A stretch of 64,000 bases of DNA from Candidatus Omnitrophota bacterium. Lineage in GTDB: Bacteria > Omnitrophota > Gorgyraeia > Zapsychrales > Zapsychraceae. The stretch covers positions 17,282-81,281 of the forward strand of contig JAGQKV010000019.1 of the NCBI GenBank assembly GCA_020429915.1. Reading direction: 5' to 3'. The stretch's first letter is position 1; every line of letters begins with the position of its first letter. Below the pieces are notes generated by a model. It searched no databases, was not told where the DNA came from, and was given only the letters and a program-made list of their open reading frames with translations. Of this stretch, positions 1 to 64,000 are shown piece after piece. The translations under genes were made by a program, and so were the position numbers.

Positions 1-154
1 CAGATTGAAATAACCTTTATCCGTTTTGGGCGGGAACAACTCAAAAGAATAGGTGTGACGCTTCTCGGGAAATAAGTCTCTGATTCTTTGCATAGAAATC
101 CGCGGGGGTTTCTGTTAAGATAGGGCAACTTTCTATTAGGCATTATCATAAGAC

Positions 155-1735
155 ATGACCGGGAATATTCAAGTGAAAAACGAATCCTTTGATTCCCCGG
201 CGATCGACGCCGCGGACTTTTCCGTGCCCGGCGGCCAATCCTTTCTGGAACGGTTGACCGCGCCGCGCCGGCCCGCCGTGACGGCCGGCACCGTGGTGAT
301 GGCCATGAGCCCGGGGGAGGTGCACGATATCGGCAAGACCGTGATCCAGTCCCTGTTCCGGGTCAGCGGCTACCGCGTGATCGATCTGGGGACCATCCCC
401 ACGGCTCAGGATCTCGCCAGGGCCGCCGCGGAACACCGTGCCGACATCGTGGGGGTCAGCTGCATGCTGACCTCATCTCTGACGCAGCTCAAGGAGATTG
501 CCCGCGCCCTGGAGGAGCAGGACCTCGACGTCAATCTCCTGGTGGGCGGTCCCGGGTTGAACCCCGTGATGACGGCCTGTCACATTGCCCCGTTTTATAC
601 CCGCGGAGTGACGGTGTACGTGAAGGATCTTTATCACTGTCAGGACGTGATCCGGCAGCTGTCCGATCCGCAGCGCCGGGCCGGCCTCAAGAAGTCTCTT
701 GAACTGGAATACACGGAAGTCCGTTCGCAATATCTGGGCAACCAATTCTCCAAGGAAGTGCTCTCCCTGCATGAAGCCCGTCAACGGCGCACGCCTGTCA
801 CCTGGAGCATGTTTGAGGCCATTCGGCCGAGTTTTCTGGGAAACTGGGTGATTGAATCCCTTGACCTGAAGGAGCTGACCGATTACATCGACTGGAGCAC
901 GCTCTTTCTCGGCTTCGCCTTAAAGGGAAAGTATCCGCAGATCTTCCGGGACCCGGCGATCGGGGACCGGGCGCGGACCGTGTACGACGACGCATGCGCC
1001 TTGCTCGACAGGATCGTCAAAGAAAAACGGCTTTCGCCGCGGGCGGTGATCGGATTTTATCCGGCGAACAGCGCCGGCGATGATATTGAGATTTACTCCG
1101 ACCGCGACGGTAAGTCGATGATCGGCGTACTGCACACCCTGCGCCAGCAGGCCCGGCACGATGAGGGCAAACCGTATTACGCGCTCGCCGACTTTATCGC
1201 GCCGCGGGAATCGGGGCGTACCGATTTTATCGGCGCCTTTGTAGTCAGTTGCGGCTTCGGGATCGAACAGCTTCAGGATGAATTTAAGGCGGCCGGCGAC
1301 GAATACCGGCTGATTATGGTCAAGGTCCTGGCCGATTGCCTGGCCGAGGCCCTGGCGGAGAAGCTCCACATGCGGGTCCGCAAGGAGTATTGGGGATATG
1401 CCCCGGACGAAGACCTGTCCGTGCAGGACATGTACCGCTGCCAATTTCAGGGGATCCGCCCGGCGCCGGGGTATCCGGCTTGTCCCGAGCACAGTCAGAA
1501 GGAATTTTTGTTTGAGCTGCTTGATGCACGCGCGAATCTCGGGATAGAGTTGACCCCGTCCTACGCGATGGCGCCGGCGGCCTCGGTGTGCGGATTTTAC
1601 TTCGCGCATCCGCAGGCGAAATATTTTTGGCTGGGCACGGTCGGCCGCGACCAGGTCGAAGACTATGCCCGGCGGACCGACATGGATATCCGTCAGGTCG
1701 AGGACCTGTTGCGGATGAATTTGAATTATGTTTAA
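155..1735 (+). CDS. Stand-alone methionine-synthase-like protein: cobalamin-binding (Rossmann B12) domain plus MetH AdoMet activation domain
   Basis: 526-aa ORF. The N-terminal half has a B12-binding-domain-like pattern (hydrophobic GVS...LL.GG stretch). The C-terminal ~300 aa resemble the MetH reactivation (AdoMet-binding) domain. An AT-rich upstream region and an in-frame stop precede the ATG, so this is not a truncated metH. Confidence 0.7.
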   Translation: MTGNIQVKNESFDSPAIDAADFSVPGGQSFLERLTAPRRPAVTAGTVVMAMSPGEVHDIGKTVIQSLFRVSGYRVIDLGTIPTAQDLARAAAEHRADIVGVSCMLTSSLTQLKEIARALEEQDLDVNLLVGGPGLNPVMTACHIAPFYTRGVTVYVKDLYHCQDVIRQLSDPQRRAGLKKSLELEYTEVRSQYLGNQFSKEVLSLHEARQRRTPVTWSMFEAIRPSFLGNWVIESLDLKELTDYIDWSTLFLGFALKGKYPQIFRDPAIGDRARTVYDDACALLDRIVKEKRLSPRAVIGFYPANSAGDDIEIYSDRDGKSMIGVLHTLRQQARHDEGKPYYALADFIAPRESGRTDFIGAFVVSCGFGIEQLQDEFKAAGDEYRLIMVKVLADCLAEALAEKLHMRVRKEYWGYAPDEDLSVQDMYRCQFQGIRPAPGYPACPEHSQKEFLFELLDARANLGIELTPSYAMAPAASVCGFYFAHPQAKYFWLGTVGRDQVEDYARRTDMDIRQVEDLLRMNLNYV

Positions 1736-1922
1736 GAAGTGATGATTGGTGTATGCGTGTATGAGTATATGCGTGTATGCGGTGTGCCCCCGTTGTTCCA
1801 TCGATGATAAGAGGTGCCTGTCAGAGTGGCAGCCCTGAAACCAACGGGCCAACCCCGCATAAGCGCCTACACGCATCGACGCATACACGGGATACGTTAT
1901 AAACAAGCAAGGAGATACGCCC

Positions 1923-2996
1923 ATGAATATCGCAATAGTCACCGGTTCCGGAGGCCTGATCGGCTCGGAGGCGGTTGAATTTTTCGCCGGCAAGGGGTTC
2001 ACCGTCGTCGGCATCGACAACGATATGCGCAAATATTTCTTCGGTGCCGAGGCCTCCACGGCCTGGAACAAGGACCGGCTCGCCGGGAAGCTGAGCAACT
2101 ATGTCCATCGCGACATCGACATCCGTGACCTGCAGGCGCTGGAGAAGGTTTTTAAGGAATACACCACGGACATCAAGGTCATCATTCACACCGCCGCGCA
2201 GCCGTCGCATGACTGGGCGGCCAAGGAACCGTTCACCGACTTCAGCGTCAACGCCAACGGCACGCTTAATCTGTTGGAGCTGACCCGCCGCCACTGTCCG
2301 GACGCTGTCTTTGAGTTCTGCAGCACCAACAAGGTCTACGGCGACACGCCCAACTTTTTGCCGCTGCAGGAGCTCGATACCCGCTGGGAAATCGAGCAGA
2401 GCCACCCGTACTATCCGGGCATCGATGAGACCATGAGCATTGATCAGTGCAAACATTCCCTGTTCGGCGCGTCCAAGGCGGCCGCGGATATTCTGGTCCA
2501 GGAGTACGGCCGTTACTTCAACATCAAGTCGTGTATTTTCCGCGGCGGCTGTCTCACCGGCCCGAATCATTCCGGCGCCCAGCTGCACGGCTTTTTGGCG
2601 TACCTGATGAAGTGCTGCGTCACCGGCGACAAGTACACCGTCTTCGGTTACAAGGGCAAACAGGTCCGTGACAATATTCACAGCTACGACTTCATCAATG
2701 CCTTTTGGCATTTCTACGAGAATCCGCGCGTGGCCGAGGTGTACAACATGGGCGGGGGACGGGGCAACAGCTGCTCGGTCCTGGAGGCGATCGCGGACTG
2801 CGAAAAGATCTCGGGTAAGACCATGAACTACGACATCAGTGAAGAAAACCGCATCGGCGATCATATCTGGTACATCAGCCATCTCGGCAAGTTCCAGAAG
2901 CACTATCCACAGTGGAATCAGCAATTCTCGCTTAAGGATACCTTGCAACAGATCCACGATAACAACGTGGAGCGCTGGGCGAAAAGCAGCGTATAG
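1923..2996 (+). CDS. NAD-dependent sugar epimerase/dehydratase (SDR), CDP-paratose 2-epimerase-like
   Basis: N-terminal TGxxGxxG Rossmann motif ([12 protein letters not shown]), catalytic YxxxK region, length 357 aa. RBS AAGGAG 8 nt upstream. Confidence 0.8.
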
Positions 2997-3210
2997 CGGT
3001 GAGCGGATAGAGAACAGACAGTGGATAGCGGTTAGACGTTAGTGGGATCAGAGATTAGGGATGGAGTGGAAGCTCAGTGCTGTGCACTAATCCCGGGTAA
3101 GCGCTTCCTGGACACTGGCCGCTAAACGCTATTCGCCGAACGCTGCTCTTAAATCCGCTTGACAAATCGGGACATTCGTTTAAGCTGTCTCACAGAAGGA
3201 GATTCGTTCC

Positions 3211-3711
3211 ATGTTAGCATTTTTGCTGATCGCGCTGGGCATCCTGTCCCGGTTTTTGGTCCATTTCAACAACTTCACCCCGATCTTGGCGATCGCGCTG
3301 TTCGCCGGATTTTATCTGTCCAAACGCAACGCTCTCATCGTGCCGTTGGCGATGATGGTGATCTCCGACGCCTTTGTCGGGTTTCACGCCATGGTCGCCT
3401 TTACGTGGGGGAGTATCCTTTTGATCGCGTTGATCGGTAACAAGTTCAAAGACGACAAGTCGTTTAAGACCGTGGGATTGTCCGGCTTGGGCGGCGCGGT
3501 CCTGTTTTATCTGATCACCAATTTCGGTGTCTGGCTCTTCTACAATACCTATCCGAAGAGCCCGGCCGGTTTGGTGCAATGTTACATCGCGGCGATCCCC
3601 TATTTCCGGGGAACGCTGCTCAGTACGGTGATTTACACAGCGGTGCTTTTCGGCGGCTATGAATACCTGGCCGCGCGGCTGAAGCAGACCCGCTTTGCTC
3701 ATTTAGTTTAG
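3211..3711 (+). CDS. Small polytopic membrane protein (DUF6580 / ECF S-component-like), function unknown
   Basis: 166 aa with 5-6 predicted hydrophobic helices. RBS GAAGGAG upstream. Lies in the cobalamin-related neighbourhood just before the riboswitch and TonB receptor. Confidence 0.55.
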   Translation: MLAFLLIALGILSRFLVHFNNFTPILAIALFAGFYLSKRNALIVPLAMMVISDAFVGFHAMVAFTWGSILLIALIGNKFKDDKSFKTVGLSGLGGAVLFYLITNFGVWLFYNTYPKSPAGLVQCYIAAIPYFRGTLLSTVIYTAVLFGGYEYLAARLKQTRFAHLV

Positions 3712-3714
3712 TCA

Positions 3715-3870
3715 AACAACCTGTCGTGGGGGGAAACGCCGGTGAGAGACCGGGGCAGTCCCGCTACTGTTTTGGGATCGTCAAAACGACGATCCCTTTA
3801 GCCAGAAAGCCTTCATGACAGATAGTGACGGAGCTGCGAGAGACAGCTGCCGCGCGCATAGAGTGTGGAA
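3715..3870 (+). promoter_or_regulatory. Candidate cobalamin (AdoCbl) riboswitch in the 5' leader of the TonB-dependent receptor gene
   Basis: Read from the sequence: GGGGAAACGCCGGTGAGAGACCGGGGCAGTCCCGCTACTGT matches the conserved cobalamin-riboswitch core (GGGAA..GGTG.AA..CC...GC.G..CCCGC.ACTGT). This is followed by a perfect 9-bp hairpin GGGATCGTC-aaaac-GACGATCCC and a B12-box-like AGCCAGAAAGCC. It sits ~200 nt upstream of a BtuB-like receptor. Confidence 0.55.
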
Positions 3871-4063
3871 AAGTACGACGGGTGCATCCTCACTGGACAA
3901 ATTGTCCGGTGGGGATTTTTTTTACCCGCCTTCTCCCGACTGTTGTCAGGACTGACGGTCAGAAGAAGGCGGGTAGATAACCCTGCGAAGCTCCTCAAAA
4001 ATAATTCAGGAGCGAAGCAGGGTCAAGGCCATTCGTCCCCCAAAAACAACCCAAAAGGACCCC

Positions 4064-6079
4064 ATGAAAAGAATTCTAGTATTAACCCTCATCACACTCT
4101 GGGCCGTCCCGGCCCGTGCCGAATTAATCTTCGAACATGACACCGTGGTCGTGACCGCCGACCGCTATGACCGGGAGGCCGGCCGGCGGGGAAGTTATGT
4201 CACCGTCATCAATGAAGAACAGATCGACGCCTCCACGGCGCGGACCGTTCCCGAGATCCTGGAACAGGCCGAAGGTGTGTTTGTTTCCGACAACAGCACC
4301 GCGCGCACCAGCACCGTCGACATCCGCGGGTTCGGCGACACCGCCGGGCGCAACGTGCTGGTGCTGGTCGACGGTCGCCGGCTGAACGTCATCGACAGCG
4401 GTTCCGCCGATTTGGTGCAGATCCCGGTGAGCGGGATCGAACGTATCGAGGTCATCCGCGGCAGCGGTTCGATTTTGTACGGAGACAATGCCACCGGCGG
4501 GGTGGTCAACATCATCACCAAGAAGGGCGAGGAAGGACTGCACGGGGAGGCCTCCGCGTATTACGGCAGCTATGATTCCTTCGGTCAGGATTTCCAGGTC
4601 AACGGGGCGCAGAACGGTCTGTCGTTTTTCTTCAACGCGCATCATTTCGACAAGCGCGGTTACCGCCAGCAGTCCGATGAGTTCTACAAAAACTTCAACG
4701 GCCGGCTCGATTTCGAACCCAACGCGGCGGTGAAGGCCGGTATCCAGTACGGATTCTACGAAGATTCCTATGAACTGCCGGGCGGCCTGAATGAGGCCGA
4801 ACTGGAAACTTACGGCCGGCGCGGGGTTGCCTCCAGCGAGTATGGTAACATCGCCGACACCGAGGACCAGTATCTCAAGGCGTACCTGGAGATCGATCCG
4901 TTCGCCTTTGAGGAGGCTTACTTCGGACGTATCGTCATCGACGGGACATGGCGCGACCGCGAGCTGTTTGATACGTTCGATGCCTTCAACCTGGATACCG
5001 AACGCGAGGTGAAGACCGAGGCCTTCACGGTGAAATATATTTTCGACGGCGAACTCGCCGACCGCGAGGTCGATTTCCTGTTGGGGCTCGACAAGTCGCG
5101 CAGTTCCAGTTTCATCAACAGCACCAGTCCGTTCAGCGACGAGCGGTTGACTATCTCCAAGGATGAGTACGGCGTATTTGCCAACCTGGATCTGGAGGTG
5201 CTGGACCGCTGGTATGTCACCGCCGGCCACCGTCATCATGAGGCGGAGTATACCTTCGACCAACGCCTGCCCGGACCGAGTTTCACCCAGCAGGAACCGG
5301 ATGTTTCGGTCACCTCGGCCGGCCTGCGCTATGAGTACGCCGAGGACAGCAATGTCTTCTTCAAGTTCGAGCAGTCGTTTCGCTTCCTGACGCCCAACGA
5401 ATGGTACAACTCCTTCAGCCAGTCGTTGGACACCGATCTTGATCAACAAAAAGGCCATTTGTTCCAGGCCGGCCTCCGGCACAGTATCGACGACATGGCC
5501 CTGCTGACCGTGACCCCGTATTGGATGGAGACGGAGAAGGAGATCTTTTACGATCCGACCATCGGGAGTTTCGGAGCGAACAGCAACTACGACGAGATCC
5601 GCCGCGTCGGCGTCGAGCTGGGAGCGCGGTTCGACCTGCTGGGGCTCCTGAGCAGCCGGGATGTGCCGCAACAGCTCGACTGGTTGGAGTACTTCATGAA
5701 CTATACGTATCAAAACCCCGAGTTCACCGACGGGTCTTTTGACGGACATACCGTCCCGTGGGTGCCCGAACACCAAGCCAATATGGGACTGACCGCACGG
5801 TTGTTCCGGCACTACCGCGTATCATTGATCGGCCGATTTGTCGGCAGCCGGTATGTGATCAATGATCAGGCGAACACCTTACCCAAGGCGAAGAGCTATG
5901 CGGTGGCCGACCTCAAGTTGTCCTATGAACAGGATCACATCGAAGTGTTTGCCTCCGTGAACAACCTGTTTGACAAAAAGTACAACACGTACGAAGCGAC
6001 CAACACCTTGCAAACTGTCCGCGACGTCTTCCCGGCGGCGGAGAAGAACTTTATTGCGGGAATGGTGTTTAAGTTCTAG
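4064..6079 (+). CDS. TonB-dependent outer-membrane receptor (BtuB/vitamin B12-type)
   Basis: Signal peptide (MKRILVLTLITLWAVPARA), TonB box-like DTVVVTA, plug domain motifs (IRG..., VLVDGRRL), and a C-terminal beta-barrel ending in an aromatic residue (..MVFKF). 671 aa. Confidence 0.85.
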   Translation: MKRILVLTLITLWAVPARAELIFEHDTVVVTADRYDREAGRRGSYVTVINEEQIDASTARTVPEILEQAEGVFVSDNSTARTSTVDIRGFGDTAGRNVLVLVDGRRLNVIDSGSADLVQIPVSGIERIEVIRGSGSILYGDNATGGVVNIITKKGEEGLHGEASAYYGSYDSFGQDFQVNGAQNGLSFFFNAHHFDKRGYRQQSDEFYKNFNGRLDFEPNAAVKAGIQYGFYEDSYELPGGLNEAELETYGRRGVASSEYGNIADTEDQYLKAYLEIDPFAFEEAYFGRIVIDGTWRDRELFDTFDAFNLDTEREVKTEAFTVKYIFDGELADREVDFLLGLDKSRSSSFINSTSPFSDERLTISKDEYGVFANLDLEVLDRWYVTAGHRHHEAEYTFDQRLPGPSFTQQEPDVSVTSAGLRYEYAEDSNVFFKFEQSFRFLTPNEWYNSFSQSLDTDLDQQKGHLFQAGLRHSIDDMALLTVTPYWMETEKEIFYDPTIGSFGANSNYDEIRRVGVELGARFDLLGLLSSRDVPQQLDWLEYFMNYTYQNPEFTDGSFDGHTVPWVPEHQANMGLTARLFRHYRVSLIGRFVGSRYVINDQANTLPKAKSYAVADLKLSYEQDHIEVFASVNNLFDKKYNTYEATNTLQTVRDVFPAAEKNFIAGMVFKF

Positions 6080-6260
6080 CGGATTTCAGCGGACAGCGTT
6101 CAGCGGTGAGCGGCGAGGGTTCAAGCGGCGCCATTTGGGAATAGCAGGCAGAGATGAGAGTCCAAGCAAGGACATCCATTCCGCAACTGTTCGCTGACCC
6201 CTTATCCCTTTCTGGTCTCCAGCCGCTGACCGCTGACCGCTGGAAATACGCCGTTATCTT

Positions 6261-6431
6261 ATGGAAAACCTTCCGCTTATCCCAGGCCAGGACTATCTCA
6301 TCGACCCGCAGGGCCGGTTTGTGTTTACGCGGGAATACCTGCTGCGGCGCGGGTTTTGCTGCGAGAGCGGTTGCCGGAACTGTCCGTACGAGAGGGAGCA
6401 GCAGGATATGGGTGAATCAAAAATACCATAG
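6261..6431 (+). CDS. Small cysteine-rich protein (56 aa, CCxSGCxNCPY motif; DUF5522-like) missed by the ORF track because it is under 60 aa
   Basis: ATG at 6261, stop TAG at 6429-6431. Translation: MENLPLIPGQDYLIDPQGRFVFTREYLLRRGFCCESGCRNCPYEREQQDMGESKIP. High third-position GC, consistent with a real gene. The overlapping 112-aa track ORF in another frame has junk composition. Confidence 0.45.
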   Translation: MENLPLIPGQDYLIDPQGRFVFTREYLLRRGFCCESGCRNCPYEREQQDMGESKIP

Positions 6432-6448
6432 CAGAGTGTCAGGCAGAA

Positions 6449-6477
6449 TTGACAAACCAAATCAATTAAGCTGTAAT
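6449..6477 (+). promoter_or_regulatory. sigma70-like promoter (TTGACA-N17-TGTAAT) upstream of the PP-loop ATPase gene
   Basis: TTGACA at 6449-6454, 17-nt spacer, TGTAAT at 6472-6477, about 45 nt before the ATG at 6524. Confidence 0.4.
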
Positions 6478-6523
6478 ACAGTTATTGAATGAATGTCGAT
6501 AATCTTATACGGGTTGATAACGC

Positions 6524-7258
6524 ATGAATTCCAATGCCGTCTTTCACTGGAGCGGGGGCAAGGATTCGGCCCTGGCCTTGCGACATATCAGCCAGGCCCG
6601 CTCCCATTCCATTAAATACTTGCTGACCAGCGTCAATCCGGAGTATCAGCGCGTGTCGATGCACGGTGTCCGCGTGGAACTCCTGAAGCGTCAAGCCGCG
6701 GCGGTCGGTATCCCGCTGCGCATCCTGGAGGTCCCGCCGGCGCCGACGATGGAGGTCTACAATGCGGCGATGCGCGCGATGCTGGGGCGTTTCGTCCGGG
6801 AAGACGGGATCGGTTGTTCGATCTTCGGCGATATCTTTCTCGAAGACCTGCGCGATTACCGCCTGGGAGAACTGGCCAAGGTCCCGATGACCGGAGTTTT
6901 TCCGATTTGGCAGCGTCCGACGCAAGAGTTGATGGCCGAATTTATCGCCGCCGGATTCAAGGCGGTAACGGTGTGCGTGAATGACCGCGTGCTGGACGAG
7001 AGTTTTGTGGGGAGGGAGATCGACGCGGCCTTTGTGGCCGATTTGCCGGCCGGCGTTGACCCGTGCGGGGAGAACGGCGAGTTCCATACCTTTGTTTATG
7101 ACGGCCCCATCTTCCGCGAACCGGTTCCGGTACAAGTCGGAGAAAAAGTCCACCGACACTATCAGCCGGCGGCCGCGGACACGGATGGAGTTGACGGGTG
7201 CGACCGGACTGAGGTTGACAACGGATTTTGGTATTGTGATTTACTCCCAATGGAGTAG
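6524..7258 (+). CDS. PP-loop ATP pyrophosphatase, Dph6 / MJ0570-family (diphthine-ammonia ligase-like)
   Basis: N-terminal PP-loop SGGKDS (HWSGGKDSALAL); 244 aa, typical of the MJ0570/Dph6-related family. Confidence 0.65.
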   Translation: MNSNAVFHWSGGKDSALALRHISQARSHSIKYLLTSVNPEYQRVSMHGVRVELLKRQAAAVGIPLRILEVPPAPTMEVYNAAMRAMLGRFVREDGIGCSIFGDIFLEDLRDYRLGELAKVPMTGVFPIWQRPTQELMAEFIAAGFKAVTVCVNDRVLDESFVGREIDAAFVADLPAGVDPCGENGEFHTFVYDGPIFREPVPVQVGEKVHRHYQPAAADTDGVDGCDRTEVDNGFWYCDLLPME

Positions 7259-7270
7259 AATAGTCAGATT

Positions 7271-8188
7271 ATGAGAATCGTATCTTTAATCGCCAGCGCT
7301 ACGGAAATCATCTGCGCGCTGGGTTTTCAGGATAATTTGGTCGGCCGGTCGCATGAATGCGATTTTCCCGCCGGGATCGAAAGTCTGCCCGCGTTGAGCT
7401 CGCCGAAGATCGACGTCCATGGGACCAGCGCGGAGATCGACCGTCGGGTGAAGGACGTCGTTCGGGAGGGGTTGTCGGTATATGATATCGATGCGGACCT
7501 CCTGAAGGCGCTGAAACCCGACGTCATCGTCACCCAGGACCAGTGCGAGGTCTGCGCGGTCAGCCTCCATGACGTGGAGGAAGCGGTGGCCGAGTGGACG
7601 GGCAGCCGGCCGGTGATCGTCTCTCTGAAGCCTGAATCCATGCACGATGTCTGGCAGGACATCCGCCGCGTGTCAGACGCGCTGCGCTGCCGGGAGCGGG
7701 CCGAGGCCTTGATCCTGGAGATTCAGAAAGAGATGGAAGAGATCTCCGCCGAGTGCGAAGGGCTTGTCCCGCCTTTAAACGTCGCCTGTATCGAATGGGT
7801 CGATCCGCTGATGGCCGCCGGCAACTGGGTGCCGGAGATGGTTCACCTGTTACACGCACGTTGCGCCTTCGGCGCGCCGGGGGAACATTCGAAGTACATC
7901 ACCTGGGAAGATATTGTCAAGAAAGACCCCAACGTGATCATCACCATGCCCTGCGGATACGATATGGACCGCACCCGCCAGGATATTCCCCTCTTGACCG
8001 GCAAGCCGGGGTGGGCGGATCTGAAGGCCGTGCGCCACGGCCGGGTTTATGTCACTGACGGCGACCAATACTTCAACCGTCCGGGCCCCCGCCTGCGCGA
8101 ATCCCTCCAGATGATGGCCGAAATGTGCTACCCCGGCCGCTTTTCCTTCGGATTTGAGGGGAAGGGGTGGCAGAAGCTGGGAGGCTGA
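7271..8188 (+). CDS. BtuF/FecB-like ABC-transporter substrate-binding protein (cobalamin/siderophore class, TroA fold); no obvious signal peptide
   Basis: Pattern RIVSL..S.TEI.CALG....LVG.SHECDFP matches the N-terminus of mature BtuF-type binding proteins; 305 aa. Adjacent to a BtuB-like receptor and a B12 riboswitch. Confidence 0.65.
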   Translation: MRIVSLIASATEIICALGFQDNLVGRSHECDFPAGIESLPALSSPKIDVHGTSAEIDRRVKDVVREGLSVYDIDADLLKALKPDVIVTQDQCEVCAVSLHDVEEAVAEWTGSRPVIVSLKPESMHDVWQDIRRVSDALRCRERAEALILEIQKEMEEISAECEGLVPPLNVACIEWVDPLMAAGNWVPEMVHLLHARCAFGAPGEHSKYITWEDIVKKDPNVIITMPCGYDMDRTRQDIPLLTGKPGWADLKAVRHGRVYVTDGDQYFNRPGPRLRESLQMMAEMCYPGRFSFGFEGKGWQKLGG

Positions 8189-8328
8189 TCCTCCGTCCCC
8201 GGTACGCGTATCTTACCTTACTGTTCAAAAATTGTACATACCTTGTGCCTAATCTTTAGGCAAATTGTAAGCATACTAACTGCAACATATTACATCAATT
8301 TACCAATCCGTATTCGCTGCCTTTTATC

Positions 8329-8372
8329 TTGACAGAAAACCCCGCTTCTCTATAATTGTAGTTGTTCAACAA
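8329..8372 (+). promoter_or_regulatory. Consensus sigma70 promoter (TTGACA-N16-TATAAT) with a downstream palindrome TTGTTcAACAA at the predicted transcription start
   Basis: TTGACA at 8329-8334, TATAAT at 8351-8356, perfect palindrome TTGTT-C-AACAA at 8362-8372 containing GTTCAAC. Sits in a ~230-nt AT-rich gap at the start of the glycan island. Confidence 0.45.
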
Positions 8373-8421
8373 ATGAACGAAATCCCCCGGAAACTTCAAA
8401 ATTCTTCAATTCGAGGCCCTT

Positions 8422-8961
8422 TTGGACGAACGCGAATTTGAGCTGATCAACATCCTCGGCAAGCAGCTGGGGTCCAATCAGCGGGACCTGTCCCGGCAGA
8501 TGGACCTGTCTTTGGGCATGGTGAATATGCTCATTCGGCGGCTGATTTCCAAGGGCTATATCCGCATGGACCGGCTGAACAAGCGCAATGTGCGCTATAT
8601 CCTCACTCCCAAGGGGATCACCGAGAAACTCAGGAAATCCATCAAATACACCGTAAACACCATTAACTCATTCGGATTGATCAAAGGTAACGTGAAAGAC
8701 TTGATCATTCGTCTGTACAACGAGGGGCATCGTGTTTTCTATCTGTTTTGTGAACCGGACCTGCTCGTTTTGGTTGAGAGCGCCGTTAAGGATGCAGACT
8801 TGTCCGGAATTAAGGTGATTGTCCTGCACGACCTGTCTGTTCGAATGGAAGAAGGGATCTTGTTAACGGGATATGAAAATATAGACGTGAGCGGATTTGA
8901 TAAGAACCGGCATGTCGATCTGCTGTTCGAAATTGCAAAGACCGATGTAACCAAACTTTAG
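8422..8961 (+). CDS. Winged-helix (MarR/ArsR-like) transcriptional regulator, first gene of the glycan island
   Basis: N-terminal wHTH-like segment ([40 protein letters not shown]). TTG start in the track; 179 aa; lower GC than the upstream region. Confidence 0.55.
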
Positions 8962-8978
8962 TTAACAAAGGCGAATAT

Positions 8979-9539
8979 ATGACATCCATATCCGAAGAAA
9001 CCGAATCGATCTCCAGGCAAGCCAAGGCTGTCGTTTTTTGGTTCACGGGATTATCCGGTGCCGGAAAGTCCACTATCAGCGAGGCGGTCTCAGTAGAGAT
9101 GAGTAAATTGGGCATTCAGAACTATGTCCTGGACGGCGATAAAATTCGCAGGGGGTTGTGTTCGGATTTGGGTTTTTCTCACGACGACCGTACAGAGAAC
9201 ATCCGAAGGATCGGCGAGGTGGCGAAGTTGTTGTGTGATGCGGGGGTCGTTACGCTAGTCGCGTTCATATCACCGTACATGGCAGACAGAGACAATGTCC
9301 GCGGTATTTTGGATAAAGGAAAATTTGTCGAGATCTTTGTCGATTGTCCCCTGGAAGTATGTGAGCAAAGGGACGTCAAAGGACTATACCAAAAGGCCAG
9401 GAAAGGGGAGATTGCCAATTTTACGGGCATATCCGATCCCTACGAAGTGCCGGCCAATCCGGAGATTCATCTGCGGACGGATCAGTCCGATGTATCGGAT
9501 TGCGTGAAGAAAATTATTAAGTACTATTTGCATCAATGA
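8979..9539 (+). CDS. cysC: Adenylyl-sulfate (APS) kinase
   Basis: P-loop [13 protein letters not shown] motif, 'FISPY' region, 186 aa. Classical CysC architecture. Confidence 0.8.
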
Positions 9540-9548
9540 CGGAACGCG

Positions 9549-10511
9549 ATGATTAAGCGGCCCCTGACAACCTTGCTGGAAAGATATTTCGGATCCGGAC
9601 CGGACATTTCTGTACGGAATCACCATCTCAAAGATGTTGATCCCGGCAATGAAATCGCAGATGTCCAGATCCTAATGGGAACGCGCAGAGGCGTGTATTT
9701 ATGCCATGCCTCAAAATTACTGTTGTTGTTAGCCGGGCACACTTACGGCATGTCTGAGTTCAACGGAAGGTGGTTTGTTCATCAGCGGGGCAAGTATGCC
9801 GACCGGATTGTGTCTTTCCGTCTGAATGTCGATGTGGCGGAAGATTGCCGGCTGGAAATTGAAGGTCTGCCCATCGGCTGTCATCAAATAGATTTTATCG
9901 GGGACAGTTTGATCGTGGCGGACACTTACAACAATCGCCTGTTTGTCTATGTTTTCGACAACAACAGATTGAAGCGCGTTCGAGAAGTCTTTCCACGGGG
10001 AAGGTTAGCGCGGGGGCGTGCTTCCGACAACTATGCGCATCTCAATTCCGTTTGGAGCGACAGCAAGGCCGTTTATATCCTTCTGCATAATGAGACGCAA
10101 AAAACAGGCAGGAAAAGTGAGATTGTGATTCTGGACAAGAATCTCAAAGAGCTGGATTCGATCGTAACAAATTGCGCAAACGCGCATAATGTGGTCCGGC
10201 TTAACGGAAAGTTCTTCATCTGTAATTCCATGCAAGGAGCGCTGTCCGTCGATCAGAAAGATGTTTTTCAGACCGATATGCTTACCAAGGGGTTGGCTGT
10301 CACTGAGGAACATATATTTGTCGGCTGCTCGGAGTTCGCCAAGCGGGAAGATCGGGATCAGAAGGGTGGAGCTGTTTATGTGTTGACGCATAAGTTTGAG
10401 CAGGTTTTCCGTTTTACTGTGCCGGCGTCCGTTTCCGAGGTCAGAATAGCCAACCGGCCGGATTTTGCCCGTAGTAATCACACCCGGGACTTTGAAATTG
10501 TAGGTAATTAA
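9549..10511 (+). CDS. Hypothetical protein, no recognisable family
   Basis: 320-aa ORF with coding-like composition, tightly packed between cysC and an aminotransferase. Confidence 0.45.
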   Translation: MIKRPLTTLLERYFGSGPDISVRNHHLKDVDPGNEIADVQILMGTRRGVYLCHASKLLLLLAGHTYGMSEFNGRWFVHQRGKYADRIVSFRLNVDVAEDCRLEIEGLPIGCHQIDFIGDSLIVADTYNNRLFVYVFDNNRLKRVREVFPRGRLARGRASDNYAHLNSVWSDSKAVYILLHNETQKTGRKSEIVILDKNLKELDSIVTNCANAHNVVRLNGKFFICNSMQGALSVDQKDVFQTDMLTKGLAVTEEHIFVGCSEFAKREDRDQKGGAVYVLTHKFEQVFRFTVPASVSEVRIANRPDFARSNHTRDFEIVGN

Positions 10512-10539
10512 TTCTTTATTTTGAAAGGAGCCAAGAGTT

Positions 10540-11541
10540 ATGAGATTTACAATCGGATTCGACAAAGATGATATCCCCCAGTTGCACGCCTACTGGGACC
10601 AAATCTTCGCCTCCCAACGCTGGTCGGAGGGCGATTTTACACAATCATTTGAGGAAAAGTGGTCCAGGCACAACAACCTCGGTTCCGTCGCGTTTTCCAG
10701 TTGGGGCGGGGCCGCTCTGGCGGCAATGGAATACTTTAATCTCAAAGGGAAAACTGTCCTTTGTCCTTCCAATACCTTCATGGCCACCCCGTTGGCGGCA
10801 ATCAAGGCCGGAGCGCAAGTCGAATTTGTCGATTGCAACCGCAATGACCTGTGCATGTCTTTGGAGGATTTAAAGGCCAAGGTGGAGCAATATAAACCGG
10901 CCGCCATATTTGTCGTTCATATCGGCGGGCACATTGCTTTTGAAATCGAGGAGATCGCAAAATTCTGCCAGCAAAAAGGCATCATCCTGTTAGAGGATTG
11001 CGCACATGCGCATGGGGCCTCCTGGAACGGTAAAAAACCGGGCGCATGGGGAGACGCGGGTGTGTACTCATTTTACGCCACCAAAACGGTGTCGACCGGT
11101 GAAGGCGGTATTCTGGTGACCCGCCACGAGGAATTGGTGGAGTTCGCTAAAAAGTACCGTAATTACGGAAAATTCGAGTACGAAGTCGAGGGATTGAATT
11201 ACCGCATGAGCGAGTTCACGGCGGCTATCGGATGTGTTCAAACCGACCGTCTGGACGAGATTGTCGCTTGGAAAAATGCCTATGTTCGCGAACACCTCGA
11301 CCCGATACATCCCAACCGCGTCATTTTCCCGGACGGAATGATATCCGGCTACTACAAATACATTGTGTTCGATGAAGTCGAGAAATCGACCGGGAAGGTA
11401 TATGATGCCCCGTGCCACAAGATTATGAAGAAAGATTATGATCTTCCGAATACGGACTGGGTGGCACAAAATCATTGGTGCCCGCCTATTTATTACAAAG
11501 GCGAGGAAGTTCAACTGGAAACACTTTTGGCCAACAAATAA
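10540..11541 (+). CDS. DegT/DnrJ/EryC1/StrS-family PLP-dependent sugar aminotransferase
   Basis: Fold-type I aminotransferase motifs including the ...SFYATKTVSTGEGG... lysine region; 333 aa. Confidence 0.85.
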   Translation: MRFTIGFDKDDIPQLHAYWDQIFASQRWSEGDFTQSFEEKWSRHNNLGSVAFSSWGGAALAAMEYFNLKGKTVLCPSNTFMATPLAAIKAGAQVEFVDCNRNDLCMSLEDLKAKVEQYKPAAIFVVHIGGHIAFEIEEIAKFCQQKGIILLEDCAHAHGASWNGKKPGAWGDAGVYSFYATKTVSTGEGGILVTRHEELVEFAKKYRNYGKFEYEVEGLNYRMSEFTAAIGCVQTDRLDEIVAWKNAYVREHLDPIHPNRVIFPDGMISGYYKYIVFDEVEKSTGKVYDAPCHKIMKKDYDLPNTDWVAQNHWCPPIYYKGEEVQLETLLANK

Positions 11542-11560
11542 TCACTTATCGAAGGAGGAA

Positions 11561-12535
11561 ATGATGAAGGTAATGGTAACAGGCGGATCCGGTTTTATTG
11601 GATCCCATTTGGTGGAAAAATTAATCGACAAAGGTATTAAGGTCCGTATTTACGATTTGCAGTCTCCGGACTTTCTGGAAGAACTTCCCGAGGACAAGAA
11701 AAAGATGGTGGACTATTACCAGGGCAGTCTGTTGGAACAAGACCGACTGAGAATAGCCTCCAGCGGATCGGACTATATTTTTCACTTGGCGGCGGTAGCC
11801 AATGTCAACGACGTGGAGCGTGAACCGCGCTATGCGTTCGATATCAATATGACCGGCACCTTTAACGTCCTGGAAGCAGCTCGCAATAATCCCGGCATCA
11901 AACGAGTCATTTTTGCCAGCACGGTTTGGTCGTACCAGTGCACTCCGCAGATCGGGGACGAAGAGTTGCAGGAAGATGCTCCCCTGGCGCTTCCGTCTCA
12001 TTTTTACACGGCAACAAAGATAGCCGGAGAAGCCATGTGTAAATCCTACAGCGATTTATACGACGTTAACTATACTATCTTACGGTTTGGAGTTCCGTAT
12101 GGCGTGCGCGCCCGGGGTGCCATCGTGACGGCGATATTCGTTCACCGGGCACTGACGGGACAGGCCATTACCATCGCAGGTGACGGAAGCCAGTACCGGA
12201 AATTCGTCAATGTGGAAGACTTGGCTGAAGGGTGCGTCTTGTCATTGAGTGAGAAGGCGAGAAATAAAATCTATAACCTGGAAGGGGAAGAGATGGTGTC
12301 GATAAAGGATATTGCCGATGCCGTCGATGAACTGATCGGTAATGTTGAGATCATTTATACCGAAGGCCGCAAAGGCGATTTTAAAGGGAAAGACATTTCC
12401 AATAAGGCAGCCAAGGCCGATTTGGGTTGGGAACCCAAAATCAGCTTTAAGGAAGGCCTGGGAAGATATATTGACTGGTACAAAAAGGTCCTTTCCCAGG
12501 CGCAAGCCGACGAAAAGGCTGTCGCGCTGGTCTAA
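11561..12535 (+). CDS. NAD-dependent sugar epimerase/dehydratase (SDR family)
   Basis: VTGGSGFIGSHLVEKL Rossmann motif, YTATK catalytic motif. RBS GAAGGAGG precedes the ATG at 11561. The track ORF started further upstream at 11438 inside the previous gene. Confidence 0.85.
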   Translation: MMKVMVTGGSGFIGSHLVEKLIDKGIKVRIYDLQSPDFLEELPEDKKKMVDYYQGSLLEQDRLRIASSGSDYIFHLAAVANVNDVEREPRYAFDINMTGTFNVLEAARNNPGIKRVIFASTVWSYQCTPQIGDEELQEDAPLALPSHFYTATKIAGEAMCKSYSDLYDVNYTILRFGVPYGVRARGAIVTAIFVHRALTGQAITIAGDGSQYRKFVNVEDLAEGCVLSLSEKARNKIYNLEGEEMVSIKDIADAVDELIGNVEIIYTEGRKGDFKGKDISNKAAKADLGWEPKISFKEGLGRYIDWYKKVLSQAQADEKAVALV

Positions 12536-12550
12536 GGTGCTGTCTTAACC

Positions 12551-13264
12551 ATGAAGGTTACGATTCACCAACCGGAACATCTGCCATGGCTGGGATTTCT
12601 CGATAAATCCTCCATGGCGGATGTTGTGGTTTTTCTCGATACGGTGCAGTACCGGAAGAATTATTTTCTGAACCGGAACAAAGTCAGGACCGCCCAGGAA
12701 TTTGCCTGGATTACGGTCCCGGTGGCCAAGCATAAGCTGCAGACTCCGATAAACGAAATCGGTATCAACAATTTATTGACTTGGCAAAACAAATGCTGGC
12801 GCACCATCGAACAGAATTACTCCAAAGCCGACTACTTTGGCGACTTTAGCGAGAAATTCCGGGTCCTCTATACGACCCCGTATGACTTTCTGGTCGATTT
12901 GAATGTCGCCCTTTTGAAGTTTCTGTTTGAGTCATATGGCATCCGTACCCGTATTATTATGGCGTCGGAACTTGAGGGTGCCGAGGGACAAAGGGATGAG
13001 TTGCTCTTGAGCATCTGCCGTGAATTGGAAGCCGACTGCTACTTATCCGGGATTTCCGGGAAAGAATATTTGGATATGCGGATATTTGAGGAGGCCGGGA
13101 TAGGCGTTGAGTTTCAGGAGTTTTATCATCCCGTGTACAAGCAACTCTATGATCCGTTTATTCCGTGCATGTCGTCGATTGATTTGTTGTTTAATCACGG
13201 GCCGAATGCTTTTGATATCTTAAAAAGTCCGAAAACCGAAAGATTGGCCTACCAATTTGAATAG
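12551..13264 (+). CDS. WbqC-like family protein (O-antigen/polysaccharide locus accessory enzyme)
   Basis: 237 aa; N-terminus MKVTIHQPEHLPWLGFLDK and overall pattern typical of WbqC-like (PF08889) proteins. Confidence 0.6.
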   Translation: MKVTIHQPEHLPWLGFLDKSSMADVVVFLDTVQYRKNYFLNRNKVRTAQEFAWITVPVAKHKLQTPINEIGINNLLTWQNKCWRTIEQNYSKADYFGDFSEKFRVLYTTPYDFLVDLNVALLKFLFESYGIRTRIIMASELEGAEGQRDELLLSICRELEADCYLSGISGKEYLDMRIFEEAGIGVEFQEFYHPVYKQLYDPFIPCMSSIDLLFNHGPNAFDILKSPKTERLAYQFE

Positions 13265-13274
13265 AGGTTGAGAA

Positions 13275-13946
13275 ATGGCACAACAAATACTGGTCGTAGC
13301 ACCACATATGGATGATGAAGTATTGGGATGCGGTGCGACTATTTGCCGGCACGTGAAGAAGGGAGACCGGGTAACGGTCTTAATAGTGGCCAACCGCGCC
13401 TATGGTCATCGGTATGATGAGGAGCTCATTCAAAAGGAAAAGGAATGTACTCAGGCGGCCCAAAAGGTCCTGGGTTATCAGGATTTGATTTTCCTGGACC
13501 TCCCGGATGAATGTCTGGATCAGTCACAAATAGAGATCATTAAGGCCATGGAGGCGGTTTTGTCGGGGGCAGAGCCGGATGTGGTGTACCTACCCAACCG
13601 CGGCGATAACAACCAGGATCATCGCAGTGTATTCACCGCAGCCCGGATTGTCTTTCGTTCGCATTCGGCTGATAAGACCCCCGCTTTACGCGTATACGAA
13701 GTTCCTTCGTCGACGGATGTGGTGCCCTGTTTCAGCGAGTTTAATTTTCAGGCCAATTTGTACGTGGATGTGACGGAGTATCTATCGTTAAAGATTCGGG
13801 CCATGGCGTGTTACGAGAAGGAGTCCCGAGTGTTTCCCCATCCGCGGTCACCGGAAGGAATCGAAGTTTCAGCCAAGAAACGGGGCATAGAGGTCGGTCT
13901 GAGCGCGGCCGAGGCCTTTATGGTCATTCGGGACATTTGGAGGTGA
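13275..13946 (+). CDS. PIG-L/LmbE-family N-acetyl-sugar deacetylase
   Basis: N-terminal APHMDDEVLGCG zinc-binding motif (HxDD) diagnostic of the LmbE/PIG-L family; 223 aa. Confidence 0.75.
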   Translation: MAQQILVVAPHMDDEVLGCGATICRHVKKGDRVTVLIVANRAYGHRYDEELIQKEKECTQAAQKVLGYQDLIFLDLPDECLDQSQIEIIKAMEAVLSGAEPDVVYLPNRGDNNQDHRSVFTAARIVFRSHSADKTPALRVYEVPSSTDVVPCFSEFNFQANLYVDVTEYLSLKIRAMACYEKESRVFPHPRSPEGIEVSAKKRGIEVGLSAAEAFMVIRDIWR

Positions 13947-13953
13947 TATCTGT

Positions 13954-15717
13954 ATGAAAAGCCATACCTACATCATAAGTGAAATCGCCAGCACGCATGA
14001 GGGAGACTACGCTTATCTGCGTTCTTTAATAAAGGACGTCGCCAGTACCGGTGCGGATGCTATAAAGTTTCAAATTTTCCGTGCCGAGGAAGTTGTGGAT
14101 CCTGCGCATCCTGATTTTGGCGACTTGGAGCGATATCAATTTACCGCGGGACAGTGGAGTGAATTGATTATGCTGGCGCGGGAATATGCCTTGGATGTGT
14201 GGGTGGTCAGCTCTGGCGATTTCAGCCGAACGGTTATCCACGAAAACCGGGATCATATTCACGGAATTGAATTGCATGCATCGGATGTGGGAAATATAGT
14301 GATGCTGGAATTCGCCAATGAATGCGGCAAGCCGATGATCCTTAGTTGTGCCGGTGCGACGTTGAGCGAGATTATCGAGGCCCTGGACGTTTTAGACAAG
14401 GACCGCCAAATAATCTTAATGCATGGCTTTCAAGGGTACCCCACTCATTTGGACGATCTGAACATCGGCCGTATCCGCAGCCTAAAAAAGACGTTTCCGT
14501 TTCATATCGGATTCGCCGATCATATTTCGGGAGACCATCCGATGTCCGTGCTGTCTCCGTTGTTGGCGGTAGGGGCCGGCGCCGACGTGGTAGAGAAACA
14601 CATAACCCGCAATCGTGCCGAAAAACGTGATGACTATTTCAGTTCACTCGATCCGCAGGACTTCAAACGGATGGTAGAGTTGCTGCGCCAATCGGACGCA
14701 GCCCTGGGTACAGAGTTGTTCCGTTTCTCCGAAGCGGAAATCAAGTACCGCCGCGATATGAAAAAGAAAATCAAAGTCATGCAACCGATTGCGCCGGGGG
14801 AAGTCATCCGTCGTGGTCAGGTTGCATTTGTCCGTAACGCCGAGGGGACCGAACCGGTGTCCTTCGGCAGCATACAGCACAAACCCGTGAAGACCGCGTT
14901 GATCCCCGGGACCTTTCTCAGGGAAAGCCATTTACGCAATGAAGTGGGAGTTTTCGTAAACGCCCGTCTGCATTCGACCCGCTTGCCGCGCAAAGCCTTA
15001 AAGCCATTTTACGGGGGGATGACCACCATCGAATACCTGCTGAAGAGACTGACGTCGTATTCGGGGGATATTGGACGCATTGTGTTTGCGACCAGTACCG
15101 AAGAAGAAGACGCGCCGCTTGTCGATTGTGCGCGGAATATCGGTGTAGATTTTCTCCGGGGAGATCCGTTGGACATTATGCTGCGGATGTTGCAGGTGGT
15201 TGATCAATTTGGATTCACCACACTGGTACGGGTGACGGGTGACGATATTCTGGTATCGGGAGAGTACATCGAGAAGGCCCTTGAGTATCATTTTGAGCGA
15301 AATCTGGAATATACCCGGATCGCGGGACTGGCCTATGGAGCGGAATGTGAGATCATCGATACCAGTATGCTAAAACGCATTTATCCGCACGTGGTCCATA
15401 AGAAAGACACGGAATATCTGACGTGGTTCTTGGACGGATCCGGAGTATGCAAAACCGATATCATGCAAGCCCGGCAAGAAGATCAACGGCCGGACTACCG
15501 GCTGACCCTGGATTATCAAGAGGATTTTGATCTGATGCGGGACTTGGTTGAACAGTGTCACCCGAAAATCGAACAGTTTTACATCCCGCTGACAATGATC
15601 AATCAATATTTGGACGGAACACATTTGAATGTTCCGCATACGGATGCTTGGCAAAAAATCAGCCGGGAAGACATTGATGTTTCCTTGAACTATCAATTTG
15701 AGAGGGCAGCCCGATGA
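13954..15717 (+). CDS. Bifunctional fusion: NeuB-family nonulosonic-acid synthase (N-terminal ~320 aa, with SAF domain) plus acylneuraminate-type cytidylyltransferase domain (C-terminal ~260 aa)
   Basis: N-terminal NeuB TIM-barrel motifs (IISEIASTHEGD, DAIKFQ); SAF-like stretch (KVMQPIAPGEVI). The C-terminal half has a cytidylyltransferase signature NARLHSTRLPRKAL (the R..S.RLP.K motif of CMP-NeuAc/CMP-Kdo synthetases); 587 aa. Confidence 0.7.
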   Translation: MKSHTYIISEIASTHEGDYAYLRSLIKDVASTGADAIKFQIFRAEEVVDPAHPDFGDLERYQFTAGQWSELIMLAREYALDVWVVSSGDFSRTVIHENRDHIHGIELHASDVGNIVMLEFANECGKPMILSCAGATLSEIIEALDVLDKDRQIILMHGFQGYPTHLDDLNIGRIRSLKKTFPFHIGFADHISGDHPMSVLSPLLAVGAGADVVEKHITRNRAEKRDDYFSSLDPQDFKRMVELLRQSDAALGTELFRFSEAEIKYRRDMKKKIKVMQPIAPGEVIRRGQVAFVRNAEGTEPVSFGSIQHKPVKTALIPGTFLRESHLRNEVGVFVNARLHSTRLPRKALKPFYGGMTTIEYLLKRLTSYSGDIGRIVFATSTEEEDAPLVDCARNIGVDFLRGDPLDIMLRMLQVVDQFGFTTLVRVTGDDILVSGEYIEKALEYHFERNLEYTRIAGLAYGAECEIIDTSMLKRIYPHVVHKKDTEYLTWFLDGSGVCKTDIMQARQEDQRPDYRLTLDYQEDFDLMRDLVEQCHPKIEQFYIPLTMINQYLDGTHLNVPHTDAWQKISREDIDVSLNYQFERAAR

Positions 15718-16760
15718 AGGTCGGACAACACACCATCGGTGCGGGGCATCCCGTATTCATCATCGGGGAAATCGGCACCAACCACAACGGCCGAATAGAT
15801 ACGGCCAAGGAACTGATCGATATGGCCGCCGCTGCCGGAGTCAATGCCGTAAAGTTTCAGACTTTCAAGGCGACGGATATCATCAATCCCACATTGCCCG
15901 CAGATTATGATCCGCAGGAACCGGTCCCGTCCAAGTATACATACTTTCATGAGTATATCGCGGAGTATGAATTGCCGTATGAATGGCATGATGAATTGAT
16001 CACATATGCGTCGGCGCAGAGGATCGAGTTTATATCAACGCCGTGTTCACTGGAAGCCGTCGATTTTCTGGCCGACCGAATTCCCGCCTACAAGATTGCC
16101 TCCATGGACCTTAACAATGTGCGGCTGCTCAATGCCGTCGGGAGGAAACAGAAGCCGGTCATCATTTCCTCGGGGATTGGAAGTTTGGGTGACATAGAGA
16201 AGGCCTTGGATGTGCTGCGCGGCAGCGGCTGTCCTGAGATTTGTTTACTGCACTGCGTTTCCAATTATCCGGCCAAACCTGCGGAGCTGAATCTAAGAAA
16301 CATCAAGATGTTGGCCGCCGCGTTCGGAGTCCCGGTCGGCTTTTCAGATCACTCTCTGGGCTTTGTCAGTTCCGTCGTCGCGGTCGCGTTGGGCGCGTGT
16401 GTGATCGAAAAACATATTACCCTGGACCGGACCATGCCGGGGCCGGACCATTCCTTCGCGTTGGATAAGAACGGCCTCACTGATTTGGTAACGGCTGTCC
16501 GGGAGGCTGAAGCGTCATTGGGCCGTTCGACGCGGAGTATTAGCGCGGATGAACGGCCTAAGATCTCGACCTACCGGCGGAGTATCTGCTCGAATAAACC
16601 TCTCGCCAAGGGGCACCGGGTCACGGCCGGGGATATTGACATTATCCGCCCGGGAAACGGAATTGATCCCTACGATTTGGAAAAGGTTATCGGATTGAGT
16701 CTTCAACGGGAGATAGCGGCATTTACGCCGCTGTCGTGGGAATTATTTAAGGATGAATAG
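15714..16760 (+). CDS. NeuB/PseI/LegI-family N-acetylneuraminate (nonulosonate) synthase
   Basis: IIGEIGTNHNG, VKFQTFKA and a C-terminal SAF/antifreeze-like domain; 348 aa; ATGA overlap with the preceding gene. Confidence 0.85.
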   Translation: MKVGQHTIGAGHPVFIIGEIGTNHNGRIDTAKELIDMAAAAGVNAVKFQTFKATDIINPTLPADYDPQEPVPSKYTYFHEYIAEYELPYEWHDELITYASAQRIEFISTPCSLEAVDFLADRIPAYKIASMDLNNVRLLNAVGRKQKPVIISSGIGSLGDIEKALDVLRGSGCPEICLLHCVSNYPAKPAELNLRNIKMLAAAFGVPVGFSDHSLGFVSSVVAVALGACVIEKHITLDRTMPGPDHSFALDKNGLTDLVTAVREAEASLGRSTRSISADERPKISTYRRSICSNKPLAKGHRVTAGDIDIIRPGNGIDPYDLEKVIGLSLQREIAAFTPLSWELFKDE

Positions 16761-17781
16761 ACTGTATTTGCGTCTGGATGCGGCGAGTTTTCTGGGCTAC
16801 GGGCACATGTACCAATGTTTGGCGTTGGCCGAGGTTTGCCGCACCGACTTTTCAATTATTTTTTTGGTGAAAGACCATGAACCCGGCGTGGCAGAGCAGA
16901 TCCGCTTGGCGGGATATCCGGTGTTGAATGTTCCGCATGCCATGGATGAGGAGCAGGAGGTCGAGTTTATCCTGAGCAATGTCCCGCGGGAGGGAACGGC
17001 CGGGATACTCATCGACCACCACTATCTCAGTGAAGACTACTCCCGGCGCTTGAAACAGGGGGGCTATTGGCTTGCCCAAATAGATGACGAAGGTAAGCGG
17101 GGATTTTGTTGCGACCTGCTGATTAACTACAACATTTACGCGGATGAGATTCCCTACAGCACCGGTACGCATACCGTGAAACTCTTGGGTCCGCAATATG
17201 CAATCTTGCGGTGGGAGTTCGGCGGATTGCCGGATACGGCCAAGAATTCAGCGCGGTTGCTGGTCACCATGGGGGGCGGCTATGCCCGCGGAGAAGTCGT
17301 CAAGATCTTGGCGGCGCTGGAGCTCATTGCGCCAGATATTCTCGAACGGATCGACCCGGTGATCATTGTGGGATCCGGATATCCCGGCAGCGGTGAGCTC
17401 GTGAGGGCGTGCGCGGACAAACCCTTCACCGTTATTGTGAGTCCCTCCGGCATGGCCCGTCACATGATGGGGGCCGGATTTGCCGTCAGCGGTGCCGGCG
17501 GCACTCTGTATGAACTGGCCCGGTGCCGAGTGCCGGCGATAACCATAACATTGGACCACAACCAGGAACAGATCGCGGACGGTTTTGCCGCACGGGGACT
17601 GTCCGTCAGTCTCGGCTGGTATGAGTCGGTGACCCCCGAGGCGATCGCCGCGGCCATCACACGATGGGCCGATCAGGACGAAGTCCGGGAAGATTATCGC
17701 CGCCGAGTAACCGGTTTGATAGACGGCAAAGGCACGGAACGAATCGCGATGGAGATAAAAAGACAATGTCTGGTCGCTTAG
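16753..17781 (+). CDS. PseG-like UDP-sugar hydrolase (GT28 C-terminal-domain-like) of nonulosonic acid biosynthesis
   Basis: 342 aa; glycosyltransferase-28-like C-terminal fold motifs (GGTLYELARCRVPAI) typical of the pseudaminic-acid PseG family. Confidence 0.6.
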   Translation: MNRLYLRLDAASFLGYGHMYQCLALAEVCRTDFSIIFLVKDHEPGVAEQIRLAGYPVLNVPHAMDEEQEVEFILSNVPREGTAGILIDHHYLSEDYSRRLKQGGYWLAQIDDEGKRGFCCDLLINYNIYADEIPYSTGTHTVKLLGPQYAILRWEFGGLPDTAKNSARLLVTMGGGYARGEVVKILAALELIAPDILERIDPVIIVGSGYPGSGELVRACADKPFTVIVSPSGMARHMMGAGFAVSGAGGTLYELARCRVPAITITLDHNQEQIADGFAARGLSVSLGWYESVTPEAIAAAITRWADQDEVREDYRRRVTGLIDGKGTERIAMEIKRQCLVA

Positions 17782-18317
17782 CCACGGTCGAACTTCTCTC
17801 CGAGGGAACCTTGGAACATTTGGCTGAGAGCCTGGTCGAACTGGATCAGTTCGTCGTGGCGGAAATGGCGGAGCTGTTCTCGAGCGAGCCCTGGCTGACG
17901 CGCCATTTCGCCATGCCCTTGCCGGACAAGTGGAATTTAAGCTGCGTCGCGACGGAAGGTCGGGAAGTGACGGCCTTTGTGATTGGGTCCAGGATTGCGC
18001 CGGATACGGGATATATCCACCGTTTTGTAGTGGCCCCGGCAGCCCGGTCCAAGGGGGTCGGATCCAAATTATTGGATTTCTTTCATAGCAAAGCCGGCGC
18101 ATTAGGGTTGAACCGGATTTTTCTGGAAGTCAACCGCCACAATTCCGGGGCGGTCAAATTTTACCGCAAGAACCGATACCTTGCGTGTGATGATGAACAG
18201 ATTCGGAATTATTTGATCATGAGGGACAAATTGGAGGAGGCCAAACTCGGAGATTCCTTCTATGTAGAAGAGGGATTTCCCGATGAGAAGTGTGTGATGC
18301 AGAGGATGATACGGTGA
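17766..18317 (+). CDS. GNAT-family N-acetyltransferase (PseH-like)
   Basis: GNAT motif A (HRFVVAPAARSKGVGSKLL); start at the ATG at 17766, overlapping the preceding gene by 16 nt (the track ORF began upstream inside the PseG-like gene). Confidence 0.65.
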   Translation: MSGRLATVELLSEGTLEHLAESLVELDQFVVAEMAELFSSEPWLTRHFAMPLPDKWNLSCVATEGREVTAFVIGSRIAPDTGYIHRFVVAPAARSKGVGSKLLDFFHSKAGALGLNRIFLEVNRHNSGAVKFYRKNRYLACDDEQIRNYLIMRDKLEEAKLGDSFYVEEGFPDEKCVMQRMIR

Positions 18318-20098
18318 AGATCATACTAACCCGATTATTCGGTGAATCAGCCGGTGAGAAGTCGTTGTACTTGGGACCGTGGTGCGTCGACTACTCCGCA
18401 GGTCAGCCGGCGGACGTCCGCCGGATCTTGGCGAATCCTTGGGCGGACCGGGAAAAGGTCGATCAAGCCGCCGAAGAATGTTTTGCCTATTACCTGAGGC
18501 TGATTAAAGAATTGACCCCGATATTTAATCGTATTCATGGGGTTAATAAGGAGGATCGCTATTGGAAGATACTTGTTGGTCCTTGGCTGCTGAGATTTTT
18601 GCACACGGCCTATGACAGATACATTCATATTGCCGCCGCCCGGGAGGCCTATGGTGAATTTGAGAGCGCGTGTCTTCAACCGGAAGACTATCTGACGCCA
18701 CAGAACACGCTGGATTTTAATTATCGGGTGTTTGATGATTTCTACAATCACCAGTTGTTTACCCGGATCGTCCGTCATATGGACCTGCCGCATTCCTTGC
18801 GGTCCGCCGTCGCGGGGACGACGAATTCCGGAAACGAGACGGAGTATATCAAACGGAAGGAACGATTGCGCGGCTTGAAGAAGCTGTTGAAGTGGGCCAG
18901 TTTTCGGATGGCGGCCAACCGCCGGACGTATTTGTGCGATGTTTATCTTTCGCGGCGCGACATACGCGACATGATTGTTCAAAGTAAGGGCGCTCTTTGG
19001 CCGAGCCAATACACTTGGGAGAATTCCTATCCGCGTATTTATCATAAGGATGAACTGAAACGTTCCGAGCTGAGCCGCATACCGTGGCGCAATGATTTTG
19101 AAGAACTGTTCGTCTCGTTGTTGGCGGATGAGATCCCGGCGCTTTATCTGGAAGGATATGCGTCGGCTTGTCAGCGCATACACGGCGAAATCCGGCGGAT
19201 GCCCGACCGCATTTTCTCTTCCATAGGCTGGTTCTTTAATGAACATCTGAAGTTCTTGGCGGCAGAAAGTCTGCAAAACGGGGTTCACCTTATCGGCAGT
19301 CAGCACGGAGGGGGATATGGTTCGGGTCGGATTCCGGTAGAGCGGCAGGAACTGGATTTGGTGGACACATATTGCACATGGGGTTGGCACGCTCACGGGT
19401 ATGATACGAGGGTGCTTCCGTCTCCGCGATTGCAAGAACAGTTTCGCCGCGAGCATTTGGCGGAGGCAGGACGTCCGGACATCCTCTTTGTGGGTACCAA
19501 CCATCCCCGCTACACTTACTATTTGTACAGTGTCCCATTGAACAGTCAGTTCGATGATTACATTGGCCAGCGCGCAGACTTTTACCGGGCGCTCGAGGGC
19601 ACCGCGCAGGCCGCCGTCCGTTGGCGATTGTACATGCGTCACTACGGCCGATTTGACCGGCAGCGGCTGGCGGCCGATATTCCGGAGGCGCGGTTCGACG
19701 AGGCGCCTTCGATGGAGGCGGCACTAAAAACAGCGCGACTGGCGGTCGTCGACCATTTGATGACCAGTTATCATGAACTGTTGGCGATGAATTTTCCCAC
19801 GATAGTTATCGGTAACGATCGATTATGGGAGGTGCGCGAAGGGGTGCGTGAATTGTATGAGACCTTACAGGAGGCGGGGATTCTGTTCTCAGACCCCCGG
19901 AAGGCGGCCGAGCATATAAATAAGGTTTACCATGATCCCGCCGCCTGGTGGTTCGGTCCGGAGGCCCAGGCGGCGCGCGGTGCTTTCTGCCGGCAAATGG
20001 CGTGCGGTTCTCCGCACTGGTGTTCCCTGTGGCAGCAGATGATCGCTCAACCGCGCCGCGCGGCGAAAAGCGAAGGAGAATTGAGTCGTGTCTGTTAA
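18314..20098 (+). CDS. Large uncharacterised protein, putative transferase of the glycan locus (GT-B/capsule-transferase-like)
   Basis: ~595-aa ORF with a probable GTG start at 18314 (GTGA overlap with the upstream stop). No family recognisable by eye. Distant architectural similarity to the 714-aa ORF at 40127. Confidence 0.45.
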   Translation: MKIILTRLFGESAGEKSLYLGPWCVDYSAGQPADVRRILANPWADREKVDQAAEECFAYYLRLIKELTPIFNRIHGVNKEDRYWKILVGPWLLRFLHTAYDRYIHIAAAREAYGEFESACLQPEDYLTPQNTLDFNYRVFDDFYNHQLFTRIVRHMDLPHSLRSAVAGTTNSGNETEYIKRKERLRGLKKLLKWASFRMAANRRTYLCDVYLSRRDIRDMIVQSKGALWPSQYTWENSYPRIYHKDELKRSELSRIPWRNDFEELFVSLLADEIPALYLEGYASACQRIHGEIRRMPDRIFSSIGWFFNEHLKFLAAESLQNGVHLIGSQHGGGYGSGRIPVERQELDLVDTYCTWGWHAHGYDTRVLPSPRLQEQFRREHLAEAGRPDILFVGTNHPRYTYYLYSVPLNSQFDDYIGQRADFYRALEGTAQAAVRWRLYMRHYGRFDRQRLAADIPEARFDEAPSMEAALKTARLAVVDHLMTSYHELLAMNFPTIVIGNDRLWEVREGVRELYETLQEAGILFSDPRKAAEHINKVYHDPAAWWFGPEAQAARGAFCRQMACGSPHWCSLWQQMIAQPRRAAKSEGELSRVC

Positions 20099-21176
20099 AA
20101 GCGGCCAACACGTACAATTTCGGAATCACGCTTTTATCGTGGGGTCCCTTAAAGTCGGGACAACTTTGTTGCTCTCGCTTTTGGAGGGACACAGGGATGC
20201 CCTGGCCTTTCCGTTTGAGTTGAAGTATCACAAGCTTTTTCATACCGCGGCCGGCGGCGCGTTGGGGAAGGCCCGGGATTTGAATGCGTTCTTCTTGACC
20301 GAGTCGAAATTTACCCATTTTCGAAAGGATCTGCACGACGATCCCTATAACACAGGGATGTTGGATTTCAGCGGTGTGGACTACGGGCGATTGACGGGTT
20401 ACCTAGACGCCTTGCCGAAGGAAGATTACCAGCGGTCGGAGTATTTTGAGGAATTGGCCCGCTCATATATGTACGCGACGGGTGATAGTCGCGAAATGAT
20501 ATCATGCCTTATTGAAAAACCCGGTAACCACGCCCTGGATTATATCGACACGATATATCAGGACTTTCCCGGCGCCAAGATTATCCATCTCGTCCGGGAT
20601 CCGCGCACGACGTTGTCCTCGGCCAAGAACGCCGTTATGAAATATAACGGCGTGTGGGGGCAGTACGAACCGAATGAGATTCTGGAGAAGATTCTTCAGG
20701 GGTTCGAGGTCGCCCGGAAATACGGCGGTACGGAGAGTTATAAAGTGATACGTTACGAGGATCTGGTCGCCCGGCCGCGCGAAGTGGTCGAAGATCTGCT
20801 CAAATGGCTTGGTTTACCGTGGGACGAAAACTGTTTGCGGCCGACGTTCCTGGGGCGGACGTGGCAAGGGAACAGCAGTTCGGATACCAAGTTCCAGGCG
20901 CCGAGCGTCGATCGGGTGGAATCCCCCACCGGAGAATTGACGGCCGGTGAAGATAAGTGGGTCGAGATTCGATTGGCGCGGTATTTGCGCGAATATTCTT
21001 ACTCTCAACGGCATGCGGACATGCCGGTCTTGGAGCGCGCATGGATGATCGTGTGGTTTGGATGCCTGCGGCCTTTATTCAGAAAAGTCGGCTGGACCGC
21101 CTCAAAATTGGTCCGACTTGACCGCTATCCGGCGTACATCAAGAAATGGAAACAGAAACGTGCACGAAGGAGATAA
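20088..21176 (+). CDS. Sulfotransferase (PAPS-dependent) family protein
   Basis: 5'-PSB loop-like IVGSLKVGTTLL and 3'-PB motif HLVRDPRTTLSS (RDPR), the two PAPS-binding signatures of sulfotransferases; 362 aa; GTG start. Confidence 0.65.
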   Translation: MSVKSGQHVQFRNHAFIVGSLKVGTTLLLSLLEGHRDALAFPFELKYHKLFHTAAGGALGKARDLNAFFLTESKFTHFRKDLHDDPYNTGMLDFSGVDYGRLTGYLDALPKEDYQRSEYFEELARSYMYATGDSREMISCLIEKPGNHALDYIDTIYQDFPGAKIIHLVRDPRTTLSSAKNAVMKYNGVWGQYEPNEILEKILQGFEVARKYGGTESYKVIRYEDLVARPREVVEDLLKWLGLPWDENCLRPTFLGRTWQGNSSSDTKFQAPSVDRVESPTGELTAGEDKWVEIRLARYLREYSYSQRHADMPVLERAWMIVWFGCLRPLFRKVGWTASKLVRLDRYPAYIKKWKQKRARRR

Positions 21177-21180
21177 CGTT

Positions 21181-22218
21181 ATGTCCACCTACATAGAGAA
21201 TATTTTGGCCAAAGCTCCTTATGTGATTGCCGAAGCCGGCATCAACCACAATGGCGACCGTGCGCTGGCCCGTGATATGATCGACGCCGCCAAGGAAAAC
21301 GGCGCGGATTGCATCAAGTTTCAGAGTTTTTTGGCTGACAAGTATATCTCCAGGAAGGCGGGCCGTGCGGGTTACCAGAATCAATCTTCGGTCGGCGGTA
21401 AAAGTCAGCATCAGATCATTCAGGAAACGGAAATGAGCCAGGAGATGTATATCGAATTGTGCGCACATGCCGCCAAAAGAGAGATCGATATCTTATCCAC
21501 GCCTTTCGAAGTCTGGAGTTTCCGTTCACTGATGGAGTTGAAGGTCCCGGCCGTCAAGATCAGCTCCTGCAATCTTACGAATTATCCTTTTTTGCGGGAG
21601 ATCTCCGCGACGGGTGTGCCCGTCCTATTGTCCACAGGGATGGGGACCTTGGAGGAGGTGGATAAGGCGGTGACGATATTTAAGGAGAGCGAATCGCCGC
21701 TTATTTTATTTCAGTGTACGTCCAATTATCCGTCCAGGATTGAGAATGCGAATTTAAATGTCCTTAAGACTTACCAGCAGCGTTATGAAGTGCCGGTGGG
21801 TTTGTCGGACCACACACCGACGCATACCACCTGCATTGCGGCGGTGGCTTTGGGTGCGGTCGCCTTGGAGAAACATTTTACGTTGTCCCGGAAGCTTCCG
21901 GGTATCGATCAACAAGCCTCTATAGAGCCGCGGGAACTCAAAGAACTGGTGACCGCCGTGCGGGATTGCCGGAAGGCATTGGGCAGTGCCGAGAAAATGC
22001 GTTCGGATGAAGAGGAAGACACGTTTGTCGCGTTGCGGCGAAGTTTGGTGGCCGCCCGGGATTTGACCAGCGGGGAAGTATTGACCGAGGAGATGATCGC
22101 CATTAAGCGCCCGGGCAATGGATTGACGACGGAATATTTGCCGCGGCTGGTCGGAAAAAAGCTCTCGCGGGATATCGGGGAAGACGAGTTGCTGCGCCTG
22201 GAGGATTTTGGTGACTGA
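21181..22218 (+). CDS. NeuB-family nonulosonate synthase, third paralogue
   Basis: IAEAGINHNGD, IKFQSF and a C-terminal SAF domain. RBS AAGGAG before the ATG at 21181 (the track ORF started 123 nt upstream inside the previous gene). Confidence 0.85.
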   Translation: MSTYIENILAKAPYVIAEAGINHNGDRALARDMIDAAKENGADCIKFQSFLADKYISRKAGRAGYQNQSSVGGKSQHQIIQETEMSQEMYIELCAHAAKREIDILSTPFEVWSFRSLMELKVPAVKISSCNLTNYPFLREISATGVPVLLSTGMGTLEEVDKAVTIFKESESPLILFQCTSNYPSRIENANLNVLKTYQQRYEVPVGLSDHTPTHTTCIAAVALGAVALEKHFTLSRKLPGIDQQASIEPRELKELVTAVRDCRKALGSAEKMRSDEEEDTFVALRRSLVAARDLTSGEVLTEEMIAIKRPGNGLTTEYLPRLVGKKLSRDIGEDELLRLEDFGD

Positions 22219-23122
22219 CAAAAATTTAAGAACCGTGATCTTTGGCGTAAAAGGCATCGCCTTGCAGGCATTCACATGTCTTTTCAATGAAGGGGCTGAC
22301 ATCGTCGCGGTGGTCACCACCGAATCTCCGGAAAACGCGCGGTTGCACGATGCGGCCAGCCGCAAAGGTATCTCCGTTTTTCATGATGCGTGTGCGGATG
22401 CGCTGGCTCCGCTGCAACCCGAGCGGGGACTTGTATTTTCATACCCGCGCCGGATCGGTGATGATGTGCTCGAACTTTGTACCGGGGGTGTTTACAATTT
22501 TCATCCGGCCCGCCTTCCTGATTACCGGGGTTGTCTGCCGACGGTATGGCCTATCCTGAATGGGGATGAGCAGGCGGAGTGTACGGTTCATCGCGTGGTC
22601 CGGGACTTTGACGCAGGGGATGTCGTGTACACCAGGAGTGTTGCCATTGACAGGCGCGAAACCGGGTACTCCTTGTATGGCAAGCTGATGGACGCGGAAG
22701 TGACCTTGCTGGCCGATCATCCTCAACTTTGGCGGCAGTCCCGGCTGACCGGTGAGCCCCAGGACGAATCCCGGGCGCAGTATTTCCGAAACCGGCTGCC
22801 CGGCGGGGGACGGATTGACTGGACGCAGCCGGCGGTCACGGTAGAACGCTTTGTCCGCGCCGTTTACCATCCTGACTTCCGTTGTGCCTACACGGAATGT
22901 GAGGAGTTGACGGTGGAGATATTGGATGCGGAACTCAGCCGGGAACTTGCTCCGGCGGGGGCGGCAGGAAAAGTTTTCTGTGATACGGCGCGGCAGCGAT
23001 TGTTGATCGGTTGCGGCGATGAATTATTGTCAATCCGCCGTATTCGCCTGAAGGATCAGATATGGGACGAGGACTTGGTTTCAAAAATCACTCAACACGT
23101 ACCGCATTTGGTACACAGTTAG
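22208..23122 (+). CDS. Formyltransferase-family protein (Fmt/ArnA-N-like), probable sugar N-formyltransferase
   Basis: Formyl-transferase core HPARLPDYRGCLP (cf. the HPSLLPxxRG motif of Fmt/PurN); 304 aa; TTG/GTG start overlapping the upstream stop. Confidence 0.7.
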   Translation: MVTDKNLRTVIFGVKGIALQAFTCLFNEGADIVAVVTTESPENARLHDAASRKGISVFHDACADALAPLQPERGLVFSYPRRIGDDVLELCTGGVYNFHPARLPDYRGCLPTVWPILNGDEQAECTVHRVVRDFDAGDVVYTRSVAIDRRETGYSLYGKLMDAEVTLLADHPQLWRQSRLTGEPQDESRAQYFRNRLPGGGRIDWTQPAVTVERFVRAVYHPDFRCAYTECEELTVEILDAELSRELAPAGAAGKVFCDTARQRLLIGCGDELLSIRRIRLKDQIWDEDLVSKITQHVPHLVHS

Positions 23123-23136
23123 AAAGGACAAGCGAC

Positions 23137-24162
23137 ATGAAGTTTCTCATTATTGGAGGAGGGTCGATCGGGAAGCGCCACACGCGGAACCTGATTGCCC
23201 TGGGGACATCAAAGGATGACATTACTATCGTTGAAACGCGGGCGGACCGGCAGCAGGAAATCCGCGAAACGATCGGAGTAACCCGGATCTTCGACAATCT
23301 GGATAAAGCGCTCGCCGCAGAGACTTACTTTGCCGGTTTCATTTGCGCGCCCACCAATTTGCATATTCCCATGGGGATTAAATTGGCGGAAAAGGGGATC
23401 CATATTTTGATGGAGAAGCCTCTGGCGCACAACCTGGATGGTATCGAAGATCTAAAGGACAAGGTAGAGTCTAGTAAAGTAGTGGTTGCGTTGGCGTACA
23501 TCTTCCGATTTCATCCGGGCATTCAACGGCTCAAGGAGTTGTTGGTTTCCGGCGCCATCGGAAAGGTTTTGAATGTGCGCGCGGAATTCTCCGAATTTCT
23601 CCCGGATTGGCATCCATGGGAGGATTACCGGACCTTCTACATGGCCAAGAAGTCCAGCGGCGGAGGATCCATTCTGGATCAATGCCATATTATGGACTTG
23701 GTTCATTATTTGGTCGGCGGCTTTAAGTCTGTCTACGCGATCAACACCAAGGTGAGCGGCCTTGAGATTGATGCCGATGACATTGCGGAGATGATTGTCA
23801 CGCTGGACAACGGCGTGGTGGCATCCATCCACACGGATATATTCGGCCGGGATCACAAGAAGTACATCGAGATCAAGGGAGAGCACGGCAATCTTTACTG
23901 GGATTTCTATGCAAATGAAGTCCAGCATTATGTCGCCGATACCAAGATCAAGAATGTCCACCGTAAATTTCCGACGGACTTTAATCTTTGTTATTTGGAA
24001 GAGCTGCGCAACTTTATCGCGGCCTGCGAAGGCAAAGAGGAACCCCGGGCGGACTTGCAGGTCGGGATCGAGACGATGGAACTAATCCTGGCCGCGGAGA
24101 AATCCCAAAAGACGCAAAAGGTCGAGCAGGTTATCAGCACGGAAGCGGCGGGAGTGGCCTAA
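23137..24162 (+). CDS. Gfo/Idh/MocA-family NAD(P)-dependent oxidoreductase
   Basis: N-terminal Rossmann motif MKFLIIGGGSIGKRH and an EKP motif (LMEKPLA) typical of Gfo/Idh/MocA; start at the ATG at 23137. Confidence 0.8.
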   Translation: MKFLIIGGGSIGKRHTRNLIALGTSKDDITIVETRADRQQEIRETIGVTRIFDNLDKALAAETYFAGFICAPTNLHIPMGIKLAEKGIHILMEKPLAHNLDGIEDLKDKVESSKVVVALAYIFRFHPGIQRLKELLVSGAIGKVLNVRAEFSEFLPDWHPWEDYRTFYMAKKSSGGGSILDQCHIMDLVHYLVGGFKSVYAINTKVSGLEIDADDIAEMIVTLDNGVVASIHTDIFGRDHKKYIEIKGEHGNLYWDFYANEVQHYVADTKIKNVHRKFPTDFNLCYLEELRNFIAACEGKEEPRADLQVGIETMELILAAEKSQKTQKVEQVISTEAAGVA

Positions 24163-25083
24163 ATGTCACCGTGTTACCTGTCGTCCAGTTGTTTTTCAAT
24201 GATGCCGATGGAAGACGTGCTGTCGCAATGCCGTCAGAGAGGTATTATGCATCTGGAATGGTCGGCGCCGCATCCGTGGATGGGGGCGCCGGCCATCGCC
24301 GGCTTGCTGCGCGATTCCTTGCCGCACGGGTTTGCGTTTGTCCCGCACAATTATTTTCCGCCGCCCAAGCGGGACTTTGTCCTGAATATTGCGTCGGAAA
24401 ATGAAGCGGTCAAAGACGACTGTCGCCGGTTGATGACGGATGTGCTGGAGATATCGGCCGCGGTCAACGCGCCGCTGTACGGAGTTCACGCCGGATATTT
24501 GGCCGACCCGGTGGCCGGGGCTGACGGGATGTTCCGCTTTCCGGAGGAAACCATCCCCTACGGTCGGGCTATGAAGAACAGTATTGCCTTCGTTGAGGAG
24601 ATTTTGCCGTCTTTTCGGGCCGCCGGCGTCCGACTGCTGATCGAGAATTTGTTTCCCGTCCCGCAGGGAGAGTTCTCGTTGAATTGTTCATTCGAAGAGA
24701 TTAAGGATTTGATGGCGGGGCTTGGGAATGACGTAGGGCTCCTGCTGGATTTGGGTCACTTAAACGTGACGTGCGAGCTGCGTGGAATCAGGCGAAACAG
24801 GATGATCGACGCCTATCTTTCCGAGTTCGGTTCAAGAATTTTCGAAGTGCATTTATCCGAGAATAATGGGCGGGCGGACGAACATAAACCCGTCTTGCCG
24901 GGAAGCTGGCAATTGGAAATTATCAAGGAAATTCAAGGCATCCCGGTCGCCGAGAGCGGTGAGCGTATCTTTTGTCTGGAGGCCAGGCGCAGCCGGGATT
25001 TTGAAGAAATACAACTAAGTCTGGACTGTATCAATGACAGTTTGAGTCAAGCAACCGGCATTCCGGGGGGATTAGGACGATGA
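24163..25083 (+). CDS. Sugar-phosphate isomerase/epimerase (xylose-isomerase-like TIM barrel)
   Basis: 306 aa with a TIM-barrel AP-endonuclease/xylose-isomerase-like pattern (VHAGY..., LIENL..., LDLGH). Confidence 0.55.
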   Translation: MSPCYLSSSCFSMMPMEDVLSQCRQRGIMHLEWSAPHPWMGAPAIAGLLRDSLPHGFAFVPHNYFPPPKRDFVLNIASENEAVKDDCRRLMTDVLEISAAVNAPLYGVHAGYLADPVAGADGMFRFPEETIPYGRAMKNSIAFVEEILPSFRAAGVRLLIENLFPVPQGEFSLNCSFEEIKDLMAGLGNDVGLLLDLGHLNVTCELRGIRRNRMIDAYLSEFGSRIFEVHLSENNGRADEHKPVLPGSWQLEIIKEIQGIPVAESGERIFCLEARRSRDFEEIQLSLDCINDSLSQATGIPGGLGR

Positions 25084-26759
25084 GGGTAAAGAAAGATATT
25101 GAAAAATTCTGCATTACGCAAAACGCAACTATTATCGACGCCATGAAGGTGATCAATGACGCGGATGAACGGGCCTGTTTTATGGTGGATGAGGACCTGA
25201 AGCTGCTGCGTGTGTTTACGGACGGCGATATCCGACGCGCGTTGCTGAACGGAGCCCATCTGGACGATCCGATCCGCGATATTCATGACCGGAAACCGTT
25301 TATTATCAAGGAAGGGCAAAGTATAGATGAAGCGCGGCAATATCTCAGCAAGAGAATTACCGTCGTTCCCATAGTGAACGCTTCCAACCAGGTAACCGGC
25401 ATAGTCCGTGTGCATGAAGTGGAGCCTTTCTTAAATATCAAGTCCCGGGACGTTTTGATCCTCGGTATGGGTTATGTCGGCTTGACGCTCGCCATTATTC
25501 TGGCGGACGAAGGTTTTATGGTTTACGGTTACGACACCAATTCACAGCTGATAGACGATCTTAAAAACAAGAAGATGCCGTTTTATGAACGCGGGATGGA
25601 TAAGTATTTAAAAAAGCTGGTTGCGAATAATTTGAAGCTGGTCGATTCTCTTGAAAAACGCACCGCGGAAATTTATATCATAACAGTGGGTACACCCATC
25701 GATAAAGTGACGATGAAGCCGAAGGATTTCTATATTAAGGAAGCAGCCAAATCCATCGGACAGGTGCTTAAAAAGAATGATTTGGTCATTCTCCGTTCGA
25801 CGGTACCCGTCGGACTGACCCGAAACACGGTTTTACCGATCCTGGAGGAGACGTCCGGTATGAGAGCCGGGGAAGATTTCTACCTGGCTTATTGTCCGGA
25901 ACGTACCGCGGAGGGAAAGGCGCTTGAAGAATTGCGAAAAAATCCTCAGATCATCGGAGGATTTGACGCGCGGAGTACCGAGCTGGCCTCCCGGATGTTT
26001 AATGAAAATACGCATACCGTCATCGATGTGGGTTCCCTGGAGGCGGCGGAGTTGTGCAAACTCATTGATAACACTTACCGTGACACGATCTTTGCCTATT
26101 CCAATTTAATGGCGACATTATGTGAAAAACTCGGCCTCAATCTGACCGAGTTGATTGATAAAGTCAATATGCAGTATCACCGTAATTTGGTCCCTAAGCC
26201 GTCACCGGGGGTCGGCGGAGCTTGTCTCAGTAAAGATCCATACATTCTGATTAAGAATTTTGAGGAATACGGAATTAACGCGAACTTTATCAAGGAAGCC
26301 CGGGGCATCAATGAGGCCGCGCCTAAGAACATATACGCCCGGTCGCAGCAACATCTTGCTCAGGTCGGAAAGTCTCTGACGGAAGCTAAAGTTTTTATTG
26401 TCGGGTTCGCGTTCAAGGGGGAGCCTGAGACGTCGGACCTTCGGGAATCGACGACGCTCTGGTTTCTCGATGAGTTAAAATGGAACGGCGTAAAGAATAT
26501 TTACGGTTACGACCCCCGCATTCCGGCGGAAACGCTGAAGACCCTGGAGATCACGCCGGTAGGAATTGAAGAGGGATTCCGCGACGCGGACGCGGTCTTC
26601 TTTATGAACAACCACAAGTCCTACGTGAATCTTGAAATATTTGATTTGATTGAAATGATGAATAAGCCGGCGCTGTTTTTCGACGGATGGCAGAATTTTC
26701 CGCCGATGGATGTCCGCTGTATTCAGAATATCATTTATTCGGGTGTGGGAGTGGGATGA
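25080..26759 (+). CDS. Fusion protein: N-terminal CBS-domain pair plus UDP-glucose/GDP-mannose-family nucleotide-sugar dehydrogenase
   Basis: Residues 1-~120 are CBS-like (VFTDGDIRRAL). They are followed by an NAD Rossmann motif LGMGYVGL, the catalytic region GGACLSKD and a C-terminal UDP-binding domain; 559 aa. Confidence 0.8.
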   Translation: MRVKKDIEKFCITQNATIIDAMKVINDADERACFMVDEDLKLLRVFTDGDIRRALLNGAHLDDPIRDIHDRKPFIIKEGQSIDEARQYLSKRITVVPIVNASNQVTGIVRVHEVEPFLNIKSRDVLILGMGYVGLTLAIILADEGFMVYGYDTNSQLIDDLKNKKMPFYERGMDKYLKKLVANNLKLVDSLEKRTAEIYIITVGTPIDKVTMKPKDFYIKEAAKSIGQVLKKNDLVILRSTVPVGLTRNTVLPILEETSGMRAGEDFYLAYCPERTAEGKALEELRKNPQIIGGFDARSTELASRMFNENTHTVIDVGSLEAAELCKLIDNTYRDTIFAYSNLMATLCEKLGLNLTELIDKVNMQYHRNLVPKPSPGVGGACLSKDPYILIKNFEEYGINANFIKEARGINEAAPKNIYARSQQHLAQVGKSLTEAKVFIVGFAFKGEPETSDLRESTTLWFLDELKWNGVKNIYGYDPRIPAETLKTLEITPVGIEEGFRDADAVFFMNNHKSYVNLEIFDLIEMMNKPALFFDGWQNFPPMDVRCIQNIIYSGVGVG

Positions 26760-28594
26760 TGTCCAAACGGGGAACCGCCTACAAATTAGGACGTATCAAT
26801 GAGTTCTTGAGCCGTTTCGGTATCCGGAAACGTTCGTTGGTGTTTATTGTCGGTATTATGGGCGTCTCGGCTGCCTGTGAGGCGATGTCGGCAGGATTGA
26901 TCATACCGTTCCTGAATACGTTTCAGAATGCTCAGGCCGCAGATAGCGACAACAGGATCGTCCGGTTCTTGATGAGCCTCTATGACGGTTACGCCCGGGA
27001 GGAACGTTTCCTGTATCTCCTGTGCACGATGATCGGGATGATGACTATCGTACAGCTGCTGCTTATTTTTACCAATCGGTTGGTACTGAAGTTCTCGATG
27101 TTTACCATTCAAAACCGCATAGCCGAGATGTTGTTCGATGAAATCCTGAACGCGCGGCTGAAGTTCTTTTACAAACAACGGTCCGGCAATCTGATCAACC
27201 ATCTCAGAGAAGATGTTAACCGTTGTTACAACTGTATATACCACCTGCTGAAGGTGGTGGCTCCCTTGTTGATTATCACGGCCTTTCTCGCCGTCAGTTT
27301 TGTAATCGTGCCGGGATACACCGTCTGGTTTGTGGCTGGATTGGGCATCGTCGGCTGCTCGTTCAAGTTCCTGCTCCCCTATTTGTACTCTCTTGGCATT
27401 CGTAACCGCAACGCGTATCAGGATGCCAACAACGTTATTGTGGAAACCTTGCAGGGAATCCGCACGGTCATTTTGTCTTCGGCTCAGGACAAATATCAGC
27501 GGAAGTTCAATGATATCCTCCGCCGGTATTACAGTACGATATTCAATTCATCTTTCATCACGATCTCGCTTCCCACCTTTGTGAAACTGATCGCCTTATT
27601 GACCATCGGCACCGCGCTGTTGTTTAACCGGGACGCGATCGTTGCCGCCGAACCTGAAATGTTGTCCAAGATATTCTTTTTTGTCTACGTGGCAGGTATG
27701 ATATTCACCAATCTTGGAAAGATCAATTCATCGCATTCGAGTTTCGCGTTCGGATTTGAAGGATTGGAAGCGTTGCTGAAACTGGACGATCAACTGCGGG
27801 AATCCAAGAAAAGCAAGCCGATCGGGCGGACACCGTTTCCGCAGTTCCAGCGGCAAGTGGACGTCAAGAATTTGTGCTTCGAGTACATTAAAGGCTGTCA
27901 GATCATCCATGATCTGTCGTTTACGATCACAAAGGATCAGAAGGTGGCGTTTGTGGGCAGTTCCGGAAGCGGCAAATCCACACTCATCGATATCCTCAGC
28001 GGTTTTCACGATGACTATACAGGATCCATATTAATCGACGGAACCGAATTGCGTGATATTGACAAGGGAGATTGGAGGTCCTTGTTTGGGTACGTCAGCC
28101 AGGAAACATTCATCTTCAACGATACGGTGTACAACAATTTGATCTTCGGGTTGGACCGTCAGGTGGATATGCAGGAGGTCATCGAAGCGACCCAAAAGGC
28201 GCAGATTTATGACACGATCATGGCCTTCAACCAACAGTTTGAGACCGAACTCGGTGAGCGCGGCATCCGGCTTTCCGGCGGAGAGAAGCAACGCATCGCT
28301 ATTGCCAAGCTTTTTCTGAAGAACCCCACGGTCGTCATACTGGATGAAGCGACCAGTTCTCTGGACTCGGAGGCGGAACGAAAGGTCAAAGAGGCGCTCG
28401 ATTTGCTCGGCGAAGGCCGGACCGTGCTGGCGGTCGCGCACCGGCTGTCCACCATTGCGGACTACGACCGGATATATGTGTTGGAACAGGGGCGCATCGC
28501 GGAGAGCGGTAATCATTATGAGTTAATCCAACTGAAAGGCCATTATCACCGGTATTTCAGTCTTCAATCCATGGAAGGAAGTTATGTCGTCTAA
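26756..28594 (+). CDS. ABC transporter, fused permease/ATPase (MsbA-like lipid/polysaccharide exporter)
   Basis: Six N-terminal TM helices; Walker A GSSGSGKST, signature LSGGEKQR, Walker B ILDEAT; ATGA overlap start at 26756. Confidence 0.85.
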   Translation: MMSKRGTAYKLGRINEFLSRFGIRKRSLVFIVGIMGVSAACEAMSAGLIIPFLNTFQNAQAADSDNRIVRFLMSLYDGYAREERFLYLLCTMIGMMTIVQLLLIFTNRLVLKFSMFTIQNRIAEMLFDEILNARLKFFYKQRSGNLINHLREDVNRCYNCIYHLLKVVAPLLIITAFLAVSFVIVPGYTVWFVAGLGIVGCSFKFLLPYLYSLGIRNRNAYQDANNVIVETLQGIRTVILSSAQDKYQRKFNDILRRYYSTIFNSSFITISLPTFVKLIALLTIGTALLFNRDAIVAAEPEMLSKIFFFVYVAGMIFTNLGKINSSHSSFAFGFEGLEALLKLDDQLRESKKSKPIGRTPFPQFQRQVDVKNLCFEYIKGCQIIHDLSFTITKDQKVAFVGSSGSGKSTLIDILSGFHDDYTGSILIDGTELRDIDKGDWRSLFGYVSQETFIFNDTVYNNLIFGLDRQVDMQEVIEATQKAQIYDTIMAFNQQFETELGERGIRLSGGEKQRIAIAKLFLKNPTVVILDEATSSLDSEAERKVKEALDLLGEGRTVLAVAHRLSTIADYDRIYVLEQGRIAESGNHYELIQLKGHYHRYFSLQSMEGSYVV

Positions 28595-29573
28595 GAAAAT
28601 ACTTGTCACCGGCGGATCAGGTTTTATCGGATCGGCCCTCGTTCGGCGGTTGGTCGCGCGTGGTTACTCGACCACGGTGTTCGACAACAATTTCCGCGGT
28701 ACGGCTGAGCGTTTGGCGGATGTCGCCGACCGTATTGATATCATTGAGGGCGATATCCGATCCCGCGAAGAAGTCGTTAAGGCTACGACCGGTATGGACA
28801 CTGTTTTTCATCTGGCTTTTATTAACGGGACCAAATACTTTTATCAGCGGCCGGATCTGGTCCTGGATGTCGGTGTTAAGGGCGCTGTCAACACGGTGGA
28901 GGCGGCCCTCGAGTGCGGTATTGCCCAATACATTCTGGCCTCGTCATCGGAAGTGTACCAGCAGCCGACGCACATCCCCACGACGGAAGAAGAACGCATC
29001 CTGATTCCGGACGTGCGAAACCCCCGCTACAGTTACGGCGGAGGAAAGATTATCAGTGAGCTGCTGACCATCAATATGTTCCGGGAGACGGCGGTGAGTC
29101 ATCAAATCTTCCGGCCGCATAACATCTTCGGTCCGCAAATGGGATTTGAACACGTGATCCCCGAGTTGGTCCGCAAGATTACGGAGGGGACGAACGGTTT
29201 TAAGGATCAGCAGTGCCGTATCGAAATACAAGGGACGGGTGAAGAGACCCGCGCCTTTTGTTACGTCGAGGACGCGGTCGATCAATTAATATTTATTTTA
29301 GAGAAAGGAAAGTCGGGAGAAATATATCATATCGGGATGGAGGAAGAAATCACCATACGGCAACTGATTGAAGACATCGGCCAGGCGTTGGGGGTGCGGA
29401 TCGAAGTCAGCGCCGGGGAGCTGCGCAGCGGGGGGACATCCCGGCGGTGTCCCAGCATCCGGAAGGTGTGTTCGCTCGGATACAAACCCGAAAATCATTA
29501 TCGGACCGGCCTGAAGAAAACCGTCGATTGGTACCGAGAATATTTTATGAAGGAGATGCCCATTGGAACCTAA
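28584..29573 (+). CDS. NAD-dependent sugar epimerase/dehydratase (SDR family)
   Basis: VTGGSGFIGSALVRRL, YSYGGGK catalytic motif; 329 aa. Confidence 0.85.
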   Translation: MSSKKILVTGGSGFIGSALVRRLVARGYSTTVFDNNFRGTAERLADVADRIDIIEGDIRSREEVVKATTGMDTVFHLAFINGTKYFYQRPDLVLDVGVKGAVNTVEAALECGIAQYILASSSEVYQQPTHIPTTEEERILIPDVRNPRYSYGGGKIISELLTINMFRETAVSHQIFRPHNIFGPQMGFEHVIPELVRKITEGTNGFKDQQCRIEIQGTGEETRAFCYVEDAVDQLIFILEKGKSGEIYHIGMEEEITIRQLIEDIGQALGVRIEVSAGELRSGGTSRRCPSIRKVCSLGYKPENHYRTGLKKTVDWYREYFMKEMPIGT

Positions 29574-29586
29574 GACCCAAAACAAA

Positions 29587-30690
29587 ATGGATTTCATTCC
29601 GATAGCCAATACATATATCGGTGAAGAGGAGGCCCAAGCGGTCTACGACGTCGTCCGTTCCGGCTGGATCAGCATGGGCAAGAAGGTTCAGGAGTTTGAG
29701 GCCAACGTGGCCGGTTACGTGGGCGCCCGCCATGCGCTGGCGATGAACAACGGGACCTCAACTTTGCACGCCATCCTGACGGCCCTGGGCATCGGTCCGG
29801 GGGATGAGGTGATCTTGCCGACGTTGACCTACATCTCGACATCCAACGTAGTTCTCTATCTCGGAGCCAAACCGGTCCTGTGCGAATGCGATCCATTGAC
29901 ATTTAACGTGGAACCCGAACACATCCGTCCGCATATCACGGAGAAAACCAAGGCCTTTATGACCGTCGACATGAAGGGGCAACCGGTGGACTTTGACGCC
30001 TTCAACACCCTGAGCCGGGAAACCGGTATTCCCTACGTTTCCGACAGCGCGGAGTCGCTTGGCGCTATTTACAAGGGCGAAAAGGCGGGCTCGCAGGCAT
30101 TGGTGCACTCGTTCAGTTTCTTCGCCAATAAGAACATTACGACGGGCGAAGGCGGAATGGTTACGACCAATGACACGGACCTATATGAGAAACTGGTTAT
30201 CATCCGCAATCAGGGACAGGAAGGCCGTTACAATCACACGTGGCTGGGCAACAACTACCGCATGCCCGACATCCTGGCGGCCTTCGGCATCGAACAGTTT
30301 CGCCGGGTCGACTGGCTGATGGAAGAGAAATCGAAGCTCGCGGCGTACTATAACCGGGCCTTTGCCGATTATCCGCAAATAAAGACGCCGTTGGTCCGCG
30401 ACTACGTGGGAAGGCCCAGCTGGTATATGTATTCCATCCTCGTTGATCCCGCCAGGCGCGACGGGCTGCTGGAATACCTGAAGGACAATAATATTGACAC
30501 GCGGCTTTCATTTCCGCCGGTCCACATCCAGCCTTACTACGTACAGCAGTTCGGTTACCGGCCTGGGGATTATCCTGTGTCCTGGGAGACCTTCCGATCA
30601 TTTGTGGATATTCCGATCTGGGTGGGGATGGGACAGGAACGGCAGGACTACATCATTGAACGGATCACGGAGTATTTGGAGAAGGCCTAA
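29587..30690 (+). CDS. DegT/DnrJ/EryC1/StrS-family sugar aminotransferase (PseC-like)
   Basis: PLP-aminotransferase motifs (FSFFANKNITTGEGG); start at the ATG at 29587 (the track ORF began at a TTG overlapping the upstream gene). Confidence 0.85.
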   Translation: MDFIPIANTYIGEEEAQAVYDVVRSGWISMGKKVQEFEANVAGYVGARHALAMNNGTSTLHAILTALGIGPGDEVILPTLTYISTSNVVLYLGAKPVLCECDPLTFNVEPEHIRPHITEKTKAFMTVDMKGQPVDFDAFNTLSRETGIPYVSDSAESLGAIYKGEKAGSQALVHSFSFFANKNITTGEGGMVTTNDTDLYEKLVIIRNQGQEGRYNHTWLGNNYRMPDILAAFGIEQFRRVDWLMEEKSKLAAYYNRAFADYPQIKTPLVRDYVGRPSWYMYSILVDPARRDGLLEYLKDNNIDTRLSFPPVHIQPYYVQQFGYRPGDYPVSWETFRSFVDIPIWVGMGQERQDYIIERITEYLEKA

Positions 30691-31194
30691 ATGGGACGTG
30701 TCTATTGGATAACCGGCCTGTCCGGCGCCGGAAAAACGACCATTGCCGAAGCCTTGTTGAAGGCTATCCGGGAGGCGGGGCAGTCCGCGGTATTTCTCGA
30801 CGGAGATCAATTGCGGGAGGTGTTCGGCCGGCGCGAGGCCTATCAGCGGGAGGACCGCCTGGATTTGGCCCTGCAGTATGCGCGGTTGTGCAAGATGCTG
30901 AGTGAACAGGGATTGACCGTGATCTGCGCGACGATATCGTTATTTAAGGAAGTGCATGCCTGGAACCGGGAGCACATTCCCGGTTATACAGAAATCTTCC
31001 TGAAAGTCCCATTGGACGTCTTGCGGGCGCGTGATTCCAAGGCTATCTACAGCCAGGCGGCGGAAGGAAAATTGCAGCAGGTCATGGGGGTGGACATCCC
31101 GCATGATGAGCCGCCGAGCCCGGATCTGGAAATCGTCAATGACGGAAGCCGGTCACCGGCGGAGATCGCCAGGATTATTTATGAGCTTCATTGA
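30691..31194 (+). CDS. CysC/APS-kinase-homologous small kinase (Cj1415-like, candidate cytidine diphosphoramidate kinase)
   Basis: P-loop GLSGAGKTT and LDGD motif; 167 aa. First gene of a five-gene block that matches the MeOPN pathway. Confidence 0.75.
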   Translation: MGRVYWITGLSGAGKTTIAEALLKAIREAGQSAVFLDGDQLREVFGRREAYQREDRLDLALQYARLCKMLSEQGLTVICATISLFKEVHAWNREHIPGYTEIFLKVPLDVLRARDSKAIYSQAAEGKLQQVMGVDIPHDEPPSPDLEIVNDGSRSPAEIARIIYELH

Positions 31195-33532
31195 AACCAC
31201 ATTCAAATTCGGGACCAAAGCGGAAACACTGGAACGGATCGGACCGTTACTGGAAACGATCCGCTGTCCCCAGTTGTTTTATTTTACCGTCACCGATTGG
31301 CGGACCGACGCGCAGGGTTGTCTGAGCAAGGCCCGCGCAATGTATGCTGATGCGGTCCGGATGGTGGTCCGCAGCAGCGCCCAAGGGGAGGACCGCCAAG
31401 AATCATCTATGGCCGGCGCGTATTGCAGCGTCCTGAATGTGACTCATGACAAGCTGACCGAAAGCATCGAGACGGTCATAAAATCGTATGGTGGTCACGG
31501 CGGTGATCAGGTCCTTATTCAGCCGATGATATCGGATATTGCCGTCAGCGGAGTTATTATGACGCGCAATCTGGAAGACGGCGCCCCGTACTATGTGATC
31601 AACTACGATGATCTGTCCGGCAAGACCGATTCGATTACCGGAGGCGTCGGCGTCCATAAGACGGTTTTGGTAAGCCGTGACTGCGACGAGGCCAACTTCG
31701 ATTCGCGCCGGTTAAAGGCCATGGTGCGGCTGGCCAAGGACGTGGAAAAGATTACTCGCGACACACCCGTCGATATCGAATTCGCGCTGGGCGAGGACCT
31801 TGTTCCCTATTTATTTCAGGTGCGGCCCATCAGCGTGTGTCAGAACTGGGACGGCCGTATGGCGGATCAGGTCCGGGAATCCATTCCGCACGTCGAACGG
31901 CTCGTTCGCGAGCAGTCGGCGCGGCAACCCGGCATTTACGGTGACCGGACGATCCTGGCCAATATGTCCGACTGGAATCCCGCCGAGATGATCGGGGTGC
32001 ATCCGGACCCGTTGGCGGCGAGCCTCTACCGTGAATTAATCACCAAGTATGTGTGGCAGCGCGCGCGGGCCGAAATGGGATACTATGGGGTCGACGCGGA
32101 ACTGATGACTTTTCTGTACGGTCAGCCGTATATTGACGTTCGCCTCAGTTTTAATTCTTTTTTACCGGAAGACTTATCGACGGACGTGTCCGAGAAACTG
32201 GTGAACGCGTGGCTGGACCGCTTGGACCGTCATCCGGAACTGCATGACAAGGTGGAGTTCGACGTCGCCCAGACGTGTCTGGATTTTTCTTTTGACCGCG
32301 ATTTGGACGAACGCTATCCCGGATTGCTCAATAAGGCGGAGCGCGAGGAATTCCGTACGGCGTTGAGGACTTTGACGCAGCGGGCGTTGACGCTGGATTC
32401 CGGAAATACGCTGTCGCAGGCGATGGAGCGGATCCGCGGGCTCGCGGAGAGGCAGCGGCAGGAGCGGCATCCTACGTTAAAGGACCTGGTGGAGGAGTGC
32501 AAGCTGGAGGGAACGCTGCCGTTTTCGATGATCGCCCGGCACGCGTTTATTGCGGAGAAGATTCTCCGATCGGCGGTGGAATCCGGGGCCTTAACCGAAG
32601 AACGGCTGCAGCAGTTCAAGACGTCCGTGCACACGGTGACGAGCGCGATGGCCGGCGATTTGAAGAAGGTCGCCGAGCAGACCATGCCGCAGGAAGAATT
32701 TCTTAAGGAGTACGGTCACCTGAGACCCGGAACGTATGATATCCAGTCCCTGTCCTACCGGGACAGGTCCGCGCTGTTCGCGGGAGGCATCCGGTTGCCG
32801 GAACGGCGGCACACCGAAGATTTTGAACTAAACCCGGAAGAGGCACGGCGTTTGAATGCCCTGTTGGCCGGGGCCGGATTGACGGTGGCGGCGACGGATC
32901 TTCTGGTACATGCCCGTCTGGCGATCGAAGGCCGGGAATATGCCAAGTTCGTCTTTACCCGCAATATATCCGAGATCCTGGAAATGCTTGTCGGATGGGG
33001 CGAAAGGCACGGGTACTCCCGGGAAGATTTGGCGTGTTTGACCATCCACGATTTTCTGTCGGTTGAGGACCCTCAGCACCTGGCTGGCCGAATAGCAGAG
33101 GTCAGCGATGCCGTCCGCCGGGAACAGGCGCTCAGCCGGCATTTAAAACTCAGCTATCTGATTCGCGGCGTGCGCGACATATATATCGTTCCCCTGCATC
33201 GCAGCGCCCCCAATTTTATCGGGCAGGTCCGGATTACCGGAGAGACCGTGATCCTCGACGCGCATTCCGGGGCGGAAGTGGATATTGAAGGTAAGATCGT
33301 TTGTATCGAAAATGCGGACCCCGGTTTCGATTGGATATTCACCAAGGGTTTAAAGGCGCTGATCACAAAGTTCGGCGGGGCGAATTCCCATATGGCGATC
33401 CGCTGCGCCGAATTCGGATTGCCGGCCGCGATCGGTTGCGGGGAGGAAGTCTTTCAGCGTGTCGTGGACGCCGGACATGTCGAGCTGAACGGTTCGGATA
33501 AGACGTTGCGGCCGATCGGAATGGAGTCGTGA
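31181..33532 (+). CDS. PPDK/PEP-synthase N-terminal (ATP-grasp) domain plus C-terminal PEP-utilising swivel phosphohistidine domain, with no PEP-binding TIM barrel; rifampin-phosphotransferase / Cj1418 (L-glutamine kinase)-like
   Basis: 783 aa. The mobile-domain signature GGANSHMAIRCAEFGLPAAIGCG lies at the extreme C-terminus (the PEP synthase arrangement would put it in the middle). Start at the ATG at 31181, overlapping the upstream stop by 14 nt. Confidence 0.7.
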   Translation: MSFIETTFKFGTKAETLERIGPLLETIRCPQLFYFTVTDWRTDAQGCLSKARAMYADAVRMVVRSSAQGEDRQESSMAGAYCSVLNVTHDKLTESIETVIKSYGGHGGDQVLIQPMISDIAVSGVIMTRNLEDGAPYYVINYDDLSGKTDSITGGVGVHKTVLVSRDCDEANFDSRRLKAMVRLAKDVEKITRDTPVDIEFALGEDLVPYLFQVRPISVCQNWDGRMADQVRESIPHVERLVREQSARQPGIYGDRTILANMSDWNPAEMIGVHPDPLAASLYRELITKYVWQRARAEMGYYGVDAELMTFLYGQPYIDVRLSFNSFLPEDLSTDVSEKLVNAWLDRLDRHPELHDKVEFDVAQTCLDFSFDRDLDERYPGLLNKAEREEFRTALRTLTQRALTLDSGNTLSQAMERIRGLAERQRQERHPTLKDLVEECKLEGTLPFSMIARHAFIAEKILRSAVESGALTEERLQQFKTSVHTVTSAMAGDLKKVAEQTMPQEEFLKEYGHLRPGTYDIQSLSYRDRSALFAGGIRLPERRHTEDFELNPEEARRLNALLAGAGLTVAATDLLVHARLAIEGREYAKFVFTRNISEILEMLVGWGERHGYSREDLACLTIHDFLSVEDPQHLAGRIAEVSDAVRREQALSRHLKLSYLIRGVRDIYIVPLHRSAPNFIGQVRITGETVILDAHSGAEVDIEGKIVCIENADPGFDWIFTKGLKALITKFGGANSHMAIRCAEFGLPAAIGCGEEVFQRVVDAGHVELNGSDKTLRPIGMES

Positions 33533-33534
33533 AC

Positions 33535-34152
33535 ATGATAAAGATCGGTATCACCATGCGCGTAGTGGAGGCTCAAGGATACCGGGAACCCCGGGACGCC
33601 CTCGCCCAGGATTGGACGGATTTTATGGCGGTGGCCTTTCCCGAATGTCTGTGGATGCCCGTTCCCAATGTGGGTAACCGTGTGGTTGAGTATGTGCGGG
33701 CCTGGGATCTCGACGCCTTTATTTTCTCCGGGGGAAATGATTTGGGGTCGTCGCCGCGGCGCGATCAGACGGAGCAGGCCCTGCTGAAGTATGCCGTGGA
33801 GAACCGGCTGCCTGTCTTCGGCGTCTGCCGCGGGCTGCAACTGCTCCATCAGTATTACGGAGGGGCCTTGGAGCCGTGTGATGCCGGCGTGCACGTGGCC
33901 GCGCAGCATGATGTGGATTTGAACGGAGAAACGTATCGGGTGAATTCCTATCATAATTTCGGTATCCGCGAGACCGCCGTCAGTCCCGCCCTCACGGTTA
34001 TCGCACGAACCGGCGACGGTTGGGTGGAGGGGGTGGATCTGACCGACGCGCCGGGCCGGGCGGTGATGTGGCATCCCGAACGCGACCGACCCTACCGGAA
34101 ACGGGATATTCAATTGATGCGCGAATGTTTATTGGAAGGAGTACCCTCATGA
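33535..34152 (+). CDS. Class I glutamine-amidotransferase-like (peptidase C26 / gamma-glutamyl hydrolase) protein, Cj1417-like
   Basis: GATase1 nucleophile elbow GVCRGLQLL and a C-terminal His region (WHPE); 205 aa. Confidence 0.7.
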   Translation: MIKIGITMRVVEAQGYREPRDALAQDWTDFMAVAFPECLWMPVPNVGNRVVEYVRAWDLDAFIFSGGNDLGSSPRRDQTEQALLKYAVENRLPVFGVCRGLQLLHQYYGGALEPCDAGVHVAAQHDVDLNGETYRVNSYHNFGIRETAVSPALTVIARTGDGWVEGVDLTDAPGRAVMWHPERDRPYRKRDIQLMRECLLEGVPS

Positions 34153-34901
34153 AGGCTGTGATTCTGGCCGCCGGGCGCGGTTCCCGCATGAAAGGATTAA
34201 CCGACGAGAAACCGAAATGTCTGAACGAGCTGCTGGGGCGGCCGCTGTTTGACTGGCAGCAGGAATCCCTGCGTGAGGCCGGCATCACGGATATCGTCGT
34301 GGGCCGCGGCTACCGGAAGGAATTGCTGACCGGAGATTTTCAAACCGCCGACAATGACCGCTGGGACCAGACGAATATGGTGTATACGCTGCTGTGTGCC
34401 GCACCGTATTTGCGCGCGGACACGTGCGTGGTGTCCTACGCCGACATCGTGTATCATCCGGACCACGTCCGGGCCTTGATGGCGGCCGCCGGCGACGTGG
34501 TAATCACCTATGACACGCTGTGGCGGCCGTTATGGGAATTGCGGTTTCCGGATCCGCTGGCCGATGCCGAGACATTGCGTATCGACGAACGCGGTATCAT
34601 TCAGGAAATCGGCCAAAAGGCGGCGTCTCTCGAGGAGATTCAAGGGCAGTATATGGGATTGCTGAAATTCACGCCGCAGGGTTGGGGGCAAGTCGAAGAA
34701 CTGCTCAACCAAATGCCCCCCGCCGATTTGGACCGGCTGGATATGACGTCGTTGTTGCAAAAGGTTATCCGTCGCGGAATTCCGATCAATACGGTCGGAG
34801 TGAAGGGGCGATGGTGTGAAATCGATAGCGAAACGGATCTTGACGTTTGCACGAAACACGCAAACACCGATCAATGGGAACATGACTGGAGATGGGAGTA
34901 G
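34149..34901 (+). CDS. Sugar/phospho-substrate nucleotidyltransferase (NTP_transferase fold; LicC/Cj1416-like cytidylyltransferase)
   Basis: N-terminal AVILAAGRGSRM motif; 250 aa; ATGA overlap start at 34149 (track ORF started upstream at 34020). Confidence 0.8.
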   Translation: MKAVILAAGRGSRMKGLTDEKPKCLNELLGRPLFDWQQESLREAGITDIVVGRGYRKELLTGDFQTADNDRWDQTNMVYTLLCAAPYLRADTCVVSYADIVYHPDHVRALMAAAGDVVITYDTLWRPLWELRFPDPLADAETLRIDERGIIQEIGQKAASLEEIQGQYMGLLKFTPQGWGQVEELLNQMPPADLDRLDMTSLLQKVIRRGIPINTVGVKGRWCEIDSETDLDVCTKHANTDQWEHDWRWE

Positions 34902-34904
34902 AGG

Positions 34905-35684
34905 ATGAGTACATCAATCAAACATGGTGATTTTAGTCTTTTGGCCGAGAATTATTCTAAATATCGGCCGGGCTATAGTGAAGATATTCTGGAATTGGTT
35001 TTGACCAAGGTGGGCAAGCCGATATCCGAACTCGATTTCGTCGATGTGGGCGCCGGAACGGGCATCTGGACGCGGATGGTGGCGGAGGCCGGTTGCCGCA
35101 CCACGGCGGTTGAGCCGAACAATGAAATGAGAAAGTATGGCGAGAGTACGGATCCGCATTTGAAAATTAATTGGGTGAAAGGGGCCGCTGAGTCGACGAC
35201 GCTGCCGGACAGCAGCTGCGATCTGGTCAGTATGGCTTCCTCGTTTCATTGGCCTGATTTTGACAGCGCGGTTCATGAATTTCATCGGATCTTGCGGCCG
35301 CAGGGATATTTCGTGGCCCTGTGGAATCCGCGCTTGATCGAAGTCAATCCGATGTTGGTTACGATAGAGAACAAATTGAAAGAATTGGTGCCGCATATGA
35401 AGCGCAAGTCATCCGGCCGTTCAGAATTCTGTGATAATTTGACTGACCGGCTGTTGCAAAGCGGTTGCTTCCAGAATGTGATTTACATGGAAGGCCGTCA
35501 CGTCGAGAGAATGTCCCCGGAGAGGTATATAGGGATATGGAATTCGGTTAATGATATCCGCAGTCAGGCCGGGGAGGAAAAGTTCCAGGAATTTATGGAT
35601 TTTGTCGAACGAACGATAGCGGGACTTGATGCCATTGAAGCAACGTACCTTACACGGGCGTGGTTGGCTCAAGTAAAGAAATAG
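34905..35684 (+). CDS. Class I SAM-dependent methyltransferase (Cj1419/Cj1420-like)
   Basis: SAM-binding motif I VDVGAGTG; 259 aa. Confidence 0.8.
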   Translation: MSTSIKHGDFSLLAENYSKYRPGYSEDILELVLTKVGKPISELDFVDVGAGTGIWTRMVAEAGCRTTAVEPNNEMRKYGESTDPHLKINWVKGAAESTTLPDSSCDLVSMASSFHWPDFDSAVHEFHRILRPQGYFVALWNPRLIEVNPMLVTIENKLKELVPHMKRKSSGRSEFCDNLTDRLLQSGCFQNVIYMEGRHVERMSPERYIGIWNSVNDIRSQAGEEKFQEFMDFVERTIAGLDAIEATYLTRAWLAQVKK

Positions 35685-35728
35685 TTTTCAAGATTATACC
35701 GGTGCTCCATAAAAAAGAGGAGGTTTAA

Positions 35729-36231
35729 ATGTCAAATTTGAAGAGAGTTTTGGTTCTGACCTTGGTCTTGATGCTCTCAGTCGGGGGGGGGACGCATTTG
35801 CTAAATCCGGAAGCGCGGTAACCCCTTACGTTAAATCCAGGTATACGTCGAGTTCATCGTATGCCCATTTTCATGTATACGTTTCGAATATTACCTCGAG
35901 CAGCATCAATGTATCGGTTACATTTTACGACGAAAGTGGAACCATCGTCACGGATGGTGATGATAGTCCCAGCACGGGATCGATACGAAATGATACCGGC
36001 ACGGTAACAAATTGGGATGATGCACCCACGTCATCAAGTGTGTCGTTTACCTTGGGAGGCAATGAAACGACAGCGATCCATTTTCGGCCGTCTTCTTTGA
36101 CTTCAGGGTACGCTATTATCGAATGGAGCCAGGATGGCGACAATGTGGTGGGGTTGGTCGCCAGCATTCTGAGAGAGCACTATGGCGATGGATTCAGCGT
36201 TGAGCCCATAAACAACGGGCTGCCGTTCTAA
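35729..36231 (+). pseudogene. Frameshifted (candidate phase-variable) gene for a secreted Ser/Thr-rich ~167-aa protein; the frame is broken at a G9 homopolymer
   Basis: RBS AAGAGGAGG then ATG at 35729 encoding signal peptide MSNLKRVLVLTLVLMLSVGGG. A G9 run (35783-35791) is followed by a stop at 35819. A +1 G (G10) or -2 G (G7) would fuse to the downstream frame (open to 36231) giving ...DAFAKSGSAVTPYVKS...EPINNGLPF. The tail of that frame is the track ORF 36040..36231. Confidence 0.5.
35783..35791 (+). repeat. Homopolymeric G9 tract, candidate slipped-strand phase-variation site
   Basis: Nine consecutive G read directly from the sequence, located at the frame break of the 35729 ORF. Confidence 0.8.
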
Positions 36232-36306
36232 ATAGTTTTAAAATAATATAGTGGGGTGCCGGTATCACTCTAGGCTGTATTCAGGTAACTCTAAACAGGA
36301 TAATGT

Positions 36307-37440
36307 ATGCACGAGGGTCCTAAGATAATTTTTCTGGTCTGCGCCGGGCGCACCGGTTCCAGTTTTCTGCATACGTTGCTGGATTCGCATCCGGAGGTGT
36401 TAATGCTGCCGATGGAATTGTCTTTTTACCGGATGTGGGACCGGCTGGGCTGTGATCAGGTTAAGGACGCTGAGGAAATGGTCCGCCGCTGGACCGAGCA
36501 ATCGAAGCTGGCCAAATTGGCGGACAACGTCAATTACGGTATCGACGGCTCCACCAACGCGTATACGAGTTGTGATTTCCCGATCTTCCGGGACAGGTTT
36601 TTGTGTCTTCTGCGGGAGACTTCGCTCAGCCGCCGGGATGTCTTTTACGCGATCCACCGGGCGTATGCCGATGCCACCGGGGGGGATCTGTCCCGGTATC
36701 AGGTGATCATCGAGTTTTCCGCCATTTACATCGATATCGGCCGTGCCGTGGAGGACTTTCGGGAACCGCGGTTTATCCAGGTGGTGCGCGACCATCGGGC
36801 GACGTATGCCTCGATCAAACAGCATTTTTTGAACACGCGCCGCGGATTGTTCAACCTGCGGGGCAAGACACTGGAGCAAAAGTTGTCATTAATCCGGATC
36901 TTTAACAATTTTATCCGGACGATCAACAAACTGCGCGCGGGATTCGCCGCGCTCCCCGCTGATCATGTGCTGTACGTGAAACAGGAGGACTTGCATCTGA
37001 ATCTTGAGCCGACCATGCGGGAGGTCGCCGGGTGGTTGCAGATCGCATATGAGCCGTGCCTGCTGCACAGCACCCTGGCCGGTCATCCCTGGCAGGGCAA
37101 CAGCGCTTTCGGTAAGGCCGTCGCCGGAGCGACCCCGGAGGTGACCCGCCGCTGGATGACGACACTCAGTCCGCAGGAAATCCGGGTCATCGAGTATGTA
37201 TTCGGTGATGACATGGAGCGATTCGGTTACGCGTATTCCGCCGCTCGGCGGCCTTCGCGGTGGCAGGTTACGTGTGGAGGATTAATTCCTTTCCGCGGAG
37301 AGCTGGCCATCCTCGGCCGAAGCGCCAGACATATTGCCTTGGATATTATGAAGTGGCCGCTGCGCCTGGGGGCCTATCTGATGAGCCGGTTCTATCTGCT
37401 ACGGATCATCGCCGACGGAAAGAGGTTCGTGAATGGCTAA
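36307..37440 (+). CDS. Sulfotransferase-family protein (second copy)
   Basis: N-terminal P-loop-like FLVCAGRTGSSFL (5'-PSB) and VVRDHRATYAS (3'-PB RD.R) motifs; 377 aa. Confidence 0.6.
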   Translation: MHEGPKIIFLVCAGRTGSSFLHTLLDSHPEVLMLPMELSFYRMWDRLGCDQVKDAEEMVRRWTEQSKLAKLADNVNYGIDGSTNAYTSCDFPIFRDRFLCLLRETSLSRRDVFYAIHRAYADATGGDLSRYQVIIEFSAIYIDIGRAVEDFREPRFIQVVRDHRATYASIKQHFLNTRRGLFNLRGKTLEQKLSLIRIFNNFIRTINKLRAGFAALPADHVLYVKQEDLHLNLEPTMREVAGWLQIAYEPCLLHSTLAGHPWQGNSAFGKAVAGATPEVTRRWMTTLSPQEIRVIEYVFGDDMERFGYAYSAARRPSRWQVTCGGLIPFRGELAILGRSARHIALDIMKWPLRLGAYLMSRFYLLRIIADGKRFVNG

Positions 37441-38443
37441 GGTCCGCGTGGGTATTATCGGCTGCGGGAACATCGCGGGCCTGAATGAGAGTGACCCGTA
37501 CCGGCAGAAGCCCTGCACCCATGCTGGGGCATACAGCCGGCGGCAGGATGTTGAGATCGTCGGATGTTGTGACAGCGACGCCGGACGCGGCCGTGATTTC
37601 GCGCAGCGTTTCAGCATTCCCTGCGCGGTGACGAAGATCGGGCAGCTGCTGGACTTGCGGCCGGATGTCGTCAGTATCTGTGTTCCGTACCGCGCGCACC
37701 GCCGGATAGTGCAGCAGGTCGCGGGTCACCAAAACAGGCCCGCAAAGATCCTGCTGGAAAAGCCGATCGCGCACAGCGGCAAGGACGCTCAGGCGGTGGC
37801 GGATATCTGCCGGGAGAACGGCGTCCGGCTGTATGTCAACAACAGGAGGCTCTCGCCGTTTTACCGGAAGCTGCGCCGCATGGTCCGGGAAGATTTTCAT
37901 GACGAGGTGATCGCCGCCACCGCGTGGTGCTCGTCGGGCATGCACACGATCGGGATTCACATGGTGGACCTGCTGTGCAGTATCTGCGGGGAACCGTTGT
38001 GGGTAAGCGCCCAGAAGGAAGCGGCGCAAATCGAACGGCTGCCCTACAGCCACAACTTTACTCCGGACGATGACCGGTACCGGGCGGTCCTCGGTTACGC
38101 CAGAGACTTCGAGGCGGTCATCATTAATACGGCCCGCACCCGCTTCACGTATTTTGAGGTGGAGTTCTTGTTTCCCAACGGCCGGATCCGTGCCGTGGAT
38201 AATGGCCGGACGCTGATCGTACAGAAAATGGGAAGGCCGGGAAAATCAACCTTGTCGTACCGGCTGGCCGCGGAAAAACAGGTTGCCGTACAGGATAAAC
38301 CTTTATTTCAATTGGTCATCGACGAGGTCCTGACGGGGGATTACGACACATCCGCGGTAAGAGGAGAAGAAGCCCTGAAGAGTTACCGGGTGATCGAGGC
38401 CATGCGCCGGTCGGCGCGCACACAACGAAAGGTAAGTTTGTGA
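37433..38443 (+). CDS. Gfo/Idh/MocA-family oxidoreductase (second copy)
   Basis: VGIIGCGNIAG Rossmann motif, LLEKPIA motif; 336 aa. Confidence 0.8.
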   Translation: MAKVRVGIIGCGNIAGLNESDPYRQKPCTHAGAYSRRQDVEIVGCCDSDAGRGRDFAQRFSIPCAVTKIGQLLDLRPDVVSICVPYRAHRRIVQQVAGHQNRPAKILLEKPIAHSGKDAQAVADICRENGVRLYVNNRRLSPFYRKLRRMVREDFHDEVIAATAWCSSGMHTIGIHMVDLLCSICGEPLWVSAQKEAAQIERLPYSHNFTPDDDRYRAVLGYARDFEAVIINTARTRFTYFEVEFLFPNGRIRAVDNGRTLIVQKMGRPGKSTLSYRLAAEKQVAVQDKPLFQLVIDEVLTGDYDTSAVRGEEALKSYRVIEAMRRSARTQRKVSL

Positions 38444-39177
38444 ACGAAAAACCACTGCGCATCATAGCGGTGATCACCGCCCGGGGCGGATCCAAGGGAT
38501 TGCCCGGGAAAAACATCATAGATCTCGCCGGGAAACCGCTGCTGGCATATACCGTTGAGGCGGCCCTGCAGTCGCGTTACGTTGAGACGACGGTCGTCTC
38601 GACGGATGACGAAAAGATTCGCGAGGTCGCCCTGGCCGCCGGCGCCGAGGCACCTTTTTTGCGACCGGCCGAACTCGCCTCGGATACCGCGCATTCTCCG
38701 GATGTGGTGAGCCACGCGGTGGAATATTATGAGAAGCGGGACGGGAAAGACTACGACCTGACCGTCATGCTGCAACCGACGTCTCCGTTCCGGACCGGAC
38801 GGCATATCGACGAGGCGATCGAGAAGTTCCTGGAGGACCGCACGCTGGATTCTCTCATCTCTATTAAGAAACAGGATTATCCGCCCTGGTGGATGTTCAC
38901 CACGGAGGGAGCGCGGCTGCGGCCCGCGTTTCACTTTAAGGACGGGGTCAACGTGTTTAATCTGGAGCGCCAGGAATTCCCCACGGTTTACCGCCCGAAC
39001 GGCGCCATTTACGTTACCTGGAGAGAGTATTTAAAGAAGACCGGTTCGATTGTGAATCCGGAGAACAACGGTTATTACGTCATGAGCGAAGCGGATTCCA
39101 TCGACATCGATCTGAAAGCGGATCTGTACGCCGCCGAGTATGAAATGCAACTGCGCCTCGGGAACACGGTGACATGA
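38440..39177 (+). CDS. Acylneuraminate cytidylyltransferase (CMP-nonulosonate synthetase; NeuA/PseF/LegF-like)
   Basis: IAVITARGGSKGLPGKN signature; 245 aa; GTG start in a GTGA overlap. Confidence 0.85.
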   Translation: MNEKPLRIIAVITARGGSKGLPGKNIIDLAGKPLLAYTVEAALQSRYVETTVVSTDDEKIREVALAAGAEAPFLRPAELASDTAHSPDVVSHAVEYYEKRDGKDYDLTVMLQPTSPFRTGRHIDEAIEKFLEDRTLDSLISIKKQDYPPWWMFTTEGARLRPAFHFKDGVNVFNLERQEFPTVYRPNGAIYVTWREYLKKTGSIVNPENNGYYVMSEADSIDIDLKADLYAAEYEMQLRLGNTVT

Positions 39178-40130
39178 CATCAGGCTTAACCTTTGGGGAA
39201 GTCAGCAGCGCCGATCTTTGGAATGATTTGAACCGGCATGCACCGGCGGGAAATGTCTTCTTACGCTGGGATCTCCTGCAGGCGCTTCCGGTACGCGCCG
39301 TGTGTCACGGATGTTTCGAGGAAGGCCGGTTGATCGCCGGGTGTCCTTTTTTTTACAACCGGGACGACGGAAGTCCAGAGGGCATCAATCCGTTTATGAT
39401 GTATCAGGGATTGATCATCCGTGATGCTGAGTCCGGTACGCATCATCACGCGATCACGCGGAATTTCGAGATCCTGACGGAATTTCTGCCGTACCTCGCG
39501 GGATTTCGGCCAGTCGCGGGTATGCAGTCCTGGCGGCACAGAGATATGCGCCCATTTCTCTGGCACAATTACCATGCGCCTGAGAAGGGGATGTTTGTGG
39601 TCAAACCGAAATACACCGCGGTGATAGATTTGACGGAGTATGCGTCTTTCGGGGACTATGTGGCATCGACGCGGAGCATACGCCAACGGGAGCTGAAAAA
39701 GGCGCGCGCGATCCGGATCAAGAACAGCGCCGATGTTCAGGCGCTGGTAACGCTGCACGACTTGACTTACGGCCGGCAGGGGAAGGACGTTGCCGATCCC
39801 TTGGACTTCCGGCGCGCCGTCGTCACCGATGCGCTGGAGAAGGGGTACGGCGCGTTGTGGGAGGCGAATACGGAAGCGGGAGAGCGGGTGTCCATGATTT
39901 TCACGTTAGCGGATGAACAAAGCGCTTATTACTTGTTTGGGGCCAACCATCCCGATTACCGGTCGACCGGGGGATCGACCAAACTGATGTTCGCCTGTAT
40001 CGAACAGGCCATGGAACAGGGTTTGGCGGCCTTTGATTTCTGCGGCGTTAATTCGCCCAACCGGGGAGACTATAAAATCAGTTTTAATGCGCAACTCAAA
40101 GAATATTGCACGTTCCGATTGGATGGATGA
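39174..40130 (+). CDS. GNAT-fold acyltransferase, FemAB/CelD-like
   Basis: 318 aa; the C-terminal acyl-CoA N-acyltransferase-like region resembles FemAB/BioF2-like families. Confidence 0.5.
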   Translation: MTSGLTFGEVSSADLWNDLNRHAPAGNVFLRWDLLQALPVRAVCHGCFEEGRLIAGCPFFYNRDDGSPEGINPFMMYQGLIIRDAESGTHHHAITRNFEILTEFLPYLAGFRPVAGMQSWRHRDMRPFLWHNYHAPEKGMFVVKPKYTAVIDLTEYASFGDYVASTRSIRQRELKKARAIRIKNSADVQALVTLHDLTYGRQGKDVADPLDFRRAVVTDALEKGYGALWEANTEAGERVSMIFTLADEQSAYYLFGANHPDYRSTGGSTKLMFACIEQAMEQGLAAFDFCGVNSPNRGDYKISFNAQLKEYCTFRLDG

Positions 40131-42250
40131 GCATGCTGTCGCTAAATATAGTTAGAGACAAATCCGGAATCCGGCCGGTCTCGACGGTGATCGTGGACCG
40201 TGTGGGCTGGCGGATGTGGGCGTATTTGATGTCGGGCCGGCGTTTGTCCGGGACACGGCGGCTGCTGGTGATGCCGTGTGCCTCGGCCTGGACATCCTGG
40301 CGCGGCCCGTCGACCGGGGGGGCAACCGGCCGGTCCTGGACGGAAAGGGCCGCGCTGGCCATGCTTCGCCGCCGTTATCCGGATGTGACGGTAGAGCGGC
40401 TGGGGGCCCGGGATTATCGCAGCGTGCTGACCGAAGCCGGTGTGTTGGCCGCTTCTTTGGCGGACACGCTGGTGGATCAATGTGACCATACGGGAACCCG
40501 CTATATGGCCATGTACAAGGGCCTCTTAGGCGGCAGCGACGATGTTCTGATCGCGATCAAGAAATTGATCTGCGCGGATCTGGAGGATTTGATTTGTTCG
40601 CTGCTGTTGGCGGCGAAGTTCGATCCGCGGGACAGCGTAGTGCTCATCGATTCCGCCAGAAATGCCAGTTTGATCGAGACACTGATCGATCAGGGGGGCA
40701 TCCGCAAACAAGCCGATGGTCAGGATTGCCGGTTCCAGGGCTCTCCGGCAAACCGGCAGGCGCAGGCGGCCGGCGCGGCCGCGGTGAATACCTTGTTGTT
40801 GTGGGGCATGATACTCAGGACACTGGTCACGCGGTGCCGATTCACCGCCCCCGCAAATATTATTCGTGCCAAAGTGGCTTGCCGGAATCTGTATAAAACC
40901 GAACGCCGCCGTCCCGGGGATACCCATTGCCTCAACTGGGGTGATATGGCCTTTCTGTTGGACGAGACTCATTTTACGGTGGACGACTTTGTGGTGTTGG
41001 CCAGCAACCGGCCGCCGGATACAAAAATCCGTCACGCGGACTCCTATCGGCAGTCCGATCTGCGGGTCTACGACATTCGCAAGGCTCGTCTGCCGTTGAA
41101 TCGGGCCGCCAAACGATTGGCCTCCCAAGGGATCACGGGAATGCGGCTGATATGCTCCGACCATCCCGGGGCCGTGGCCCGGATCGCCTGCGGCTATCTG
41201 CCGTTTTTCCTGGCGGAATACAATAAATGGCTGGCCATTTGCGCGAATGTCCGCTTCACGGCGTATTTGGACATCAACGAACATTCGTATGCGCATATCA
41301 TTCAAAAGATGGCCTTGTCCGAATGCGGCGCACACATTGTTTATTTGCCGCACGGGTATATGGAGCGGATCGGGCCGCAAAAATCTTTTATGTCCTACGC
41401 CTTGATGCTGTCTCCCGGGGAACATCTGGTGCGGGCGTTCGGCCAGTATTGGCCCGGCGACATGGCGGTTGAGATCGTGGGCAACATGAAGAATGAAGCG
41501 GTGGGAGCCGGGGAAGGCGAGCTGGCCGACCAGGGACTTCAAAAGCTGTTCACCGAGGCCCGTCGCGACGGGGGACGCGTGATTACGGCCGTTTTCGGAT
41601 CTTGTCTGGAAGATGAACTGCTCATGGACCGTTATGAACGTATGCTGGACTTTTTGGCTGAAGTCATGGAGGAAAATCCCGGTGTACAGGCCTTTGTCAA
41701 GTTCAAGACACCGCGCCAGACGGAGAAGTTCCGGAGAAAGCGGATGTTTGATCTGCTGGAAGGGCTGTTAAAAGGCGGCCGGGTGCATCTGGTGGACGGA
41801 GACCGTTACCAGGCAACGGTTCAGGCCATGGCCGTGCAATCGGATGCCGTCATCAGCGTCTCCGGCTACAATCAATCGGTCAGCACGGCGTGGGTGGAAT
41901 CCATGTTGCTGGGAAAACCGTCTTTGGCCTTTAACCCGGAGGCAAGCTGCGGTGAGACGCCTCTGTTGGATGATTATTACGATCAGTATATCTTTCGCTC
42001 GGAGGCGAAACTGAAGGCGGCTTTGGACCGCGTTCTCAACGGACACGCGGGAGACGGGAGTGTCAGCCCTATGGCGAAGCGGGATTTTGATCCCTTCTGT
42101 GACGGCGGCACCATGAACCGGATTCGACGGGCCTTATACGCTTTCGCGGAGAACCCGGGGCAATACAGTTGTGGGATTCCTTCGGTCGGCGCAATACGTG
42201 CGGCGGCCGGGGATAAATATTGCCGCCAGGAAGGAATATGTGCCTCATGA
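40127..42250 (+). CDS. Large putative glycan-modifying transferase (uncharacterised) whose 5' region shows a reading-frame discontinuity at a G7 tract
   Basis: ~707-aa ORF. Between ~40214 and 40322 the annotated frame has an out-of-frame composition (R/S/W/T-rich; codon position-1 GC ~50%, position-2 ~75%). The +2 frame has a coding-like signature (position-1 GC 89%, position-2 53%; ..VGVFDVGPAFVRDTAAAGDAVCLGLDILARPVDRGG). That frame rejoins the main frame exactly at G7 (40316-40322). The C-terminal 550 aa are coding-like. Confidence 0.5.
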   Translation: MSMLSLNIVRDKSGIRPVSTVIVDRVGWRMWAYLMSGRRLSGTRRLLVMPCASAWTSWRGPSTGGATGRSWTERAALAMLRRRYPDVTVERLGARDYRSVLTEAGVLAASLADTLVDQCDHTGTRYMAMYKGLLGGSDDVLIAIKKLICADLEDLICSLLLAAKFDPRDSVVLIDSARNASLIETLIDQGGIRKQADGQDCRFQGSPANRQAQAAGAAAVNTLLLWGMILRTLVTRCRFTAPANIIRAKVACRNLYKTERRRPGDTHCLNWGDMAFLLDETHFTVDDFVVLASNRPPDTKIRHADSYRQSDLRVYDIRKARLPLNRAAKRLASQGITGMRLICSDHPGAVARIACGYLPFFLAEYNKWLAICANVRFTAYLDINEHSYAHIIQKMALSECGAHIVYLPHGYMERIGPQKSFMSYALMLSPGEHLVRAFGQYWPGDMAVEIVGNMKNEAVGAGEGELADQGLQKLFTEARRDGGRVITAVFGSCLEDELLMDRYERMLDFLAEVMEENPGVQAFVKFKTPRQTEKFRRKRMFDLLEGLLKGGRVHLVDGDRYQATVQAMAVQSDAVISVSGYNQSVSTAWVESMLLGKPSLAFNPEASCGETPLLDDYYDQYIFRSEAKLKAALDRVLNGHAGDGSVSPMAKRDFDPFCDGGTMNRIRRALYAFAENPGQYSCGIPSVGAIRAAAGDKYCRQEGICAS
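40316..40322 (+). repeat. Homopolymeric G7 tract at a frame-switch point, candidate phase-variation site
   Basis: Seven consecutive G; G6 or G9 would place the upstream coding-like frame in register with the downstream ORF. Confidence 0.7.
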
Positions 42251-42274
42251 AGCCCAAAGTAAGTGTGTTATGTA

Positions 42275-42324
42275 TTGACCGCGCGGGCGCAGGCATTATA
42301 ATCAAAAATGTTCAATTGTTGAAC
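42275..42324 (+). promoter_or_regulatory. Consensus sigma70 promoter (TTGACC-N16-TATAAT) followed by the inverted repeat GTTCAA-ttg-TTGAAC (candidate operator)
   Basis: TTGACC at 42275-42280, TATAAT at 42297-42302, palindrome at 42310-42324. ~240 nt upstream of the radical SAM gene, in a local low-GC gap. Confidence 0.45.
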
Positions 42325-42561
42325 GCAGAAGTGTCTCGAGGAGGGTCAGCTTATGCTGATCCTTGCGATTTTAATCCGGAGCAGCAGCCGCTTCGCCGCA
42401 GTTTGCGGCGTTCCGGTTTCAGTAGAATCATTAAATTATTCGGATCTCGTTTTGGGAAAGTGGACACGGGTGAGTTAGATCCTGATGCCAAGGTAAAATT
42501 CGGAGATGGGAATAGACGCATGCTCATCGCAACGTAATCGAATGCCAACAAAGGAGAAATC

Positions 42562-43683
42562 ATGGGAACACTGCCTTTGCAGAAATCAAAAATAGATCTG
42601 GGCGGCAACGACAAATTTCGCGAGTACGGCCGGCAGCGGCAGATAAAACACTTCGAGACCGAAGAGTTTTTGGAGTACCGGCGCCAGTGGTTTGAGTGCC
42701 CGGAAAAGATGATTGTGCCGGAATATCCGCTTAACCTCGACATACATGTCACCAACCGTTGCAATCTGCGTTGTCCGTTCTGTCCGCGGACATGGAAGGA
42801 TTTAGGCGGCCATTATGATGAATACGGGCTTATGAGCATGGAGCTCTACAAGCGGATCATCGATGAAGGCGTCCCTCACGGGATTAAGGCGATTCAGCTC
42901 ACCGCCGACGGCGAGCCGCTTTTGCACCCCAAGCTTGAGGAAATGATCGCCTATGCCCGTGAAGCGGGAGTCATTGATATCATTGTCCATACCAGTGCCG
43001 CTTCTCTGACCGAAAAACGTTCCCGAAAGCTTTTGGACGCGGGATTTCACCGGTTGGCGATTTCCTTCGATTCACCGGATAAAGAGACCTACGAAAAGCT
43101 GAGGGTGGGCGCCAAGTTCGAAAAGACATTGGAGAACATCAAGACGTTCGTGCGGCTGCGCGATGAGGGGGGGTATGAACTGCCGACGGTCCGTGTTCAA
43201 ATGGTCGATCAGAAGATTAATATGCATCAACGGGACGATTTCGATAAATTGTTCATGGATATCGCCGATACCGTCGGCCACATCTATTACATCGATTACT
43301 TCGGCGGCCCGCAGACGTATTTGGATACCAGTAAGCTCGGTGTGAATGATTTTAAGGTAGGCAAGAGCAAACTGAAGCAGGACTTTAAATGTTCCTATTT
43401 GTGGCAGCGCCTGATCATCCAGTGGGACGGGGAGGTGTTTCCGTGTTTTTACGGCGACACGTTGCTGGATAAGGGAAAAGGCAAGGACCTGTTGCTGGGT
43501 AACGCCAATGACATCAGCATTCACGACATTTGGCACGGGCAGGCCATGAAGCAACTGCGCCAGCTGCATTCCGCGGGCAAGTTTACCTGCAATAAGACCT
43601 GCAAGGACTGCGGCCGTCAATACGACACCTACGAGGATGAACTTCCCAAAGACGACTGGAACGGCATCGGCGGCGTGGGTTAA
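42562..43683 (+). CDS. Radical SAM enzyme with C-terminal SPASM/twitch-type Cys-rich domain
   Basis: CxxxCxxC cluster motif NRCNLRCPFCP. The C-terminal cysteines (CSYLW...CFYG...CNKTCKDC) are typical of SPASM auxiliary-cluster domains. RBS AAAGGAG. Confidence 0.8.
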   Translation: MGTLPLQKSKIDLGGNDKFREYGRQRQIKHFETEEFLEYRRQWFECPEKMIVPEYPLNLDIHVTNRCNLRCPFCPRTWKDLGGHYDEYGLMSMELYKRIIDEGVPHGIKAIQLTADGEPLLHPKLEEMIAYAREAGVIDIIVHTSAASLTEKRSRKLLDAGFHRLAISFDSPDKETYEKLRVGAKFEKTLENIKTFVRLRDEGGYELPTVRVQMVDQKINMHQRDDFDKLFMDIADTVGHIYYIDYFGGPQTYLDTSKLGVNDFKVGKSKLKQDFKCSYLWQRLIIQWDGEVFPCFYGDTLLDKGKGKDLLLGNANDISIHDIWHGQAMKQLRQLHSAGKFTCNKTCKDCGRQYDTYEDELPKDDWNGIGGVG

Positions 43684-43697
43684 GAACAGGACAGGAT

Positions 43698-45584
43698 ATG
43701 TGCGGGATAGCGGGGATTCTCAATCAAGACGGACGGGGCGTAGATGGCGACGGGCTGAGGTCCATGGTTGCGTCCCTCAGTCACCGCGGTCCGGATGACG
43801 AAGGGCTGTACACCGACGGAAGTCTCGGGCTCGTTCACCGGCGTCTGTCGATCTTTGACTTGAGTCCCATGGGCGCCCAACCTATGGAAAGCCGGGACGG
43901 ACGTTATGTGATTGTGCACAACGGGGAAGTGTACAACTGGAAGGAGGTACGGCTCGGCCTCCGGTTCGACCGGTGGAAATCGCAAACGGATACCGAGACC
44001 ATCCTGTACGCCTTTATTGAACACGGAGAGAAATGCCTTCAGCTGTTCAACGGCATGTTTGCCTTCGGGATATGGGACAGGACCGAACGCAGGCTCTTTT
44101 TGGCCAGGGACCGGGTCGGCATCAAGCCGTTGTTCTACGGCATCCAGGACGGGCGCTTTTATTTCGCTTCCGAGATTAAGGCTTTGTTCGCGGGGGGATT
44201 CGCTCGCGAAGTCAATCCGGCCGCGATTTATGATTTCCTCCGCTGGGGCGCCATTGATCATCACCCCCAAACATTCTTTAAGAATATCCGTTCAGTCGAA
44301 CCCGGACACTGTTTAACCGTCGGTACGGATCTTGCGATCAGAGAACGCTGCTACTGGTCGCTGCCGGAGGCCGTTCAGGATGCCGGACAGCGCGACGAGC
44401 CGGACATTATCGAAGAATATATCGGATTGCTGCAGGATTCCATTCGCCTGCGTCTGCGGTCCGATGTCGAAGTCGGTTTGTTTTTGAGCGGAGGCGTGGA
44501 CAGTTCCATATTGGCTGCCCGTATGGCGGCGGAGAATCCCGCGAGCCTTCCCCGGTCGTTCACCTATGAATTCGCCTCTTCCGGCGAAGGAGAGGGAGCG
44601 TACGCGGAAGAAGTGGCGCGGCATTTGGGCCTGAACAATACCGTCGTGGCATTGTCCGAGCGTGAGATCCCGGATTATTTTACCAAGGCGATTTATCATC
44701 AGGAGCAACCTGTTACCTCCATCCGCTGCCTGGCGTCGCAAAAGTTATACGAGCAGGTGCGCGTCTCTTCACTCAAAGTGATTCTGGAAGGCCACGGCGG
44801 AGATCAGCTCGGAGGAGGATTCGAATACTATTTTCTGCCCGCGGTGCTGGATACGGCGGCCCAGCAGGGACCCGCGGCTGCCATTGAATTATTGGACCGG
44901 TTCATGCAACTGTACGGTGTCTCCGAGGATGCGCGTTACCGTAAACTGTCCAACGCCCTGCTCGCCGCAAAGTATCCGGGCATCGCCACGCAGGACGGCA
45001 TTTCATTTGTGAAACCGGAGCTGCTTCACCCGGACTTTATTGAGTCTTTCGATCGTAAGCGCGTGGCGTATGGCAGGCCGTTTGTCGAGGAGCTCCTCAA
45101 CGCCCAGTATATTGACTTTCGTCATCACAATCTGCCCCGCGTCCTGCGCTACACCGACAGGGAGTCCATGGCTTCGGGTGTGGAGGCGCGGGTGCCGCTT
45201 CTCGACCACCGTATCGTTGAGCTATGCTTCTCATCAACGCTGAAGGCGCGGGTTAAAGACGGCCAACAACGTTATTTTATGCGCCGGGCGGCGGAACGCC
45301 TGCTGCCGGAAGAAATGTTGAACCGGCCGAAACGCAGTATCGTTGATCCGCAGCGGCAATGGTTACAGAGAGACTTGCGGCCGTGGATCGAAGATCTTTT
45401 TCGATCGGCCAGCTTTGCCGGGCGGGGCATTTTCGATGTGCCTAAAGTGATCGCGGAATACGAACGTTATTGCGCCGATCCCCAACCGGTCACCGGGTTT
45501 CATATTTTTCAGTACGTTAATATCGAGATGTGGTTCCGCACGATGGTCGACAATCTCTCTGAGAAAGTGGTGTGTACCCAATGA
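43698..45584 (+). CDS. Asparagine synthase (glutamine-hydrolysing)-family amidotransferase, PseA-like
   Basis: N-terminal MCGIAGIL with the Cys2 nucleophile of Ntn amidotransferases; AsnB-type synthetase domain (SGGVDSS PP-loop); 628 aa. Confidence 0.85.
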   Translation: MCGIAGILNQDGRGVDGDGLRSMVASLSHRGPDDEGLYTDGSLGLVHRRLSIFDLSPMGAQPMESRDGRYVIVHNGEVYNWKEVRLGLRFDRWKSQTDTETILYAFIEHGEKCLQLFNGMFAFGIWDRTERRLFLARDRVGIKPLFYGIQDGRFYFASEIKALFAGGFAREVNPAAIYDFLRWGAIDHHPQTFFKNIRSVEPGHCLTVGTDLAIRERCYWSLPEAVQDAGQRDEPDIIEEYIGLLQDSIRLRLRSDVEVGLFLSGGVDSSILAARMAAENPASLPRSFTYEFASSGEGEGAYAEEVARHLGLNNTVVALSEREIPDYFTKAIYHQEQPVTSIRCLASQKLYEQVRVSSLKVILEGHGGDQLGGGFEYYFLPAVLDTAAQQGPAAAIELLDRFMQLYGVSEDARYRKLSNALLAAKYPGIATQDGISFVKPELLHPDFIESFDRKRVAYGRPFVEELLNAQYIDFRHHNLPRVLRYTDRESMASGVEARVPLLDHRIVELCFSSTLKARVKDGQQRYFMRRAAERLLPEEMLNRPKRSIVDPQRQWLQRDLRPWIEDLFRSASFAGRGIFDVPKVIAEYERYCADPQPVTGFHIFQYVNIEMWFRTMVDNLSEKVVCTQ

Positions 45585-46930
45585 AGACAAAAGATTCTAA
45601 AGACGCCGCCTCATTGCGCGGTGCCCAACAGGGACCGGTCCGTACCGAACCTTTCCACTCATCCTGCTATGTAAGTGGTCAGGAGGAGGCCCTCCTTCTG
45701 GAATGCCTGCGCAGCCATCAGTGGTCGAGTTTTAAGGGGGGGACCGAAGGGCTGGATATAGACAAAGTGCTGGTGATGCCGTCACGGGAAGCGGCGGAGT
45801 ACGGGCCCTTGGACAACCGATTCCTCGGCGGGAAGTATGTCCGTGCGTTCGAGCGGGATTTTGCCGCCTGTATGGACGTCGATTTCGCCGTCAGCGCCAA
45901 TTCGGCCACGTCCGCGTTAATCATGGCCTTGGGGGCATTCAATCTGGAGCCGGGCGATGAAGTCATCGTTCCCTGCATGAGCTTCAATGCCACGGCCACA
46001 GCCGTCCTCGCCTACAATTGCATTCCGGTTTTTGCCGAGGTTAAAGCCAATACCTACTGTTTGGATCCTGCCGATTTAGAAAAGAAGATCTCCGGCCGGA
46101 CCAAGGCGGTCCTGGTGGTCCATCTGGGCGGGGCGTGCGCGGACATGACATCGATTGTTGAGGTGGCCCGCCGGCATGGACTTAAAATCCTGGAGGACTG
46201 CGCCCAGGCTCCCGGCGTAAAGTTCCAAGGACAGCCGGTGGGGACGTTCGGCGACGCGGGCGTTTTTTCTCTGACGGAGACCAAGAACATCACCTGCGGC
46301 GAAGGCGGTGTCCTGGTGACGCGTTGCCCGGACATAGCCGCCAAGGCGCGGCTTATCCGCAATCACGGCGAGGGTGTCACGCGCGATCAATGGAGTGACG
46401 GGCAACTGGCCAACGTCATCGGCATGAATTTTCGTCTAACGGAACTCCAGGCGGCCGTGGCGATTCCGCAGTTGCAGAGCCTGGAGGAACGCAACGAGGT
46501 GCGCCGCCGGAACACTTCATATTTGATTGACCGGCTGCGCAAGCACCCGTGTTTGATCCCCCCCGAGACCGAACCGGGGGGAGACTACGTCTGTTTTATG
46601 CTCAAGTGGCGGTATGTTCAAGGGGATCTTCCTCTTACCCGTGACGAGGTCGTCGCCGGACTGCAGGCGCAGGGGATTCCCATTATCAAGGGATATGGTC
46701 GTATGATGCATGAGAATCTGATTTTTACGCGGAAGATTGCGTATGGCCGCCAGGGATTTCCGTTTATTGCGCCATGGTTTGACGAGAAACGCGTCCGCTA
46801 CGGATCAGGCACGCAGCCCGTCAGTGAAGATCTCAACAAGCAGTTTATTTGGTTTAAGTACGTTAATCATCCGAACACCCAAGACGATATGGACGACGTC
46901 GTCCGGGCGTTTGATAAGGTGCTGGTATGA
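45581..46930 (+). CDS. DegT/DnrJ/EryC1/StrS-family PLP enzyme (third copy) with an ~80-aa N-terminal extension
   Basis: Aminotransferase core with a conserved Lys (FSLTETKNITCGEGG); ATGA overlap start at 45581. Confidence 0.75.
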   Translation: MKTKDSKDAASLRGAQQGPVRTEPFHSSCYVSGQEEALLLECLRSHQWSSFKGGTEGLDIDKVLVMPSREAAEYGPLDNRFLGGKYVRAFERDFAACMDVDFAVSANSATSALIMALGAFNLEPGDEVIVPCMSFNATATAVLAYNCIPVFAEVKANTYCLDPADLEKKISGRTKAVLVVHLGGACADMTSIVEVARRHGLKILEDCAQAPGVKFQGQPVGTFGDAGVFSLTETKNITCGEGGVLVTRCPDIAAKARLIRNHGEGVTRDQWSDGQLANVIGMNFRLTELQAAVAIPQLQSLEERNEVRRRNTSYLIDRLRKHPCLIPPETEPGGDYVCFMLKWRYVQGDLPLTRDEVVAGLQAQGIPIIKGYGRMMHENLIFTRKIAYGRQGFPFIAPWFDEKRVRYGSGTQPVSEDLNKQFIWFKYVNHPNTQDDMDDVVRAFDKVLV

Positions 46931-47985
46931 ATACGCAGACATCATTAACCGATATGATCGCGGATTCTCTGGAGTTGCGGGACGGAATCTGGTACGGCGA
47001 GAAGGGCCTGTACTGGTCTAATCTGTCCCGCGAGGACAATCAATCGTATATCCGCGAGCTGCCGCAGCTCGGGGCCAAGGCGACGCTGCGCAAGTATTTC
47101 CCGCAACACGAGGAAGTCATCTTTTCGCCGAAAAGGATGGGCGGCGTGGCGACGCTTGATTTACGGCCGGAGGACCGGATACTGGATGCCGGCTGCATGT
47201 GGGGGGCGCTCACCGTTCCTTTGGCTTATACCGGGGCGCAGGTCGTCGGTATTGATCAGACCGAGGAAAGTCTTAAGTTTCTGGCTCAACGTAAGGCTGA
47301 AGAAGGTTTGGAAAACCTGACTTTGATCAACGCGGATCTTAAGAAGATTGCCCTGCGGGCAGGTTCCTTCGATAAGATCGTGCTCAATGGTGTGCTGGAA
47401 TGGATTCCCGAGGTGGAGAACGTGGAGGTGAACCAATTTACGACGCGGCGGCCCGGTTTGTGGGAGAGTTTACGGCGTCTGCGCCAGCGTCCGCCCGGAC
47501 ATCAATCGCCCAGGGAGGAGCAGGTCAGGTTCTTAAAGAAAATCGCCGGGGCATTGAAGGATGACGGCGTGTTGTACCTGGCGATCGAGAATCGCTACGA
47601 CATCTACTATTTCCTTGGACAAAAAGAACCGCATTGCGGGATCCGTTTCTTTTCCTTTCTCCCGCACGGTTTGCAAAATCTTGTGTCCCTTTTGCTGCGC
47701 GGGCGAGAGTTTCGGAATTGGACATACTCCGAGGGGGGCTTAAGAAGTTTACTGCGGGACGCCGGATTTACGAACGTGGACGTTTTGTACGGTTTTCCCG
47801 GTTACCATTTTCCCGAGCTGGTTCTACAAAAAGAAGGGATGCGGTTTTTTCGCAGTGCGGCCATGGCGCAAAGTCCGTCCAGAATCAAGAAGGCCGTAAA
47901 GAAAATCGTAAGCCACACCGTCTTCGGGATATTTAAGGCGCGGGCCCTGGCTCCGGCATTTATTGTGCATGCTAGAAAGATTTAA
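46927..47985 (+). CDS. Class I SAM-dependent methyltransferase
   Basis: Motif I ILDAGCMWGALT; 352 aa. Confidence 0.7.
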   Translation: MNTQTSLTDMIADSLELRDGIWYGEKGLYWSNLSREDNQSYIRELPQLGAKATLRKYFPQHEEVIFSPKRMGGVATLDLRPEDRILDAGCMWGALTVPLAYTGAQVVGIDQTEESLKFLAQRKAEEGLENLTLINADLKKIALRAGSFDKIVLNGVLEWIPEVENVEVNQFTTRRPGLWESLRRLRQRPPGHQSPREEQVRFLKKIAGALKDDGVLYLAIENRYDIYYFLGQKEPHCGIRFFSFLPHGLQNLVSLLLRGREFRNWTYSEGGLRSLLRDAGFTNVDVLYGFPGYHFPELVLQKEGMRFFRSAAMAQSPSRIKKAVKKIVSHTVFGIFKARALAPAFIVHARKI

Positions 47986-47995
47986 TTAATACATT

Positions 47996-48730
47996 ATGAT
48001 CAATATCATCCGCAACTATCTTCACAAGAGCCAATGTCAGACCGGAATTGCCTTAACGGAAGAGGGCCGGCCGCGTACGGTTGTGCGGACCACATTCTCA
48101 CGGGAGGGGGCGGATATTCTGCGTGCCGAGATGGAATACCTGCGCTGGTACGCCCGCCAGGTTGCCGACGAGACCTTTCTCAATGACATGCAGGTGCATG
48201 TGCGAGACTGTTACGGCAAATGTCAATTTCCGTACCATGAGGGAGAAACCGGAGACTACTATCGGCCGCTCCATCTGAATGCCGGTAAAATAGCCGCTGT
48301 CGTGCGGCATTACGGTAAAATTTTTGCGGATGATGAGGCGCCGGTTCACGGGGATTTTTCGCTGGGTAACATTATTTTTAAGGGGGACGACGTTTCCTGG
48401 ATCATTGACTGGGAGAACGCGAACCGGTGCATGCCCCGGTGTTATGACTTGATTTACCTTATCACGGAGAACTGTCTGTTCTGCCGGTTGACGGGCACAA
48501 GGATTGCGGACGAAGACACCGCGGCGTATCGCCGGCTGTATCGGGAGATAAGCGATAAATATGAAATTCCGGCCCAAGTTGCGGACGGCCCGGGGCAGTG
48601 GTGTTCGGACGTTGTTCGGCGGTACATGGAGAAGACAGGAATAGATCACAGCAAATGCCCCTTTATTGCGGTCGAGGGTAAAATCATTCGGGAAGTGGAC
48701 GAAATCTTGAAACGAAACGGGTTGCCATGA
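47996..48730 (+). CDS. Small-molecule kinase of the aminoglycoside-phosphotransferase/choline-kinase (APH/ChoK) fold
   Basis: Brenner/catalytic motifs HGDFSLGNIIF and IIDWENA (HGD...N and D motifs of APH/ChoK kinases); 244 aa. Confidence 0.55.
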   Translation: MINIIRNYLHKSQCQTGIALTEEGRPRTVVRTTFSREGADILRAEMEYLRWYARQVADETFLNDMQVHVRDCYGKCQFPYHEGETGDYYRPLHLNAGKIAAVVRHYGKIFADDEAPVHGDFSLGNIIFKGDDVSWIIDWENANRCMPRCYDLIYLITENCLFCRLTGTRIADEDTAAYRRLYREISDKYEIPAQVADGPGQWCSDVVRRYMEKTGIDHSKCPFIAVEGKIIREVDEILKRNGLP

Positions 48731-49500
48731 AGACAGTCATATTGTGCGGCGGGCTGGGTACGCGCCTGCGCGAAGAAACGGAAATACGACCCAAACCGAT
48801 GGTGGAGATCGGAGGATATCCGATTTTGTGGCACATCATGAAGACTTACGCACACTACGGATACACGGAATTCGTTTTGTGCCTGGGATATAAAGGAAAT
48901 ATGATTAAGGAGTATTTCTACAACTATGAAATGCTTGAGAACGATTTTACCGTGGAATTGGGCACTAAGAATGTCGAAATTCACCGCACACACGATGAGC
49001 GGGGTTGGAAAGTAACATTGGTCGATACCGGAGAAAACGCGATGACCGGGGCGCGCGTAAAACGTATCCAGCAGCACATCGACGCTGAGCATTTTATGCT
49101 GACTTACGGGGATGGGGTGATTGACTTGGATATTAACAAGTTGGTCGAGTTTCACAAGTCCCATGGAAAAGTGGCCACCGTCACGGGTGTTTCGCCGGAG
49201 TCCCGGTACGGAGAGTTGCTGATTGAAGGCGATCATGTCCTTTCATTTGAGGAGAAACCGGCCGATCATGGGAACTCGATCAGCGGCGGATATTTCGTAT
49301 TTGACCGGCGTGTATTTGATTATCTTCAAAATGATGATGCTTGCATTCTCGAGAAGGATGCTCTCCGGAAGCTGGCGGCGGATGGCGAATTGAAAGTTTA
49401 TGTTCATAACGGCTTTTGGCAATGCATGGATACGTACAGAGATTATCAGTATCTGCAGCGCATATGGAGCGAAGGTAAGGCGCTGTGGCAAAGGTGGTAA
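48727..49500 (+). CDS. rfbF: Glucose-1-phosphate cytidylyltransferase
   Basis: MKTVILCGGLGTRLREET N-terminus, near identical in pattern to RfbF/DdhA enzymes; 257 aa. Confidence 0.85.
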   Translation: MKTVILCGGLGTRLREETEIRPKPMVEIGGYPILWHIMKTYAHYGYTEFVLCLGYKGNMIKEYFYNYEMLENDFTVELGTKNVEIHRTHDERGWKVTLVDTGENAMTGARVKRIQQHIDAEHFMLTYGDGVIDLDINKLVEFHKSHGKVATVTGVSPESRYGELLIEGDHVLSFEEKPADHGNSISGGYFVFDRRVFDYLQNDDACILEKDALRKLAADGELKVYVHNGFWQCMDTYRDYQYLQRIWSEGKALWQRW

Positions 49501-50141
49501 AGGCCGTCATTCTTGATTTCGACGGAGTGGTGTTGGAGACCATTTCAGTTAAGCGGGATGCCTTCCGGGAATTGTTCAGGGATTATCCTCAACACGTCGA
49601 CCGGATCGTCGATTATCACATGGAGCAAGGCGGATTGAGCCGGTTCAAGAAATTTGAGCATATCTACGCCAACATTCTGCATGAACCCTTATCTGCCGAA
49701 TTCTCGGCCCGGTTGGGAGAACGCTTTGCGGAACTGTTAGGGGAAAGCGTGATCCGGGCTCCCTATGTAAAGGGGGCCAGAGAATTTATCGAGCAATACC
49801 ATTGCGCTTACGACTTATTTATCGCAACCGGGACGCCGCAGGAGGAAATTGATTGGGTGATCGGAAAACTGGATTTGGCGAAATACTTCCGGGGCGTATT
49901 CGGATCACCAAGTTCCAAGTCACAAATTGTAGCCAGGATACTTCATGATCATGGTCTTCACGCTGAGGATGCGATATTTGTCGGAGACGCGATAAACGAC
50001 TTGGTTGGGGCCAGGGACAACCACATTGCCTTTGCCGGCCGGGTGCACCGGTCGTTCATCAATCCGTTCGTCGGAAAAACGGTGGACTGGCTGATAGATG
50101 ACTTAACCCAGCTGGCGGGCCTGATACGGCCGCCCGATTAA
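49485..50141 (+). CDS. HAD-superfamily hydrolase/phosphatase
   Basis: Motif I ILDFDGVV (DxDG), motif IV GDAIND; GTG start overlapping the upstream gene. Confidence 0.7.
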   Translation: MAKVVKAVILDFDGVVLETISVKRDAFRELFRDYPQHVDRIVDYHMEQGGLSRFKKFEHIYANILHEPLSAEFSARLGERFAELLGESVIRAPYVKGAREFIEQYHCAYDLFIATGTPQEEIDWVIGKLDLAKYFRGVFGSPSSKSQIVARILHDHGLHAEDAIFVGDAINDLVGARDNHIAFAGRVHRSFINPFVGKTVDWLIDDLTQLAGLIRPPD

Positions 50142-50210
50142 CCCGGGGAAGCCACACATCGGGCGTTGAACCGCCTGAAAGGTGCTTCACATAACGTTAT
50201 CCCACCACGT

Positions 50211-51698
50211 ATGCGTATGGATAAGGAAAAGTTAAGTCCTTTTGATTGGTTGAATCTCTTGGGGTTGAGCGGCATCGCCGTCATATGTTACTGCTATGTG
50301 TGGGGCTATTCCACCTTCGCCGAGAAACACGTACAGTTGCCATTCTTAAACTTTCCGATTTTTGTGGGCGAGATGCTGCTGATGTTTTGCGTAGGGGTGT
50401 ATTGCCTCCGTTGGCGGCCGCGTACAGAGGGAGTACGGCTGGGTCACCTGTTGATTATGTCATACGCAGCTTTTATTCTGGCCAAAGCCTTTTGGGGGTA
50501 CGCCAAGTGGGGGCCGCTGGCTCTGCGGCATGCGGCCCTTTTGTATTATCCTGTGTTCATCTTTTTCGCTCAGACGTTTTTCCGGAAAGAGTTCTTCAGC
50601 AAACCGGTGCGCTATCTTTTGACCATGATTGTGCTGGGCACTCTCGTGACCCAGTCGTTCTCACGATATTTTGTGCTGACGCTGTTTCTTTTGGCGGTGA
50701 TATTAATCCGATCCCTGCCTGAAAAAGGCGGCCGGCTGATATTTGCCGGGATTTTATTATTGGGTACCCCTTATCATTATTTCTTCGAAACCGCCCGGAT
50801 GATGATTCTGGGAAATATCGTGAGCGGATTTTATTTGTTCTTGGTGGCTTGCAGTGTCTTGAAGTGGCGGTGGCAATATAAAACCGGACTGCTGGTCGTG
50901 GGAATGGTGGTGCTGATTTCACTGGCCGTTCGGATAGCCGGGTATGACCGCGTCAGGTCGATTGTAGATTTCCGGCGTATGCATAAAGTTTTTCAGAAGT
51001 ACGACCAAAAAGTCCAGGCGCGCATCGACGGTTTTGAATTGATGCCCCGTGAATCCGTTCAGTTCTACAATCCCAACTCCTCAATCAAAGAGGGGCCGAT
51101 AGACGGTGAGGGTATGGATCCATTAGCGGCCTCTTTGAACGGGAGTGCGGCAGGCGCAGGTCAGGAGGCGGTAACGGAAACCCCATCACCACCTGTGCGG
51201 GAATCTTCGGTGACCGATACGAATAACGCGGTGTTTCGATTGATGATTTGGAGGGATATGTGGCAGGAGTATATGAGAGAATTCTCCTGGTTCGGATTTG
51301 ATTTTGGCAAACCTTTGCGGTCCGTCAGTCTTGAAATATTGAAGTGGGGCCGGGGAGAGTGGGCCCGGGACGGCTGGGTGTCTCCGCACAATTCATTCTT
51401 TCATATTATTTATCGAACAGGTCTTATGGGGCTGTTCTTTATCGGAACGGTTATGTGGACATTGGCAGGAATGATTCGTATTTGCTTGGACCGCAAATCC
51501 GTGACAGGTATTCTGCTGTGCGGAATAATCATCAACTGGTTTGTGGCTTCCAATTTTCTCGTCGTTCTCGAGCTGCCTTACACAGCCATTCCGATCTGGA
51601 GCCTATATGGACTGACGATGGCATACTGTTCCGGATTAAAACGGCAAAGTCGGAAAGATATCGACACGACTGAAGCGCCTCAACTTATGAGTGTATAG
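50211..51698 (+). CDS. Polytopic membrane protein with an O-antigen ligase/polymerase (Wzy_C)-like domain
   Basis: 10+ hydrophobic segments with a periplasmic loop; Wzy_C-like HNSFFHIIYRTGLMGLFF motif. Confidence 0.6.
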   Translation: MRMDKEKLSPFDWLNLLGLSGIAVICYCYVWGYSTFAEKHVQLPFLNFPIFVGEMLLMFCVGVYCLRWRPRTEGVRLGHLLIMSYAAFILAKAFWGYAKWGPLALRHAALLYYPVFIFFAQTFFRKEFFSKPVRYLLTMIVLGTLVTQSFSRYFVLTLFLLAVILIRSLPEKGGRLIFAGILLLGTPYHYFFETARMMILGNIVSGFYLFLVACSVLKWRWQYKTGLLVVGMVVLISLAVRIAGYDRVRSIVDFRRMHKVFQKYDQKVQARIDGFELMPRESVQFYNPNSSIKEGPIDGEGMDPLAASLNGSAAGAGQEAVTETPSPPVRESSVTDTNNAVFRLMIWRDMWQEYMREFSWFGFDFGKPLRSVSLEILKWGRGEWARDGWVSPHNSFFHIIYRTGLMGLFFIGTVMWTLAGMIRICLDRKSVTGILLCGIIINWFVASNFLVVLELPYTAIPIWSLYGLTMAYCSGLKRQSRKDIDTTEAPQLMSV

Positions 51699-51773
51699 TT
51701 ATCCCGCGTAAACCGGGATACACACAAGCGGAAGTAAGAATTCAGGCCGCAAAGCATATAAGGAAAATCGCGT

Positions 51774-52940
51774 ATGACAACCACCTCACAGTTTAGCAAA
51801 TTATTTTTAAAAACGTATCAAGGGAAGCGAGTCTTAGTGACCGGTCACACCGGCTTTAAAGGTTCGTGGCTGAGCATGTGGCTGCTGGAACTGGAAGCGA
51901 AGGTGGCCGGCTTTTCCAAGTACGTTCCCACGAAACCGTCGGCGTTCGAAGCGATGGACCTGACCAATCGTTTGCAGGATTTTCGCGGTGACGTCCGTAA
52001 TATGGAGGAACTGAAGGCGATTTTCAAGGAGTTCCGACCGCAGATCGTCTTTCACCTGGCCGCCCAGCCGCTGGTGCGCGACAGTTACCAGGAGCCGAGG
52101 CTGACCTTTGAGACCAACGTGATGGGGACGATCAATGTCCTGGAGTGTGTGCGTGATTCTTCGATCGTTGAGGCGGCGGTCATCATCACCAGCGACAAGT
52201 GTTATGAAAACGTCAATTGGGAGTGGGGCTATCGGGAGATCGACCGGCTCGGCGGAGAGGATCCGTACAGCGCCTCCAAGGCGTGCGCGGAGCTGGCCTT
52301 CCGTACTTATGCCCATTCTTACTTTCACCGCGAAAAGGATGCCTGGCTGGCCACCACGCGCGCCGGCAACGTGATCGGCGGCGGCGACTGGGCCAAGGAC
52401 CGTATCGTCCCCGATTGCGTGAAGGCCTGGTACAGCCGCGAGGTCCCGGTGATCCGCAAACCCGAGGCCACCCGGCCGTGGCAGCATGTCCTCGAACCGT
52501 TGAGCGGTTATCTATGGCTGGGCGCGCTGCTCAATCACCGGCTTCCGGACATCAACGGTGAGTCCTTCAATTTCGGACCGGACCCGGACGTGGTCAAGTC
52601 GGTGGAGGAGCTCGTTGAGGCCCTCATTGCGCATTCCGGAAAGGGGCGCTGGGAATACCGGCCACCCGAAGATAATAAAAAAGAAGCCAACCTCCTGAAG
52701 CTCAATTGCGACAAGGCGCTCAACAGGCTGGAGTGGAGCCCGGTCCTGAATTTTGAAGAAACGGTCGCCATGACCGCGGAGTGGTACAAGAAATATTACG
52801 CCGGTGGGGCCGACATGTACGACTTCGGTCACCGGCAGATTCAGGAGTACGTTCAAAAGGCCGCGGCGAAGAAGTTGGCGTGGGCCATGGGGAAGGAACA
52901 TGATCGACGGAGTAAGAGTCGAGCCTCTCAAGAAGTTTGA
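51774..52940 (+). CDS. rfbG: CDP-glucose 4,6-dehydratase
   Basis: GKRVLVTGHTGFKGSWL N-terminal signature and SDR catalytic YSASK; 388 aa. Confidence 0.85.
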   Translation: MTTTSQFSKLFLKTYQGKRVLVTGHTGFKGSWLSMWLLELEAKVAGFSKYVPTKPSAFEAMDLTNRLQDFRGDVRNMEELKAIFKEFRPQIVFHLAAQPLVRDSYQEPRLTFETNVMGTINVLECVRDSSIVEAAVIITSDKCYENVNWEWGYREIDRLGGEDPYSASKACAELAFRTYAHSYFHREKDAWLATTRAGNVIGGGDWAKDRIVPDCVKAWYSREVPVIRKPEATRPWQHVLEPLSGYLWLGALLNHRLPDINGESFNFGPDPDVVKSVEELVEALIAHSGKGRWEYRPPEDNKKEANLLKLNCDKALNRLEWSPVLNFEETVAMTAEWYKKYYAGGADMYDFGHRQIQEYVQKAAAKKLAWAMGKEHDRRSKSRASQEV

Positions 52941-53337
52941 GGACGAGCGCGGCATGGTCCTGCACATGCTGCGCGCGGAGAATCCGCTTTTTGAACGGTT
53001 CGGCGAGATCTATTTTTCGTATGTGAATCCCGGATTTGTGAAGGGATGGAAGCAGCATCTGGAAATGACCCAGCATTTTTGCGTTCCCGTCGGGAACCTG
53101 CGTCTGGTCCTGTTTGACGACCGGCCGGATTCGCCGACGCGAGGAGAAGTGCAGACGATCGAGATGGGTCTCGATCATTACTGCTTGGTGAAGATCCCCC
53201 CACAGGTGCTGTATTCCTTTTCTGCTGTCGGGGAACAACCGGCTATGATCGCCAACTGCGCGGACATGCCGCACCGGCCGGATGAGTCGGTCACCCGGCC
53301 GCTGGATGACAAGGAGATCCCCTATCAATGGACGTAA
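52900..53337 (+). CDS. NDP-4-keto-6-deoxyhexose 3,5-epimerase (RmlC-like cupin)
   Basis: MIDGVRVEPLKKFEDERG N-terminus and cupin core typical of RmlC-family epimerases. Start at the internal ATG at 52900 (the track ORF was extended upstream into rfbG). Confidence 0.65.
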   Translation: MIDGVRVEPLKKFEDERGMVLHMLRAENPLFERFGEIYFSYVNPGFVKGWKQHLEMTQHFCVPVGNLRLVLFDDRPDSPTRGEVQTIEMGLDHYCLVKIPPQVLYSFSAVGEQPAMIANCADMPHRPDESVTRPLDDKEIPYQWT

Positions 53338-54302
53338 ACAAAGAAAGCAAGATCCTGATTGTAGGCGGACTGGGTTACGTCGGCGGTCGCCTGGCGCATT
53401 ATTTGGCTTCACAAGGCTACGCGGATGTGGCGCTCACCACCACCCGTGAACAGTATCCGGAGTGGGCTCAAAGTTATGAAATCGGCCACCTCGATCTGCG
53501 TTCGGAGTCTTCCATTCGCGGCTGCCTGGAAGAGATTCAACCGGAGATCCTGATACACCTCGGCGGTATGCAGCAGGCGCAGTGCCAAACCGAACCGGAG
53601 GGTGCCGCCAAGGTCAACGCGGCCGGTATGGATTCGCTTTTGTATGTCGCGCTGGATTTAGGCGTCCGCCGCTGCGTGTACTTGTCCAGCTTTCAAGTGT
53701 ACGGCGATTTTACCGGGACCATCACCGAAGAAACACCTCCCAAGCCGCGGACCGTATATGCCGAAACCAAATTACGCGGGGAAGACGTCGCCCGCCGTTA
53801 CCGAGAAAAGGGATTGTCGGTCGCCGTATTACGTTTATCCAATGCCTACGGTTATCCGATGGACAACAGTGTCGCCGAATCGGTGTGGTCCCTGGCGGTC
53901 AACGCGTTTTGCCGGAGGGTGGTCCAGGAAGGACGCTTGACGATCAAATCGAACCAGTACCGCGACTTTATTCCGATGTTCGACGCGGTCCGCGGGATCG
54001 AGCATGCGATGAATATGGAAGAAGACAGGCTGACCGATGGGTTGTTTAACTTGGGCGGCGACAACTGCGTGCAAATTAAGGAGATCGCCCAAAGGGTCGT
54101 GCGCATATATGCGGATTTAGATCCGGAAGCCGAACCGGTACTCGAGGGGCCCACGGAAGACCTGGACAAGGTCTTCCAGCCGTTCGACTACCGGATCGAT
54201 AAAATTAAGGATACCGGATTCGAACTGCAGGGCGATATGGACCAGACCATCCGCACTACCTTGCAGTTTTGCCGTGAACACATGAGTTCTTCGTTGCCAT
54301 GA
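53328..54302 (+). CDS. NAD(P)-dependent epimerase/reductase (SDR family)
   Basis: ILIVGGLGYVGGRL Rossmann motif, YAETK catalytic motif; 324 aa. Confidence 0.75.
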   Translation: MDVNKESKILIVGGLGYVGGRLAHYLASQGYADVALTTTREQYPEWAQSYEIGHLDLRSESSIRGCLEEIQPEILIHLGGMQQAQCQTEPEGAAKVNAAGMDSLLYVALDLGVRRCVYLSSFQVYGDFTGTITEETPPKPRTVYAETKLRGEDVARRYREKGLSVAVLRLSNAYGYPMDNSVAESVWSLAVNAFCRRVVQEGRLTIKSNQYRDFIPMFDAVRGIEHAMNMEEDRLTDGLFNLGGDNCVQIKEIAQRVVRIYADLDPEAEPVLEGPTEDLDKVFQPFDYRIDKIKDTGFELQGDMDQTIRTTLQFCREHMSSSLP

Positions 54303-55264
54303 ACGAACCGCTGGTGTCGGTGGTGATGCCCACCTACAATCACGCCCATTTTATCAAAGAGGCGATAGACTCTGTCCTCGGACAAACTTACAATAATCTT
54401 GAGCTGATCATTGTCGATAATTATTCCGAGGATGAGACGCGGGAGGTCATTGAGGGATACACCGACGACCGGATCCGTTACATGCAATTTCGCAACAACG
54501 GCATTATCGCCGCATCGCGTAACAGGGGCATCGAGCAGGCCCAAGGTGACTACGTGGCCTTTATCGATTCGGATGATGCTTGGCTGCCGGAGAAGATCCG
54601 GTTACAGGTAGATGTCATGCAGAGCGATACGCGCCGCGGTATCTCCTTCGGTAAATTCAAGGTCATCAGCCCCGATGCTGTCGAGACCGGGAAAATAATG
54701 GGCCCCAAGGACCCGCATATGCCGGCCGGTGTTTATGCCCGGCTTATCAAGGCCAACTTCATCGTTTCTTCCTCAACTCTGGTTCGGAAAAAGGCGCTGA
54801 ATGATGTCGGGCATTTCGACGAAAGTCCGGAGCTGCGCTGCAGCGAGGATTTTGATTTGTGGTTGCGGATTTTACGTAAGTACCGGCCGGCTTTTGTTGA
54901 TGAGATTGTCGGTGTGTACCGGATGCACGCCACCAATCAAAGTGGCGACGAATTGCGGTTAAAGCGGGCACTGGCCGTTATCGACAAGCATTTTAAGAAC
55001 GGTTGGATAGACCAGTACGTGGCCGACGCGGCTCGCGCCAGTTTTTATTTTCAGGTCGGATGGACGTTAGTGGGAAAGGAGCCCCGCCGGGCGCGGGAGT
55101 ATTGCCGTCAGGCAATAAAACACCACCCAACGAATCCACGGATCCTGGCGGTCAGCAGTTTGGCCATCGGTTTAAGCGCGGTACCCGGAGTATACCAGTA
55201 TCTTCGAAAACACAAGATGGATAAAAGATTGTCCGAAAGGACAATTAATCATCAAAACTTATGA
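54299..55264 (+). CDS. Family 2 glycosyltransferase
   Basis: VSVVMPTYN, DxD motif IDSDD; 321 aa. Confidence 0.85.
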   Translation: MNEPLVSVVMPTYNHAHFIKEAIDSVLGQTYNNLELIIVDNYSEDETREVIEGYTDDRIRYMQFRNNGIIAASRNRGIEQAQGDYVAFIDSDDAWLPEKIRLQVDVMQSDTRRGISFGKFKVISPDAVETGKIMGPKDPHMPAGVYARLIKANFIVSSSTLVRKKALNDVGHFDESPELRCSEDFDLWLRILRKYRPAFVDEIVGVYRMHATNQSGDELRLKRALAVIDKHFKNGWIDQYVADAARASFYFQVGWTLVGKEPRRAREYCRQAIKHHPTNPRILAVSSLAIGLSAVPGVYQYLRKHKMDKRLSERTINHQNL

Positions 55265-56253
55265 CTTGGAAGAATAAGAAAATCCTGGTCACCGGCGCCG
55301 ACGGTTTCATCGGCAGTCACCTGGTCGAACGGCTCGTGAAGGAGGGGGTGAGGGTCCGCGCCTTCGCGTACTACAATTCCTTCAACAGCTGGGGCTGGAT
55401 GGATTCGTTTCCGAAAAAGACACTCGATCAAATCGATGTCTTCACCGGCGATGTGCGAGATCCCAACGGTATCCTGACGGCGGTGCAAGGGTGCGAGGTG
55501 ATCTTCCATCTCGCGGCATTGATCGGCATTCCGTTCAGTTATCACTCTCCGGACAGTTACGTCGATACCAATGTGAAGGGGACCCTCAACGTTCTGCAGG
55601 CGGCCAAACAGCTCGGCGTGAAGAAGGTTGTCCACACTTCGACCAGCGAAGTCTATGGCACCGCGCAGCAAGTTCCCATCACGGAAGACCACCCGATCAA
55701 TCCGCAGTCTCCGTACGCGGCGACCAAGTCGGCAGCCGACAGCCTCGCGTTGTCGTTCTACCGCTCCTTCGATCTGCCGGTCACGGTGCTGCGGCCGTTC
55801 AACACCTTCGGCCCGCGCCAGTCGGCGCGCGCGGTGATCCCCACGGTCCTGGCCCAGGTCCACGCCGGCCGCAAAACGATCAAGATGGGTAACCTCGACG
55901 TGACCCGTGATTTCAATTACGTGGATAATACCGTCGAGTCCTTTCTGTCCGTCGCGCAGTCTGCCAAGACAAACGGGGAAGTGATCAACTCCGGCAGCGG
56001 GGTGGAGACGTCGCTGGAAGAAATGGTGGAGGCGGTCCGCGAGATCACCGGAATGAAATTCCGTGTACAGACGGAGAAAGAGCGTTTGCGGCCGGGCAAG
56101 AGCGAAGTGGAGCGGCTGGTCTGCAGCGCCGACAAGCTCAAAGCCCTGACCGGCTGGTCGCCGAAGATTGATTTCAGGAACGGTCTGCGCAAGACCTCGG
56201 AATGGATCGCCAAGAATATGAACAGCTACAAACCGGATATCTATAATGTCTAG
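55261..56253 (+). CDS. NAD-dependent sugar epimerase/dehydratase (SDR family)
   Basis: ILVTGADGFIGSHLVERL, YAATK; 330 aa. Confidence 0.85.
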   Translation: MTWKNKKILVTGADGFIGSHLVERLVKEGVRVRAFAYYNSFNSWGWMDSFPKKTLDQIDVFTGDVRDPNGILTAVQGCEVIFHLAALIGIPFSYHSPDSYVDTNVKGTLNVLQAAKQLGVKKVVHTSTSEVYGTAQQVPITEDHPINPQSPYAATKSAADSLALSFYRSFDLPVTVLRPFNTFGPRQSARAVIPTVLAQVHAGRKTIKMGNLDVTRDFNYVDNTVESFLSVAQSAKTNGEVINSGSGVETSLEEMVEAVREITGMKFRVQTEKERLRPGKSEVERLVCSADKLKALTGWSPKIDFRNGLRKTSEWIAKNMNSYKPDIYNV

Positions 56254-56983
56254 CAAGGTCCAGGCCATCATCCTCGCCGGCGGGCAGGGCACGCGCCTGC
56301 GGCCGTACACGGCCGTGATCCCCAAGCCGCTGATGCCTGTCGGGGAACATCCGATTTGCGAGATCATCATCCGCCAGCTCAAGGACGCGGAGCTGACCAA
56401 CATCGTCATCTCCACCGGCCATCTCGCGGGATTGATCGAGGCCTATTTCGGCAACGGCAGGAAGTGGGGCGTCAATATCACCTATGTGACCGAAGACAAA
56501 CCGCTGGGCACGGCCGGCGCACTCAAGCTGGTGAGGAACATGGACGAGGATTGCCTGATCATCAACGGTGACGTCCTCACCGATCTTGATTTCAAGGCGG
56601 CGCTGACCTATCATCGCCGGCGCAAGGCCTTGGCTACGATCACGGTCAAGGAACGGATCGTGAAGACCGACTTCGGCGTCATTGCCATGAACGCCGACGG
56701 TGAGTTGGTCGATTACATCGAAAAACCGGAACATAAATCCTTCGTCAGCATCGGCGTCTATCTGCTCAGCCGGCAATGCCGTTCCTACATTGAAACCGAT
56801 GAAAACATCGGCATGCCCGAACTGGTCCTCCGGCTGAAGGACAAGGGCAAGAAGGTCTGTTGCTTTCCCACCAAGGCGCTGTGGCTCGACCTGGGCCGCA
56901 TCGACGACTTTATGGCCTCGCAGGATTTCTTCGAGAAACACAAAAACAAATTTCTTAAGATTCCGAAACGGTCCCGCTCATGA
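56246..56983 (+). CDS. Sugar-1-phosphate nucleotidyltransferase (NTP_transferase family)
   Basis: AIILAGGQGTRLRPYT N-terminal motif; 245 aa. Confidence 0.8.
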   Translation: MSSKVQAIILAGGQGTRLRPYTAVIPKPLMPVGEHPICEIIIRQLKDAELTNIVISTGHLAGLIEAYFGNGRKWGVNITYVTEDKPLGTAGALKLVRNMDEDCLIINGDVLTDLDFKAALTYHRRRKALATITVKERIVKTDFGVIAMNADGELVDYIEKPEHKSFVSIGVYLLSRQCRSYIETDENIGMPELVLRLKDKGKKVCCFPTKALWLDLGRIDDFMASQDFFEKHKNKFLKIPKRSRS

Positions 56984-57903
56984 AAGCCACTGTCCTGATA
57001 ACCGGCGTCAACGGATTCCTCGGGGGAGGAATGTGGGAATACTTGTCTGGTAAAAGCCGCAGCCTCAAACTGGCGGGGGCGGATATCATCCCGGGCCTGG
57101 AAGACGAGCGGATTTGGCACATCGATCTGACCTGCGAGCGGTCGCTGGAGAAGATGCTTACCCAGGTGCAGCCGGACATTATCATCCATTGCGCCGGCGG
57201 GCGTATGTCCGACGAGGAGGCCGCGCGTCTGGCCAACCTGGGAACGACCGAATCGCTGTGCGCGGCGCTGCATGAACTCGGCATGACCGGCACTCGCGTG
57301 GTGATTCCCGGATCCGCGGCCGAATACGGAATACCCGCCAAGAATGTGCGTAAGATCCGCGAAGACGTAAAGCCGCGGCCGCAGTCTGAATACGGACAAA
57401 TAAAATGGGAGCAAACACGCGCCGCGCTGGGCTGGGCCAAAAAAGGTCTGCATATCTGCGTCGGCCGCATCTTCAACATCACCGGCGCCGGCACGCCCGA
57501 GTCTCTGGCCGCCGGACGTTTTGCCCAGCAGATCGCCCTGATGGAACTGCGCGGAAAATCCGGCATCCTGCAGACGTACGATCTCTCCGGTAAACGTGAT
57601 TTCATCGACATCCAGGACGTCTGCGCGGCCTTGTGGATGCTTGCCCGTCACGGCGAGTCCGGTGAGGTGTACAATATCTGTTCGGGCCGGCCGACCGGCG
57701 TCGCCGAACTGCTCGAACGTTTGATCATGTGTTCGAAGATGACCGACGTGACCATCGACGAGCAGGGAACGTCGAGCCCGAGTTTTAACGTGATCGGTTC
57801 GGCAGCCAAGATCAAACGCGCCGTCGGCTGGGAGGCGCAGGTCGCGCTGGATAAAAGTTTACGGCAGACCCTGCACAGCTGGCGCCGAAAGGTCCGCGGC
57901 TGA
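56980..57903 (+). CDS. NAD-dependent epimerase/dehydratase/reductase (SDR family)
   Basis: LITGVNGFLGG Rossmann motif, YGQIK catalytic motif; 307 aa. Confidence 0.7.
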   Translation: MKATVLITGVNGFLGGGMWEYLSGKSRSLKLAGADIIPGLEDERIWHIDLTCERSLEKMLTQVQPDIIIHCAGGRMSDEEAARLANLGTTESLCAALHELGMTGTRVVIPGSAAEYGIPAKNVRKIREDVKPRPQSEYGQIKWEQTRAALGWAKKGLHICVGRIFNITGAGTPESLAAGRFAQQIALMELRGKSGILQTYDLSGKRDFIDIQDVCAALWMLARHGESGEVYNICSGRPTGVAELLERLIMCSKMTDVTIDEQGTSSPSFNVIGSAAKIKRAVGWEAQVALDKSLRQTLHSWRRKVRG

Positions 57904-59075
57904 TGCGTGTCCTGGTCGGCCACAATGCCTACCAAAACTTCGGCGGCGAGGACGCGGTGGCCGCTTCCGAAACCCGGCTGCTGCGCGAACGGGGCCATGA
58001 CGTCCACGAGTACAACCGCTCAAACGCCGAACTCAACCGGTTGAGCCTGAAGGACAAGACCCGTTACCTGTGGTATCTCGGCTGGAATGAAGAGAGTTAT
58101 CAGCAGGTCCGCACCCTGATCCGCAATGTCCGCCCCGAAGTCGCCCACTTCCACAATATCTATTTCATGATGAGCCCGGCGGTCTATCATGCCTGCCGCG
58201 CCGAAGGCGTTCCCGTTGTGCAGAGCCTGCACAATTTCCGGCCGCTGTGCGCCAACGGATTGCTCTTCCGGAATAATCATGTGTGTGAAGATTGCCTGAG
58301 CGGTTCGCTGATGCCGGCGGTCCTGCACCGCTGTTCGCAGAATTCGCCGATCATCAGCGCCATGGTGGTCCGCATGCTGCGCAGTCACCGGAAGATGAAG
58401 ACCTGGCATGAAAAAGTCAACGTCTACATCACCGCCACCGAGTTTACCCGGCAAAAATACGCCGGGTCCGGTTTTGACGCGGACAGGATCTTCGTGAAGC
58501 CAAACTTTGTCGAAGACCCCGGTGATGTCCCGGCGCAGGACCGGGGATATGCGCTCTATGTCGGCCGGCTCAGCGACGAAAAAGGGGTCGATGTGATGAT
58601 CCGGGCGTGGAAAGACCTGACGGACATCCCGTTGAAGATCGCCGGCGACGGGCCCGGCCGCCTGTACCTGTCGGGATATATTCAACGTCACGCCATCAAA
58701 CACGTCACGTTGCTCGGTCATGTCGATGATGAAAAATACCGCGAGCTGATGGGCGGCGCCCGTTATTTGGTGCTGCCGTCGATCTGCTATGAGAATTTCC
58801 CGCGGATTGCCGTGGAGGCCCTGGCCTACGGTCTGCCGGTCCTGGCCAGCCGGCTCGGAAGCCTGGAAGAAGTGATTCATCACGACGAGAACGGCATGCT
58901 GTTCGAACCGGGCAAGGAGGAGGCGCTGGCCGCCGCGGCGAAGACGCTGTATCAGTCTTCCGATCTGCCCCGGATGCGCACGGCGGCGCGGCAAAAGTAT
59001 GCGGATGAATACTCACCTGACAGGAATTACGAGCAATTGCTGGCGATCTACGAGCGCGCACTGCATACAGCATGA
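57903..59075 (+). CDS. Family 4 (GT-B) glycosyltransferase
   Basis: C-terminal EX7E motif region ENFPRIAVEALAYGLPV; 390 aa. Confidence 0.85.
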   Translation: MRVLVGHNAYQNFGGEDAVAASETRLLRERGHDVHEYNRSNAELNRLSLKDKTRYLWYLGWNEESYQQVRTLIRNVRPEVAHFHNIYFMMSPAVYHACRAEGVPVVQSLHNFRPLCANGLLFRNNHVCEDCLSGSLMPAVLHRCSQNSPIISAMVVRMLRSHRKMKTWHEKVNVYITATEFTRQKYAGSGFDADRIFVKPNFVEDPGDVPAQDRGYALYVGRLSDEKGVDVMIRAWKDLTDIPLKIAGDGPGRLYLSGYIQRHAIKHVTLLGHVDDEKYRELMGGARYLVLPSICYENFPRIAVEALAYGLPVLASRLGSLEEVIHHDENGMLFEPGKEEALAAAAKTLYQSSDLPRMRTAARQKYADEYSPDRNYEQLLAIYERALHTA

Positions 59076-60586
59076 AATACATTTCGTTCGCCATTTTTAT
59101 CGCCGCCTTTTTCTTACTCCGGCCTTACCAGCTGCAAAAATTCGGCCTCATGTATAAAGGCGACGATCACTCCTATTTTGCGCATGCCACCGCCATCGCG
59201 TACGGCCAGTTTCCCTCATACGAGAAAGAGTACTATAAACATGGCGAAGGCCGTCCGCTGCACAGCATCGGCAGCGGGATCATGGCCGCGCCGTTAGTGT
59301 TTGTATTCTCGATATTTGACCGCATCGAGGGCAACAGTATCATTCAGGAACGCACGGTGGATAATATTCGTCAAAGCTGGTCGTTGTTTGGATTTGTCGT
59401 GGCCAGCTGTACCTATTTTTGGCTGGGTTGCTGGCTGCTGTATCTGTCGGGAGTCCGGTTCTTTCCAGCGCGTTATGTGGTTGTCGCGGTCATCCTGCTG
59501 GTGATTGTGCAGGGCATCCCGTTGTATGCGTTCCGCCGGCCGGTCTTGGCACACATTTACGAATTTTTTCTGCAGAGTGTGATGGTCTTTTTGCTATACA
59601 AACCGTATGAATACCGTTCGCCGGGGCTGAAGTACTGGACAGCGGCGGGATTCACGCTGGCACTGATGCCGCTGGTGCGCTACAACAACGCGGCGGCCAC
59701 GCTGGTGTGGTGGGTGATTTTGCTTGTGAAACATCGTGTCTTGCATAACTGGCGGCAAAATAAAACCGTGTTGACGGGACTGGGCACGTTTGTCTTGTTG
59801 GTGGGGATTTTTTTCATCGTGCCGGTCGTTATGCACGCTGATTCCGGATATCTGACCAAATTCCGTTATTTTCTTACGCCGTGGTGGTTGCCCGAGTATC
59901 CGCGGCGGGTTTTCAACGTCCTGTTTGGTATCAGCTGGGGACTGATTTGGTCGGCGCCGTTCATATTGGCAGGGACATGGGCGGCGTTGACAGTCCGTTT
60001 TGAGCAAAGGAGGTACCTGTGGGCGGCCATGGCCGCGATGCTGGTCAATTTTCATATTATCGTGGTGTCGGCCGCGCAAGGCGGTTACTACGGATATCGG
60101 TATTTTATTTTCTCGATGGTCCCGTTATTGGTTGTTCCGTTAGCCGGCTGGTTGCAAGCTTTGGAGGCGCGGCAGGCTCGGCTGATTCTTGCCTCGTTGG
60201 CCGCCATAGCCTTGGTCCCCATGTTTTCCATGCTGTGCTTTGAGGGCAATGACACGACGCTCACATTACATATGGTTGACTTGACGAACGGACGCGGCTA
60301 TTCCAGTCCGACATATCAATGGGAAGTGTGGAAACTGCTGTTTACTCAACCCACAGAATGGGCGATTGCCATCCTCAAGGGCGGTTCTCTGTACGGGATC
60401 TATGGGGCAAGCAAACTAACCGGGTTGGAGCAACTCCTTCCCGCCATAGTCTTTCAGAAGTATCCGGAGTTCCGCATGGACATATTGATAAAAGTACTAA
60501 TAATATACTCACTTCCATTTTCGTTGCTGTATATTAGTAATAAGCTGACAAAGGCCGTGGATGGCTGCGTGCGGAGGCCCCGCTAG
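59072..60586 (+). CDS. Polytopic membrane protein, possibly a GT-C-type glycosyltransferase or polymerase
   Basis: 504 aa with >10 hydrophobic helices and an N-terminal loop (YKGDDHSYFAHA) reminiscent of GT-C (ArnT/PMT-like) enzymes. Confidence 0.5.
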   Translation: MKYISFAIFIAAFFLLRPYQLQKFGLMYKGDDHSYFAHATAIAYGQFPSYEKEYYKHGEGRPLHSIGSGIMAAPLVFVFSIFDRIEGNSIIQERTVDNIRQSWSLFGFVVASCTYFWLGCWLLYLSGVRFFPARYVVVAVILLVIVQGIPLYAFRRPVLAHIYEFFLQSVMVFLLYKPYEYRSPGLKYWTAAGFTLALMPLVRYNNAAATLVWWVILLVKHRVLHNWRQNKTVLTGLGTFVLLVGIFFIVPVVMHADSGYLTKFRYFLTPWWLPEYPRRVFNVLFGISWGLIWSAPFILAGTWAALTVRFEQRRYLWAAMAAMLVNFHIIVVSAAQGGYYGYRYFIFSMVPLLVVPLAGWLQALEARQARLILASLAAIALVPMFSMLCFEGNDTTLTLHMVDLTNGRGYSSPTYQWEVWKLLFTQPTEWAIAILKGGSLYGIYGASKLTGLEQLLPAIVFQKYPEFRMDILIKVLIIYSLPFSLLYISNKLTKAVDGCVRRPR

Positions 60587-60687
60587 AAATGTCTTTGTAA
60601 TCACCGTCCGTTGTGCTATCCTACACCATCCTAGCGCTAATTCCCAAATCGAAACTATCAATATAAGTGCATCAAACAAAACAGTTT

Positions 60688-61440
60688 ATGTTTGAGACGG
60701 TCAATATTTTGGGCGTCGATATCGCGGTAACGACTTTGGAACGGACCGCGGACCGGGTCCGGCAATGGATTGCCGACCGGAAAAAGGTCTATTTGTGTTT
60801 TGCCCCTGTATCGACATTGGTGGACTGCCGGGATAATGAGAATTACCGTCAGATTGTGAACGGTGCGGCCCTGGTTAATCCCGACGGTGTCCCGGTGGTG
60901 TGGGTGGCGCGTGCCAAGGGAAAGAAGGATATGCAACGCACCGGAGGCCCGGATTTTATGGCTCTGACGCTAAAAGAAAGCACGTCTGAAGGGCCCCGAC
61001 ATTTCTTTTACGGCGGAAACGAGACCACCAAGGACCGGCTATTAAAAATGGTACAGCAGCGTTGGCCGCAGGCGGTCGTCGCCGGCGCGATTGCACCGCC
61101 GTTTAGGCAGAGCGGGGAGATGGAAGATCCGTCCGTCATTGACGAGATCAACGCGGCCTCTCCGGATATTCTGTGGGTCGGTCTGGGCTCCCCGAAGCAA
61201 GATGTTTGGATGGCGAATCACCGGAATCAGCTCACCTGTCCGGTTATTTGTGGGGTAGGGGCCGCATTTGATTTCATCGCCGGCACCAAACCGATGGCTC
61301 CGAACTGGATGCGGTCCAACGGTCTGGAGTGGCTTTTTCGTTTGGGTTGTGAGCCGCGACGGCTGTGGCGGCGCTACTTGATCGGTAATTGTAAATTCAT
61401 TTACTATCTCCTTACCACAGAAATGCAGTCGCATGGCTAA
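60688..61440 (+). CDS. WecB/TagA/CpsF-family (GT26) glycosyltransferase
   Basis: FETVNILGVDI N-terminus and NPDGVPVVW, GLGSPKQD motifs typical of GT26. The alternative start at 60667 adds 7 aa. Confidence 0.8.
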   Translation: MFETVNILGVDIAVTTLERTADRVRQWIADRKKVYLCFAPVSTLVDCRDNENYRQIVNGAALVNPDGVPVVWVARAKGKKDMQRTGGPDFMALTLKESTSEGPRHFFYGGNETTKDRLLKMVQQRWPQAVVAGAIAPPFRQSGEMEDPSVIDEINAASPDILWVGLGSPKQDVWMANHRNQLTCPVICGVGAAFDFIAGTKPMAPNWMRSNGLEWLFRLGCEPRRLWRRYLIGNCKFIYYLLTTEMQSHG

Positions 61441-62860
61441 AGTTTTCTCAGAAAGGCACATCATCCGTTTGGTCTACATCCTGGTGGATCTTATTTTGAT
61501 CGCCACGGGATTTTTTAGTGCCTGCACCATATTTCCCCGCAAGTTCAGTTTTGAGATTTCACTCTACAATATCTTTCTGGGTGAGAGCAATGCCTACTCC
61601 GGAGTGTTCTGTTTCTGGGCATTGGTCTTAATCATACTGAACTATGTCATCGGTCTTTATCATACGCGCAGGGAACTGTCGGAAGTACTCGAGGTATGGG
61701 ACGTTATTAAGGCCAATATCTTGGCGGCCTTAATAGTGATGGTCGCCATATATGTCGTCAAAATTGAGGGCTTTCCCAGAACGATCTTTGCCACATCGTT
61801 TACTTTTCTTTTTGGATATTTGACTATTTGGCGGATATTGAAACGGAGTCTGGTCGAATATTTAGTGCGTCATGGTTACAATAATTTTAATGTCGTGATC
61901 GTGGGTGCGGGGAAGGTCGGCCGGTCTTTGGCCGAAGAGATCCGCAAACGTCCGGGTTTCGGGCTGAGCATTGTCGGTTTCCTGGATGACTTTAAGCCGG
62001 TGACCGAATGTGTCGACGATATTCCGGTACTCGGTAAGATCAACGATTTCGTTAAGATTGCCCGCAAAGAATTCGTTCAGAAAGTCTTTATCACAATACA
62101 TTTGGAGGAAAGGGTTTTTTCACGCATTTTGGAGGAGGCGAAAAGAATCGGGGTCAATGTGCGGCTCATTCCGCACGGATATCACTTGCTTGGCGGGCGT
62201 CTGACGCAATCAAACATTGGGACGATTCCGATCCTGGAATATTCCAACATGTCCACGATGAAAAGGCAGGCCGGCAAACGGATTTTTGATGTCATTTGCA
62301 CGCTGATCTTTGTGATAATATTGGGGCCGTTTCTGGTTATGGTGTCGATCTTAATCAAGTTGGATAGCCCCGGCCCCATTTTTTACAGCTCGATGCGTTA
62401 TGGCCGCAAGGGGCGACAGTTTCCCATGCTCAAGTTTAGAAGCATGGTGCAAGATGCGGATTCCAGGATTCATGAACTCCGCAGCAGCAACGAGGTGGAC
62501 GGCCCTATTTTTAAGATCCGTAAAGACCCCAGGATCACAAACATAGGCAGTATTTTGAGAAAGTACAGTATAGACGAACTCCCTCAGCTTTTTAACGTCT
62601 TGAGGGGAGATATGAGCCTCGTAGGTCCCCGACCCCTTTTGATCACTGAGGTGCAAAAAGAGGATTTACGCCAACTGAGACGCTTGGAGGTGATGCCGGG
62701 AATGACCGGTCTGTGGCAGATTCGCGGCCGGAGTGATGTGTCGTTTACACGCTTGTTGCGTTGGGATATGTGGTATGTCAACAATTGGTCGATGTGGTTG
62801 GACATCAATATTCTGTTTCAAACGATTCCTGTTGTGGTGCGGGGAAAGGGTGCGTACTAA
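61433..62860 (+). CDS. Polyprenyl-phosphate sugar-phosphotransferase (WbaP/WcaJ-like initiating enzyme)
   Basis: N-terminal TM helices plus the C-terminal bacterial sugar-transferase domain (KRIFDVICTLIFVII..., PGMTGLWQ); 475 aa. Confidence 0.85.
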   Translation: MAKVFSERHIIRLVYILVDLILIATGFFSACTIFPRKFSFEISLYNIFLGESNAYSGVFCFWALVLIILNYVIGLYHTRRELSEVLEVWDVIKANILAALIVMVAIYVVKIEGFPRTIFATSFTFLFGYLTIWRILKRSLVEYLVRHGYNNFNVVIVGAGKVGRSLAEEIRKRPGFGLSIVGFLDDFKPVTECVDDIPVLGKINDFVKIARKEFVQKVFITIHLEERVFSRILEEAKRIGVNVRLIPHGYHLLGGRLTQSNIGTIPILEYSNMSTMKRQAGKRIFDVICTLIFVIILGPFLVMVSILIKLDSPGPIFYSSMRYGRKGRQFPMLKFRSMVQDADSRIHELRSSNEVDGPIFKIRKDPRITNIGSILRKYSIDELPQLFNVLRGDMSLVGPRPLLITEVQKEDLRQLRRLEVMPGMTGLWQIRGRSDVSFTRLLRWDMWYVNNWSMWLDINILFQTIPVVVRGKGAY

Positions 62861-64000
62861 TGTCGGACGGGTTGAGTCAAGGTCATACGAGCGAAGAGCG
62901 TTTTGATCAGATCATGCGGATTTTCTTGTATGTGTTGACGCTCATGTTGCCTTACAGCACGGCCGTTATTGAGTGGGGTTTTGGGCTGGCATTGGTTACA
63001 TTTATAGCCAAGCGCATATACTTATTTAAATGTGGAGACCGGACCAGATTATGGGAGATTTTTCGACCAAAGGAAAATCCGCTGAACAGGCCGATCGCCG
63101 TGTACTTGTTCGTTTGCCTAATATCCGTTTTTAGGAGCGACCAATTCGCTGATTCCTTCGAAAGTTTGTTTACCAAAACGGCGGAACCGATCATTCTGTA
63201 TTTTCTGTTTCTCGAGGCTTTTCGAAACGAAAAACAGCTTCGTGTGTTGCTAATGGTTTTGCTGTCCACTGCCGTAGTTACGTGTATAGACGCGGTAGTT
63301 CAGTTTCATATTACAGGACAAGACTTCTTTCTTGGAAGACCACTCTCCAAAGGGCCCCGGGCGACTGCCGGATTTAATGCGCCAAATGGCCTGGGTGCCT
63401 ATCTCATCATGTCGTTGCCGGTGTTGACCGGATTTCTATACACCGGGCCATGGAAAGGCATGAGGCGAAGATTTACAATTCCTTTGCTTTGGGGGATTCT
63501 CGGTTACACATTGATTTTGACATTTTCCAGGGGAGCTTGGCTGAGTCTTGTTCTGGGCTGTATAGTCACCGGAGCCATCATTATGCTCAAACAAAAGTGC
63601 GGCAGTCGGCAAATACTGGCGTTTCTATTGGGAAGTGTCTTGCTGCTAGCACTGATAAGCTCATATTACGTGTCTCACAAAGACAGATTCTCCAGTCTCA
63701 ACCGAAGTGTACTTAATTGGCGTTTGGAAATCTGGAGCGATACCGTGGGGATGGTTCGCGAGCGGCCCTGGTTTGGGTATGGTCTGAACACTTACATGCG
63801 TAAATTTCAGTCTTACCGTTATGATCGTCGGCTAATTCCCAAATACAAACGTAAGAATGCCACATACGCGCATAATTGCTATCTTCAGATAGCCATGGAG
63901 TCGGGGTTGGTCGGTTTTGCGGCCTTTATGTGGATAGTAATATCGTACTATCAGTTTGTAATACGGAAGCTGGGGGATATCGTGTGGCGAAGCGGTGCGT
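62860..64000 (+). CDS. O-antigen ligase (Wzy_C)-family membrane protein, 3'-truncated by the window end
   Basis: ATG at 62860 in a TAATG overlap; multiple TM helices and the FSRGAWLSL / periplasmic-loop pattern of O-antigen ligases; open to the window end. Not in the ORF track because no stop is present. Confidence 0.65.
   Translation, partial: MSDGLSQGHTSEERFDQIMRIFLYVLTLMLPYSTAVIEWGFGLALVTFIAKRIYLFKCGDRTRLWEIFRPKENPLNRPIAVYLFVCLISVFRSDQFADSFESLFTKTAEPIILYFLFLEAFRNEKQLRVLLMVLLSTAVVTCIDAVVQFHITGQDFFLGRPLSKGPRATAGFNAPNGLGAYLIMSLPVLTGFLYTGPWKGMRRRFTIPLLWGILGYTLILTFSRGAWLSLVLGCIVTGAIIMLKQKCGSRQILAFLLGSVLLLALISSYYVSHKDRFSSLNRSVLNWRLEIWSDTVGMVRERPWFGYGLNTYMRKFQSYRYDRRLIPKYKRKNATYAHNCYLQIAMESGLVGFAAFMWIVISYYQFVIRKLGDIVWRSGA

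Follow-up and report, generated by a model that had tools for sequence, protein, structure and literature searches.

The locus raises the question of why one surface-polysaccharide island should carry three NeuB-family synthase genes, one of them fused to an activating enzyme. The window, the whole stretch of 64,000 nucleotides that was analysed, comes from a Candidatus Omnitrophota MAG and contains a single-strand island of ~55 kb (about 8.4–62.9 kb). Our observations comprise gene content, domain structure, residue conservation and co-occurrence in other genomes, from which we infer substrates, products and the assignment of activators to synthases. On balance we consider it probable that the three synthases belong to distinct modules delivering two activated sugars, possibly three, and that the products of modules A/B and C differ. 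The organism would then probably produce two or more distinct nine-carbon acidic sugars, along uncharacterised routes.

The three NeuB-family genes of the preliminary description are real and intact, all of them far exceeding the gathering score of the Pfam NeuB profile (PF03102, 22.1 bits):

13954–15717, + strand: NeuB-1, 587 aa, divergent NeuB fused to an SpsF/6OEW-type cytidylyltransferase (TIM barrel, aa 1–255; SAF-like, aa ~256–325; cytidylyltransferase, aa ~330–587)
15714–16760, + strand: NeuB-2, 348 aa, canonical NeuB+SAF synthase, the fusion's partner (PF03102 E 2e-83)
21181–22218, + strand: NeuB-3, 345 aa, NeuB+SAF synthase (PF03102 E 1.2e-81; SAF E 3.3e-13)

The start of NeuB-2 overlaps the stop of the fusion by 4 nt. 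The mechanical ORF of NeuB-3 begins at a TTG at 21058; its likely start, as given in the preliminary description, is the ATG at 21181, which is favoured because GAAGGAGA precedes it and the stop of the sulfotransferase gene lies 5 nt upstream. Pairwise identity among the three proteins is 23–35%, and they fall into three separate clades of a neighbour-joining tree, drawn without bootstrap support and without characterised LegI or KdnB sequences, in which the deepest split separates the fusion clade from all canonical NeuB, PseI and SpsE sequences. The three genes are ancient paralogues, each in a distinct gene module.

In profile searches all three proteins stay below the curated NeuB and PseI equivalog cut-offs, so that a Pse-type or Leg-type identity is not assignable from sequence. 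NeuB-2 scores 330 bits against the NeuB model and 305 bits against PseI, both below cut-off; among solved structures it is closest to B. subtilis SpsE and C. jejuni PseI, and its clade in the tree takes in the partner genes of cassette loci L005, L009, L010 and L052. NeuB-3 scores 380 bits against the NeuB_NnaB model (cut-off 399.65) and is sister to Leptospira 6ncs in the tree.

The fusion of the first gene to a cytidylyltransferase, as first described, is borne out by profile and fold. The NeuB domain spans residues 25–253 (PF03102, E 6.7e-37) and the CTP_transf_3 domain residues 334–533 (Pfam, E 4.8e-16); in a confident AlphaFold2 model (pLDDT 95.7, pTM 0.89) the N-terminal ~340 residues superpose on C. 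jejuni PseI over its whole length, including its SAF domain (8h2c, TM 0.81), and the C-terminal part on a Leptospira cytidylyltransferase (6oew, TM 0.83). The sequence of this latter half matches 6oew with an E of 8e-15, and its match to KdsB is weak. The architecture had been called unusual, but it is common in sequence data: there are 258 hits in a sequence search, 212 of 185,579 bacterial and archaeal species genomes carry its signature, ranging from SAR11 through Thaumarchaeota to Bacillus, and the family has 420 representatives at E<=1e-30 (clusters at 50% identity). A separate canonical NeuB lies within 10 kb of the fusion-type gene in 67 of 80 species loci (median gap 1.7 kb, 60 pairs on the same strand), against a background of 79 ordinary NeuB loci, of which only 2 have a fusion-type gene in the vicinity. 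NeuB-1 and NeuB-2 are one such pair. We found no paper on a NeuB–cytidylyltransferase fusion, and the pairing rule looks new.

The partner synthases differ in type (Pse-like Phe, Neu/Leg-like Gly and others), so no single sugar series can be assigned to the NeuB half of the fusion. Partners of every type would also suit a generic role, in which the fusion-type NeuB domain is not a PEP–aldose synthase at all, and binds a finished sugar and passes it to the cytidylyltransferase, or catalyses another reaction. Consistent with such a role, no cytidylyltransferase other than the fusion was found within 10 kb in 26 loci, where it stands as sole activator beside a canonical synthase, and three of the six PEP-surrounding positions are altered across the family (Gly131 to His, and the invariant changes Cys182 to Gly and Asn184 to Gln). 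We nevertheless consider it decidedly unlikely: all 120 family members compared carry the equivalents of Gln55, His215, Glu234, His236 and Asp247, and those of Glu25 and Lys53 occur in 118, a pattern difficult to account for without metal-dependent catalysis. Arg314, a residue of the SAF domain that is altered in the R314A and R314K mutant structures, has its equivalent in 116 of the 120, and stand-alone, non-fused members exist. The NeuB half is part of an accessory clade that is widespread and stands nearly always beside a canonical NeuB, with the metal and acid residues kept and the PEP pocket remodelled; condensation of PEP with a related second aminosugar is its probable reaction in other organisms.

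Whether any paralogue lacks catalytic residues had been raised as a possible objection to three working synthases. The core set, the equivalents of Glu25, Lys53, Gln55, His215, Glu234, His236, Asp247 and Arg314, is kept in all three; outside it, the objection applies in part, as NeuB-1 has Glu for Lys129 and NeuB-3 has Asn for Glu134. The residue in NeuB-1 is Glu106 (codon GAA, 14269–14271), at the PEP site. Of 120 fused relatives, 119 have Lys in this column; Glu is confined to the window protein, in which it is fixed in the population and present also in an independent variant. Position 129 is among the residues surrounding PEP in N. meningitidis NeuB (PMC7371886; PMC6795526), and the exchange may have weakened the synthase half of NeuB-1. 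A further step, possible but rather doubtful, is that only two synthases work in this lineage, the NeuB half of the fusion being impaired and the protein retained for its cytidylyltransferase, the only one in cassette A/B, which would activate the product of NeuB-2. However, there is no sign of general decay: NeuB-1 departs from columns of at least 95% conservation at four sites, compared with 0–3 in its neighbours, the identity of its TIM domain to relatives is normal, and its metal and acid residues are all kept. Nor need the exchange inactivate the enzyme, since Glu is also conserved in this column in a Bacteroidota clade of non-fused proteins; NeuB is moreover thought to work mainly by approximation, such that a single change in the binding site may raise Km without abolishing activity (PMC12531865).

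NeuB-1 and NeuB-2 lie in module A/B (10540–20098), whose other genes, with the sulfotransferase gene that follows, are:

10540–11541, + strand: short DegT-family aminotransferase, 333 aa (PF01041 E 1e-62, profile positions 9–246 of 360)
11564–12535, + strand: SDR epimerase/dehydratase-family protein, 323 aa (PF01370; gene call from L001)
12551–13264, + strand: WbqC-family protein (PF08889 E 1.8e-69)
13275–13946, + strand: PIG-L family de-N-acetylase (PF02585 E 1.7e-23; BshB1 67 bits, below cut-off)
16753–17781, + strand: PseG/SpsG-like nucleotide-sugar hydrolase (TIGR03590 147.6 bits; cut-off 153.55)
17766–18317, + strand: GNAT N-acetyltransferase, 183 aa (PF00583 E 2.2e-15; gene call from L001)
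18314–20098, + strand: LIC12162-family transferase, candidate NulO transferase (TIGR04331 400 bits; cut-off 225)
20088–21176, + strand: sulfotransferase (PF13469 E 8.5e-23)

The PIG-L deacetylase and the WbqC-like protein had been recognised correctly; the assignments of the Pse-like enzymes named with them are less secure. The PseG-like protein falls just under the PseG cut-off, the PseH-like one is a generic GNAT with no match to PseH models in the profile search, and all three DegT proteins stay far short of the PseC and LegC cut-offs (147 and 128 bits for that at 10540). The SDR contains 'ASTVWSY' and 'YTATK', is without the Asp-Glu pair typical of 4,6-dehydratases, and reaches only 55 bits against PseB. 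For the WbqC family we found no functional literature.

The eight-gene set of DegT, SDR, WbqC, PIG-L, fusion, NeuB, PseG-like and GNAT genes recurs in L005, L009 and L010, with a groundwater MAG and Bacillaceae (L009 and L010) as hosts. WbqC and PIG-L again occur together in these cassettes, Glyco_tran_28_C proteins occupy the place of the PseG-like gene, and the syntenic L005 cassette also has the short DegT gene and, downstream, the LIC12162-family gene. An HMM scan with models for all of the set but the SDR and GNAT found DegT, fusion, PseG-like, NeuB, WbqC and PIG-L genes together in L026, L052 and L076 as well. The product of module A/B would be a 5,7-diacylamido-tetradeoxy nonulosonic acid of the Pse or sps-type Leg series. 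It would be CMP-activated by the C-terminal SpsF-type domain of the fusion, the sole cytidylyltransferase in the cassette both here and in L009 and L010, and then transferred by the LIC12162-family enzyme; PIG-L and WbqC plausibly exchange one N-acyl group for another. In support, genetic evidence from B. subtilis shows that an SpsE/SpsG/SpsF-type pathway is needed there to produce legionaminic acid and to transfer it to the spore surface (PMC7439481).

NeuB-3 opens module C (21181–30690 and 37433–39177), which further comprises:

22211–23122, + strand: formyltransferase, Fmt/ArnA-N-like (PF00551 and PF02911)
23137–24162, + strand: GFO/IDH/MocA oxidoreductase, adjoining NeuB-3-type genes in L006, L007, L008 and L091
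24163–25083, + strand: xylose-isomerase-like TIM-barrel protein (AP_endonuc_2; PF01261 E 5.9e-18), conserved in the same four loci
25080–26759, + strand: CBS-domain + nucleotide-sugar 6-dehydrogenase (TIGR03026 357 bits; cut-off 190)
26687–28594, + strand: MsbA/HepA-like ABC exporter, start uncertain, the same position being held in L007
28584–29573, + strand: SDR with 'SSSEVY' motif (top match LegB 151 bits; cut-off 475)
29563–30690, + strand: DegT aminotransferase (PF01041 E 3.6e-115; PseC 285, LegC 247, ArnB 246 bits, all below cut-off)
37433–38443, + strand: second GFO/IDH/MocA oxidoreductase, its stop overlapping the start of the next gene by 4 nt
38440–39177, + strand: NeuA/PseF-type CMP-NulO synthetase (PF02348 E 2.6e-24)

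Both genes of this list singled out earlier are confirmed: the formyltransferase (PRK06988 140 bits, ArnA formyltransferase domain 136 bits), present also in L006, L007 and L008, and the separate NeuA-like gene (PseF 150 bits against a cut-off of 205.7; CMP-Neu5Ac synthetase 6ifd 137 bits). The latter is likely the activator of module C; the module has its own CTP_transf_3 gene in L006 and L008, and such a gene adjoins a GFO gene in L005 also. All four module C marker genes accompany NeuB-3-type genes in L006, L007 and L008, and two of the four do so on the short contig L091, while no background locus has three or more; the module is conserved and tied to the NeuB-3 clade. This 'KISSCNLTN / FQCTSNYP' clade is marked by Glu134 to Asn and His181 to Gln, both invariant in the 58 members compared, so Asn134 is a clade trait and not decay. 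No nucleotide-sugar hydrolase is recognisable in module C. Its product would be a different, N-formylated ulosonic acid, in the simplest case a Leg-like 7-N-formyl sugar. The proposed route leaves the dehydrogenase, the GFO enzyme and the TIM-barrel enzyme unexplained.

The invariant exchanges in the NeuB-3 clade suggest an altered pocket, and this would also suit a product that is not C9. In an Ugd/ArnA/ArnB-like route, C6 oxidation, decarboxylation, C4 transamination and N-formylation would yield a 4-formamido-pentosamine, from which NeuB-3 and PEP would form an eight-carbon ulosonic acid. The nucleotide-sugar 6-dehydrogenase is a constant component of the module (best equivalog UDP-ManNAc dehydrogenase, 239 bits, below cut-off), the formyltransferase and DegT protein have the ArnA and ArnB matches given above, and the SDR carries 'SSSEVY', not Thr-Asp-Glu, a motif we take to be decarboxylase-like. 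Still, this route is unlikely: the best model for the SDR is the LegB 4,6-dehydratase, with only 47 bits for the ArnA SDR domain and 77 bits for UXS, 'SSE' motifs also occur in GDP-mannose-type 4,6-dehydratases, the GFO and TIM-barrel genes would be left unexplained, and we know of no natural 5,7-diamino octulosonic acid.

The preliminary description had proposed more than one nonulosonic acid, or one elaborated, for example, by N-formylation; this fits the data, in that the paralogues lie in modules that occur independently elsewhere. That the three synthases are instead redundant isozymes feeding one heavily decorated nonulosonic acid seems very unlikely, even though the genes share one strand and one island, transferases and exporters are common to all, and C. 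jejuni PseI is described as promiscuous towards N-acyl variants (PMC13576459). The low identity of the paralogues, with differences at positions proposed to set sugar specificity, the separate occurrence of modules A/B and C in other genomes, and the presence of two cytidylyltransferase classes (SpsF/6OEW-type in the fusion, NeuA-type at 38440) all argue against a single product.

Profile searches found neither a NeuC/LegG-type hydrolysing 2-epimerase nor a PseB-type inverting dehydratase in the window, so no textbook Pse or Leg route assembles. The first of the following two genes encodes the only NulO-pathway equivalog in the window above its cut-off:

55261–56253, + strand: LegB-type NAD-dependent 4,6-dehydratase (TIGR04180 481 bits; cut-off 475)
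56246–56983, + strand: sugar-1-phosphate nucleotidyltransferase adjoining LegB (PF00483 E 2.4e-43)

The best model for the nucleotidyltransferase is mannose-1-P guanylyltransferase (166 bits, below cut-off). The amidotransferase at 43698 falls, as its earlier PseA/AsnB-like label anticipated, in the AsnB-type family (TIGR01536 405 bits; cut-off 267).

Three open reading frames within a plus-strand gene run spanning about 8.4-62.9 kb of the window belong to the NeuB family, and the coordinates and gene list of the preliminary description proved right in this respect. All three score far above the Pfam gathering score for PF03102 (127.7, 280 and 274 bits for NeuB-1, NeuB-2 and NeuB-3, respectively, against 22.1):

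13954-15717, plus strand: NeuB-1 (the fusion), 587 aa; NeuB domain spanning residues 25-253, CTP_transf_3 domain spanning 334-533 (Pfam)
15714-16760, plus strand: NeuB-2, 348 aa, with NeuB and SAF domains (Pfam)
21181-22218, plus strand: NeuB-3, 345 aa, with NeuB and SAF domains (Pfam)

The most likely start of NeuB-3 is the ATG at 21181, which is preceded by a GGAG ribosome-binding site and lies just downstream of a sulfotransferase stop codon. None of the proteins reaches the cut-off for N-acetylneuraminate synthase (TIGR03569; 156, 330 and 380 bits against 399.65) or for PseI (TIGR03586; 145, 305 and 268 bits against 340.25). They share 23-35% pairwise identity, and 24-38% with the solved structures of NeuB, PseI and SpsE; the source database (JGI) names homologues of NeuB-3 and of the fusion mostly as N,N'-diacetyllegionaminate synthase. 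Pfam matches the SAF domain in NeuB-2 (24 bits) and NeuB-3 (50 bits), with no match in NeuB-1. For NeuB-1 a SAF domain is indicated by an AlphaFold2 model of the fusion (120-sequence alignment; pLDDT 95.7, pTM 0.89), residues ~1-340 of which superpose on the entire PseI including its SAF domain (TM 0.81, Foldseek), and by retention of the Arg314 equivalent (N. meningitidis NeuB numbering, used throughout) in 116 of 120 family members.

The preliminary description had proposed placing the paralogues in a phylogeny with characterised members of the family. From 139 NeuB domains we calculated an unbootstrapped neighbour-joining tree, with four solved structures rebuilt from HMMER alignments, together with source names, as references. 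Here the fusion-type domains form a monophyletic clade, the deepest split from all others; NeuB-3 lies in a clade whose sister is 6NCS of Leptospira; and NeuB-2 falls in a third clade that holds neither C. jejuni PseI, B. subtilis SpsE nor N. meningitidis NeuB. Measured against NeuB, PseI, SpsE and 6NCS, the three thus occupy separate clades in this unbootstrapped tree, and they appear to be old and different from one another.

To compare catalytic residues, the N. meningitidis NeuB sequence was rebuilt from PDB alignments, with the R314A and R314K mutant entries fixing the position of Arg314. In the alignment all three paralogues retain Glu25, Lys53, Gln55, His215, Glu234, His236, Asp247 and Arg314, and therefore both metal ligands, His215 and His236. 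Gln55, His215, Glu234 and His236 are invariant across the fusion family, where Glu25 and Lys53 are kept in 118 of 120 members, and all six of these residues are invariant in the NeuB-3 clade. Only NeuB-1 departs at Lys129, one of six positions around PEP (PMC7371886) and listed among the key active-site residues (PMC6795526): the column holds Lys in NeuB-2, in NeuB-3 and in 119 of 120 fused relatives, and Glu106 (codon GAA) in NeuB-1. This glutamate is fixed in the population, an independent variant included. A reading of the change as unique and inactivating had to be softened, and decay of the NeuB half is not supported; because a non-fused Bacteroidota clade conserves Glu in this column and the window protein shows no general decay, we read the substitution as one that possibly weakens the enzyme and is no proof of inactivity. 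The non-fused relatives, found at about 9.9-11.0 kb of four loci from Chryseobacterium, Halpernia and Bacteroidia MAGs (L075, L088, L089 and L090), carry the Glu in 'ELHSTG' or 'EIHSTG'. L075, the sole sequence of that group inspected here, also has 'KFH' for 'KFQ' at positions 53-55, and the four seem to form a subclade whose PEP site has changed further.

Position 134 is Asp in NeuB-1 and NeuB-2 and Asn in NeuB-3. Asn134 and the motifs 'KISSCNLTN' and 'FQCTSNYP' are invariant in 58 relatives of NeuB-3 at 49-79% identity, which points to a clade trait maintained under selection. Replacement of Glu134 by Asp is common in environmental, archaeal and eukaryotic synthases, and Asn at this position is not mentioned in that report (PMC8208679). 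An attempt to assign NeuB-2 to the Pse or Leg type by discriminator residues gave an ambiguous result: it has Met133 and Ser184 against Tyr and Ala in SpsE, and it resembles PseI in having Ser184 and a bulky residue ahead of position 134. Sequence does not suffice to assign any of the products to a stereochemical series.

The preliminary description regarded the synthase-activator fusion as unusual; its architecture is instead common, with 258 matches including Omnitrophica, Alphaproteobacteria, Nitrosopumilus and Bacillus. Relatives bearing the family signature L[ML][HP]G[FY]Qx[YF]PT occur in 212 of 185,579 species genomes, and the full family scan gave 420 representatives at 50% identity (E<=1e-30). 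The identical protein is recorded in a Candidatus Omnitrophica/Omnitrophota MAG and 48 contigs. The family has an active-site signature of its own: Gly for Cys182 and Gln for Asn184 without exception, usually His for Gly131, one of Ala, Met and Gln for Ser213, and a short insertion behind His215. The C-terminal part of the window fusion superposes in the model on the Leptospira cytidylyltransferase 6OEW (TM 0.83), belongs by sequence to the SpsF/6OEW class and is KdsB-like only distantly; it scores 59.7 bits as CTP_transf_3 (Pfam cut-off 22.6), keeps every invariant column of the 120-member alignment (S341, R343, K347, R411, R426 and E487 included), and gives no match to the PseF model TIGR03584 (cut-off 205.7 bits) at E<=1e-5. 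The best solved sequence matches likewise lead to Leptospira borgpetersenii, with 6NCS for both NeuB-1 and NeuB-3 and 6OEW for the cytidylyltransferase half, and a LIC12162-family transferase after the window cassette is a further likeness to that system. In Leptospira, however, 6NCS and 6OEW are separate polypeptides, and the 6NCS chain has 290 residues, its match ending before the SAF region; we found no biochemical characterisation of either protein. Our literature search likewise found no paper describing the fusion family, WbqC or module C. Far from being an oddity, the fusion represents an uncharacterised family that is widespread. In longer members (740-1045 aa; P0364, P0371, P0399, P0405, P0409, P0417, P0020, P0041 and P0064) the NeuB-cytidylyltransferase core is preceded or followed by additional domains. 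In Nitrosopumilus piranensis (L003) a CTP_transf_3 and Glyco_tran_28_C fusion of PseF-PseG type (14966-16582) adjoins a canonical NeuB and lies less than 5 kb from the NeuB-cytidylyltransferase fusion, so that two kinds of activator fusion are found in one archaeal locus.

HMMs built from the collected sequences were run on 80 species loci from the family-signature search, 66 of which contain the fused form. A separate canonical NeuB lies within 10 kb in 67 loci (84%), with a median gap of 1.7 kb and the same strand in 60. A separate cytidylyltransferase is present in 45 of the 80; in 26 loci the fusion is the sole cytidylyltransferase beside the canonical synthase. Several of the 13 loci lacking a partner are short contigs, and three are orphan genes of the B. 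subtilis group, whose genomes, judging from B. subtilis, presumably hold the sps operon elsewhere. Orphan fusions with no sugar genes within 10 kb were seen in Bacillus spizizenii (L002, 10001-11791) and in L042, L046 and L051; in L002 a Peptidase_M23 gene and the urease genes are found in the same region. In some sources, members of the family go by the name 'spore coat protein'. As a background control we took 79 ordinary metagenome NeuB loci, collected with a generic NeuB pattern in a scan that gave one true NeuB-3-clade member besides, and a fusion-type gene lay near the NeuB in 2 of the 79. The association between the fusion and canonical NeuB therefore runs one way. Every kind of partner occurs: a Pse-like Phe signature is present in about 17, a Neu/Leg-like Gly in about 31, and a few are SpsE-like or NeuB-2-like; 14 partners from other genomes cluster with PseI in the neighbour-joining tree. 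NeuB-1 and NeuB-2 of the window, which overlap by 4 nt, are one such pair.

This pair sits in module A/B (10540-20098), a cassette of DegT, SDR, WbqC, PIG-L, fusion, NeuB, PseG-like and GNAT genes that recurs in three other places:

L005, a groundwater MAG: same cassette
L009, Cytobacillus firmus: same cassette
L010, Alkalihalophilus pseudofirmus: same cassette

WbqC and PIG-L accompany the fusion in only 7 of 90 scanned loci, the window itself excluded; they are an add-on that lies outside its core role. Three labels of the preliminary description need qualification: the 'PseG-like' protein narrowly misses the TIGR03590 cut-off (147.6 against 153.55 bits), the 'PseH-like' one is a generic GNAT with no match to the PseH model, and the gene at 43698 encodes a full amidotransferase of AsnB type. 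The near-threshold hydrolase recalls the Pse pathway of C. jejuni and H. pylori (PseB/C/H/G/I/F), from which the window differs in the GNAT, in the PseI score of NeuB-2 (305 against 340 bits) and in its lack of PseB. Reconstruction of a complete textbook Pse or Leg pathway failed, and neither route is complete, because a PseB-type inverting dehydratase (best 79 bits against 408), LegG, the ManNAc-forming NeuC and LegH-type genes were not found in the window; LegC models fall below cut-off there. The cassette also resembles the B. subtilis sps operon, having DegT (SpsC), GNAT (SpsD), NeuB (SpsE), PseG-like (SpsG) and SpsF-type cytidylyltransferase genes, and SpsE is the best solved relative of NeuB-2. 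The sps pathway (SpsC/D/E/F/G/M) is genetically tied to Leg (PMC7439481). In B. subtilis, however, SpsE and SpsF are separate, whereas the window has a second, divergent NeuB fused to an SpsF-like domain, together with WbqC and PIG-L, and NeuB-2 does not cluster with SpsE in the neighbour-joining tree.

NeuB-3 belongs to module C (21181-30690 and 37433-39177), which in the window is split by an ABC exporter and by an inserted cassette, that at 30691-35684. Its close relatives adjoin the same gene set in three other loci, the shared genes being a GFO/IDH/MocA oxidoreductase, an AP_endonuc_2 TIM-barrel protein, a formyltransferase, a CBS-nucleotide-sugar dehydrogenase, DegT and SDR:

L006, a Rhodospirillales genome: module C set and CTP_transf_3, and also a Maf-type (MptE-like) gene
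L007, another Omnitrophica MAG: module C set
L008, a metagenomic scaffold: module C set and CTP_transf_3

The four marker genes occur all together only with NeuB-3-type genes, and none of the 79 background loci has at least three of them; a 4.3-kb contig holds one further member of the clade, next to the GFO and TIM-barrel genes. The likely activator of module C is the separate gene at 38440, which is of NeuA type (137 bits to CMP-Neu5Ac synthetase; CTP_transf_3 86.7 bits) and scores 150.4 bits against PseF (TIGR03584), under the 205.7 cut-off. The module contains no PseG-type or NeuC-type hydrolase, its SDR has LegB as best model (151 bits, below cut-off), and its DegT scores about equally against PseC, LegC and ArnB. 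The simplest reading of these genes is a Leg-like sugar with a formyl group in place of the 7-N-acetyl. A bolder reading is that module C follows the logic of Ugd/ArnA/ArnB, which make UDP-4-formamido-L-arabinose, and leads to a C8 sugar; the module shares with that pathway a sugar 6-dehydrogenase, an SDR, a DegT and an ArnA-N-like formyltransferase, but includes in addition a NeuB synthase and an activator of CMP type, and the likeness is one of logic only, with no Arn equivalog cut-off reached. An aminocyclitol (inositol-like) route, considered for the GFO, TIM-barrel and DegT genes, was dropped because it leaves the NeuB and the cytidylyltransferase unexplained.

The best reading of the locus, which we hold with moderate confidence, is that more than one activated ulosonic acid is made; that part of the earlier interpretation is supported, and the view of the fusion as unusual is not. 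A more specific proposal, doubtful in our estimation, is that the fusion family is a self-contained 'second' ulosonic-acid synthase-activator and, separately, that module C is a new route to an N-formyl ulosonic acid without a PseG- or NeuC-type hydrolase. If so, the fusion may have been recruited beside canonical Pse-, Leg- or Neu-type pathways in abundant environmental microbes, which may include SAR11, ammonia-oxidising archaea, Nitrospira, anammox Planctomycetes and Bacillaceae, and its CMP-activated product may be an undescribed sugar other than that of the partner pathway. C. jejuni also has three paralogues, NeuB1, NeuB2 (LegI) and NeuB3 (PseI), each serving a different nonulosonic acid (NulO) pathway (PMC7371886). 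The window resembles it in having three NeuB paralogues in one organism, with the TIM-barrel and SAF fold, the metal histidines and Arg314. In C. jejuni the genes lie in separate LOS and flagellar loci, whereas those of the window share a stretch of about 8 kb in a single polysaccharide island, miss the NeuB and PseI equivalog cut-offs, and include one fused to an activator and one from an Asn134 clade.

NulOs shape the recognition of microbial surfaces by hosts, phages and grazers, and to our knowledge only the Neu, Leg and Pse routes are well understood. Three points look new: the pairing rule of fusion and canonical NeuB, the clade with Asn134 and the formyltransferase module conserved alongside it, and the replacement of Lys by Glu in this lineage. 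Two uncharacterised gene sets, the near-always NeuB-paired fusion and the formyltransferase-linked synthase clade with its altered catalytic triad, are conserved across phyla, and their carriers include groups dominant in oceans, groundwater and soils. Since Cytobacillus firmus, Alkalihalophilus pseudofirmus, Paenibacillus and Nitrosopumilus are cultivable carriers, the question is open to direct bench work; should the sugars prove ordinary variants of Leg or Pse, the outcome would be no more than a well-annotated glycan island.

The remainder of the island encodes further sugar-nucleotide and decoration functions:

48727-49500 and 51774-52940: glucose-1-phosphate cytidylyltransferase (361 bits, cut-off 300) and CDP-glucose 4,6-dehydratase (468 bits, cut-off 278)
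55261 onward (pair to 56983), plus strand: LegB-type 4,6-dehydratase (481 against 475 bits), the sole NulO-pathway equivalog in the window above cut-off
30691-35684, plus strand: cassette of an APS-kinase-like gene (PRK05541, 197 bits, cut-off 127), a PPDK_N/PEP-utiliser protein (PRK05849, 881 bits, cut-off 501), a GATase-I gene (gamma-glutamyl-CDP-amidate hydrolase model, 116 bits, below 250), an NTP_transf_3 nucleotidyltransferase gene and a methyltransferase

LegB is followed by a guanylyltransferase-like sugar-1-phosphate NTP transferase, and ~33 kb separates the pair from the closest NeuB gene. The CDP-glucose pathway probably yields a CDP-6-deoxy or dideoxyhexose in addition. The downstream island encodes glycosyltransferases and a polyprenyl-phosphate sugar transferase, where C. 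jejuni has a Maf-type flagellin glycosyltransferase, and a weak Wzy_C-like match (21 bits, below the Pfam cut-off of 31.7). Because the window contains no Maf-type gene, the products probably decorate a lipid-linked polysaccharide and not flagellin. The 30691-35684 cassette has the same domain set as C. jejuni Cj1415-Cj1418, the O-methyl-phosphoramidate donor pathway, which leads to CDP-phosphoramidate 3'-phosphate (PMC11800397). A cassette of this type also follows module C in L007 (19533 onward), and that of the window may mark phosphoramidate decoration outside Campylobacter. Sulfotransferase and APS-kinase-type genes number two each in the island; one APS kinase and two Sulfotransfer_3 genes (8979-9539, 20088-21176 and 36307-37440) are scattered among the NulO genes, an arrangement suggestive of a sulfated glycan. 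Clustered at 42562-47985 are genes of the radical SAM/SPASM, AsnB-type amidotransferase, DegT and methyltransferase kinds. AsnB-type genes flank NeuB in L004 and L006, radical SAM genes occur in L004, L005 and L006, and genes of this kind may encode NulO-tailoring enzymes. Three open reading frames (9549-10511, 40106-42250 and 59072-60586; 320, 714 and 504 aa) had no Pfam or NCBIfam match and are candidates for novel glycosyltransferases or polymerases. The G+C content in 2-kb blocks along the island ranges from 0.475 to 0.59, with 0.49 over 8-14 kb against 0.57-0.58 in neighbouring blocks, a variation that fits a mosaic built of modules of different origin.

What the first reader, a model, noticed from the sequence alone, without database searches (positions are those of the whole stretch)
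20088..21176. Sulfotransferases plus an APS kinase embedded in the glycan locus (predicted sulfated glycan)
Two proteins (20088-21176 and 36307-37440) carry both PAPS-binding signatures (5'-PSB P-loop-like and 3'-PB RDxR) in the usual order. A classical cysC lies at 8979 as the second gene of the island, so PAPS supply would be co-encoded. Sulfated nonulosonic acids or sulfated O-antigens are rare in bacteria.
Basis: partly seen in the sequence, partly recalled or inferred. Interest (0 to 1): 0.55.

Follow-up and report, generated by a model that had tools for sequence, protein, structure and literature searches.

The report
Two sulfotransferase-fold enzymes, two donor pathways
A surface-sugar gene island of an uncultured Omnitrophota bacterium does encode two sulfotransferase-like enzymes and a true APS kinase, but one of the two enzymes always travels with a Campylobacter-type phosphoramidate-donor gene set, so it may attach phosphoramidate rather than sulfate.

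Summary
ST1 (20088-21176) and ST2 (36307-37440) are sulfotransferase-fold proteins: they pass the Pfam Sulfotransfer_3 threshold, keep both donor-binding motifs, and their AlphaFold models match only PAP(S)-dependent sulfotransferases. The gene at 8979-9539 is a genuine APS kinase.

No ATP sulfurylase lies in the window. It heads a five-gene set matching the Campylobacter jejuni Cj1415-Cj1420 pathway, which makes 3'-phospho-CDP-phosphoramidate, a structural analogue of PAPS.

- **ST2:** it lies about 620 bp downstream of that set. All three detectable close relatives (40-46% identity) are adjacent to the same set, even where gene order and the surrounding sugar genes differ. Among 80 other species carrying the set, 14 have a sulfotransferase-like gene nearby, and in 11 it lies within 300 bp. 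In two of them it is the only extra gene in the operon.
- **ST1:** it travels with a LIC12162-family transferase and nonulosonic-acid genes.

My best reading is that ST1 uses PAPS to sulfate a nonulosonic-acid glycan, and ST2 is a phosphoramidate transferase. This rests on gene context, not biochemistry.

The parts
8979..9539 (+). CysC1: a genuine adenylyl-sulfate (APS) kinase and the presumed PAPS source for sulfation.
   Evidence: It scores 226 bits on Pfam APS_kinase and 267.7 bits on TIGR00455, cut-off 138.7. All canonical APS-kinase motifs are retained.
18290..20098 (+). LIC12162-family transferase (602 aa), the conserved neighbour of the ST1 clade. Its end overlaps the ST1 start by 11 nt.
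   Evidence: TIGR04331 scores 400.3 bits, cut-off 225. The same family is adjacent to ST1 relatives in L007, L008 and L093.
20088..21176 (+). ST1: a sulfotransferase-fold enzyme and the most likely PAPS-dependent glycan sulfotransferase of the island.
   Evidence: PF13469 E=8.5e-23. PDB sequence hits are 4gox at 5e-8 and 4gbm at 7.7e-7. AlphaFold pLDDT is 92 and the best Foldseek match is 4gbm at 1.2e-9. Motifs K22xGTT, P-F-E44-L and R170DPR are present.
30691..31194 (+). K2: an atypical APS-kinase-like protein of the Cj1415 (CDP-phosphoramidate 3'-kinase) type.
   Evidence: NF004041 scores 196.6 bits (cut-off 127), but TIGR00455 scores 123.1, below its cut-off of 138.7. It lacks the DLGF and FTG phenylalanines that true CysC keeps, as do 63 kinases found next to the cassette in other loci.
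31181..33532 (+). L-glutamine-kinase-like protein (Cj1418 type). The mechanical ORF starts at 31031; the likely true start is ATG 31181 or 31139.
   Evidence: NF004508 scores 880.9 bits, cut-off 501. PPDK_N and PEP-utilizers domains are present. The phospho-histidine motif S-H787-M-A is present.
33529..34152 (+). Gamma-glutamyl-CDP-amidate-hydrolase-like class I amidotransferase (Cj1417 type).
   Evidence: The best NCBIfam hit is NF045546 at 115.9 bits, below its cut-off of 250. Peptidase_C26 and GATase domains are present. The triad C100 (GVCRG) and H182-P-E184 is intact.
34149..34901 (+). Nucleotidyltransferase (Cj1416 type, phosphoglutamine cytidylyltransferase-like). The mechanical ORF starts at 34020; the likely start is ATG 34149, overlapping the previous stop.
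   Evidence: NTP_transf_3 E=3.7e-17. The best PDB hit is a CTP:phosphocholine cytidylyltransferase, 1jyk. The gene is conserved in 73 of 80 cassette loci.
34905..35684 (+). Class I SAM methyltransferase of the cassette, a candidate O-methylase that would give methyl phosphoramidate.
   Evidence: Methyltransf_11 E=1.1e-18. It is conserved next to ST2 homologues in L001, L002 and L004.
36307..37440 (+). ST2: a sulfotransferase-fold enzyme whose conserved partner is the phosphoramidate cassette, making it a candidate phosphoramidate transferase.
   Evidence: PF13469 E=4.4e-15. AlphaFold pLDDT is 90.2 and Foldseek matches TPST2 and CurM ST. All three homologues are adjacent to the cassette. Only 23 relatives reach E<=1e-30 among 1.84 billion representative proteins.
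13954..16760 (+). A NeuB-cytidylyltransferase fusion and a second NeuB. These nonulosonic-acid synthesis genes are upstream of ST1 and point to its likely acceptor.
   Evidence: NeuB plus CTP_transf_3, and NeuB plus SAF. A third NeuB lies at 21058-22218.
37433..39177 (+). A GFO/IDH/MocA oxidoreductase and a CMP-sugar synthetase-like gene directly downstream of ST2. They are colinear in L001 and L002 but absent in L004.

Best explanation
The window carries a surface-glycan island of about 55 kb from a Candidatus Omnitrophica (Omnitrophota) genome. Two sulfotransferase-fold enzymes in it are served by two different 3'-phosphonucleotide donor pathways.

**1. The PAPS route (ST1).**
- CysC1 (8979-9539) converts APS to PAPS. 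The APS would come from an ATP sulfurylase encoded elsewhere.
- ST1 (20088-21176) transfers sulfate from PAPS to a hydroxyl or amine of a glycan containing a nonulosonic acid.
- That glycan is built by the neighbouring NeuB and cytidylyltransferase genes and the LIC12162-family transferase.

**2. The phosphoramidate route (ST2).** Each step is inferred by homology to C. jejuni enzymes.
- The glutamine-kinase-like protein phosphorylates the amide nitrogen of glutamine.
- The nucleotidyltransferase makes CDP-glutamine.
- The amidohydrolase releases CDP-phosphoramidate.
- K2 phosphorylates its 3'-OH, giving 3'-phospho-CDP-phosphoramidate.
- ST2 (36307-37440) binds this PAPS look-alike through its 5'-phosphate and 3'-phosphate loops. 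It transfers the phosphoramidate group to a sugar hydroxyl and releases 3',5'-CDP.
- The adjacent methyltransferase adds the O-methyl group, before or after transfer.

**Shown versus inferred.**
- Shown: fold, motifs, family membership, and conserved gene neighbourhood.
- Inferred: every substrate, the donor of each transferase, and the acceptors.
For: **Fold and motifs of ST1 and ST2:**

**The two kinases differ.** CysC1 is a true APS kinase. K2 falls below the APS-kinase cut-off, passes NF004041, and lacks the two phenylalanine motifs.

**The cassette matches the C. jejuni pathway.**
- NF004508 scores 880.9 bits, and the best hit of the amidohydrolase is 'gamma-glutamyl-CDP-amidate hydrolase'.
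- Catalytic motifs are intact.
- PMC11800397 states that Cj1415-Cj1418 make CDP-phosphoramidate 3'-phosphate from glutamine, ATP and CTP.

**ST2 is linked to the cassette.**
- ST2 has only three detectable homologues at 40-46% identity, and each is adjacent to the cassette. In L004-L006 the cassette is inverted and the sugar genes are different.
- Only K2, the glutamine-kinase-like gene, the hydrolase, the nucleotidyltransferase, the methyltransferase and ST2 are shared by all contexts.

**The link recurs in other species.**
- Among 80 species loci fetched with the glutamine-kinase-like protein, 14 hold a sulfotransferase-like ORF at E<1e-5.
- In 11 of those it lies within 300 bp of a cassette gene, several with 4-nt overlaps. 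The binomial probability against random slot placement is about 3e-7.
- These ORFs fall on at least four separate branches of the family tree.
- Twelve of the 15 aligned sequences, which include the four ST2-clade proteins, hit PF13469.

**Self-contained operons.**
- In L021 and L017 the operon is sulfotransferase-like gene plus cassette only. It is flanked by RND-efflux or Trk potassium-transport genes.
- L034 has two tandem sulfotransferase-like genes plus the cassette.

**No local PAPS supply where the link is tightest.** None of the 11 loci has sulfate-activation genes within 10 kb.

**ST1 link.** The closest ST1 relatives are adjacent to LIC12162-family and NeuB/CTP_transf_3 genes. L093 has the same GNAT-LIC12162-ST order as the window. 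ST1 has the stronger sequence similarity to characterised PAPS enzymes.
Against: - **No biochemistry.** The sulfotransferase fold has, to my knowledge, only been shown to use PAPS.
- **PAPS-linked relatives exist in the same subfamily.** P0047 groups with the ST2 clade and carries the same G-R-x-G-S 5' loop, yet it lies directly next to an ATP-sulfurylase/APS-kinase fusion. No sequence feature was found that separates the two donors.
- **The fusion protein does not decide the question.** P0073 joins an APS-kinase-like domain to an ST2-like domain. Its kinase keeps APS-kinase-like phenylalanines, and it lies in a phosphonate/nonulosonic-acid cluster without the glutamine kinase.
- **Most cassette loci lack a sulfotransferase-like gene.** This applies to 65 of 80. 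They carry other candidate transferases instead: roughly 450-610 aa proteins with no Pfam hit, or TagF-like proteins.
- **ST2 is not strictly contiguous with the cassette here.** It is separated from the methyltransferase by about 620 bp holding a frameshifted small ORF.
- **Sulfate activation does sometimes sit beside the cassette.** This occurs in L088, L068, L023 and L099.
- **C. jejuni proteins could not be fetched.** Homology to Cj1415-Cj1422 rests on NCBIfam models and gene content, not on direct alignment.
- **ST1's donor is assigned largely by elimination.**
Confidence: 0.5

Rival explanations
1. Both ST1 and ST2 are ordinary PAPS-dependent carbohydrate sulfotransferases fed by CysC1. 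The glycan would then be both sulfated and phosphoramidated. The phosphoramidate would be transferred by a different, unrecognised protein, for example the 714-aa or 342-aa proteins with no Pfam hit.
For: - All solved structural neighbours use PAPS.
- A true cysC is in the island.
- P0047, a member of the same subfamily, sits next to an ATP-sulfurylase/APS-kinase fusion.
- Several window proteins have no assigned family and could be the real transferase.
- Sulfate-activation genes occur beside the cassette in L088, L068, L023 and L099.
Against: - The ST2 clade keeps the cassette, not cysC, as its neighbour in every context. In L004 no other window gene is retained.
- Sulfotransferase-like genes from at least four branches lie against the cassette in 11 unrelated species without local PAPS genes.
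- In L021 and L017 the operon holds nothing else that could be the transferase.
- The 714-aa protein is absent from L002 and L004.
Confidence: 0.3
2. Both ST1 and ST2 are phosphoramidate transferases for two acceptor positions, as Cj1421 and Cj1422 are in C. jejuni. CysC1 would then serve another purpose or another donor.
For: - C. jejuni uses two transferases for one donor pathway (PMC3907429).
- L034 and L011 carry two sulfotransferase-like genes beside one cassette.
- ST1 lies only 9.5 kb upstream of K2 in the same co-directional island.
Against: - The ST1 clade is linked to LIC12162 and NeuB genes. No cassette is visible on its relatives' contigs, although those contigs are short.
- An island-encoded canonical APS kinase would be left without a client.
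- ST1 has the canonical K-x-G-T-T loop and clearer similarity to PAPS enzymes.
Confidence: 0.08
3. The sulfotransferase-like proteins next to the cassette do not decorate the glycan. They act on a small-molecule intermediate. Examples are transfer of the phosphoramidate to a nucleotide sugar or lipid carrier, or sulfation of the phosphoramidate nitrogen.
For: - In L021 and L017 the operons have no glycan genes nearby.
- A DegT aminotransferase accompanies the cassette in 34 of 80 loci, which hints at a dedicated sugar intermediate.
Against: - No precedent known to me.
- In the window and in L001-L003, ST2 sits among glycan-assembly genes.
- The chemistry of a hydroxyl attacking the activated group is the same in either case, so this is a variant of the main explanation rather than a true alternative.
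Confidence: 0.07

Closest known systems
Campylobacter jejuni O-methyl phosphoramidate (MeOPN) capsule modification pathway, Cj1415-Cj1422
   Same: - The gene content for the donor is the same. It has an APS-kinase-like 3'-kinase, a PPDK-like glutamine kinase, a class I amidotransferase-type hydrolase, a cytidylyltransferase and SAM methyltransferases, all embedded in a surface-polysaccharide locus (PMC11800397, PMC3907429).
- The predicted donor, 3'-phospho-CDP-phosphoramidate, is a PAPS analogue.
   Different: - The host is an uncultured Omnitrophota bacterium, not an epsilonproteobacterium.
- The gene order differs.
- The conserved candidate transferase is a 377-aa sulfotransferase-fold protein.
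- Cj1421 and Cj1422 were assigned genetically and were originally annotated as glycosyltransferases (PMC9561416).
- No direct comparison with Cj1421/Cj1422 was possible.
- The window has no homologue of the roughly 450-610 aa families that occupy this position in Desulfovibrio loci.
PAPS-dependent sulfotransferases of the Sulfotransfer_3 group (CurM and olefin-synthase ST domains, tyrosylprotein sulfotransferases, mycobacterial Stf enzymes, rhizobial NodH/NoeE)
   Same: - The fold is the same.
- The 5'-phosphosulfate loop, the 3'-phosphate Arg/Ser motif and the E-D-L segment are present.
- ST1 and the ST2 clade keep a Glu in a P-x-E-L segment that aligns with PPEL of CurM ST.
   Different: - Sequence identity is only 13-20%.
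- ST2 has G-R-T-G-S-S instead of the usual (K/R)-S-G-T-T.
- ST2's conserved neighbours make a cytidine phosphoramidate donor rather than PAPS.
Capsule-adjacent sulfation cluster of C. jejuni HS:19 (cysD, cysN, sulfate permease, cysC, putative sulfotransferase)
   Same: An APS kinase and a putative sulfotransferase are encoded beside surface-glycan genes, with a predicted sulfated glycan (PMC8743553).
   Different: The HS:19 cluster encodes the whole route, including ATP sulfurylase and a transporter. The window has only the kinase.

Membership tests
Sulfotransferase fold / Pfam Sulfotransfer_3 (PF13469) | Profile match above the curated gathering score. | tested here: met
   ST1 scores 82.2 bits and ST2 57.0 bits; the cut-off is 27.
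Sulfotransferase fold / Pfam Sulfotransfer_3 (PF13469) | A 5'-phosphosulfate-binding loop, (K/R)-x-G-(S/T)-(S/T), near the N-terminus. | tested here: met
   ST1 has K22-V-G-T-T and ST2 has R15-T-G-S-S. These align to PRSGST of 4gox/4gbm and PRSGTT of TPST1.
Sulfotransferase fold / Pfam Sulfotransfer_3 (PF13469) | A 3'-phosphate-binding Arg followed by Ser at a helix start. | tested here: met
   ST1 has R170-D-P-R...S177/S178 and ST2 has R161-D-H-R...S169. The Arg is invariant across 49 family members.
Sulfotransferase fold / Pfam Sulfotransfer_3 (PF13469) | A catalytic base. In CurM ST this is a Glu in the PPEL segment; that role is recalled from memory, not checked here. | tested here: inconclusive
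   - ST1 E44 (P-F-E-L) aligns to PPEL of 4gox/4gbm, in a low-scoring segment.
- ST2 E38 (P-M-E-L) aligns to it only through the family alignment.
- The Glu is not conserved in other cassette-adjacent members, which have PANY, PPYI or PGRI.
Sulfotransferase fold / Pfam Sulfotransfer_3 (PF13469) | Three-dimensional fold of PAP(S)-binding sulfotransferases. | tested here: met
   AlphaFold2 pLDDT is 92.0 and 90.2. All significant Foldseek PDB matches are PAP(S) sulfotransferases.
Sulfotransferase fold / Pfam Sulfotransfer_3 (PF13469) | Use of PAPS as the sulfuryl donor. | not testable with these tools
   This needs an enzyme assay. Gene context favours PAPS for ST1 and a cytidine phosphoramidate donor for ST2.
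Complete PAPS supply (ATP sulfurylase plus APS kinase) | An APS kinase that passes an equivalog model. | tested here: met
   The gene at 8979-9539 scores 267.7 bits on TIGR00455, cut-off 138.7.
Complete PAPS supply (ATP sulfurylase plus APS kinase) | An ATP sulfurylase (CysDN or Sat) encoded with it. | tested here: not met
   - No such Pfam family appears among the + strand ORFs of the window that were scanned.
- phmmer with CysD, CysN and Sat seeds hits only the two kinases in the window.
- The rest of the genome could not be searched.
APS kinase (CysC), applied to the second kinase at 30691-31194 | Equivalog score and the APS/adenine-contacting motifs (DLGFS, ENIRR, FTG). | tested here: not met
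   TIGR00455 scores 123.1, below 138.7. The motifs are replaced, as in 63 cassette-linked kinases.
MeOPN donor pathway (Cj1415-Cj1418 type) | An L-glutamine kinase of the PPDK-like type with a phospho-histidine domain. | tested here: met
   - NF004508 scores 880.9 bits, cut-off 501.
- PPDK_N and PEP-utilizers domains are present, and the S-H787 motif is present.
- That NF004508 is the Cj1418 family is from my memory, not stated by the tool.
MeOPN donor pathway (Cj1415-Cj1418 type) | A gamma-glutamyl-CDP-amidate hydrolase. | tested here: inconclusive
   NF045546 is the best hit, but its 115.9 bits fall below the cut-off of 250. The Cys-His-Glu triad is present.
MeOPN donor pathway (Cj1415-Cj1418 type) | A phosphoglutamine cytidylyltransferase. 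| tested here: inconclusive
   Only generic NTP_transf_3 and NTP_transferase matches were found. The position and conservation in the cassette fit.
MeOPN donor pathway (Cj1415-Cj1418 type) | A CDP-phosphoramidate 3'-kinase (APS-kinase homologue). | tested here: met
   NF004041 scores 196.6 bits, cut-off 127. Its nucleotide pocket is altered relative to CysC. The substrate was not tested.
MeOPN donor pathway (Cj1415-Cj1418 type) | A Cj1421/Cj1422-type transferase. | not testable with these tools
   - No C. jejuni sequence could be retrieved; Campylobacter was not among the 80 loci kept, and PDB holds none.
- The no-Pfam families that sit by the cassette in Desulfovibrio are absent from the window and unrelated to the sulfotransferase family (HHalign probability 0.13%).
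LIC12162 family transferase (TIGR04331) | Profile match above the cut-off. | tested here: met
   The gene at 18290-20098 scores 400.3 bits, cut-off 225.

The most novel reading that the evidence does not exclude
A branch of the sulfotransferase fold has been recruited, repeatedly and in several phyla, as the transferase for the PAPS-like donor 3'-phospho-CDP-phosphoramidate. ST2 and its relatives would then be the missing, biochemically tractable phosphoramidate transferases.

Phosphoramidate decoration of surface glycans has been treated as a Campylobacter speciality. It would instead occur in at least about 190 bacterial and archaeal species, including Omnitrophota, Desulfovibrio, Azospirillum and a DPANN archaeon.

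The window's organism would carry a glycan that is both sulfated and phosphoramidated, using two parallel pairs of kinase and sulfotransferase-fold transferase.
Probability: 0.5. Interest if true: 0.78.

Novelty: new variant of a known kind. Interest (0 to 1): 0.62.

Why it matters
**An open step becomes testable.** The step that moves phosphoramidate from its nucleotide donor onto the sugar has not been reconstituted. As of 2025, the groups working on C. jejuni still list it as future work (PMC12409886, PMC11800397). A soluble protein of about 43 kDa with a well-understood fold, always found beside the donor genes, would allow direct assays. These would compare PAPS with 3'-phospho-CDP-phosphoramidate, and PAP binding with 3',5'-CDP binding.

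**A fold would gain a second donor.** The result would show that the sulfotransferase fold is not restricted to sulfuryl transfer.

**Annotation.** 'Sulfotransferase' and 'adenylyl-sulfate kinase' labels in glycan loci could no longer be read as evidence of sulfation.

**Distribution of the pathway.** A 2022 review still calls the glutamine kinase 'C. jejuni-specific' (PMC9561416), yet the scan here found relatives in 190 species' genomes.

**If only the ordinary reading holds.** The finding would then be a routine sulfotransferase plus cysC pair in a nonulosonic-acid locus of an uncultured bacterium.

Tried and rejected
- **Sequence features to separate donors.** I looked for a feature separating PAPS users from cytidine-donor users. 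The G-R-x-G-S loop of the ST2 group looked promising, but P0047, which sits next to an ATP sulfurylase, shares it. Rejected as diagnostic.
- **Domain fusions.**
  - P0073 joins an APS-kinase-like domain to an ST2-like domain, but its kinase is intermediate between the two kinase types. Its locus is a phosphonate/nonulosonic-acid cluster without the glutamine kinase. Not decisive.
  - P0053 is a sulfotransferase-GNAT fusion and P0140 a CysQ-like-sulfotransferase fusion. Neither bears on the question.
- **More ST1 contexts.** The metagenome scan with the ST1-clade alignment returned one 2.6-kb fragment. More distant ST1 relatives (P0012, P0016) gave mixed contexts.
- **Retrieving C. jejuni Cj1421/Cj1422 or the Raushel-group kinase papers.**
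  - The papers are not held.
  - Campylobacter was not among the 80 loci kept.
  - PDB holds no MeOPN enzymes by sequence.
  - The profile search returned no Campylobacter protein.
- **The afdb50 fold library** was not available.
- **A shared transferase in loci without a sulfotransferase-like gene.** None exists. I found at least three unrelated candidates: 'u600A', 'u600B' and TagF-like.
- **The 413-aa protein beside the cassette in L004** was considered as an alternative conserved partner. It has no homologue anywhere else.
- **The N-terminus of the 846-aa Azospirillum kinase fusion** looks by eye like a Sulfotransfer_2 domain. No tool confirmed it.

Full report
**1. What is in the window**

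- Nearly all genes run on the + strand.
- G+C falls from about 0.58 to 0.49 at about 8 kb. Upstream of that point lie cobalamin-related and TonB-receptor genes.
- From 8.4 kb to the end lies a surface-glycan island. It contains:
  - three NeuB homologues, one of them fused to a cytidylyltransferase;
  - several DegT aminotransferases, epimerases and dehydratases;
  - a formyltransferase;
  - an ABC exporter;
  - a Wzy-like protein;
  - GT2, GT4 and WecG glycosyltransferases;
  - a Bac_transf initiating transferase.
- The two proteins of the finding are identical to database entries called 'sulfotransferase [Candidatus Omnitrophica bacterium]'.

**2.

- **Family membership.** ST1 (20088-21176) and ST2 (36307-37440) pass Pfam Sulfotransfer_3 at E=8.5e-23 and 4.4e-15.
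- **Motifs.**
  - ST1 has K22-V-G-T-T, P-F-E44-L and R170-D-P-R...S.
  - ST2 has R15-T-G-S-S, P-M-E38-L and R161-D-H-R...S169.
- **Similarity to solved proteins.**
  - ST1 has significant sequence similarity to the olefin-synthase and CurM sulfotransferase domains (5e-8 and 7.7e-7) and to TPST1.
  - ST2 has none that is significant (E=0.18).
- **Predicted folds.** The AlphaFold2 models are confident (pLDDT 92.0 and 90.2). They match only PAP(S)-binding sulfotransferases.
- **The kinase.** The gene at 8979-9539 is a canonical APS kinase. It scores 267.7 bits on TIGR00455, cut-off 138.7, and has all the usual motifs.
- **Its setting.** It is packed 10-29 bp from its neighbours in the same operon-like run as the sugar genes. 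That placement fits a role in glycan sulfation rather than in sulfur assimilation.
- **Missing partner.** No ATP sulfurylase is present in the window.

**3.

Directly upstream of ST2 lie five genes:

| Coordinates | Product | Key evidence |
|---|---|---|
| 30691-31194 | APS-kinase-like protein | Fails the APS-kinase cut-off (123.1 < 138.7) but passes NF004041 (196.6 > 127) |
| about 31181-33532 | PPDK_N + PEP-utilizers protein | 880.9 bits on NF004508 |
| 33529-34152 | Class I amidotransferase | Best NCBIfam hit is 'gamma-glutamyl-CDP-amidate hydrolase'; Cys-His-Glu triad intact |
| about 34149-34901 | NTP_transf_3 nucleotidyltransferase | Generic family match only |
| 34905-35684 | SAM methyltransferase | Methyltransf_11, E=1.1e-18 |

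- This is the gene content of C. jejuni cj1415-cj1420.
[quoted passage not shown] - That donor differs from PAPS only in the base and in having PO2NH2 in place of SO3.
- In an alignment of 63 such cassette-linked kinases against three true CysC proteins, the cassette type lacks the DLGF and FTG phenylalanines. From memory of APS-kinase structures, these stack on adenine.

**4. ST2 belongs with the cassette**

- ST2 is rare.
  - A word-indexed search of 5.8 billion clusters gave three relatives at 40-46% identity.
  - An exhaustive search of 1.84 billion representatives gave 23 proteins at E<=1e-30.
- Every one of the three relatives is adjacent to the same five genes.
- L001 and L002/L003 are colinear with the window.
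- In L004-L006 the cassette is on the opposite strand, divergent from the ST2 gene, and the sugar genes are unrelated.
- Only the kinase, glutamine kinase, hydrolase, nucleotidyltransferase, methyltransferase and ST2 are shared by all.

**5. The association recurs elsewhere**

A scan of one genome per species with the glutamine-kinase-like protein found 190 relatives, and 80 loci were kept. These include Desulfovibrio, methylotrophs, Rhodospirillales, Fibrobacterota, Lentisphaerae and a Pacearchaeota archaeon.

- **How often a sulfotransferase-like gene is present.**
  - Pfam confirms PF13469 in 12 of the 15 sequences submitted, which include the four ST2-clade proteins.
- **How close it lies.** In 11 loci the ORF lies within 300 bp of a cassette gene, often with a 4-nt overlap. 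The probability against random placement among the locus's gene slots is about 3e-7.
- **Independent lineages.** These ORFs sit on at least four different branches of a family tree, which argues for repeated recruitment.
- **Self-contained operons.**
  - In an uncultured Desulfovibrio (L021) and a proteobacterial MAG (L017), the operon is sulfotransferase-like gene plus cassette and nothing else.
  - It is bounded by RND-efflux genes and a MalK-like ATPase in L021, and by TrkH/TrkA in L017.
  - L034 has two tandem sulfotransferase-like genes plus the cassette.
- **A cultured example.** Azospirillum lipoferum 4B plasmid AZO_p6 carries the cassette with two genes that RefSeq calls 'sulfotransferase domain-containing protein'.
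- **No local PAPS genes.** None of the 11 tight loci has cysD, cysN, sat or a true cysC within 10 kb.

**6. Limits of that inference**

- Sixty-five of the 80 loci have no sulfotransferase-like gene.
  - Many Desulfovibrio loci instead carry roughly 450-610 aa proteins with no Pfam hit, sometimes in tandem and fragmented. These are unrelated to the sulfotransferase family (HHalign probability 0.13%). They may be the Cj1421/Cj1422 family, but I could not obtain those sequences.
  - A second architecture has the kinase, two or three small unknown proteins, the glutamine kinase, the hydrolase and the nucleotidyltransferase. It also carries TagF-like, DegT and hexapeptide genes and no methyltransferase. 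It dominates in methylotrophs and gammaproteobacteria.
- Within ST2's own subfamily, P0047 is followed by an ATP-sulfurylase/APS-kinase fusion.
  - PAPS users and cassette-linked members are therefore interleaved.
  - No motif separates them.
- The kinase-sulfotransferase fusion P0073 lies in a phosphonate cluster and does not settle the matter.
- Sulfate-activation genes do occur beside the cassette in L088, L068, L023 and a Vibrio plasmid. I cannot explain this.

**7. ST1**

- Its closest relatives (38-45% identity) are adjacent to a LIC12162-family protein and NeuB/cytidylyltransferase genes.
- L093 reproduces the window's GNAT-LIC12162-ST order.
- A 29%-identical relative sits in another nonulosonic-acid cluster.
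- No cassette and no cysC are visible on those contigs, but they are short (4.6-10.5 kb).
- ST1 has the canonical K-x-G-T-T loop and the better match to characterised PAPS enzymes.
- The island encodes a true APS kinase that needs a client.
- I therefore assign PAPS to ST1, partly by elimination.

**8. Verdict**

- The finding is real.
- The 'sulfated glycan' reading is plausible for ST1.
- For ST2 the better-supported reading is transfer of phosphoramidate from the PAPS-like cytidine donor (about 0.5). The ordinary PAPS reading is the main rival (about 0.3).
- The literature available to me describes no sulfotransferase-fold phosphoramidate transferase. It treats the transfer step as unresolved (PMC12409886).
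- This is a new variant of known kinds rather than a new category.
- It is testable with standard enzymology.

Noticed in passing
window 35729-36231 (G9 tract at 35783-35791): A small ORF with a signal-peptide-like N-terminus (MSNLKRVLVLTLVLMLSVGGG...) is broken by a run of nine G. This is the only G/C homopolymer of 8 or more in the 64 kb. With ten G it reads through to a 167-aa protein. It sits between the cassette methyltransferase and ST2 and is absent from the colinear loci L001-L003. It could be a phase-variable gene or a homopolymer sequencing error.
   Followed up: partly
L010-L089 (genome-contig scan): The glutamine-kinase-like gene with its hydrolase and nucleotidyltransferase occurs in at least 190 species' genomes across many phyla, although a 2022 review calls the enzyme C. 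jejuni-specific. There are two main architectures. One has a methyltransferase (Desulfovibrio, Omnitrophota). The other has none but carries TagF-like, DegT and hexapeptide genes plus two or three small unknown proteins (methylotrophs, gammaproteobacteria).
   Followed up: partly
L032:3688-9597, L038:7849-9741, L035:7933-9765, L080:8195-9880, L055:8494-10107: In gut Desulfovibrio loci, a family of roughly 450-610 aa proteins with no Pfam hit lies directly beside the cassette. L032 has three tandem copies. Short fragment ORFs in L032 and L038 suggest frameshifts. This is reminiscent of the tandem, phase-variable cj1421/cj1422, but identity with them was not tested.
   Followed up: partly
L096:10001-11785 (protein P0073) and neighbours: A 594-aa fusion joins an APS-kinase-like domain to an ST2-like domain (34% identity to ST2). 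It lies in a cluster with a PEP-mutase/cytidylyltransferase fusion, a TPP decarboxylase, NeuB, a weak LIC12162 hit and several radical SAM genes. It raises the idea that pairs of a 3'-kinase and a sulfotransferase-fold enzyme may also serve CMP-phosphonate donors.
   Followed up: partly
L098:5632-8172 (Azospirillum lipoferum 4B plasmid AZO_p6, WP_244442704.1): An 846-aa protein annotated 'adenylyl-sulfate kinase' has a cassette-type kinase domain at residues 657-817. Its roughly 650-aa N-terminal part begins MFIHFDLPRAAGDSL...FVRNPFDWYISSYYW. By eye this resembles Sulfotransfer_2-type donor-binding motifs, but no tool confirmed it.
   Followed up: partly
L088:16873-21661; L068:13848-16037; L023:5442-6161; L099:2660-6854: Sulfate-activation genes sit beside the phosphoramidate cassette in a few species. 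The genes involved are cysD, cysN, an SLC13 permease, true cysC, or an ATP-sulfurylase-like ORF inserted between the nucleotidyltransferase and the kinase. This is unexplained.
   Followed up: partly
L071:8707-15053 (Candidatus Pacearchaeota archaeon): A DPANN archaeal contig carries the whole cassette with a sulfotransferase-like gene beside it.
   Followed up: no
window 47996-50141: An APH-family kinase, an NTP_transferase and a HAD phosphatase lie in a row. This may be a further small-molecule decoration route of the LicA/LicC kind. That reading is from memory and was not tested.
   Followed up: no
window 13954-15717: A 587-aa fusion joins a NeuB-like domain to a CTP_transf_3 cytidylyltransferase. 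It is one of three NeuB homologues in the island.
   Followed up: no
window 40106-42250 and 16753-17781: Large proteins of 714 and 342 aa have no family in the Pfam copy used. The 714-aa protein has a homologue in L001. A 684-aa protein at the same position in L002 carries a faint PF27878 'PFTS_polysacc' mark.
   Followed up: no

Follow-up and report, generated by a model that had tools for sequence, protein, structure and literature searches.

In the capsule of Campylobacter jejuni, O-methyl-phosphoramidate (MeOPN) modification involves the methyltransferases Cj1419 and Cj1420 and the transferases Cj1421 and Cj1422. The system also comprises the L-glutamine kinase Cj1418, the CTP:phosphoglutamine cytidylyltransferase Cj1416, the gamma-glutamyl-CDP-amidate hydrolase Cj1417 and the cytidine diphosphoramidate kinase Cj1415. 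Summaries of the published pathway steps are given in PMC6429109 and, quoting Taylor et al. 2017, in a preprint on the Cobalt Borg (bioRxiv 10.1101/2024.11.05.622173). In reviews, this chemistry, like the glutamine kinase itself, is presented as restricted to Campylobacter or to C. jejuni (PMC6429109; PMC9561416). A MeOPN-like cluster outside Campylobacter has already been reported in the Borg preprint (bioRxiv 10.1101/2024.11.05.622173), which in the literature we searched was the only report found of Cj1416-Cj1418-like genes outside this genus.

Here we analysed a 64,000-nucleotide stretch of DNA (the window) from a Candidatus Omnitrophica MAG (an uncultured member of the Omnitrophota), in which five consecutive genes (the cassette) probably form a translationally coupled operon segment of a surface-glycan island and encode a homolog of the C. 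jejuni MeOPN pathway. As in C. jejuni, we found four catalytic domain types, the gene order large kinase, hydrolase, NTP-transferase, an adjacent SAM methyltransferase and a surface-polysaccharide locus. Unlike in C. jejuni, the small-kinase gene comes first rather than last, a single methyltransferase (matched by the class I SAM fold alone) stands in place of the Cj1419/Cj1420 pair, and a sulfotransferase-fold partner gene is found instead of an identifiable Cj1421/Cj1422-type transferase. The acceptor context also differs, being a nonulosonic-acid island in an Omnitrophota host rather than a KpsMT capsule.

Gene structure and the glycan island

The initial annotation had described a complete set of consecutive, overlapping genes in a high-GC bacterium. 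We found its five genes, with their coordinates and domains, confirmed by the open reading frames, by Pfam and by an independent gene call stored for the source contig, whose boundaries are identical for all five (Table 1). The genes are indeed consecutive, but true overlaps occur at two junctions only (14 nt between the two kinase genes and 4 nt between the hydrolase and NTP-transferase genes), the remaining junctions being spaced by 0-3 nt, and the G+C content here (0.53-0.58) is better described as moderately high. Completeness is not established because no recognised phosphoramidate transferase was identified.

Table 1 Features of the cassette and of the surrounding island (coordinates are positions in the window; functions are predictions)
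Position	Strand	Length (aa)	Feature	Basis
8979-9539			Canonical CysC paralog	apsK model
13954-15717			NeuB, fused to CTP_transf_3	
15714-16760			NeuB	
20088			Sulfotransferase	
21181-22218			NeuB	
28584-29573	+		LegB-like SDR dehydratase	Pfam, NCBIfam matches
29563-30690	+		PseC-like aminotransferase	Pfam, NCBIfam matches
30691-31194	+	167	Small kinase, Cj1415-like, predicted cytidine diphosphoramidate 3'-kinase	APS_kinase, PRK05541
31181-33532	+	783	L-glutamine-kinase-like enzyme (ATP-grasp, helical domain, C-terminal phosphohistidine swivel domain)	PPDK_N, PEP-utilizers, NF004508/PRK05849
33535-34152	+	205	Cj1417-like class-I amidotransferase-fold hydrolase, predicted gamma-glutamyl-CDP-amidate hydrolase	Peptidase_C26, NF045546
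34149-34901	+	250	Cj1416-like nucleotidyltransferase, predicted CTP:phosphoglutamine cytidylyltransferase	NTP_transf_3, names of relatives
34905-35684	+	259	Class I SAM methyltransferase, predicted phosphoramidate O-methylation	Methyltransf_11, SAM motif
36307-37440	+		Sulfotransferase-fold protein, candidate phosphoramidate transferase or true sulfotransferase	Sulfotransfer_3, synteny
37433-38443	+		GFO/IDH oxidoreductase	Pfam GFO_IDH_MocA
38440-39177	+		PseF-like CMP-nonulosonate synthetase	CTP_transf_3; TIGR03584 PseF 150 bits (cutoff 205.7)

The nonulosonic-acid setting proposed earlier was borne out by the three NeuB genes and the PseF-like gene. The LegB-like and PseC-like genes lie upstream of the cassette, the latter directly contiguous with the small-kinase gene, and this pair also precedes the cassette in other loci (L082-L085 and L091; 57-81% identity), where the GFO/IDH and PseF-like genes are likewise kept downstream of the sulfotransferase-fold gene. 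The surroundings bear on whether the pathway product could instead be a soluble P-N small molecule (such as a natural product or signalling compound), as P-N natural products are known (PMC6429109; PMC6482885) and the accessory genes differ widely among loci. Given that the cassette is contiguous with genes for sugar nucleotides, an ABC exporter, glycosyltransferases, a Wzy-like protein and an initiating phosphoglycosyltransferase, and that the loci of its closest relatives have comparable surface-glycan surroundings, we consider such a product very unlikely and glycan decoration the better reading.

Family placement of the cassette products

The large kinase carries Pfam PPDK_N and PEP-utilizers mobile domains but no PEP-utilizers_C barrel, and its AlphaFold (AF2) model (pLDDT 87.3) consists of ATP-grasp, central helical and C-terminal swivel domains, which is the barrel-free layout expected of an L-glutamine kinase (Cj1418 type, EC 2.7.3.13). 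The swivel-domain histidine H737, located in a GGANSH motif (GGANSHMAIRCAE; GGxxSH type), was invariant among 19 relatives. In NCBIfam, the model NF004508/PRK05849 (which we take to be the Cj1418 family) matched the full length of the protein with 881 bits (cutoff 501). By contrast, the sister models for PEP synthase (at most 49.5 bits) and rifamycin phosphotransferase (35 bits) scored 18-25 times lower, matched only swivel or ATP-grasp fragments and stayed far below their cutoffs of 598-999 bits. With these scores and no barrel, we rejected the protein as a member of either sister family.

The related proposal of a role in metabolism or antibiotic resistance, as a PEP synthase, a PPDK or an enzyme of the rifampin phosphotransferase type, is thereby effectively refuted. 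It draws on the superfamily domains in common (the ATP-grasp nucleotide domain and the swivelling phosphohistidine domain), on the closest solved fold being a rifampin phosphotransferase with the same three-domain order (RPH-Lm, PDB 5hv1/5fbs), and on RefSeq labels of relatives ("pyruvate, phosphate dikinase" or "PEP-utilizing enzyme"). However, the protein is 14-16% identical to that enzyme and has a central domain of unrelated sequence, neither a PEP nor a pyruvate barrel is present, and the gene's partners are fixed glycan-pathway genes. Relatives with 48-49% identity are labelled "glutamine kinase" in IMG, and this naming together with the family models supports the prediction of a Cj1418-type, L-glutamine-kinase-like enzyme.

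For the small kinase (Pfam APS_kinase, 118 bits; P-loop GLSGAGKTT), the window's second APS-kinase-type gene, the canonical CysC, served as an internal control. The two gave reciprocal results: the cassette kinase scored 196.6 bits against the PRK05541 subfamily (cutoff 127), presumably the Cj1415 family, and 123 bits against TIGR00455 apsK (cutoff 138.7), whereas CysC passed the apsK model with 267.7 bits and failed PRK05541 with 101 bits. The two proteins share 31% identity, and the cassette kinase has TISLF in place of the FISPY motif. We thus rejected an assignment as adenylyl-sulfate kinase on its sub-cutoff apsK score. An APS-kinase fold distinct from genuine CysC supports its placement, predicted from sequence, as a divergent APS-kinase-like kinase and the counterpart of Cj1415.

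The hydrolase matched Peptidase_C26 (76 bits) as well as GATase in Pfam, and its motifs GVCRGLQ and WHPE correspond to the Cys-His-Glu triad of class I amidotransferases. Its top NCBIfam family by far was NF045546, gamma-glutamyl-CDP-amidate hydrolase (116 bits, residues 4-192 of 205 aligned with profile positions 3-190 of 198), the runner-up being PuuD with 51 bits. As a further difference from the C. jejuni system, its score is below the Campylobacter-centred equivalog cutoff of 250, which counts against the MeOPN reading; the match points to predicted relatedness at family level, not to equivalog status.

The NTP-transferase matched NTP_transf_3 (64 bits) and no specific NCBIfam model. As expected of a Cj1416-type enzyme, a gene for a LicC/MobA-fold NTP-transferase directly follows those for the large kinase and hydrolase, and relatives with 53-56% identity are named "L-glutamine-phosphate cytidylyltransferase" in IMG and NCBI (P0207). 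RefSeq, on the other hand, labels relatives "phosphocholine cytidylyltransferase family", and the top PDB match is LicC (1jyk; N-terminal 82 residues only). One could thus argue that the pathway yields an amino-acid phosphate activated with CDP (CDP-glutamine or a relative), which is transferred as a phosphodiester decoration rather than as a phosphoramidate, akin to phosphocholine (LicC) or to the phospho-N-methyl-threonine found on the C. difficile Type A flagellar glycan. The LicC and C. difficile CD0241-CD0244 systems, too, rely on a LicC-fold cytidylyltransferase to activate a small phosphorylated compound that is then transferred to a glycan, and have a methyltransferase in the cluster; the same cytidylyltransferase family is cited in the C. 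difficile literature, and TagF-like phosphotransferases occur alongside the cassette at 10 of the 80 genome loci as well as on a Vibrio alfacsensis plasmid. These systems, however, lack an ATP-grasp/His kinase, an amidohydrolase and a 3'-kinase and yield P-O-C phosphodiesters, not P-N products. If CDP-glutamine were the donor, the hydrolase and the 3'-kinase-like gene would be without a role, yet both are tightly conserved with the cassette (69/80 and 61/80 loci, respectively). A TagF-like gene is also absent from the window, and we regard the phosphodiester alternative as unlikely. The window likewise holds no homolog of the GT61-like accessory family found at other loci; this, like the missing TagF-like homolog, counts against the MeOPN reading as well.

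The methyltransferase (Methyltransf_11, 68 bits; SAM motif VDVGAGTG) has its nearest solved relative in the HvrF methyltransferase (9e72, 54 bits), which comes from a phosphonate (pantaphos) gene cluster. Its orthologs were found in 7 of 9 other loci compared and in only 17 of the 80 distant loci (16 of these with all five genes), the latter figure again counting against the MeOPN reading.

Proposed pathway and the transfer step

Family models, domains and conserved gene order together support the predicted correspondence of four cassette genes to Cj1415-Cj1418. As the initial annotation had suggested, a MeOPN-type pathway with a methyltransferase agrees with the domain set, the family-model matches and the way in which the middle three genes are ordered; PEP synthase, rifampin phosphotransferase and an ordinary APS kinase do not. 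The scheme we propose builds on the observed genes with their domains and motifs, on their placement by family models and on conserved synteny; all of its substrates, the sequence in which transfer and methylation take place and the acceptor are predictions. Specifically, the NTP-transferase would combine the product of the large-kinase step with CTP to give CDP-L-glutamine, from which the Cys-His-Glu hydrolase would remove glutamate to leave cytidine diphosphoramidate; the divergent APS-kinase-like enzyme would then phosphorylate the 3'-OH of this compound to give a PAPS-like donor. A transferase, most plausibly the adjacent sulfotransferase-fold protein, would pass the phosphoramidate to a hydroxyl group on a sugar of the glycan that contains nonulosonic acid, and the SAM methyltransferase would O-methylate the phosphoramidate group.

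The sulfotransferase-fold neighbour matched Sulfotransfer_3 with 57 bits, and its Foldseek matches were exclusively PAPS sulfotransferases, although the query model is of low confidence (pLDDT 62). Its subfamily, in which a 5'-PSB-like GRxGS motif and a 3'-PB-like RDxRAxYxS motif are invariant, is very rare, with only 4 clusters found in a set of 5.8 billion proteins. It adjoined the cassette in all 8 contigs where it was found, including one non-NulO locus (L090) where the layout is rearranged and divergently transcribed, and other sulfotransferase-fold families adjoin the cassette in about 10 further loci. Taking the rarity and these adjacencies together, we tentatively suggest that this protein may be the phosphoramidate transferase and may decorate a nonulosonic-acid-containing glycan, with 3'-phospho-cytidine-5'-diphosphoramidate serving as a PAPS-like donor. 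CysC/PAPS sulfotransferase systems are similar in that they also have an APS-kinase-fold P-loop kinase and 5'-PSB and 3'-PB motifs, and the predicted cassette product, a 3'-phosphonucleoside 5'-diphospho-X, looks like PAPS; the predicted donor, however, carries cytidine and phosphoramidate instead of adenosine and sulfate. If correct, this would be a new activity for the sulfotransferase fold and would answer the still-open transfer step in non-Campylobacter lineages.

The neighbour may also simply sulfate, because CysC and another sulfotransferase are encoded in the island itself (Table 1), which is thus clearly sulfation-capable. A related alternative takes the small kinase and its sulfotransferase-fold neighbour for an ordinary PAPS/sulfation pair producing a sulfated glycan, with the large kinase, hydrolase and NTP-transferase serving an unrelated step. 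The APS_kinase and Sulfotransfer_3 domains of the pair fit this, as do the cysDN genes beside the Vibrio alfacsensis plasmid cassette and the sulfotransferase genes near the Azospirillum cassette. Nevertheless, the cassette kinase is below the apsK equivalog cutoff, a genuine CysC is encoded 21 kb upstream, the kinase gene overlaps that of the large kinase, and its homologs lie in the flank of the large-kinase gene in 61 of 80 loci, most of them without a sulfotransferase. We therefore consider an ordinary sulfation pair highly improbable and retain the kinase in the MeOPN-type pathway.

Distribution outside Campylobacter

The initial annotation cited the pathway as regarded in the literature as essentially Campylobacter-restricted and took the cassette to imply a phosphoramidate-decorated surface glycan in a new lineage, or a related but new N-P chemistry. 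The first statement reflects the reviews, but genomes disagree: at least 593 species-level genomes, spread over about 13 phyla, carry full-length relatives of the large kinase, usually accompanied by the same partners. The implied rarity is not supported. Some relatives already bear pathway names in IMG and NCBI, and the Borg preprint had already described a MeOPN-like cluster. All four core genes were found together in 58 of the 80 inspected loci (about 13 phyla), and in 55 of the 80 the genes for large kinase, hydrolase and NTP-transferase follow one another contiguously in this order, i.e., that of cj1418-cj1417-cj1416. The full five-gene set also occurs in cultured bacteria such as Azospirillum lipoferum 4B. 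The Omnitrophota cassette is thus real but not exceptional, as no fewer than 593 further bacterial species have a comparable set of genes.

The Cobalt Borg genes 308-311, a MeOPN-like four-gene cluster, resemble the cassette in having Cj1416-Cj1418-like genes in a surface-glycoconjugate region (bioRxiv 10.1101/2024.11.05.622173). They differ in belonging to an archaeal extrachromosomal element, in having been assigned by predicted structure and in having one cytidylyltransferase fused to PEP mutase; a Cj1415-like kinase is not mentioned.

Gene families of the cassette and the predicted pathway

We found all five open reading frames of the cassette exactly where the initial annotation had placed them and with the domains it had named (ORF translation and Pfam; see table below), and their boundaries coincide with the stored gene calls of ENA ERZ28655936, scaffold WANG18-1_SAMN08389247_METAG-scaffold_18 (170 kb). 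The genes had been described as overlapping, which holds for the small and large kinase (14 nt) and for the hydrolase and NTP-transferase (4 nt), but the remaining junctions are 2-3 nt apart. The aminotransferase gene upstream has its last base at 30690, G+C across the cassette region (0.53-0.58) shows no anomaly relative to the rest of the window, and promoter and terminator scans of 28000-38500 stayed at background level.

Cassette genes and the downstream neighbour (window coordinates)
Gene	Position	Strand	Product and domains
Small kinase	30691-31194	+	167 aa; Pfam APS_kinase
Large kinase	31181-33532	+	783 aa; PPDK_N + PEP-utilizers mobile domain, without PEP-utilizers_C barrel
Hydrolase	33535-34152	+	205 aa; Peptidase_C26 / GATase
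NTP-transferase	34149-34901	+	250 aa; NTP_transf_3
Methyltransferase	34905-35684	+	259 aa; Methyltransf_11
Sulfotransferase-fold neighbour	36307-37440	+	

The large kinase matched NCBIfam NF004508/PRK05849 over its full length with 881 bits (cutoff 501), whereas the best PEP synthase model reached 49.5 bits and rifamycin phosphotransferase 35 bits, both through swivel or ATP-grasp fragments only; likewise, the swivel domain was the sole part matched in a PDB sequence search. Its AlphaFold model (pLDDT 87.3, pTM 0.86) comprises an N-terminal ATP-grasp, a long helical middle and a C-terminal swivel domain, an order shared with rifampin phosphotransferase (the best fold match), although identity to that enzyme is 14-16%. 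Model scores and architecture thus exclude that the protein is a PEP synthase or a rifampin phosphotransferase, the two groupings against which the initial annotation had proposed to measure it. H737 of the GGANSH motif is invariant across 19 relatives, and IMG labels relatives of the large kinase 'glutamine kinase'.

The small kinase passed the PRK05541 subfamily model (196.6 bits; cutoff 127) and failed the apsK equivalog (123 bits vs. a cutoff of 138.7), which argues against the ordinary APS kinase that had been considered as the alternative. A second APS-kinase gene in the window (8979-9539) gave the reverse result (apsK 267.7 bits, PRK05541 101 bits); by these models it is a canonical APS kinase and serves as an internal control. 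The two proteins share 31% identity, and the CysC motif FISPY reads TISLF in the cassette kinase. We take PRK05849 and PRK05541 of CDD to be the families of Cj1418 and Cj1415, respectively.

For the hydrolase, the best family was NF045546 (gamma-glutamyl-CDP-amidate hydrolase), matched end-to-end with 116 bits, i.e., twofold above the next family and below the 250-bit equivalog cutoff; its translation contains both the Cys (GVCRGLQ) and the His-Pro-Glu motifs. The NTP-transferase matched no specific NCBIfam model. Its nearest solved relative is LicC, and relatives at 53-56% identity are named 'L-glutamine-phosphate cytidylyltransferase' in IMG and, for one Azospirillaceae genome, in NCBI. The methyltransferase is a class I SAM enzyme whose nearest solved relative, HvrF of the pantaphos phosphonate cluster, is too weak a hint for function. 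No Cj1415-Cj1420 chains were among the PDB sequences matched to the five products, and PRK05849, PRK05541 and NF045546 are not mentioned in the searchable full-text literature.

Taken with the conserved linkage of these genes (see next section), homology makes the published MeOPN-type route the most likely function of the cassette. Following the steps as given in a preprint on Borgs (bioRxiv 10.1101/2024.11.05.622173) and in PMC6429109, with substrates assigned by analogy, glutamine would be N-phosphorylated via a phosphohistidine intermediate and cytidylylated to CDP-glutamine; hydrolysis would then release cytidine diphosphoramidate, 3'-phosphorylation would yield a PAPS-like donor, and the phosphoramidate would be moved onto a glycan and O-methylated. 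A CDP-amino-acid phosphodiester decoration, comparable to those of LicC or C. difficile Type A, seems improbable to us, as it leaves the conserved hydrolase and the 3'-kinase unexplained. The initial annotation had spoken of a complete MeOPN-like cassette: the pathway assignment is borne out by homology and linkage, but 'complete' is too strong a word, since no recognised phosphoramidate transferase was found.

Distribution and variants outside Campylobacter

MeOPN chemistry and the glutamine kinase have been described as restricted to Campylobacter or C. jejuni (PMC6429109, PMC9561416), so that the initial annotation represented the literature fairly; a further survey (PMC3907429) was confined to the genus, and the only report from outside it that we found in the searchable literature was the Borg preprint. 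The rarity this implied is, however, overstated. The large kinase has matches in more than 4,800 protein clusters, and scanning a single genome for each species confirmed at least 593 relatives. The best 80 of these, whose loci we compared, already span about 13 phyla (Omnitrophota, Pseudomonadota, Desulfobacterota, Bacteroidota, Balneolota, Verrucomicrobiota, Planctomycetota, Chloroflexota, Bacillota, Myxococcota, Patescibacteria, Fibrobacterota and Acidobacteriota) and include cultured Pseudomonas, Aeromonas, Alteromonas, Methylotenera, Methyloversatilis, Roseivirga and Thalassobaculum. Among the same 80 loci, the large kinase was accompanied by the hydrolase in 69, the NTP-transferase in 68 and the small kinase in 61; 58 held all four core genes and 16 all five, and in 55 the large kinase, the hydrolase and the NTP-transferase stand side by side in that order. 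Plasmid-borne copies, under generic RefSeq names, occur in Azospirillum, Vibrio alfacsensis, Cupriavidus taiwanensis, Agrobacterium vitis and others.

Given that the same genes are common across species and phyla, the cassette in the window, though genuine, is unexceptional within a large set that has found little recognition and is mostly annotated in generic terms (e.g., 'PEP-utilizing enzyme'). If active, such cassettes would make phosphoramidate decoration of surface glycans a widespread and so far unseen bacterial trait, and the cultured carriers, among them Azospirillum lipoferum 4B, Vibrio alfacsensis, Cupriavidus taiwanensis, Pseudomonas sp. KNUC1026, Aeromonas sanarellii LMG 24682, Methyloversatilis universalis and Roseivirga thermotolerans, render its chemistry directly testable. 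The phylum-spanning distribution of MeOPN-type genes, their cultured carriers and a candidate for the transfer step are of more value than the individual locus.

Accessory genes vary by lineage and comprise two methyltransferase types, a Formyl_trans_N-like gene with a 190-aa partner, TagF-like and GT61-like genes, and a gene for an SGNH-like membrane protein. Gammaproteobacterial loci (L003, L011, L020, L024, L012, L040 and others) carry a variant without any methyltransferase, in which a Formyl_trans_N-like gene (244 aa) and the 190-aa protein of unknown function lie between small and large kinase, together with TagF-like and paired GT61-like genes; this gene content suggests a different end product. 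Searching the window for the Formyl_trans_N-like, 190-aa, TagF-like, GT61-like and SGNH-like (410 aa) families returned only weak matches to unrelated formyltransferase or methyltransferase genes.

Longer kinases were seen on two plasmids. Azospirillum lipoferum 4B, which is cultured and has all five genes, encodes on AZO_p6 (L088, 3632-6172) an 846-aa protein in which a Cj1415-like kinase domain (148.6 bits to the cassette kinase vs. 72 bits to the window CysC) is fused to an unknown region of ~650 aa; a Sulfotransfer_2-like identity for its N-terminus was unsupported by Pfam or PDB. Orthologs of the methyltransferase (54% identity), large kinase, hydrolase and NTP-transferase follow, with two sulfotransferase genes nearby. 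The large kinase of the Vibrio alfacsensis plasmid (L087, 6362-9349) is 995 aa long, its extra N-terminus of ~215 aa resembling the cassette NTP-transferase (E 8.5e-08); cysD, cysN and an SLC13 permease adjoin it in divergent transcription, and a TagF-like gene comes after the cassette. An unannotated 9.5-kb contig from human faeces (MT837632.1, 'Bacteriophage sp.') encodes a large kinase of 34% identity with the hydrolase after it; with 41.7% G+C, it is probably a bacterial fragment, though filed as phage.

The sulfotransferase-fold neighbour as a candidate for the transfer step

Within the clade to which the window belongs, a Sulfotransfer_3 protein comes after the methyltransferase, and the two genes overlap in three close relatives (L082, L083, L091). 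In two others a GNAT acetyltransferase and the sulfotransferase-fold domain form a single protein (597 aa; L084 11592-13385, L085 11622-13415); GNAT and sulfotransferase-fold genes are separate neighbours in L082 and L083, and GNAT has been lost from the window. A search of 5.8 billion proteins recovered only four clusters of this subfamily, each on a cassette-bearing contig, and it lies beside the cassette in all eight contigs where it was found (the window, L082-L085, L090, L091 and the independent assembly L092). In one of these, L090, the surroundings are those of a dTDP-sugar-type locus; the cassette occupies the opposite strand there, and the sulfotransferase-fold gene and the large kinase are transcribed divergently. 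Unrelated sulfotransferase-fold genes flank the cassette in L086, L071, L062, L001, L009, L010, L021, L036, L059 and the Azospirillum plasmid.

The subfamily retains 5'-phosphosulfate-loop-like and 3'-phosphate-binding motifs. PDB matches to its low-confidence AF2 model (pLDDT 62) were all PAPS sulfotransferases, the identity of the donor not being readable from this model. Work on Cj1415 reportedly points to a 3'-phosphonucleoside diphospho compound, i.e., a PAPS-like donor. Because the predicted donor is PAPS-like, the neighbour is a reasonable if tentative candidate for the phosphoramidate transferase, and a concrete one. That it is a plain sulfotransferase is an equally simple reading, favoured by the true CysC and another sulfotransferase in the island. 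Sulfation as the sole role of both small kinase and neighbour fails, contradicted by the kinase family test and the linkage statistics. The TagF-like 'CGPTase' of C. jejuni, also considered as the MeOPN transferase, is a different gene (PMC8949473).

The 620-nt gap between methyltransferase and neighbour holds a split ORF (35730-36231) around a G9 tract (35783-35791). Its first 30 aa are signal-peptide-like (MSNLKRVLVLTLVLMLSVGGG...) and run into G9, past which a second frame of ~145 aa continues to a stop at 36231. The G9 state is identical in L092. In the ten related loci compared (L082-L091), no homolog was present. Phase variation, a pseudogene or programmed frameshifting may explain the split.

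Host and glycan island

NCBI proteins of a 'Candidatus Omnitrophica bacterium' MAG match the NTP-transferase and the sulfotransferase-fold protein at 100% identity, and the two occur on dozens of contigs, the longest of 452 kb; the host is thus an Omnitrophota bacterium recurring across many samples. The cassette lies in a glycan island of ~55 kb, and family searches confirmed its description as a nonulosonic-acid island: it encodes three NeuB (one fused to a CMP-transferase), PseC-/LegB-like and PseF-like proteins, a formyltransferase and a UDP-sugar dehydrogenase. Assembly genes comprise a PglK/MsbA-type ABC exporter, a GT2 glycosyltransferase, a weak Wzy-like match and an initiating phosphoglycosyltransferase; since these are contiguous with the cassette, a soluble P-N metabolite is an unlikely product. 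Two sulfotransferase-fold genes, radical-SAM, asparagine-synthase-like and further methyltransferase genes are also present. With a canonical APS kinase and a second Sulfotransfer_3 gene (20088-21176), the island glycan is probably sulfated too; the scanned window ORFs included no ATP sulfurylase.

The fused synthase is a 587-aa NeuB-like/CTP_transf_3 cytidylyltransferase protein (13954-15717) that adjoins a stand-alone NeuB (15714-16760); the third NeuB (21181-22218) brings the nonulosonate synthases of the island to three. Large proteins without a Pfam or NCBIfam family are encoded at 40133-42250, 18290-20098 and 9549-10511. The first (705 aa) has a counterpart of 28% identity after a FemAB-like gene in L091, bears a weak resemblance to the big C-terminal proteins of L083, and may be the nonulosonate transferase or else a polymerase. 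Finally, a second activation cassette (47996-50141) consists of an APH-like kinase (244 aa), an NTP_transferase (257 aa) and a HAD hydrolase (218 aa), and resembles kinase and cytidylyltransferase modules for phospho-substituents or sugar-1-phosphates.
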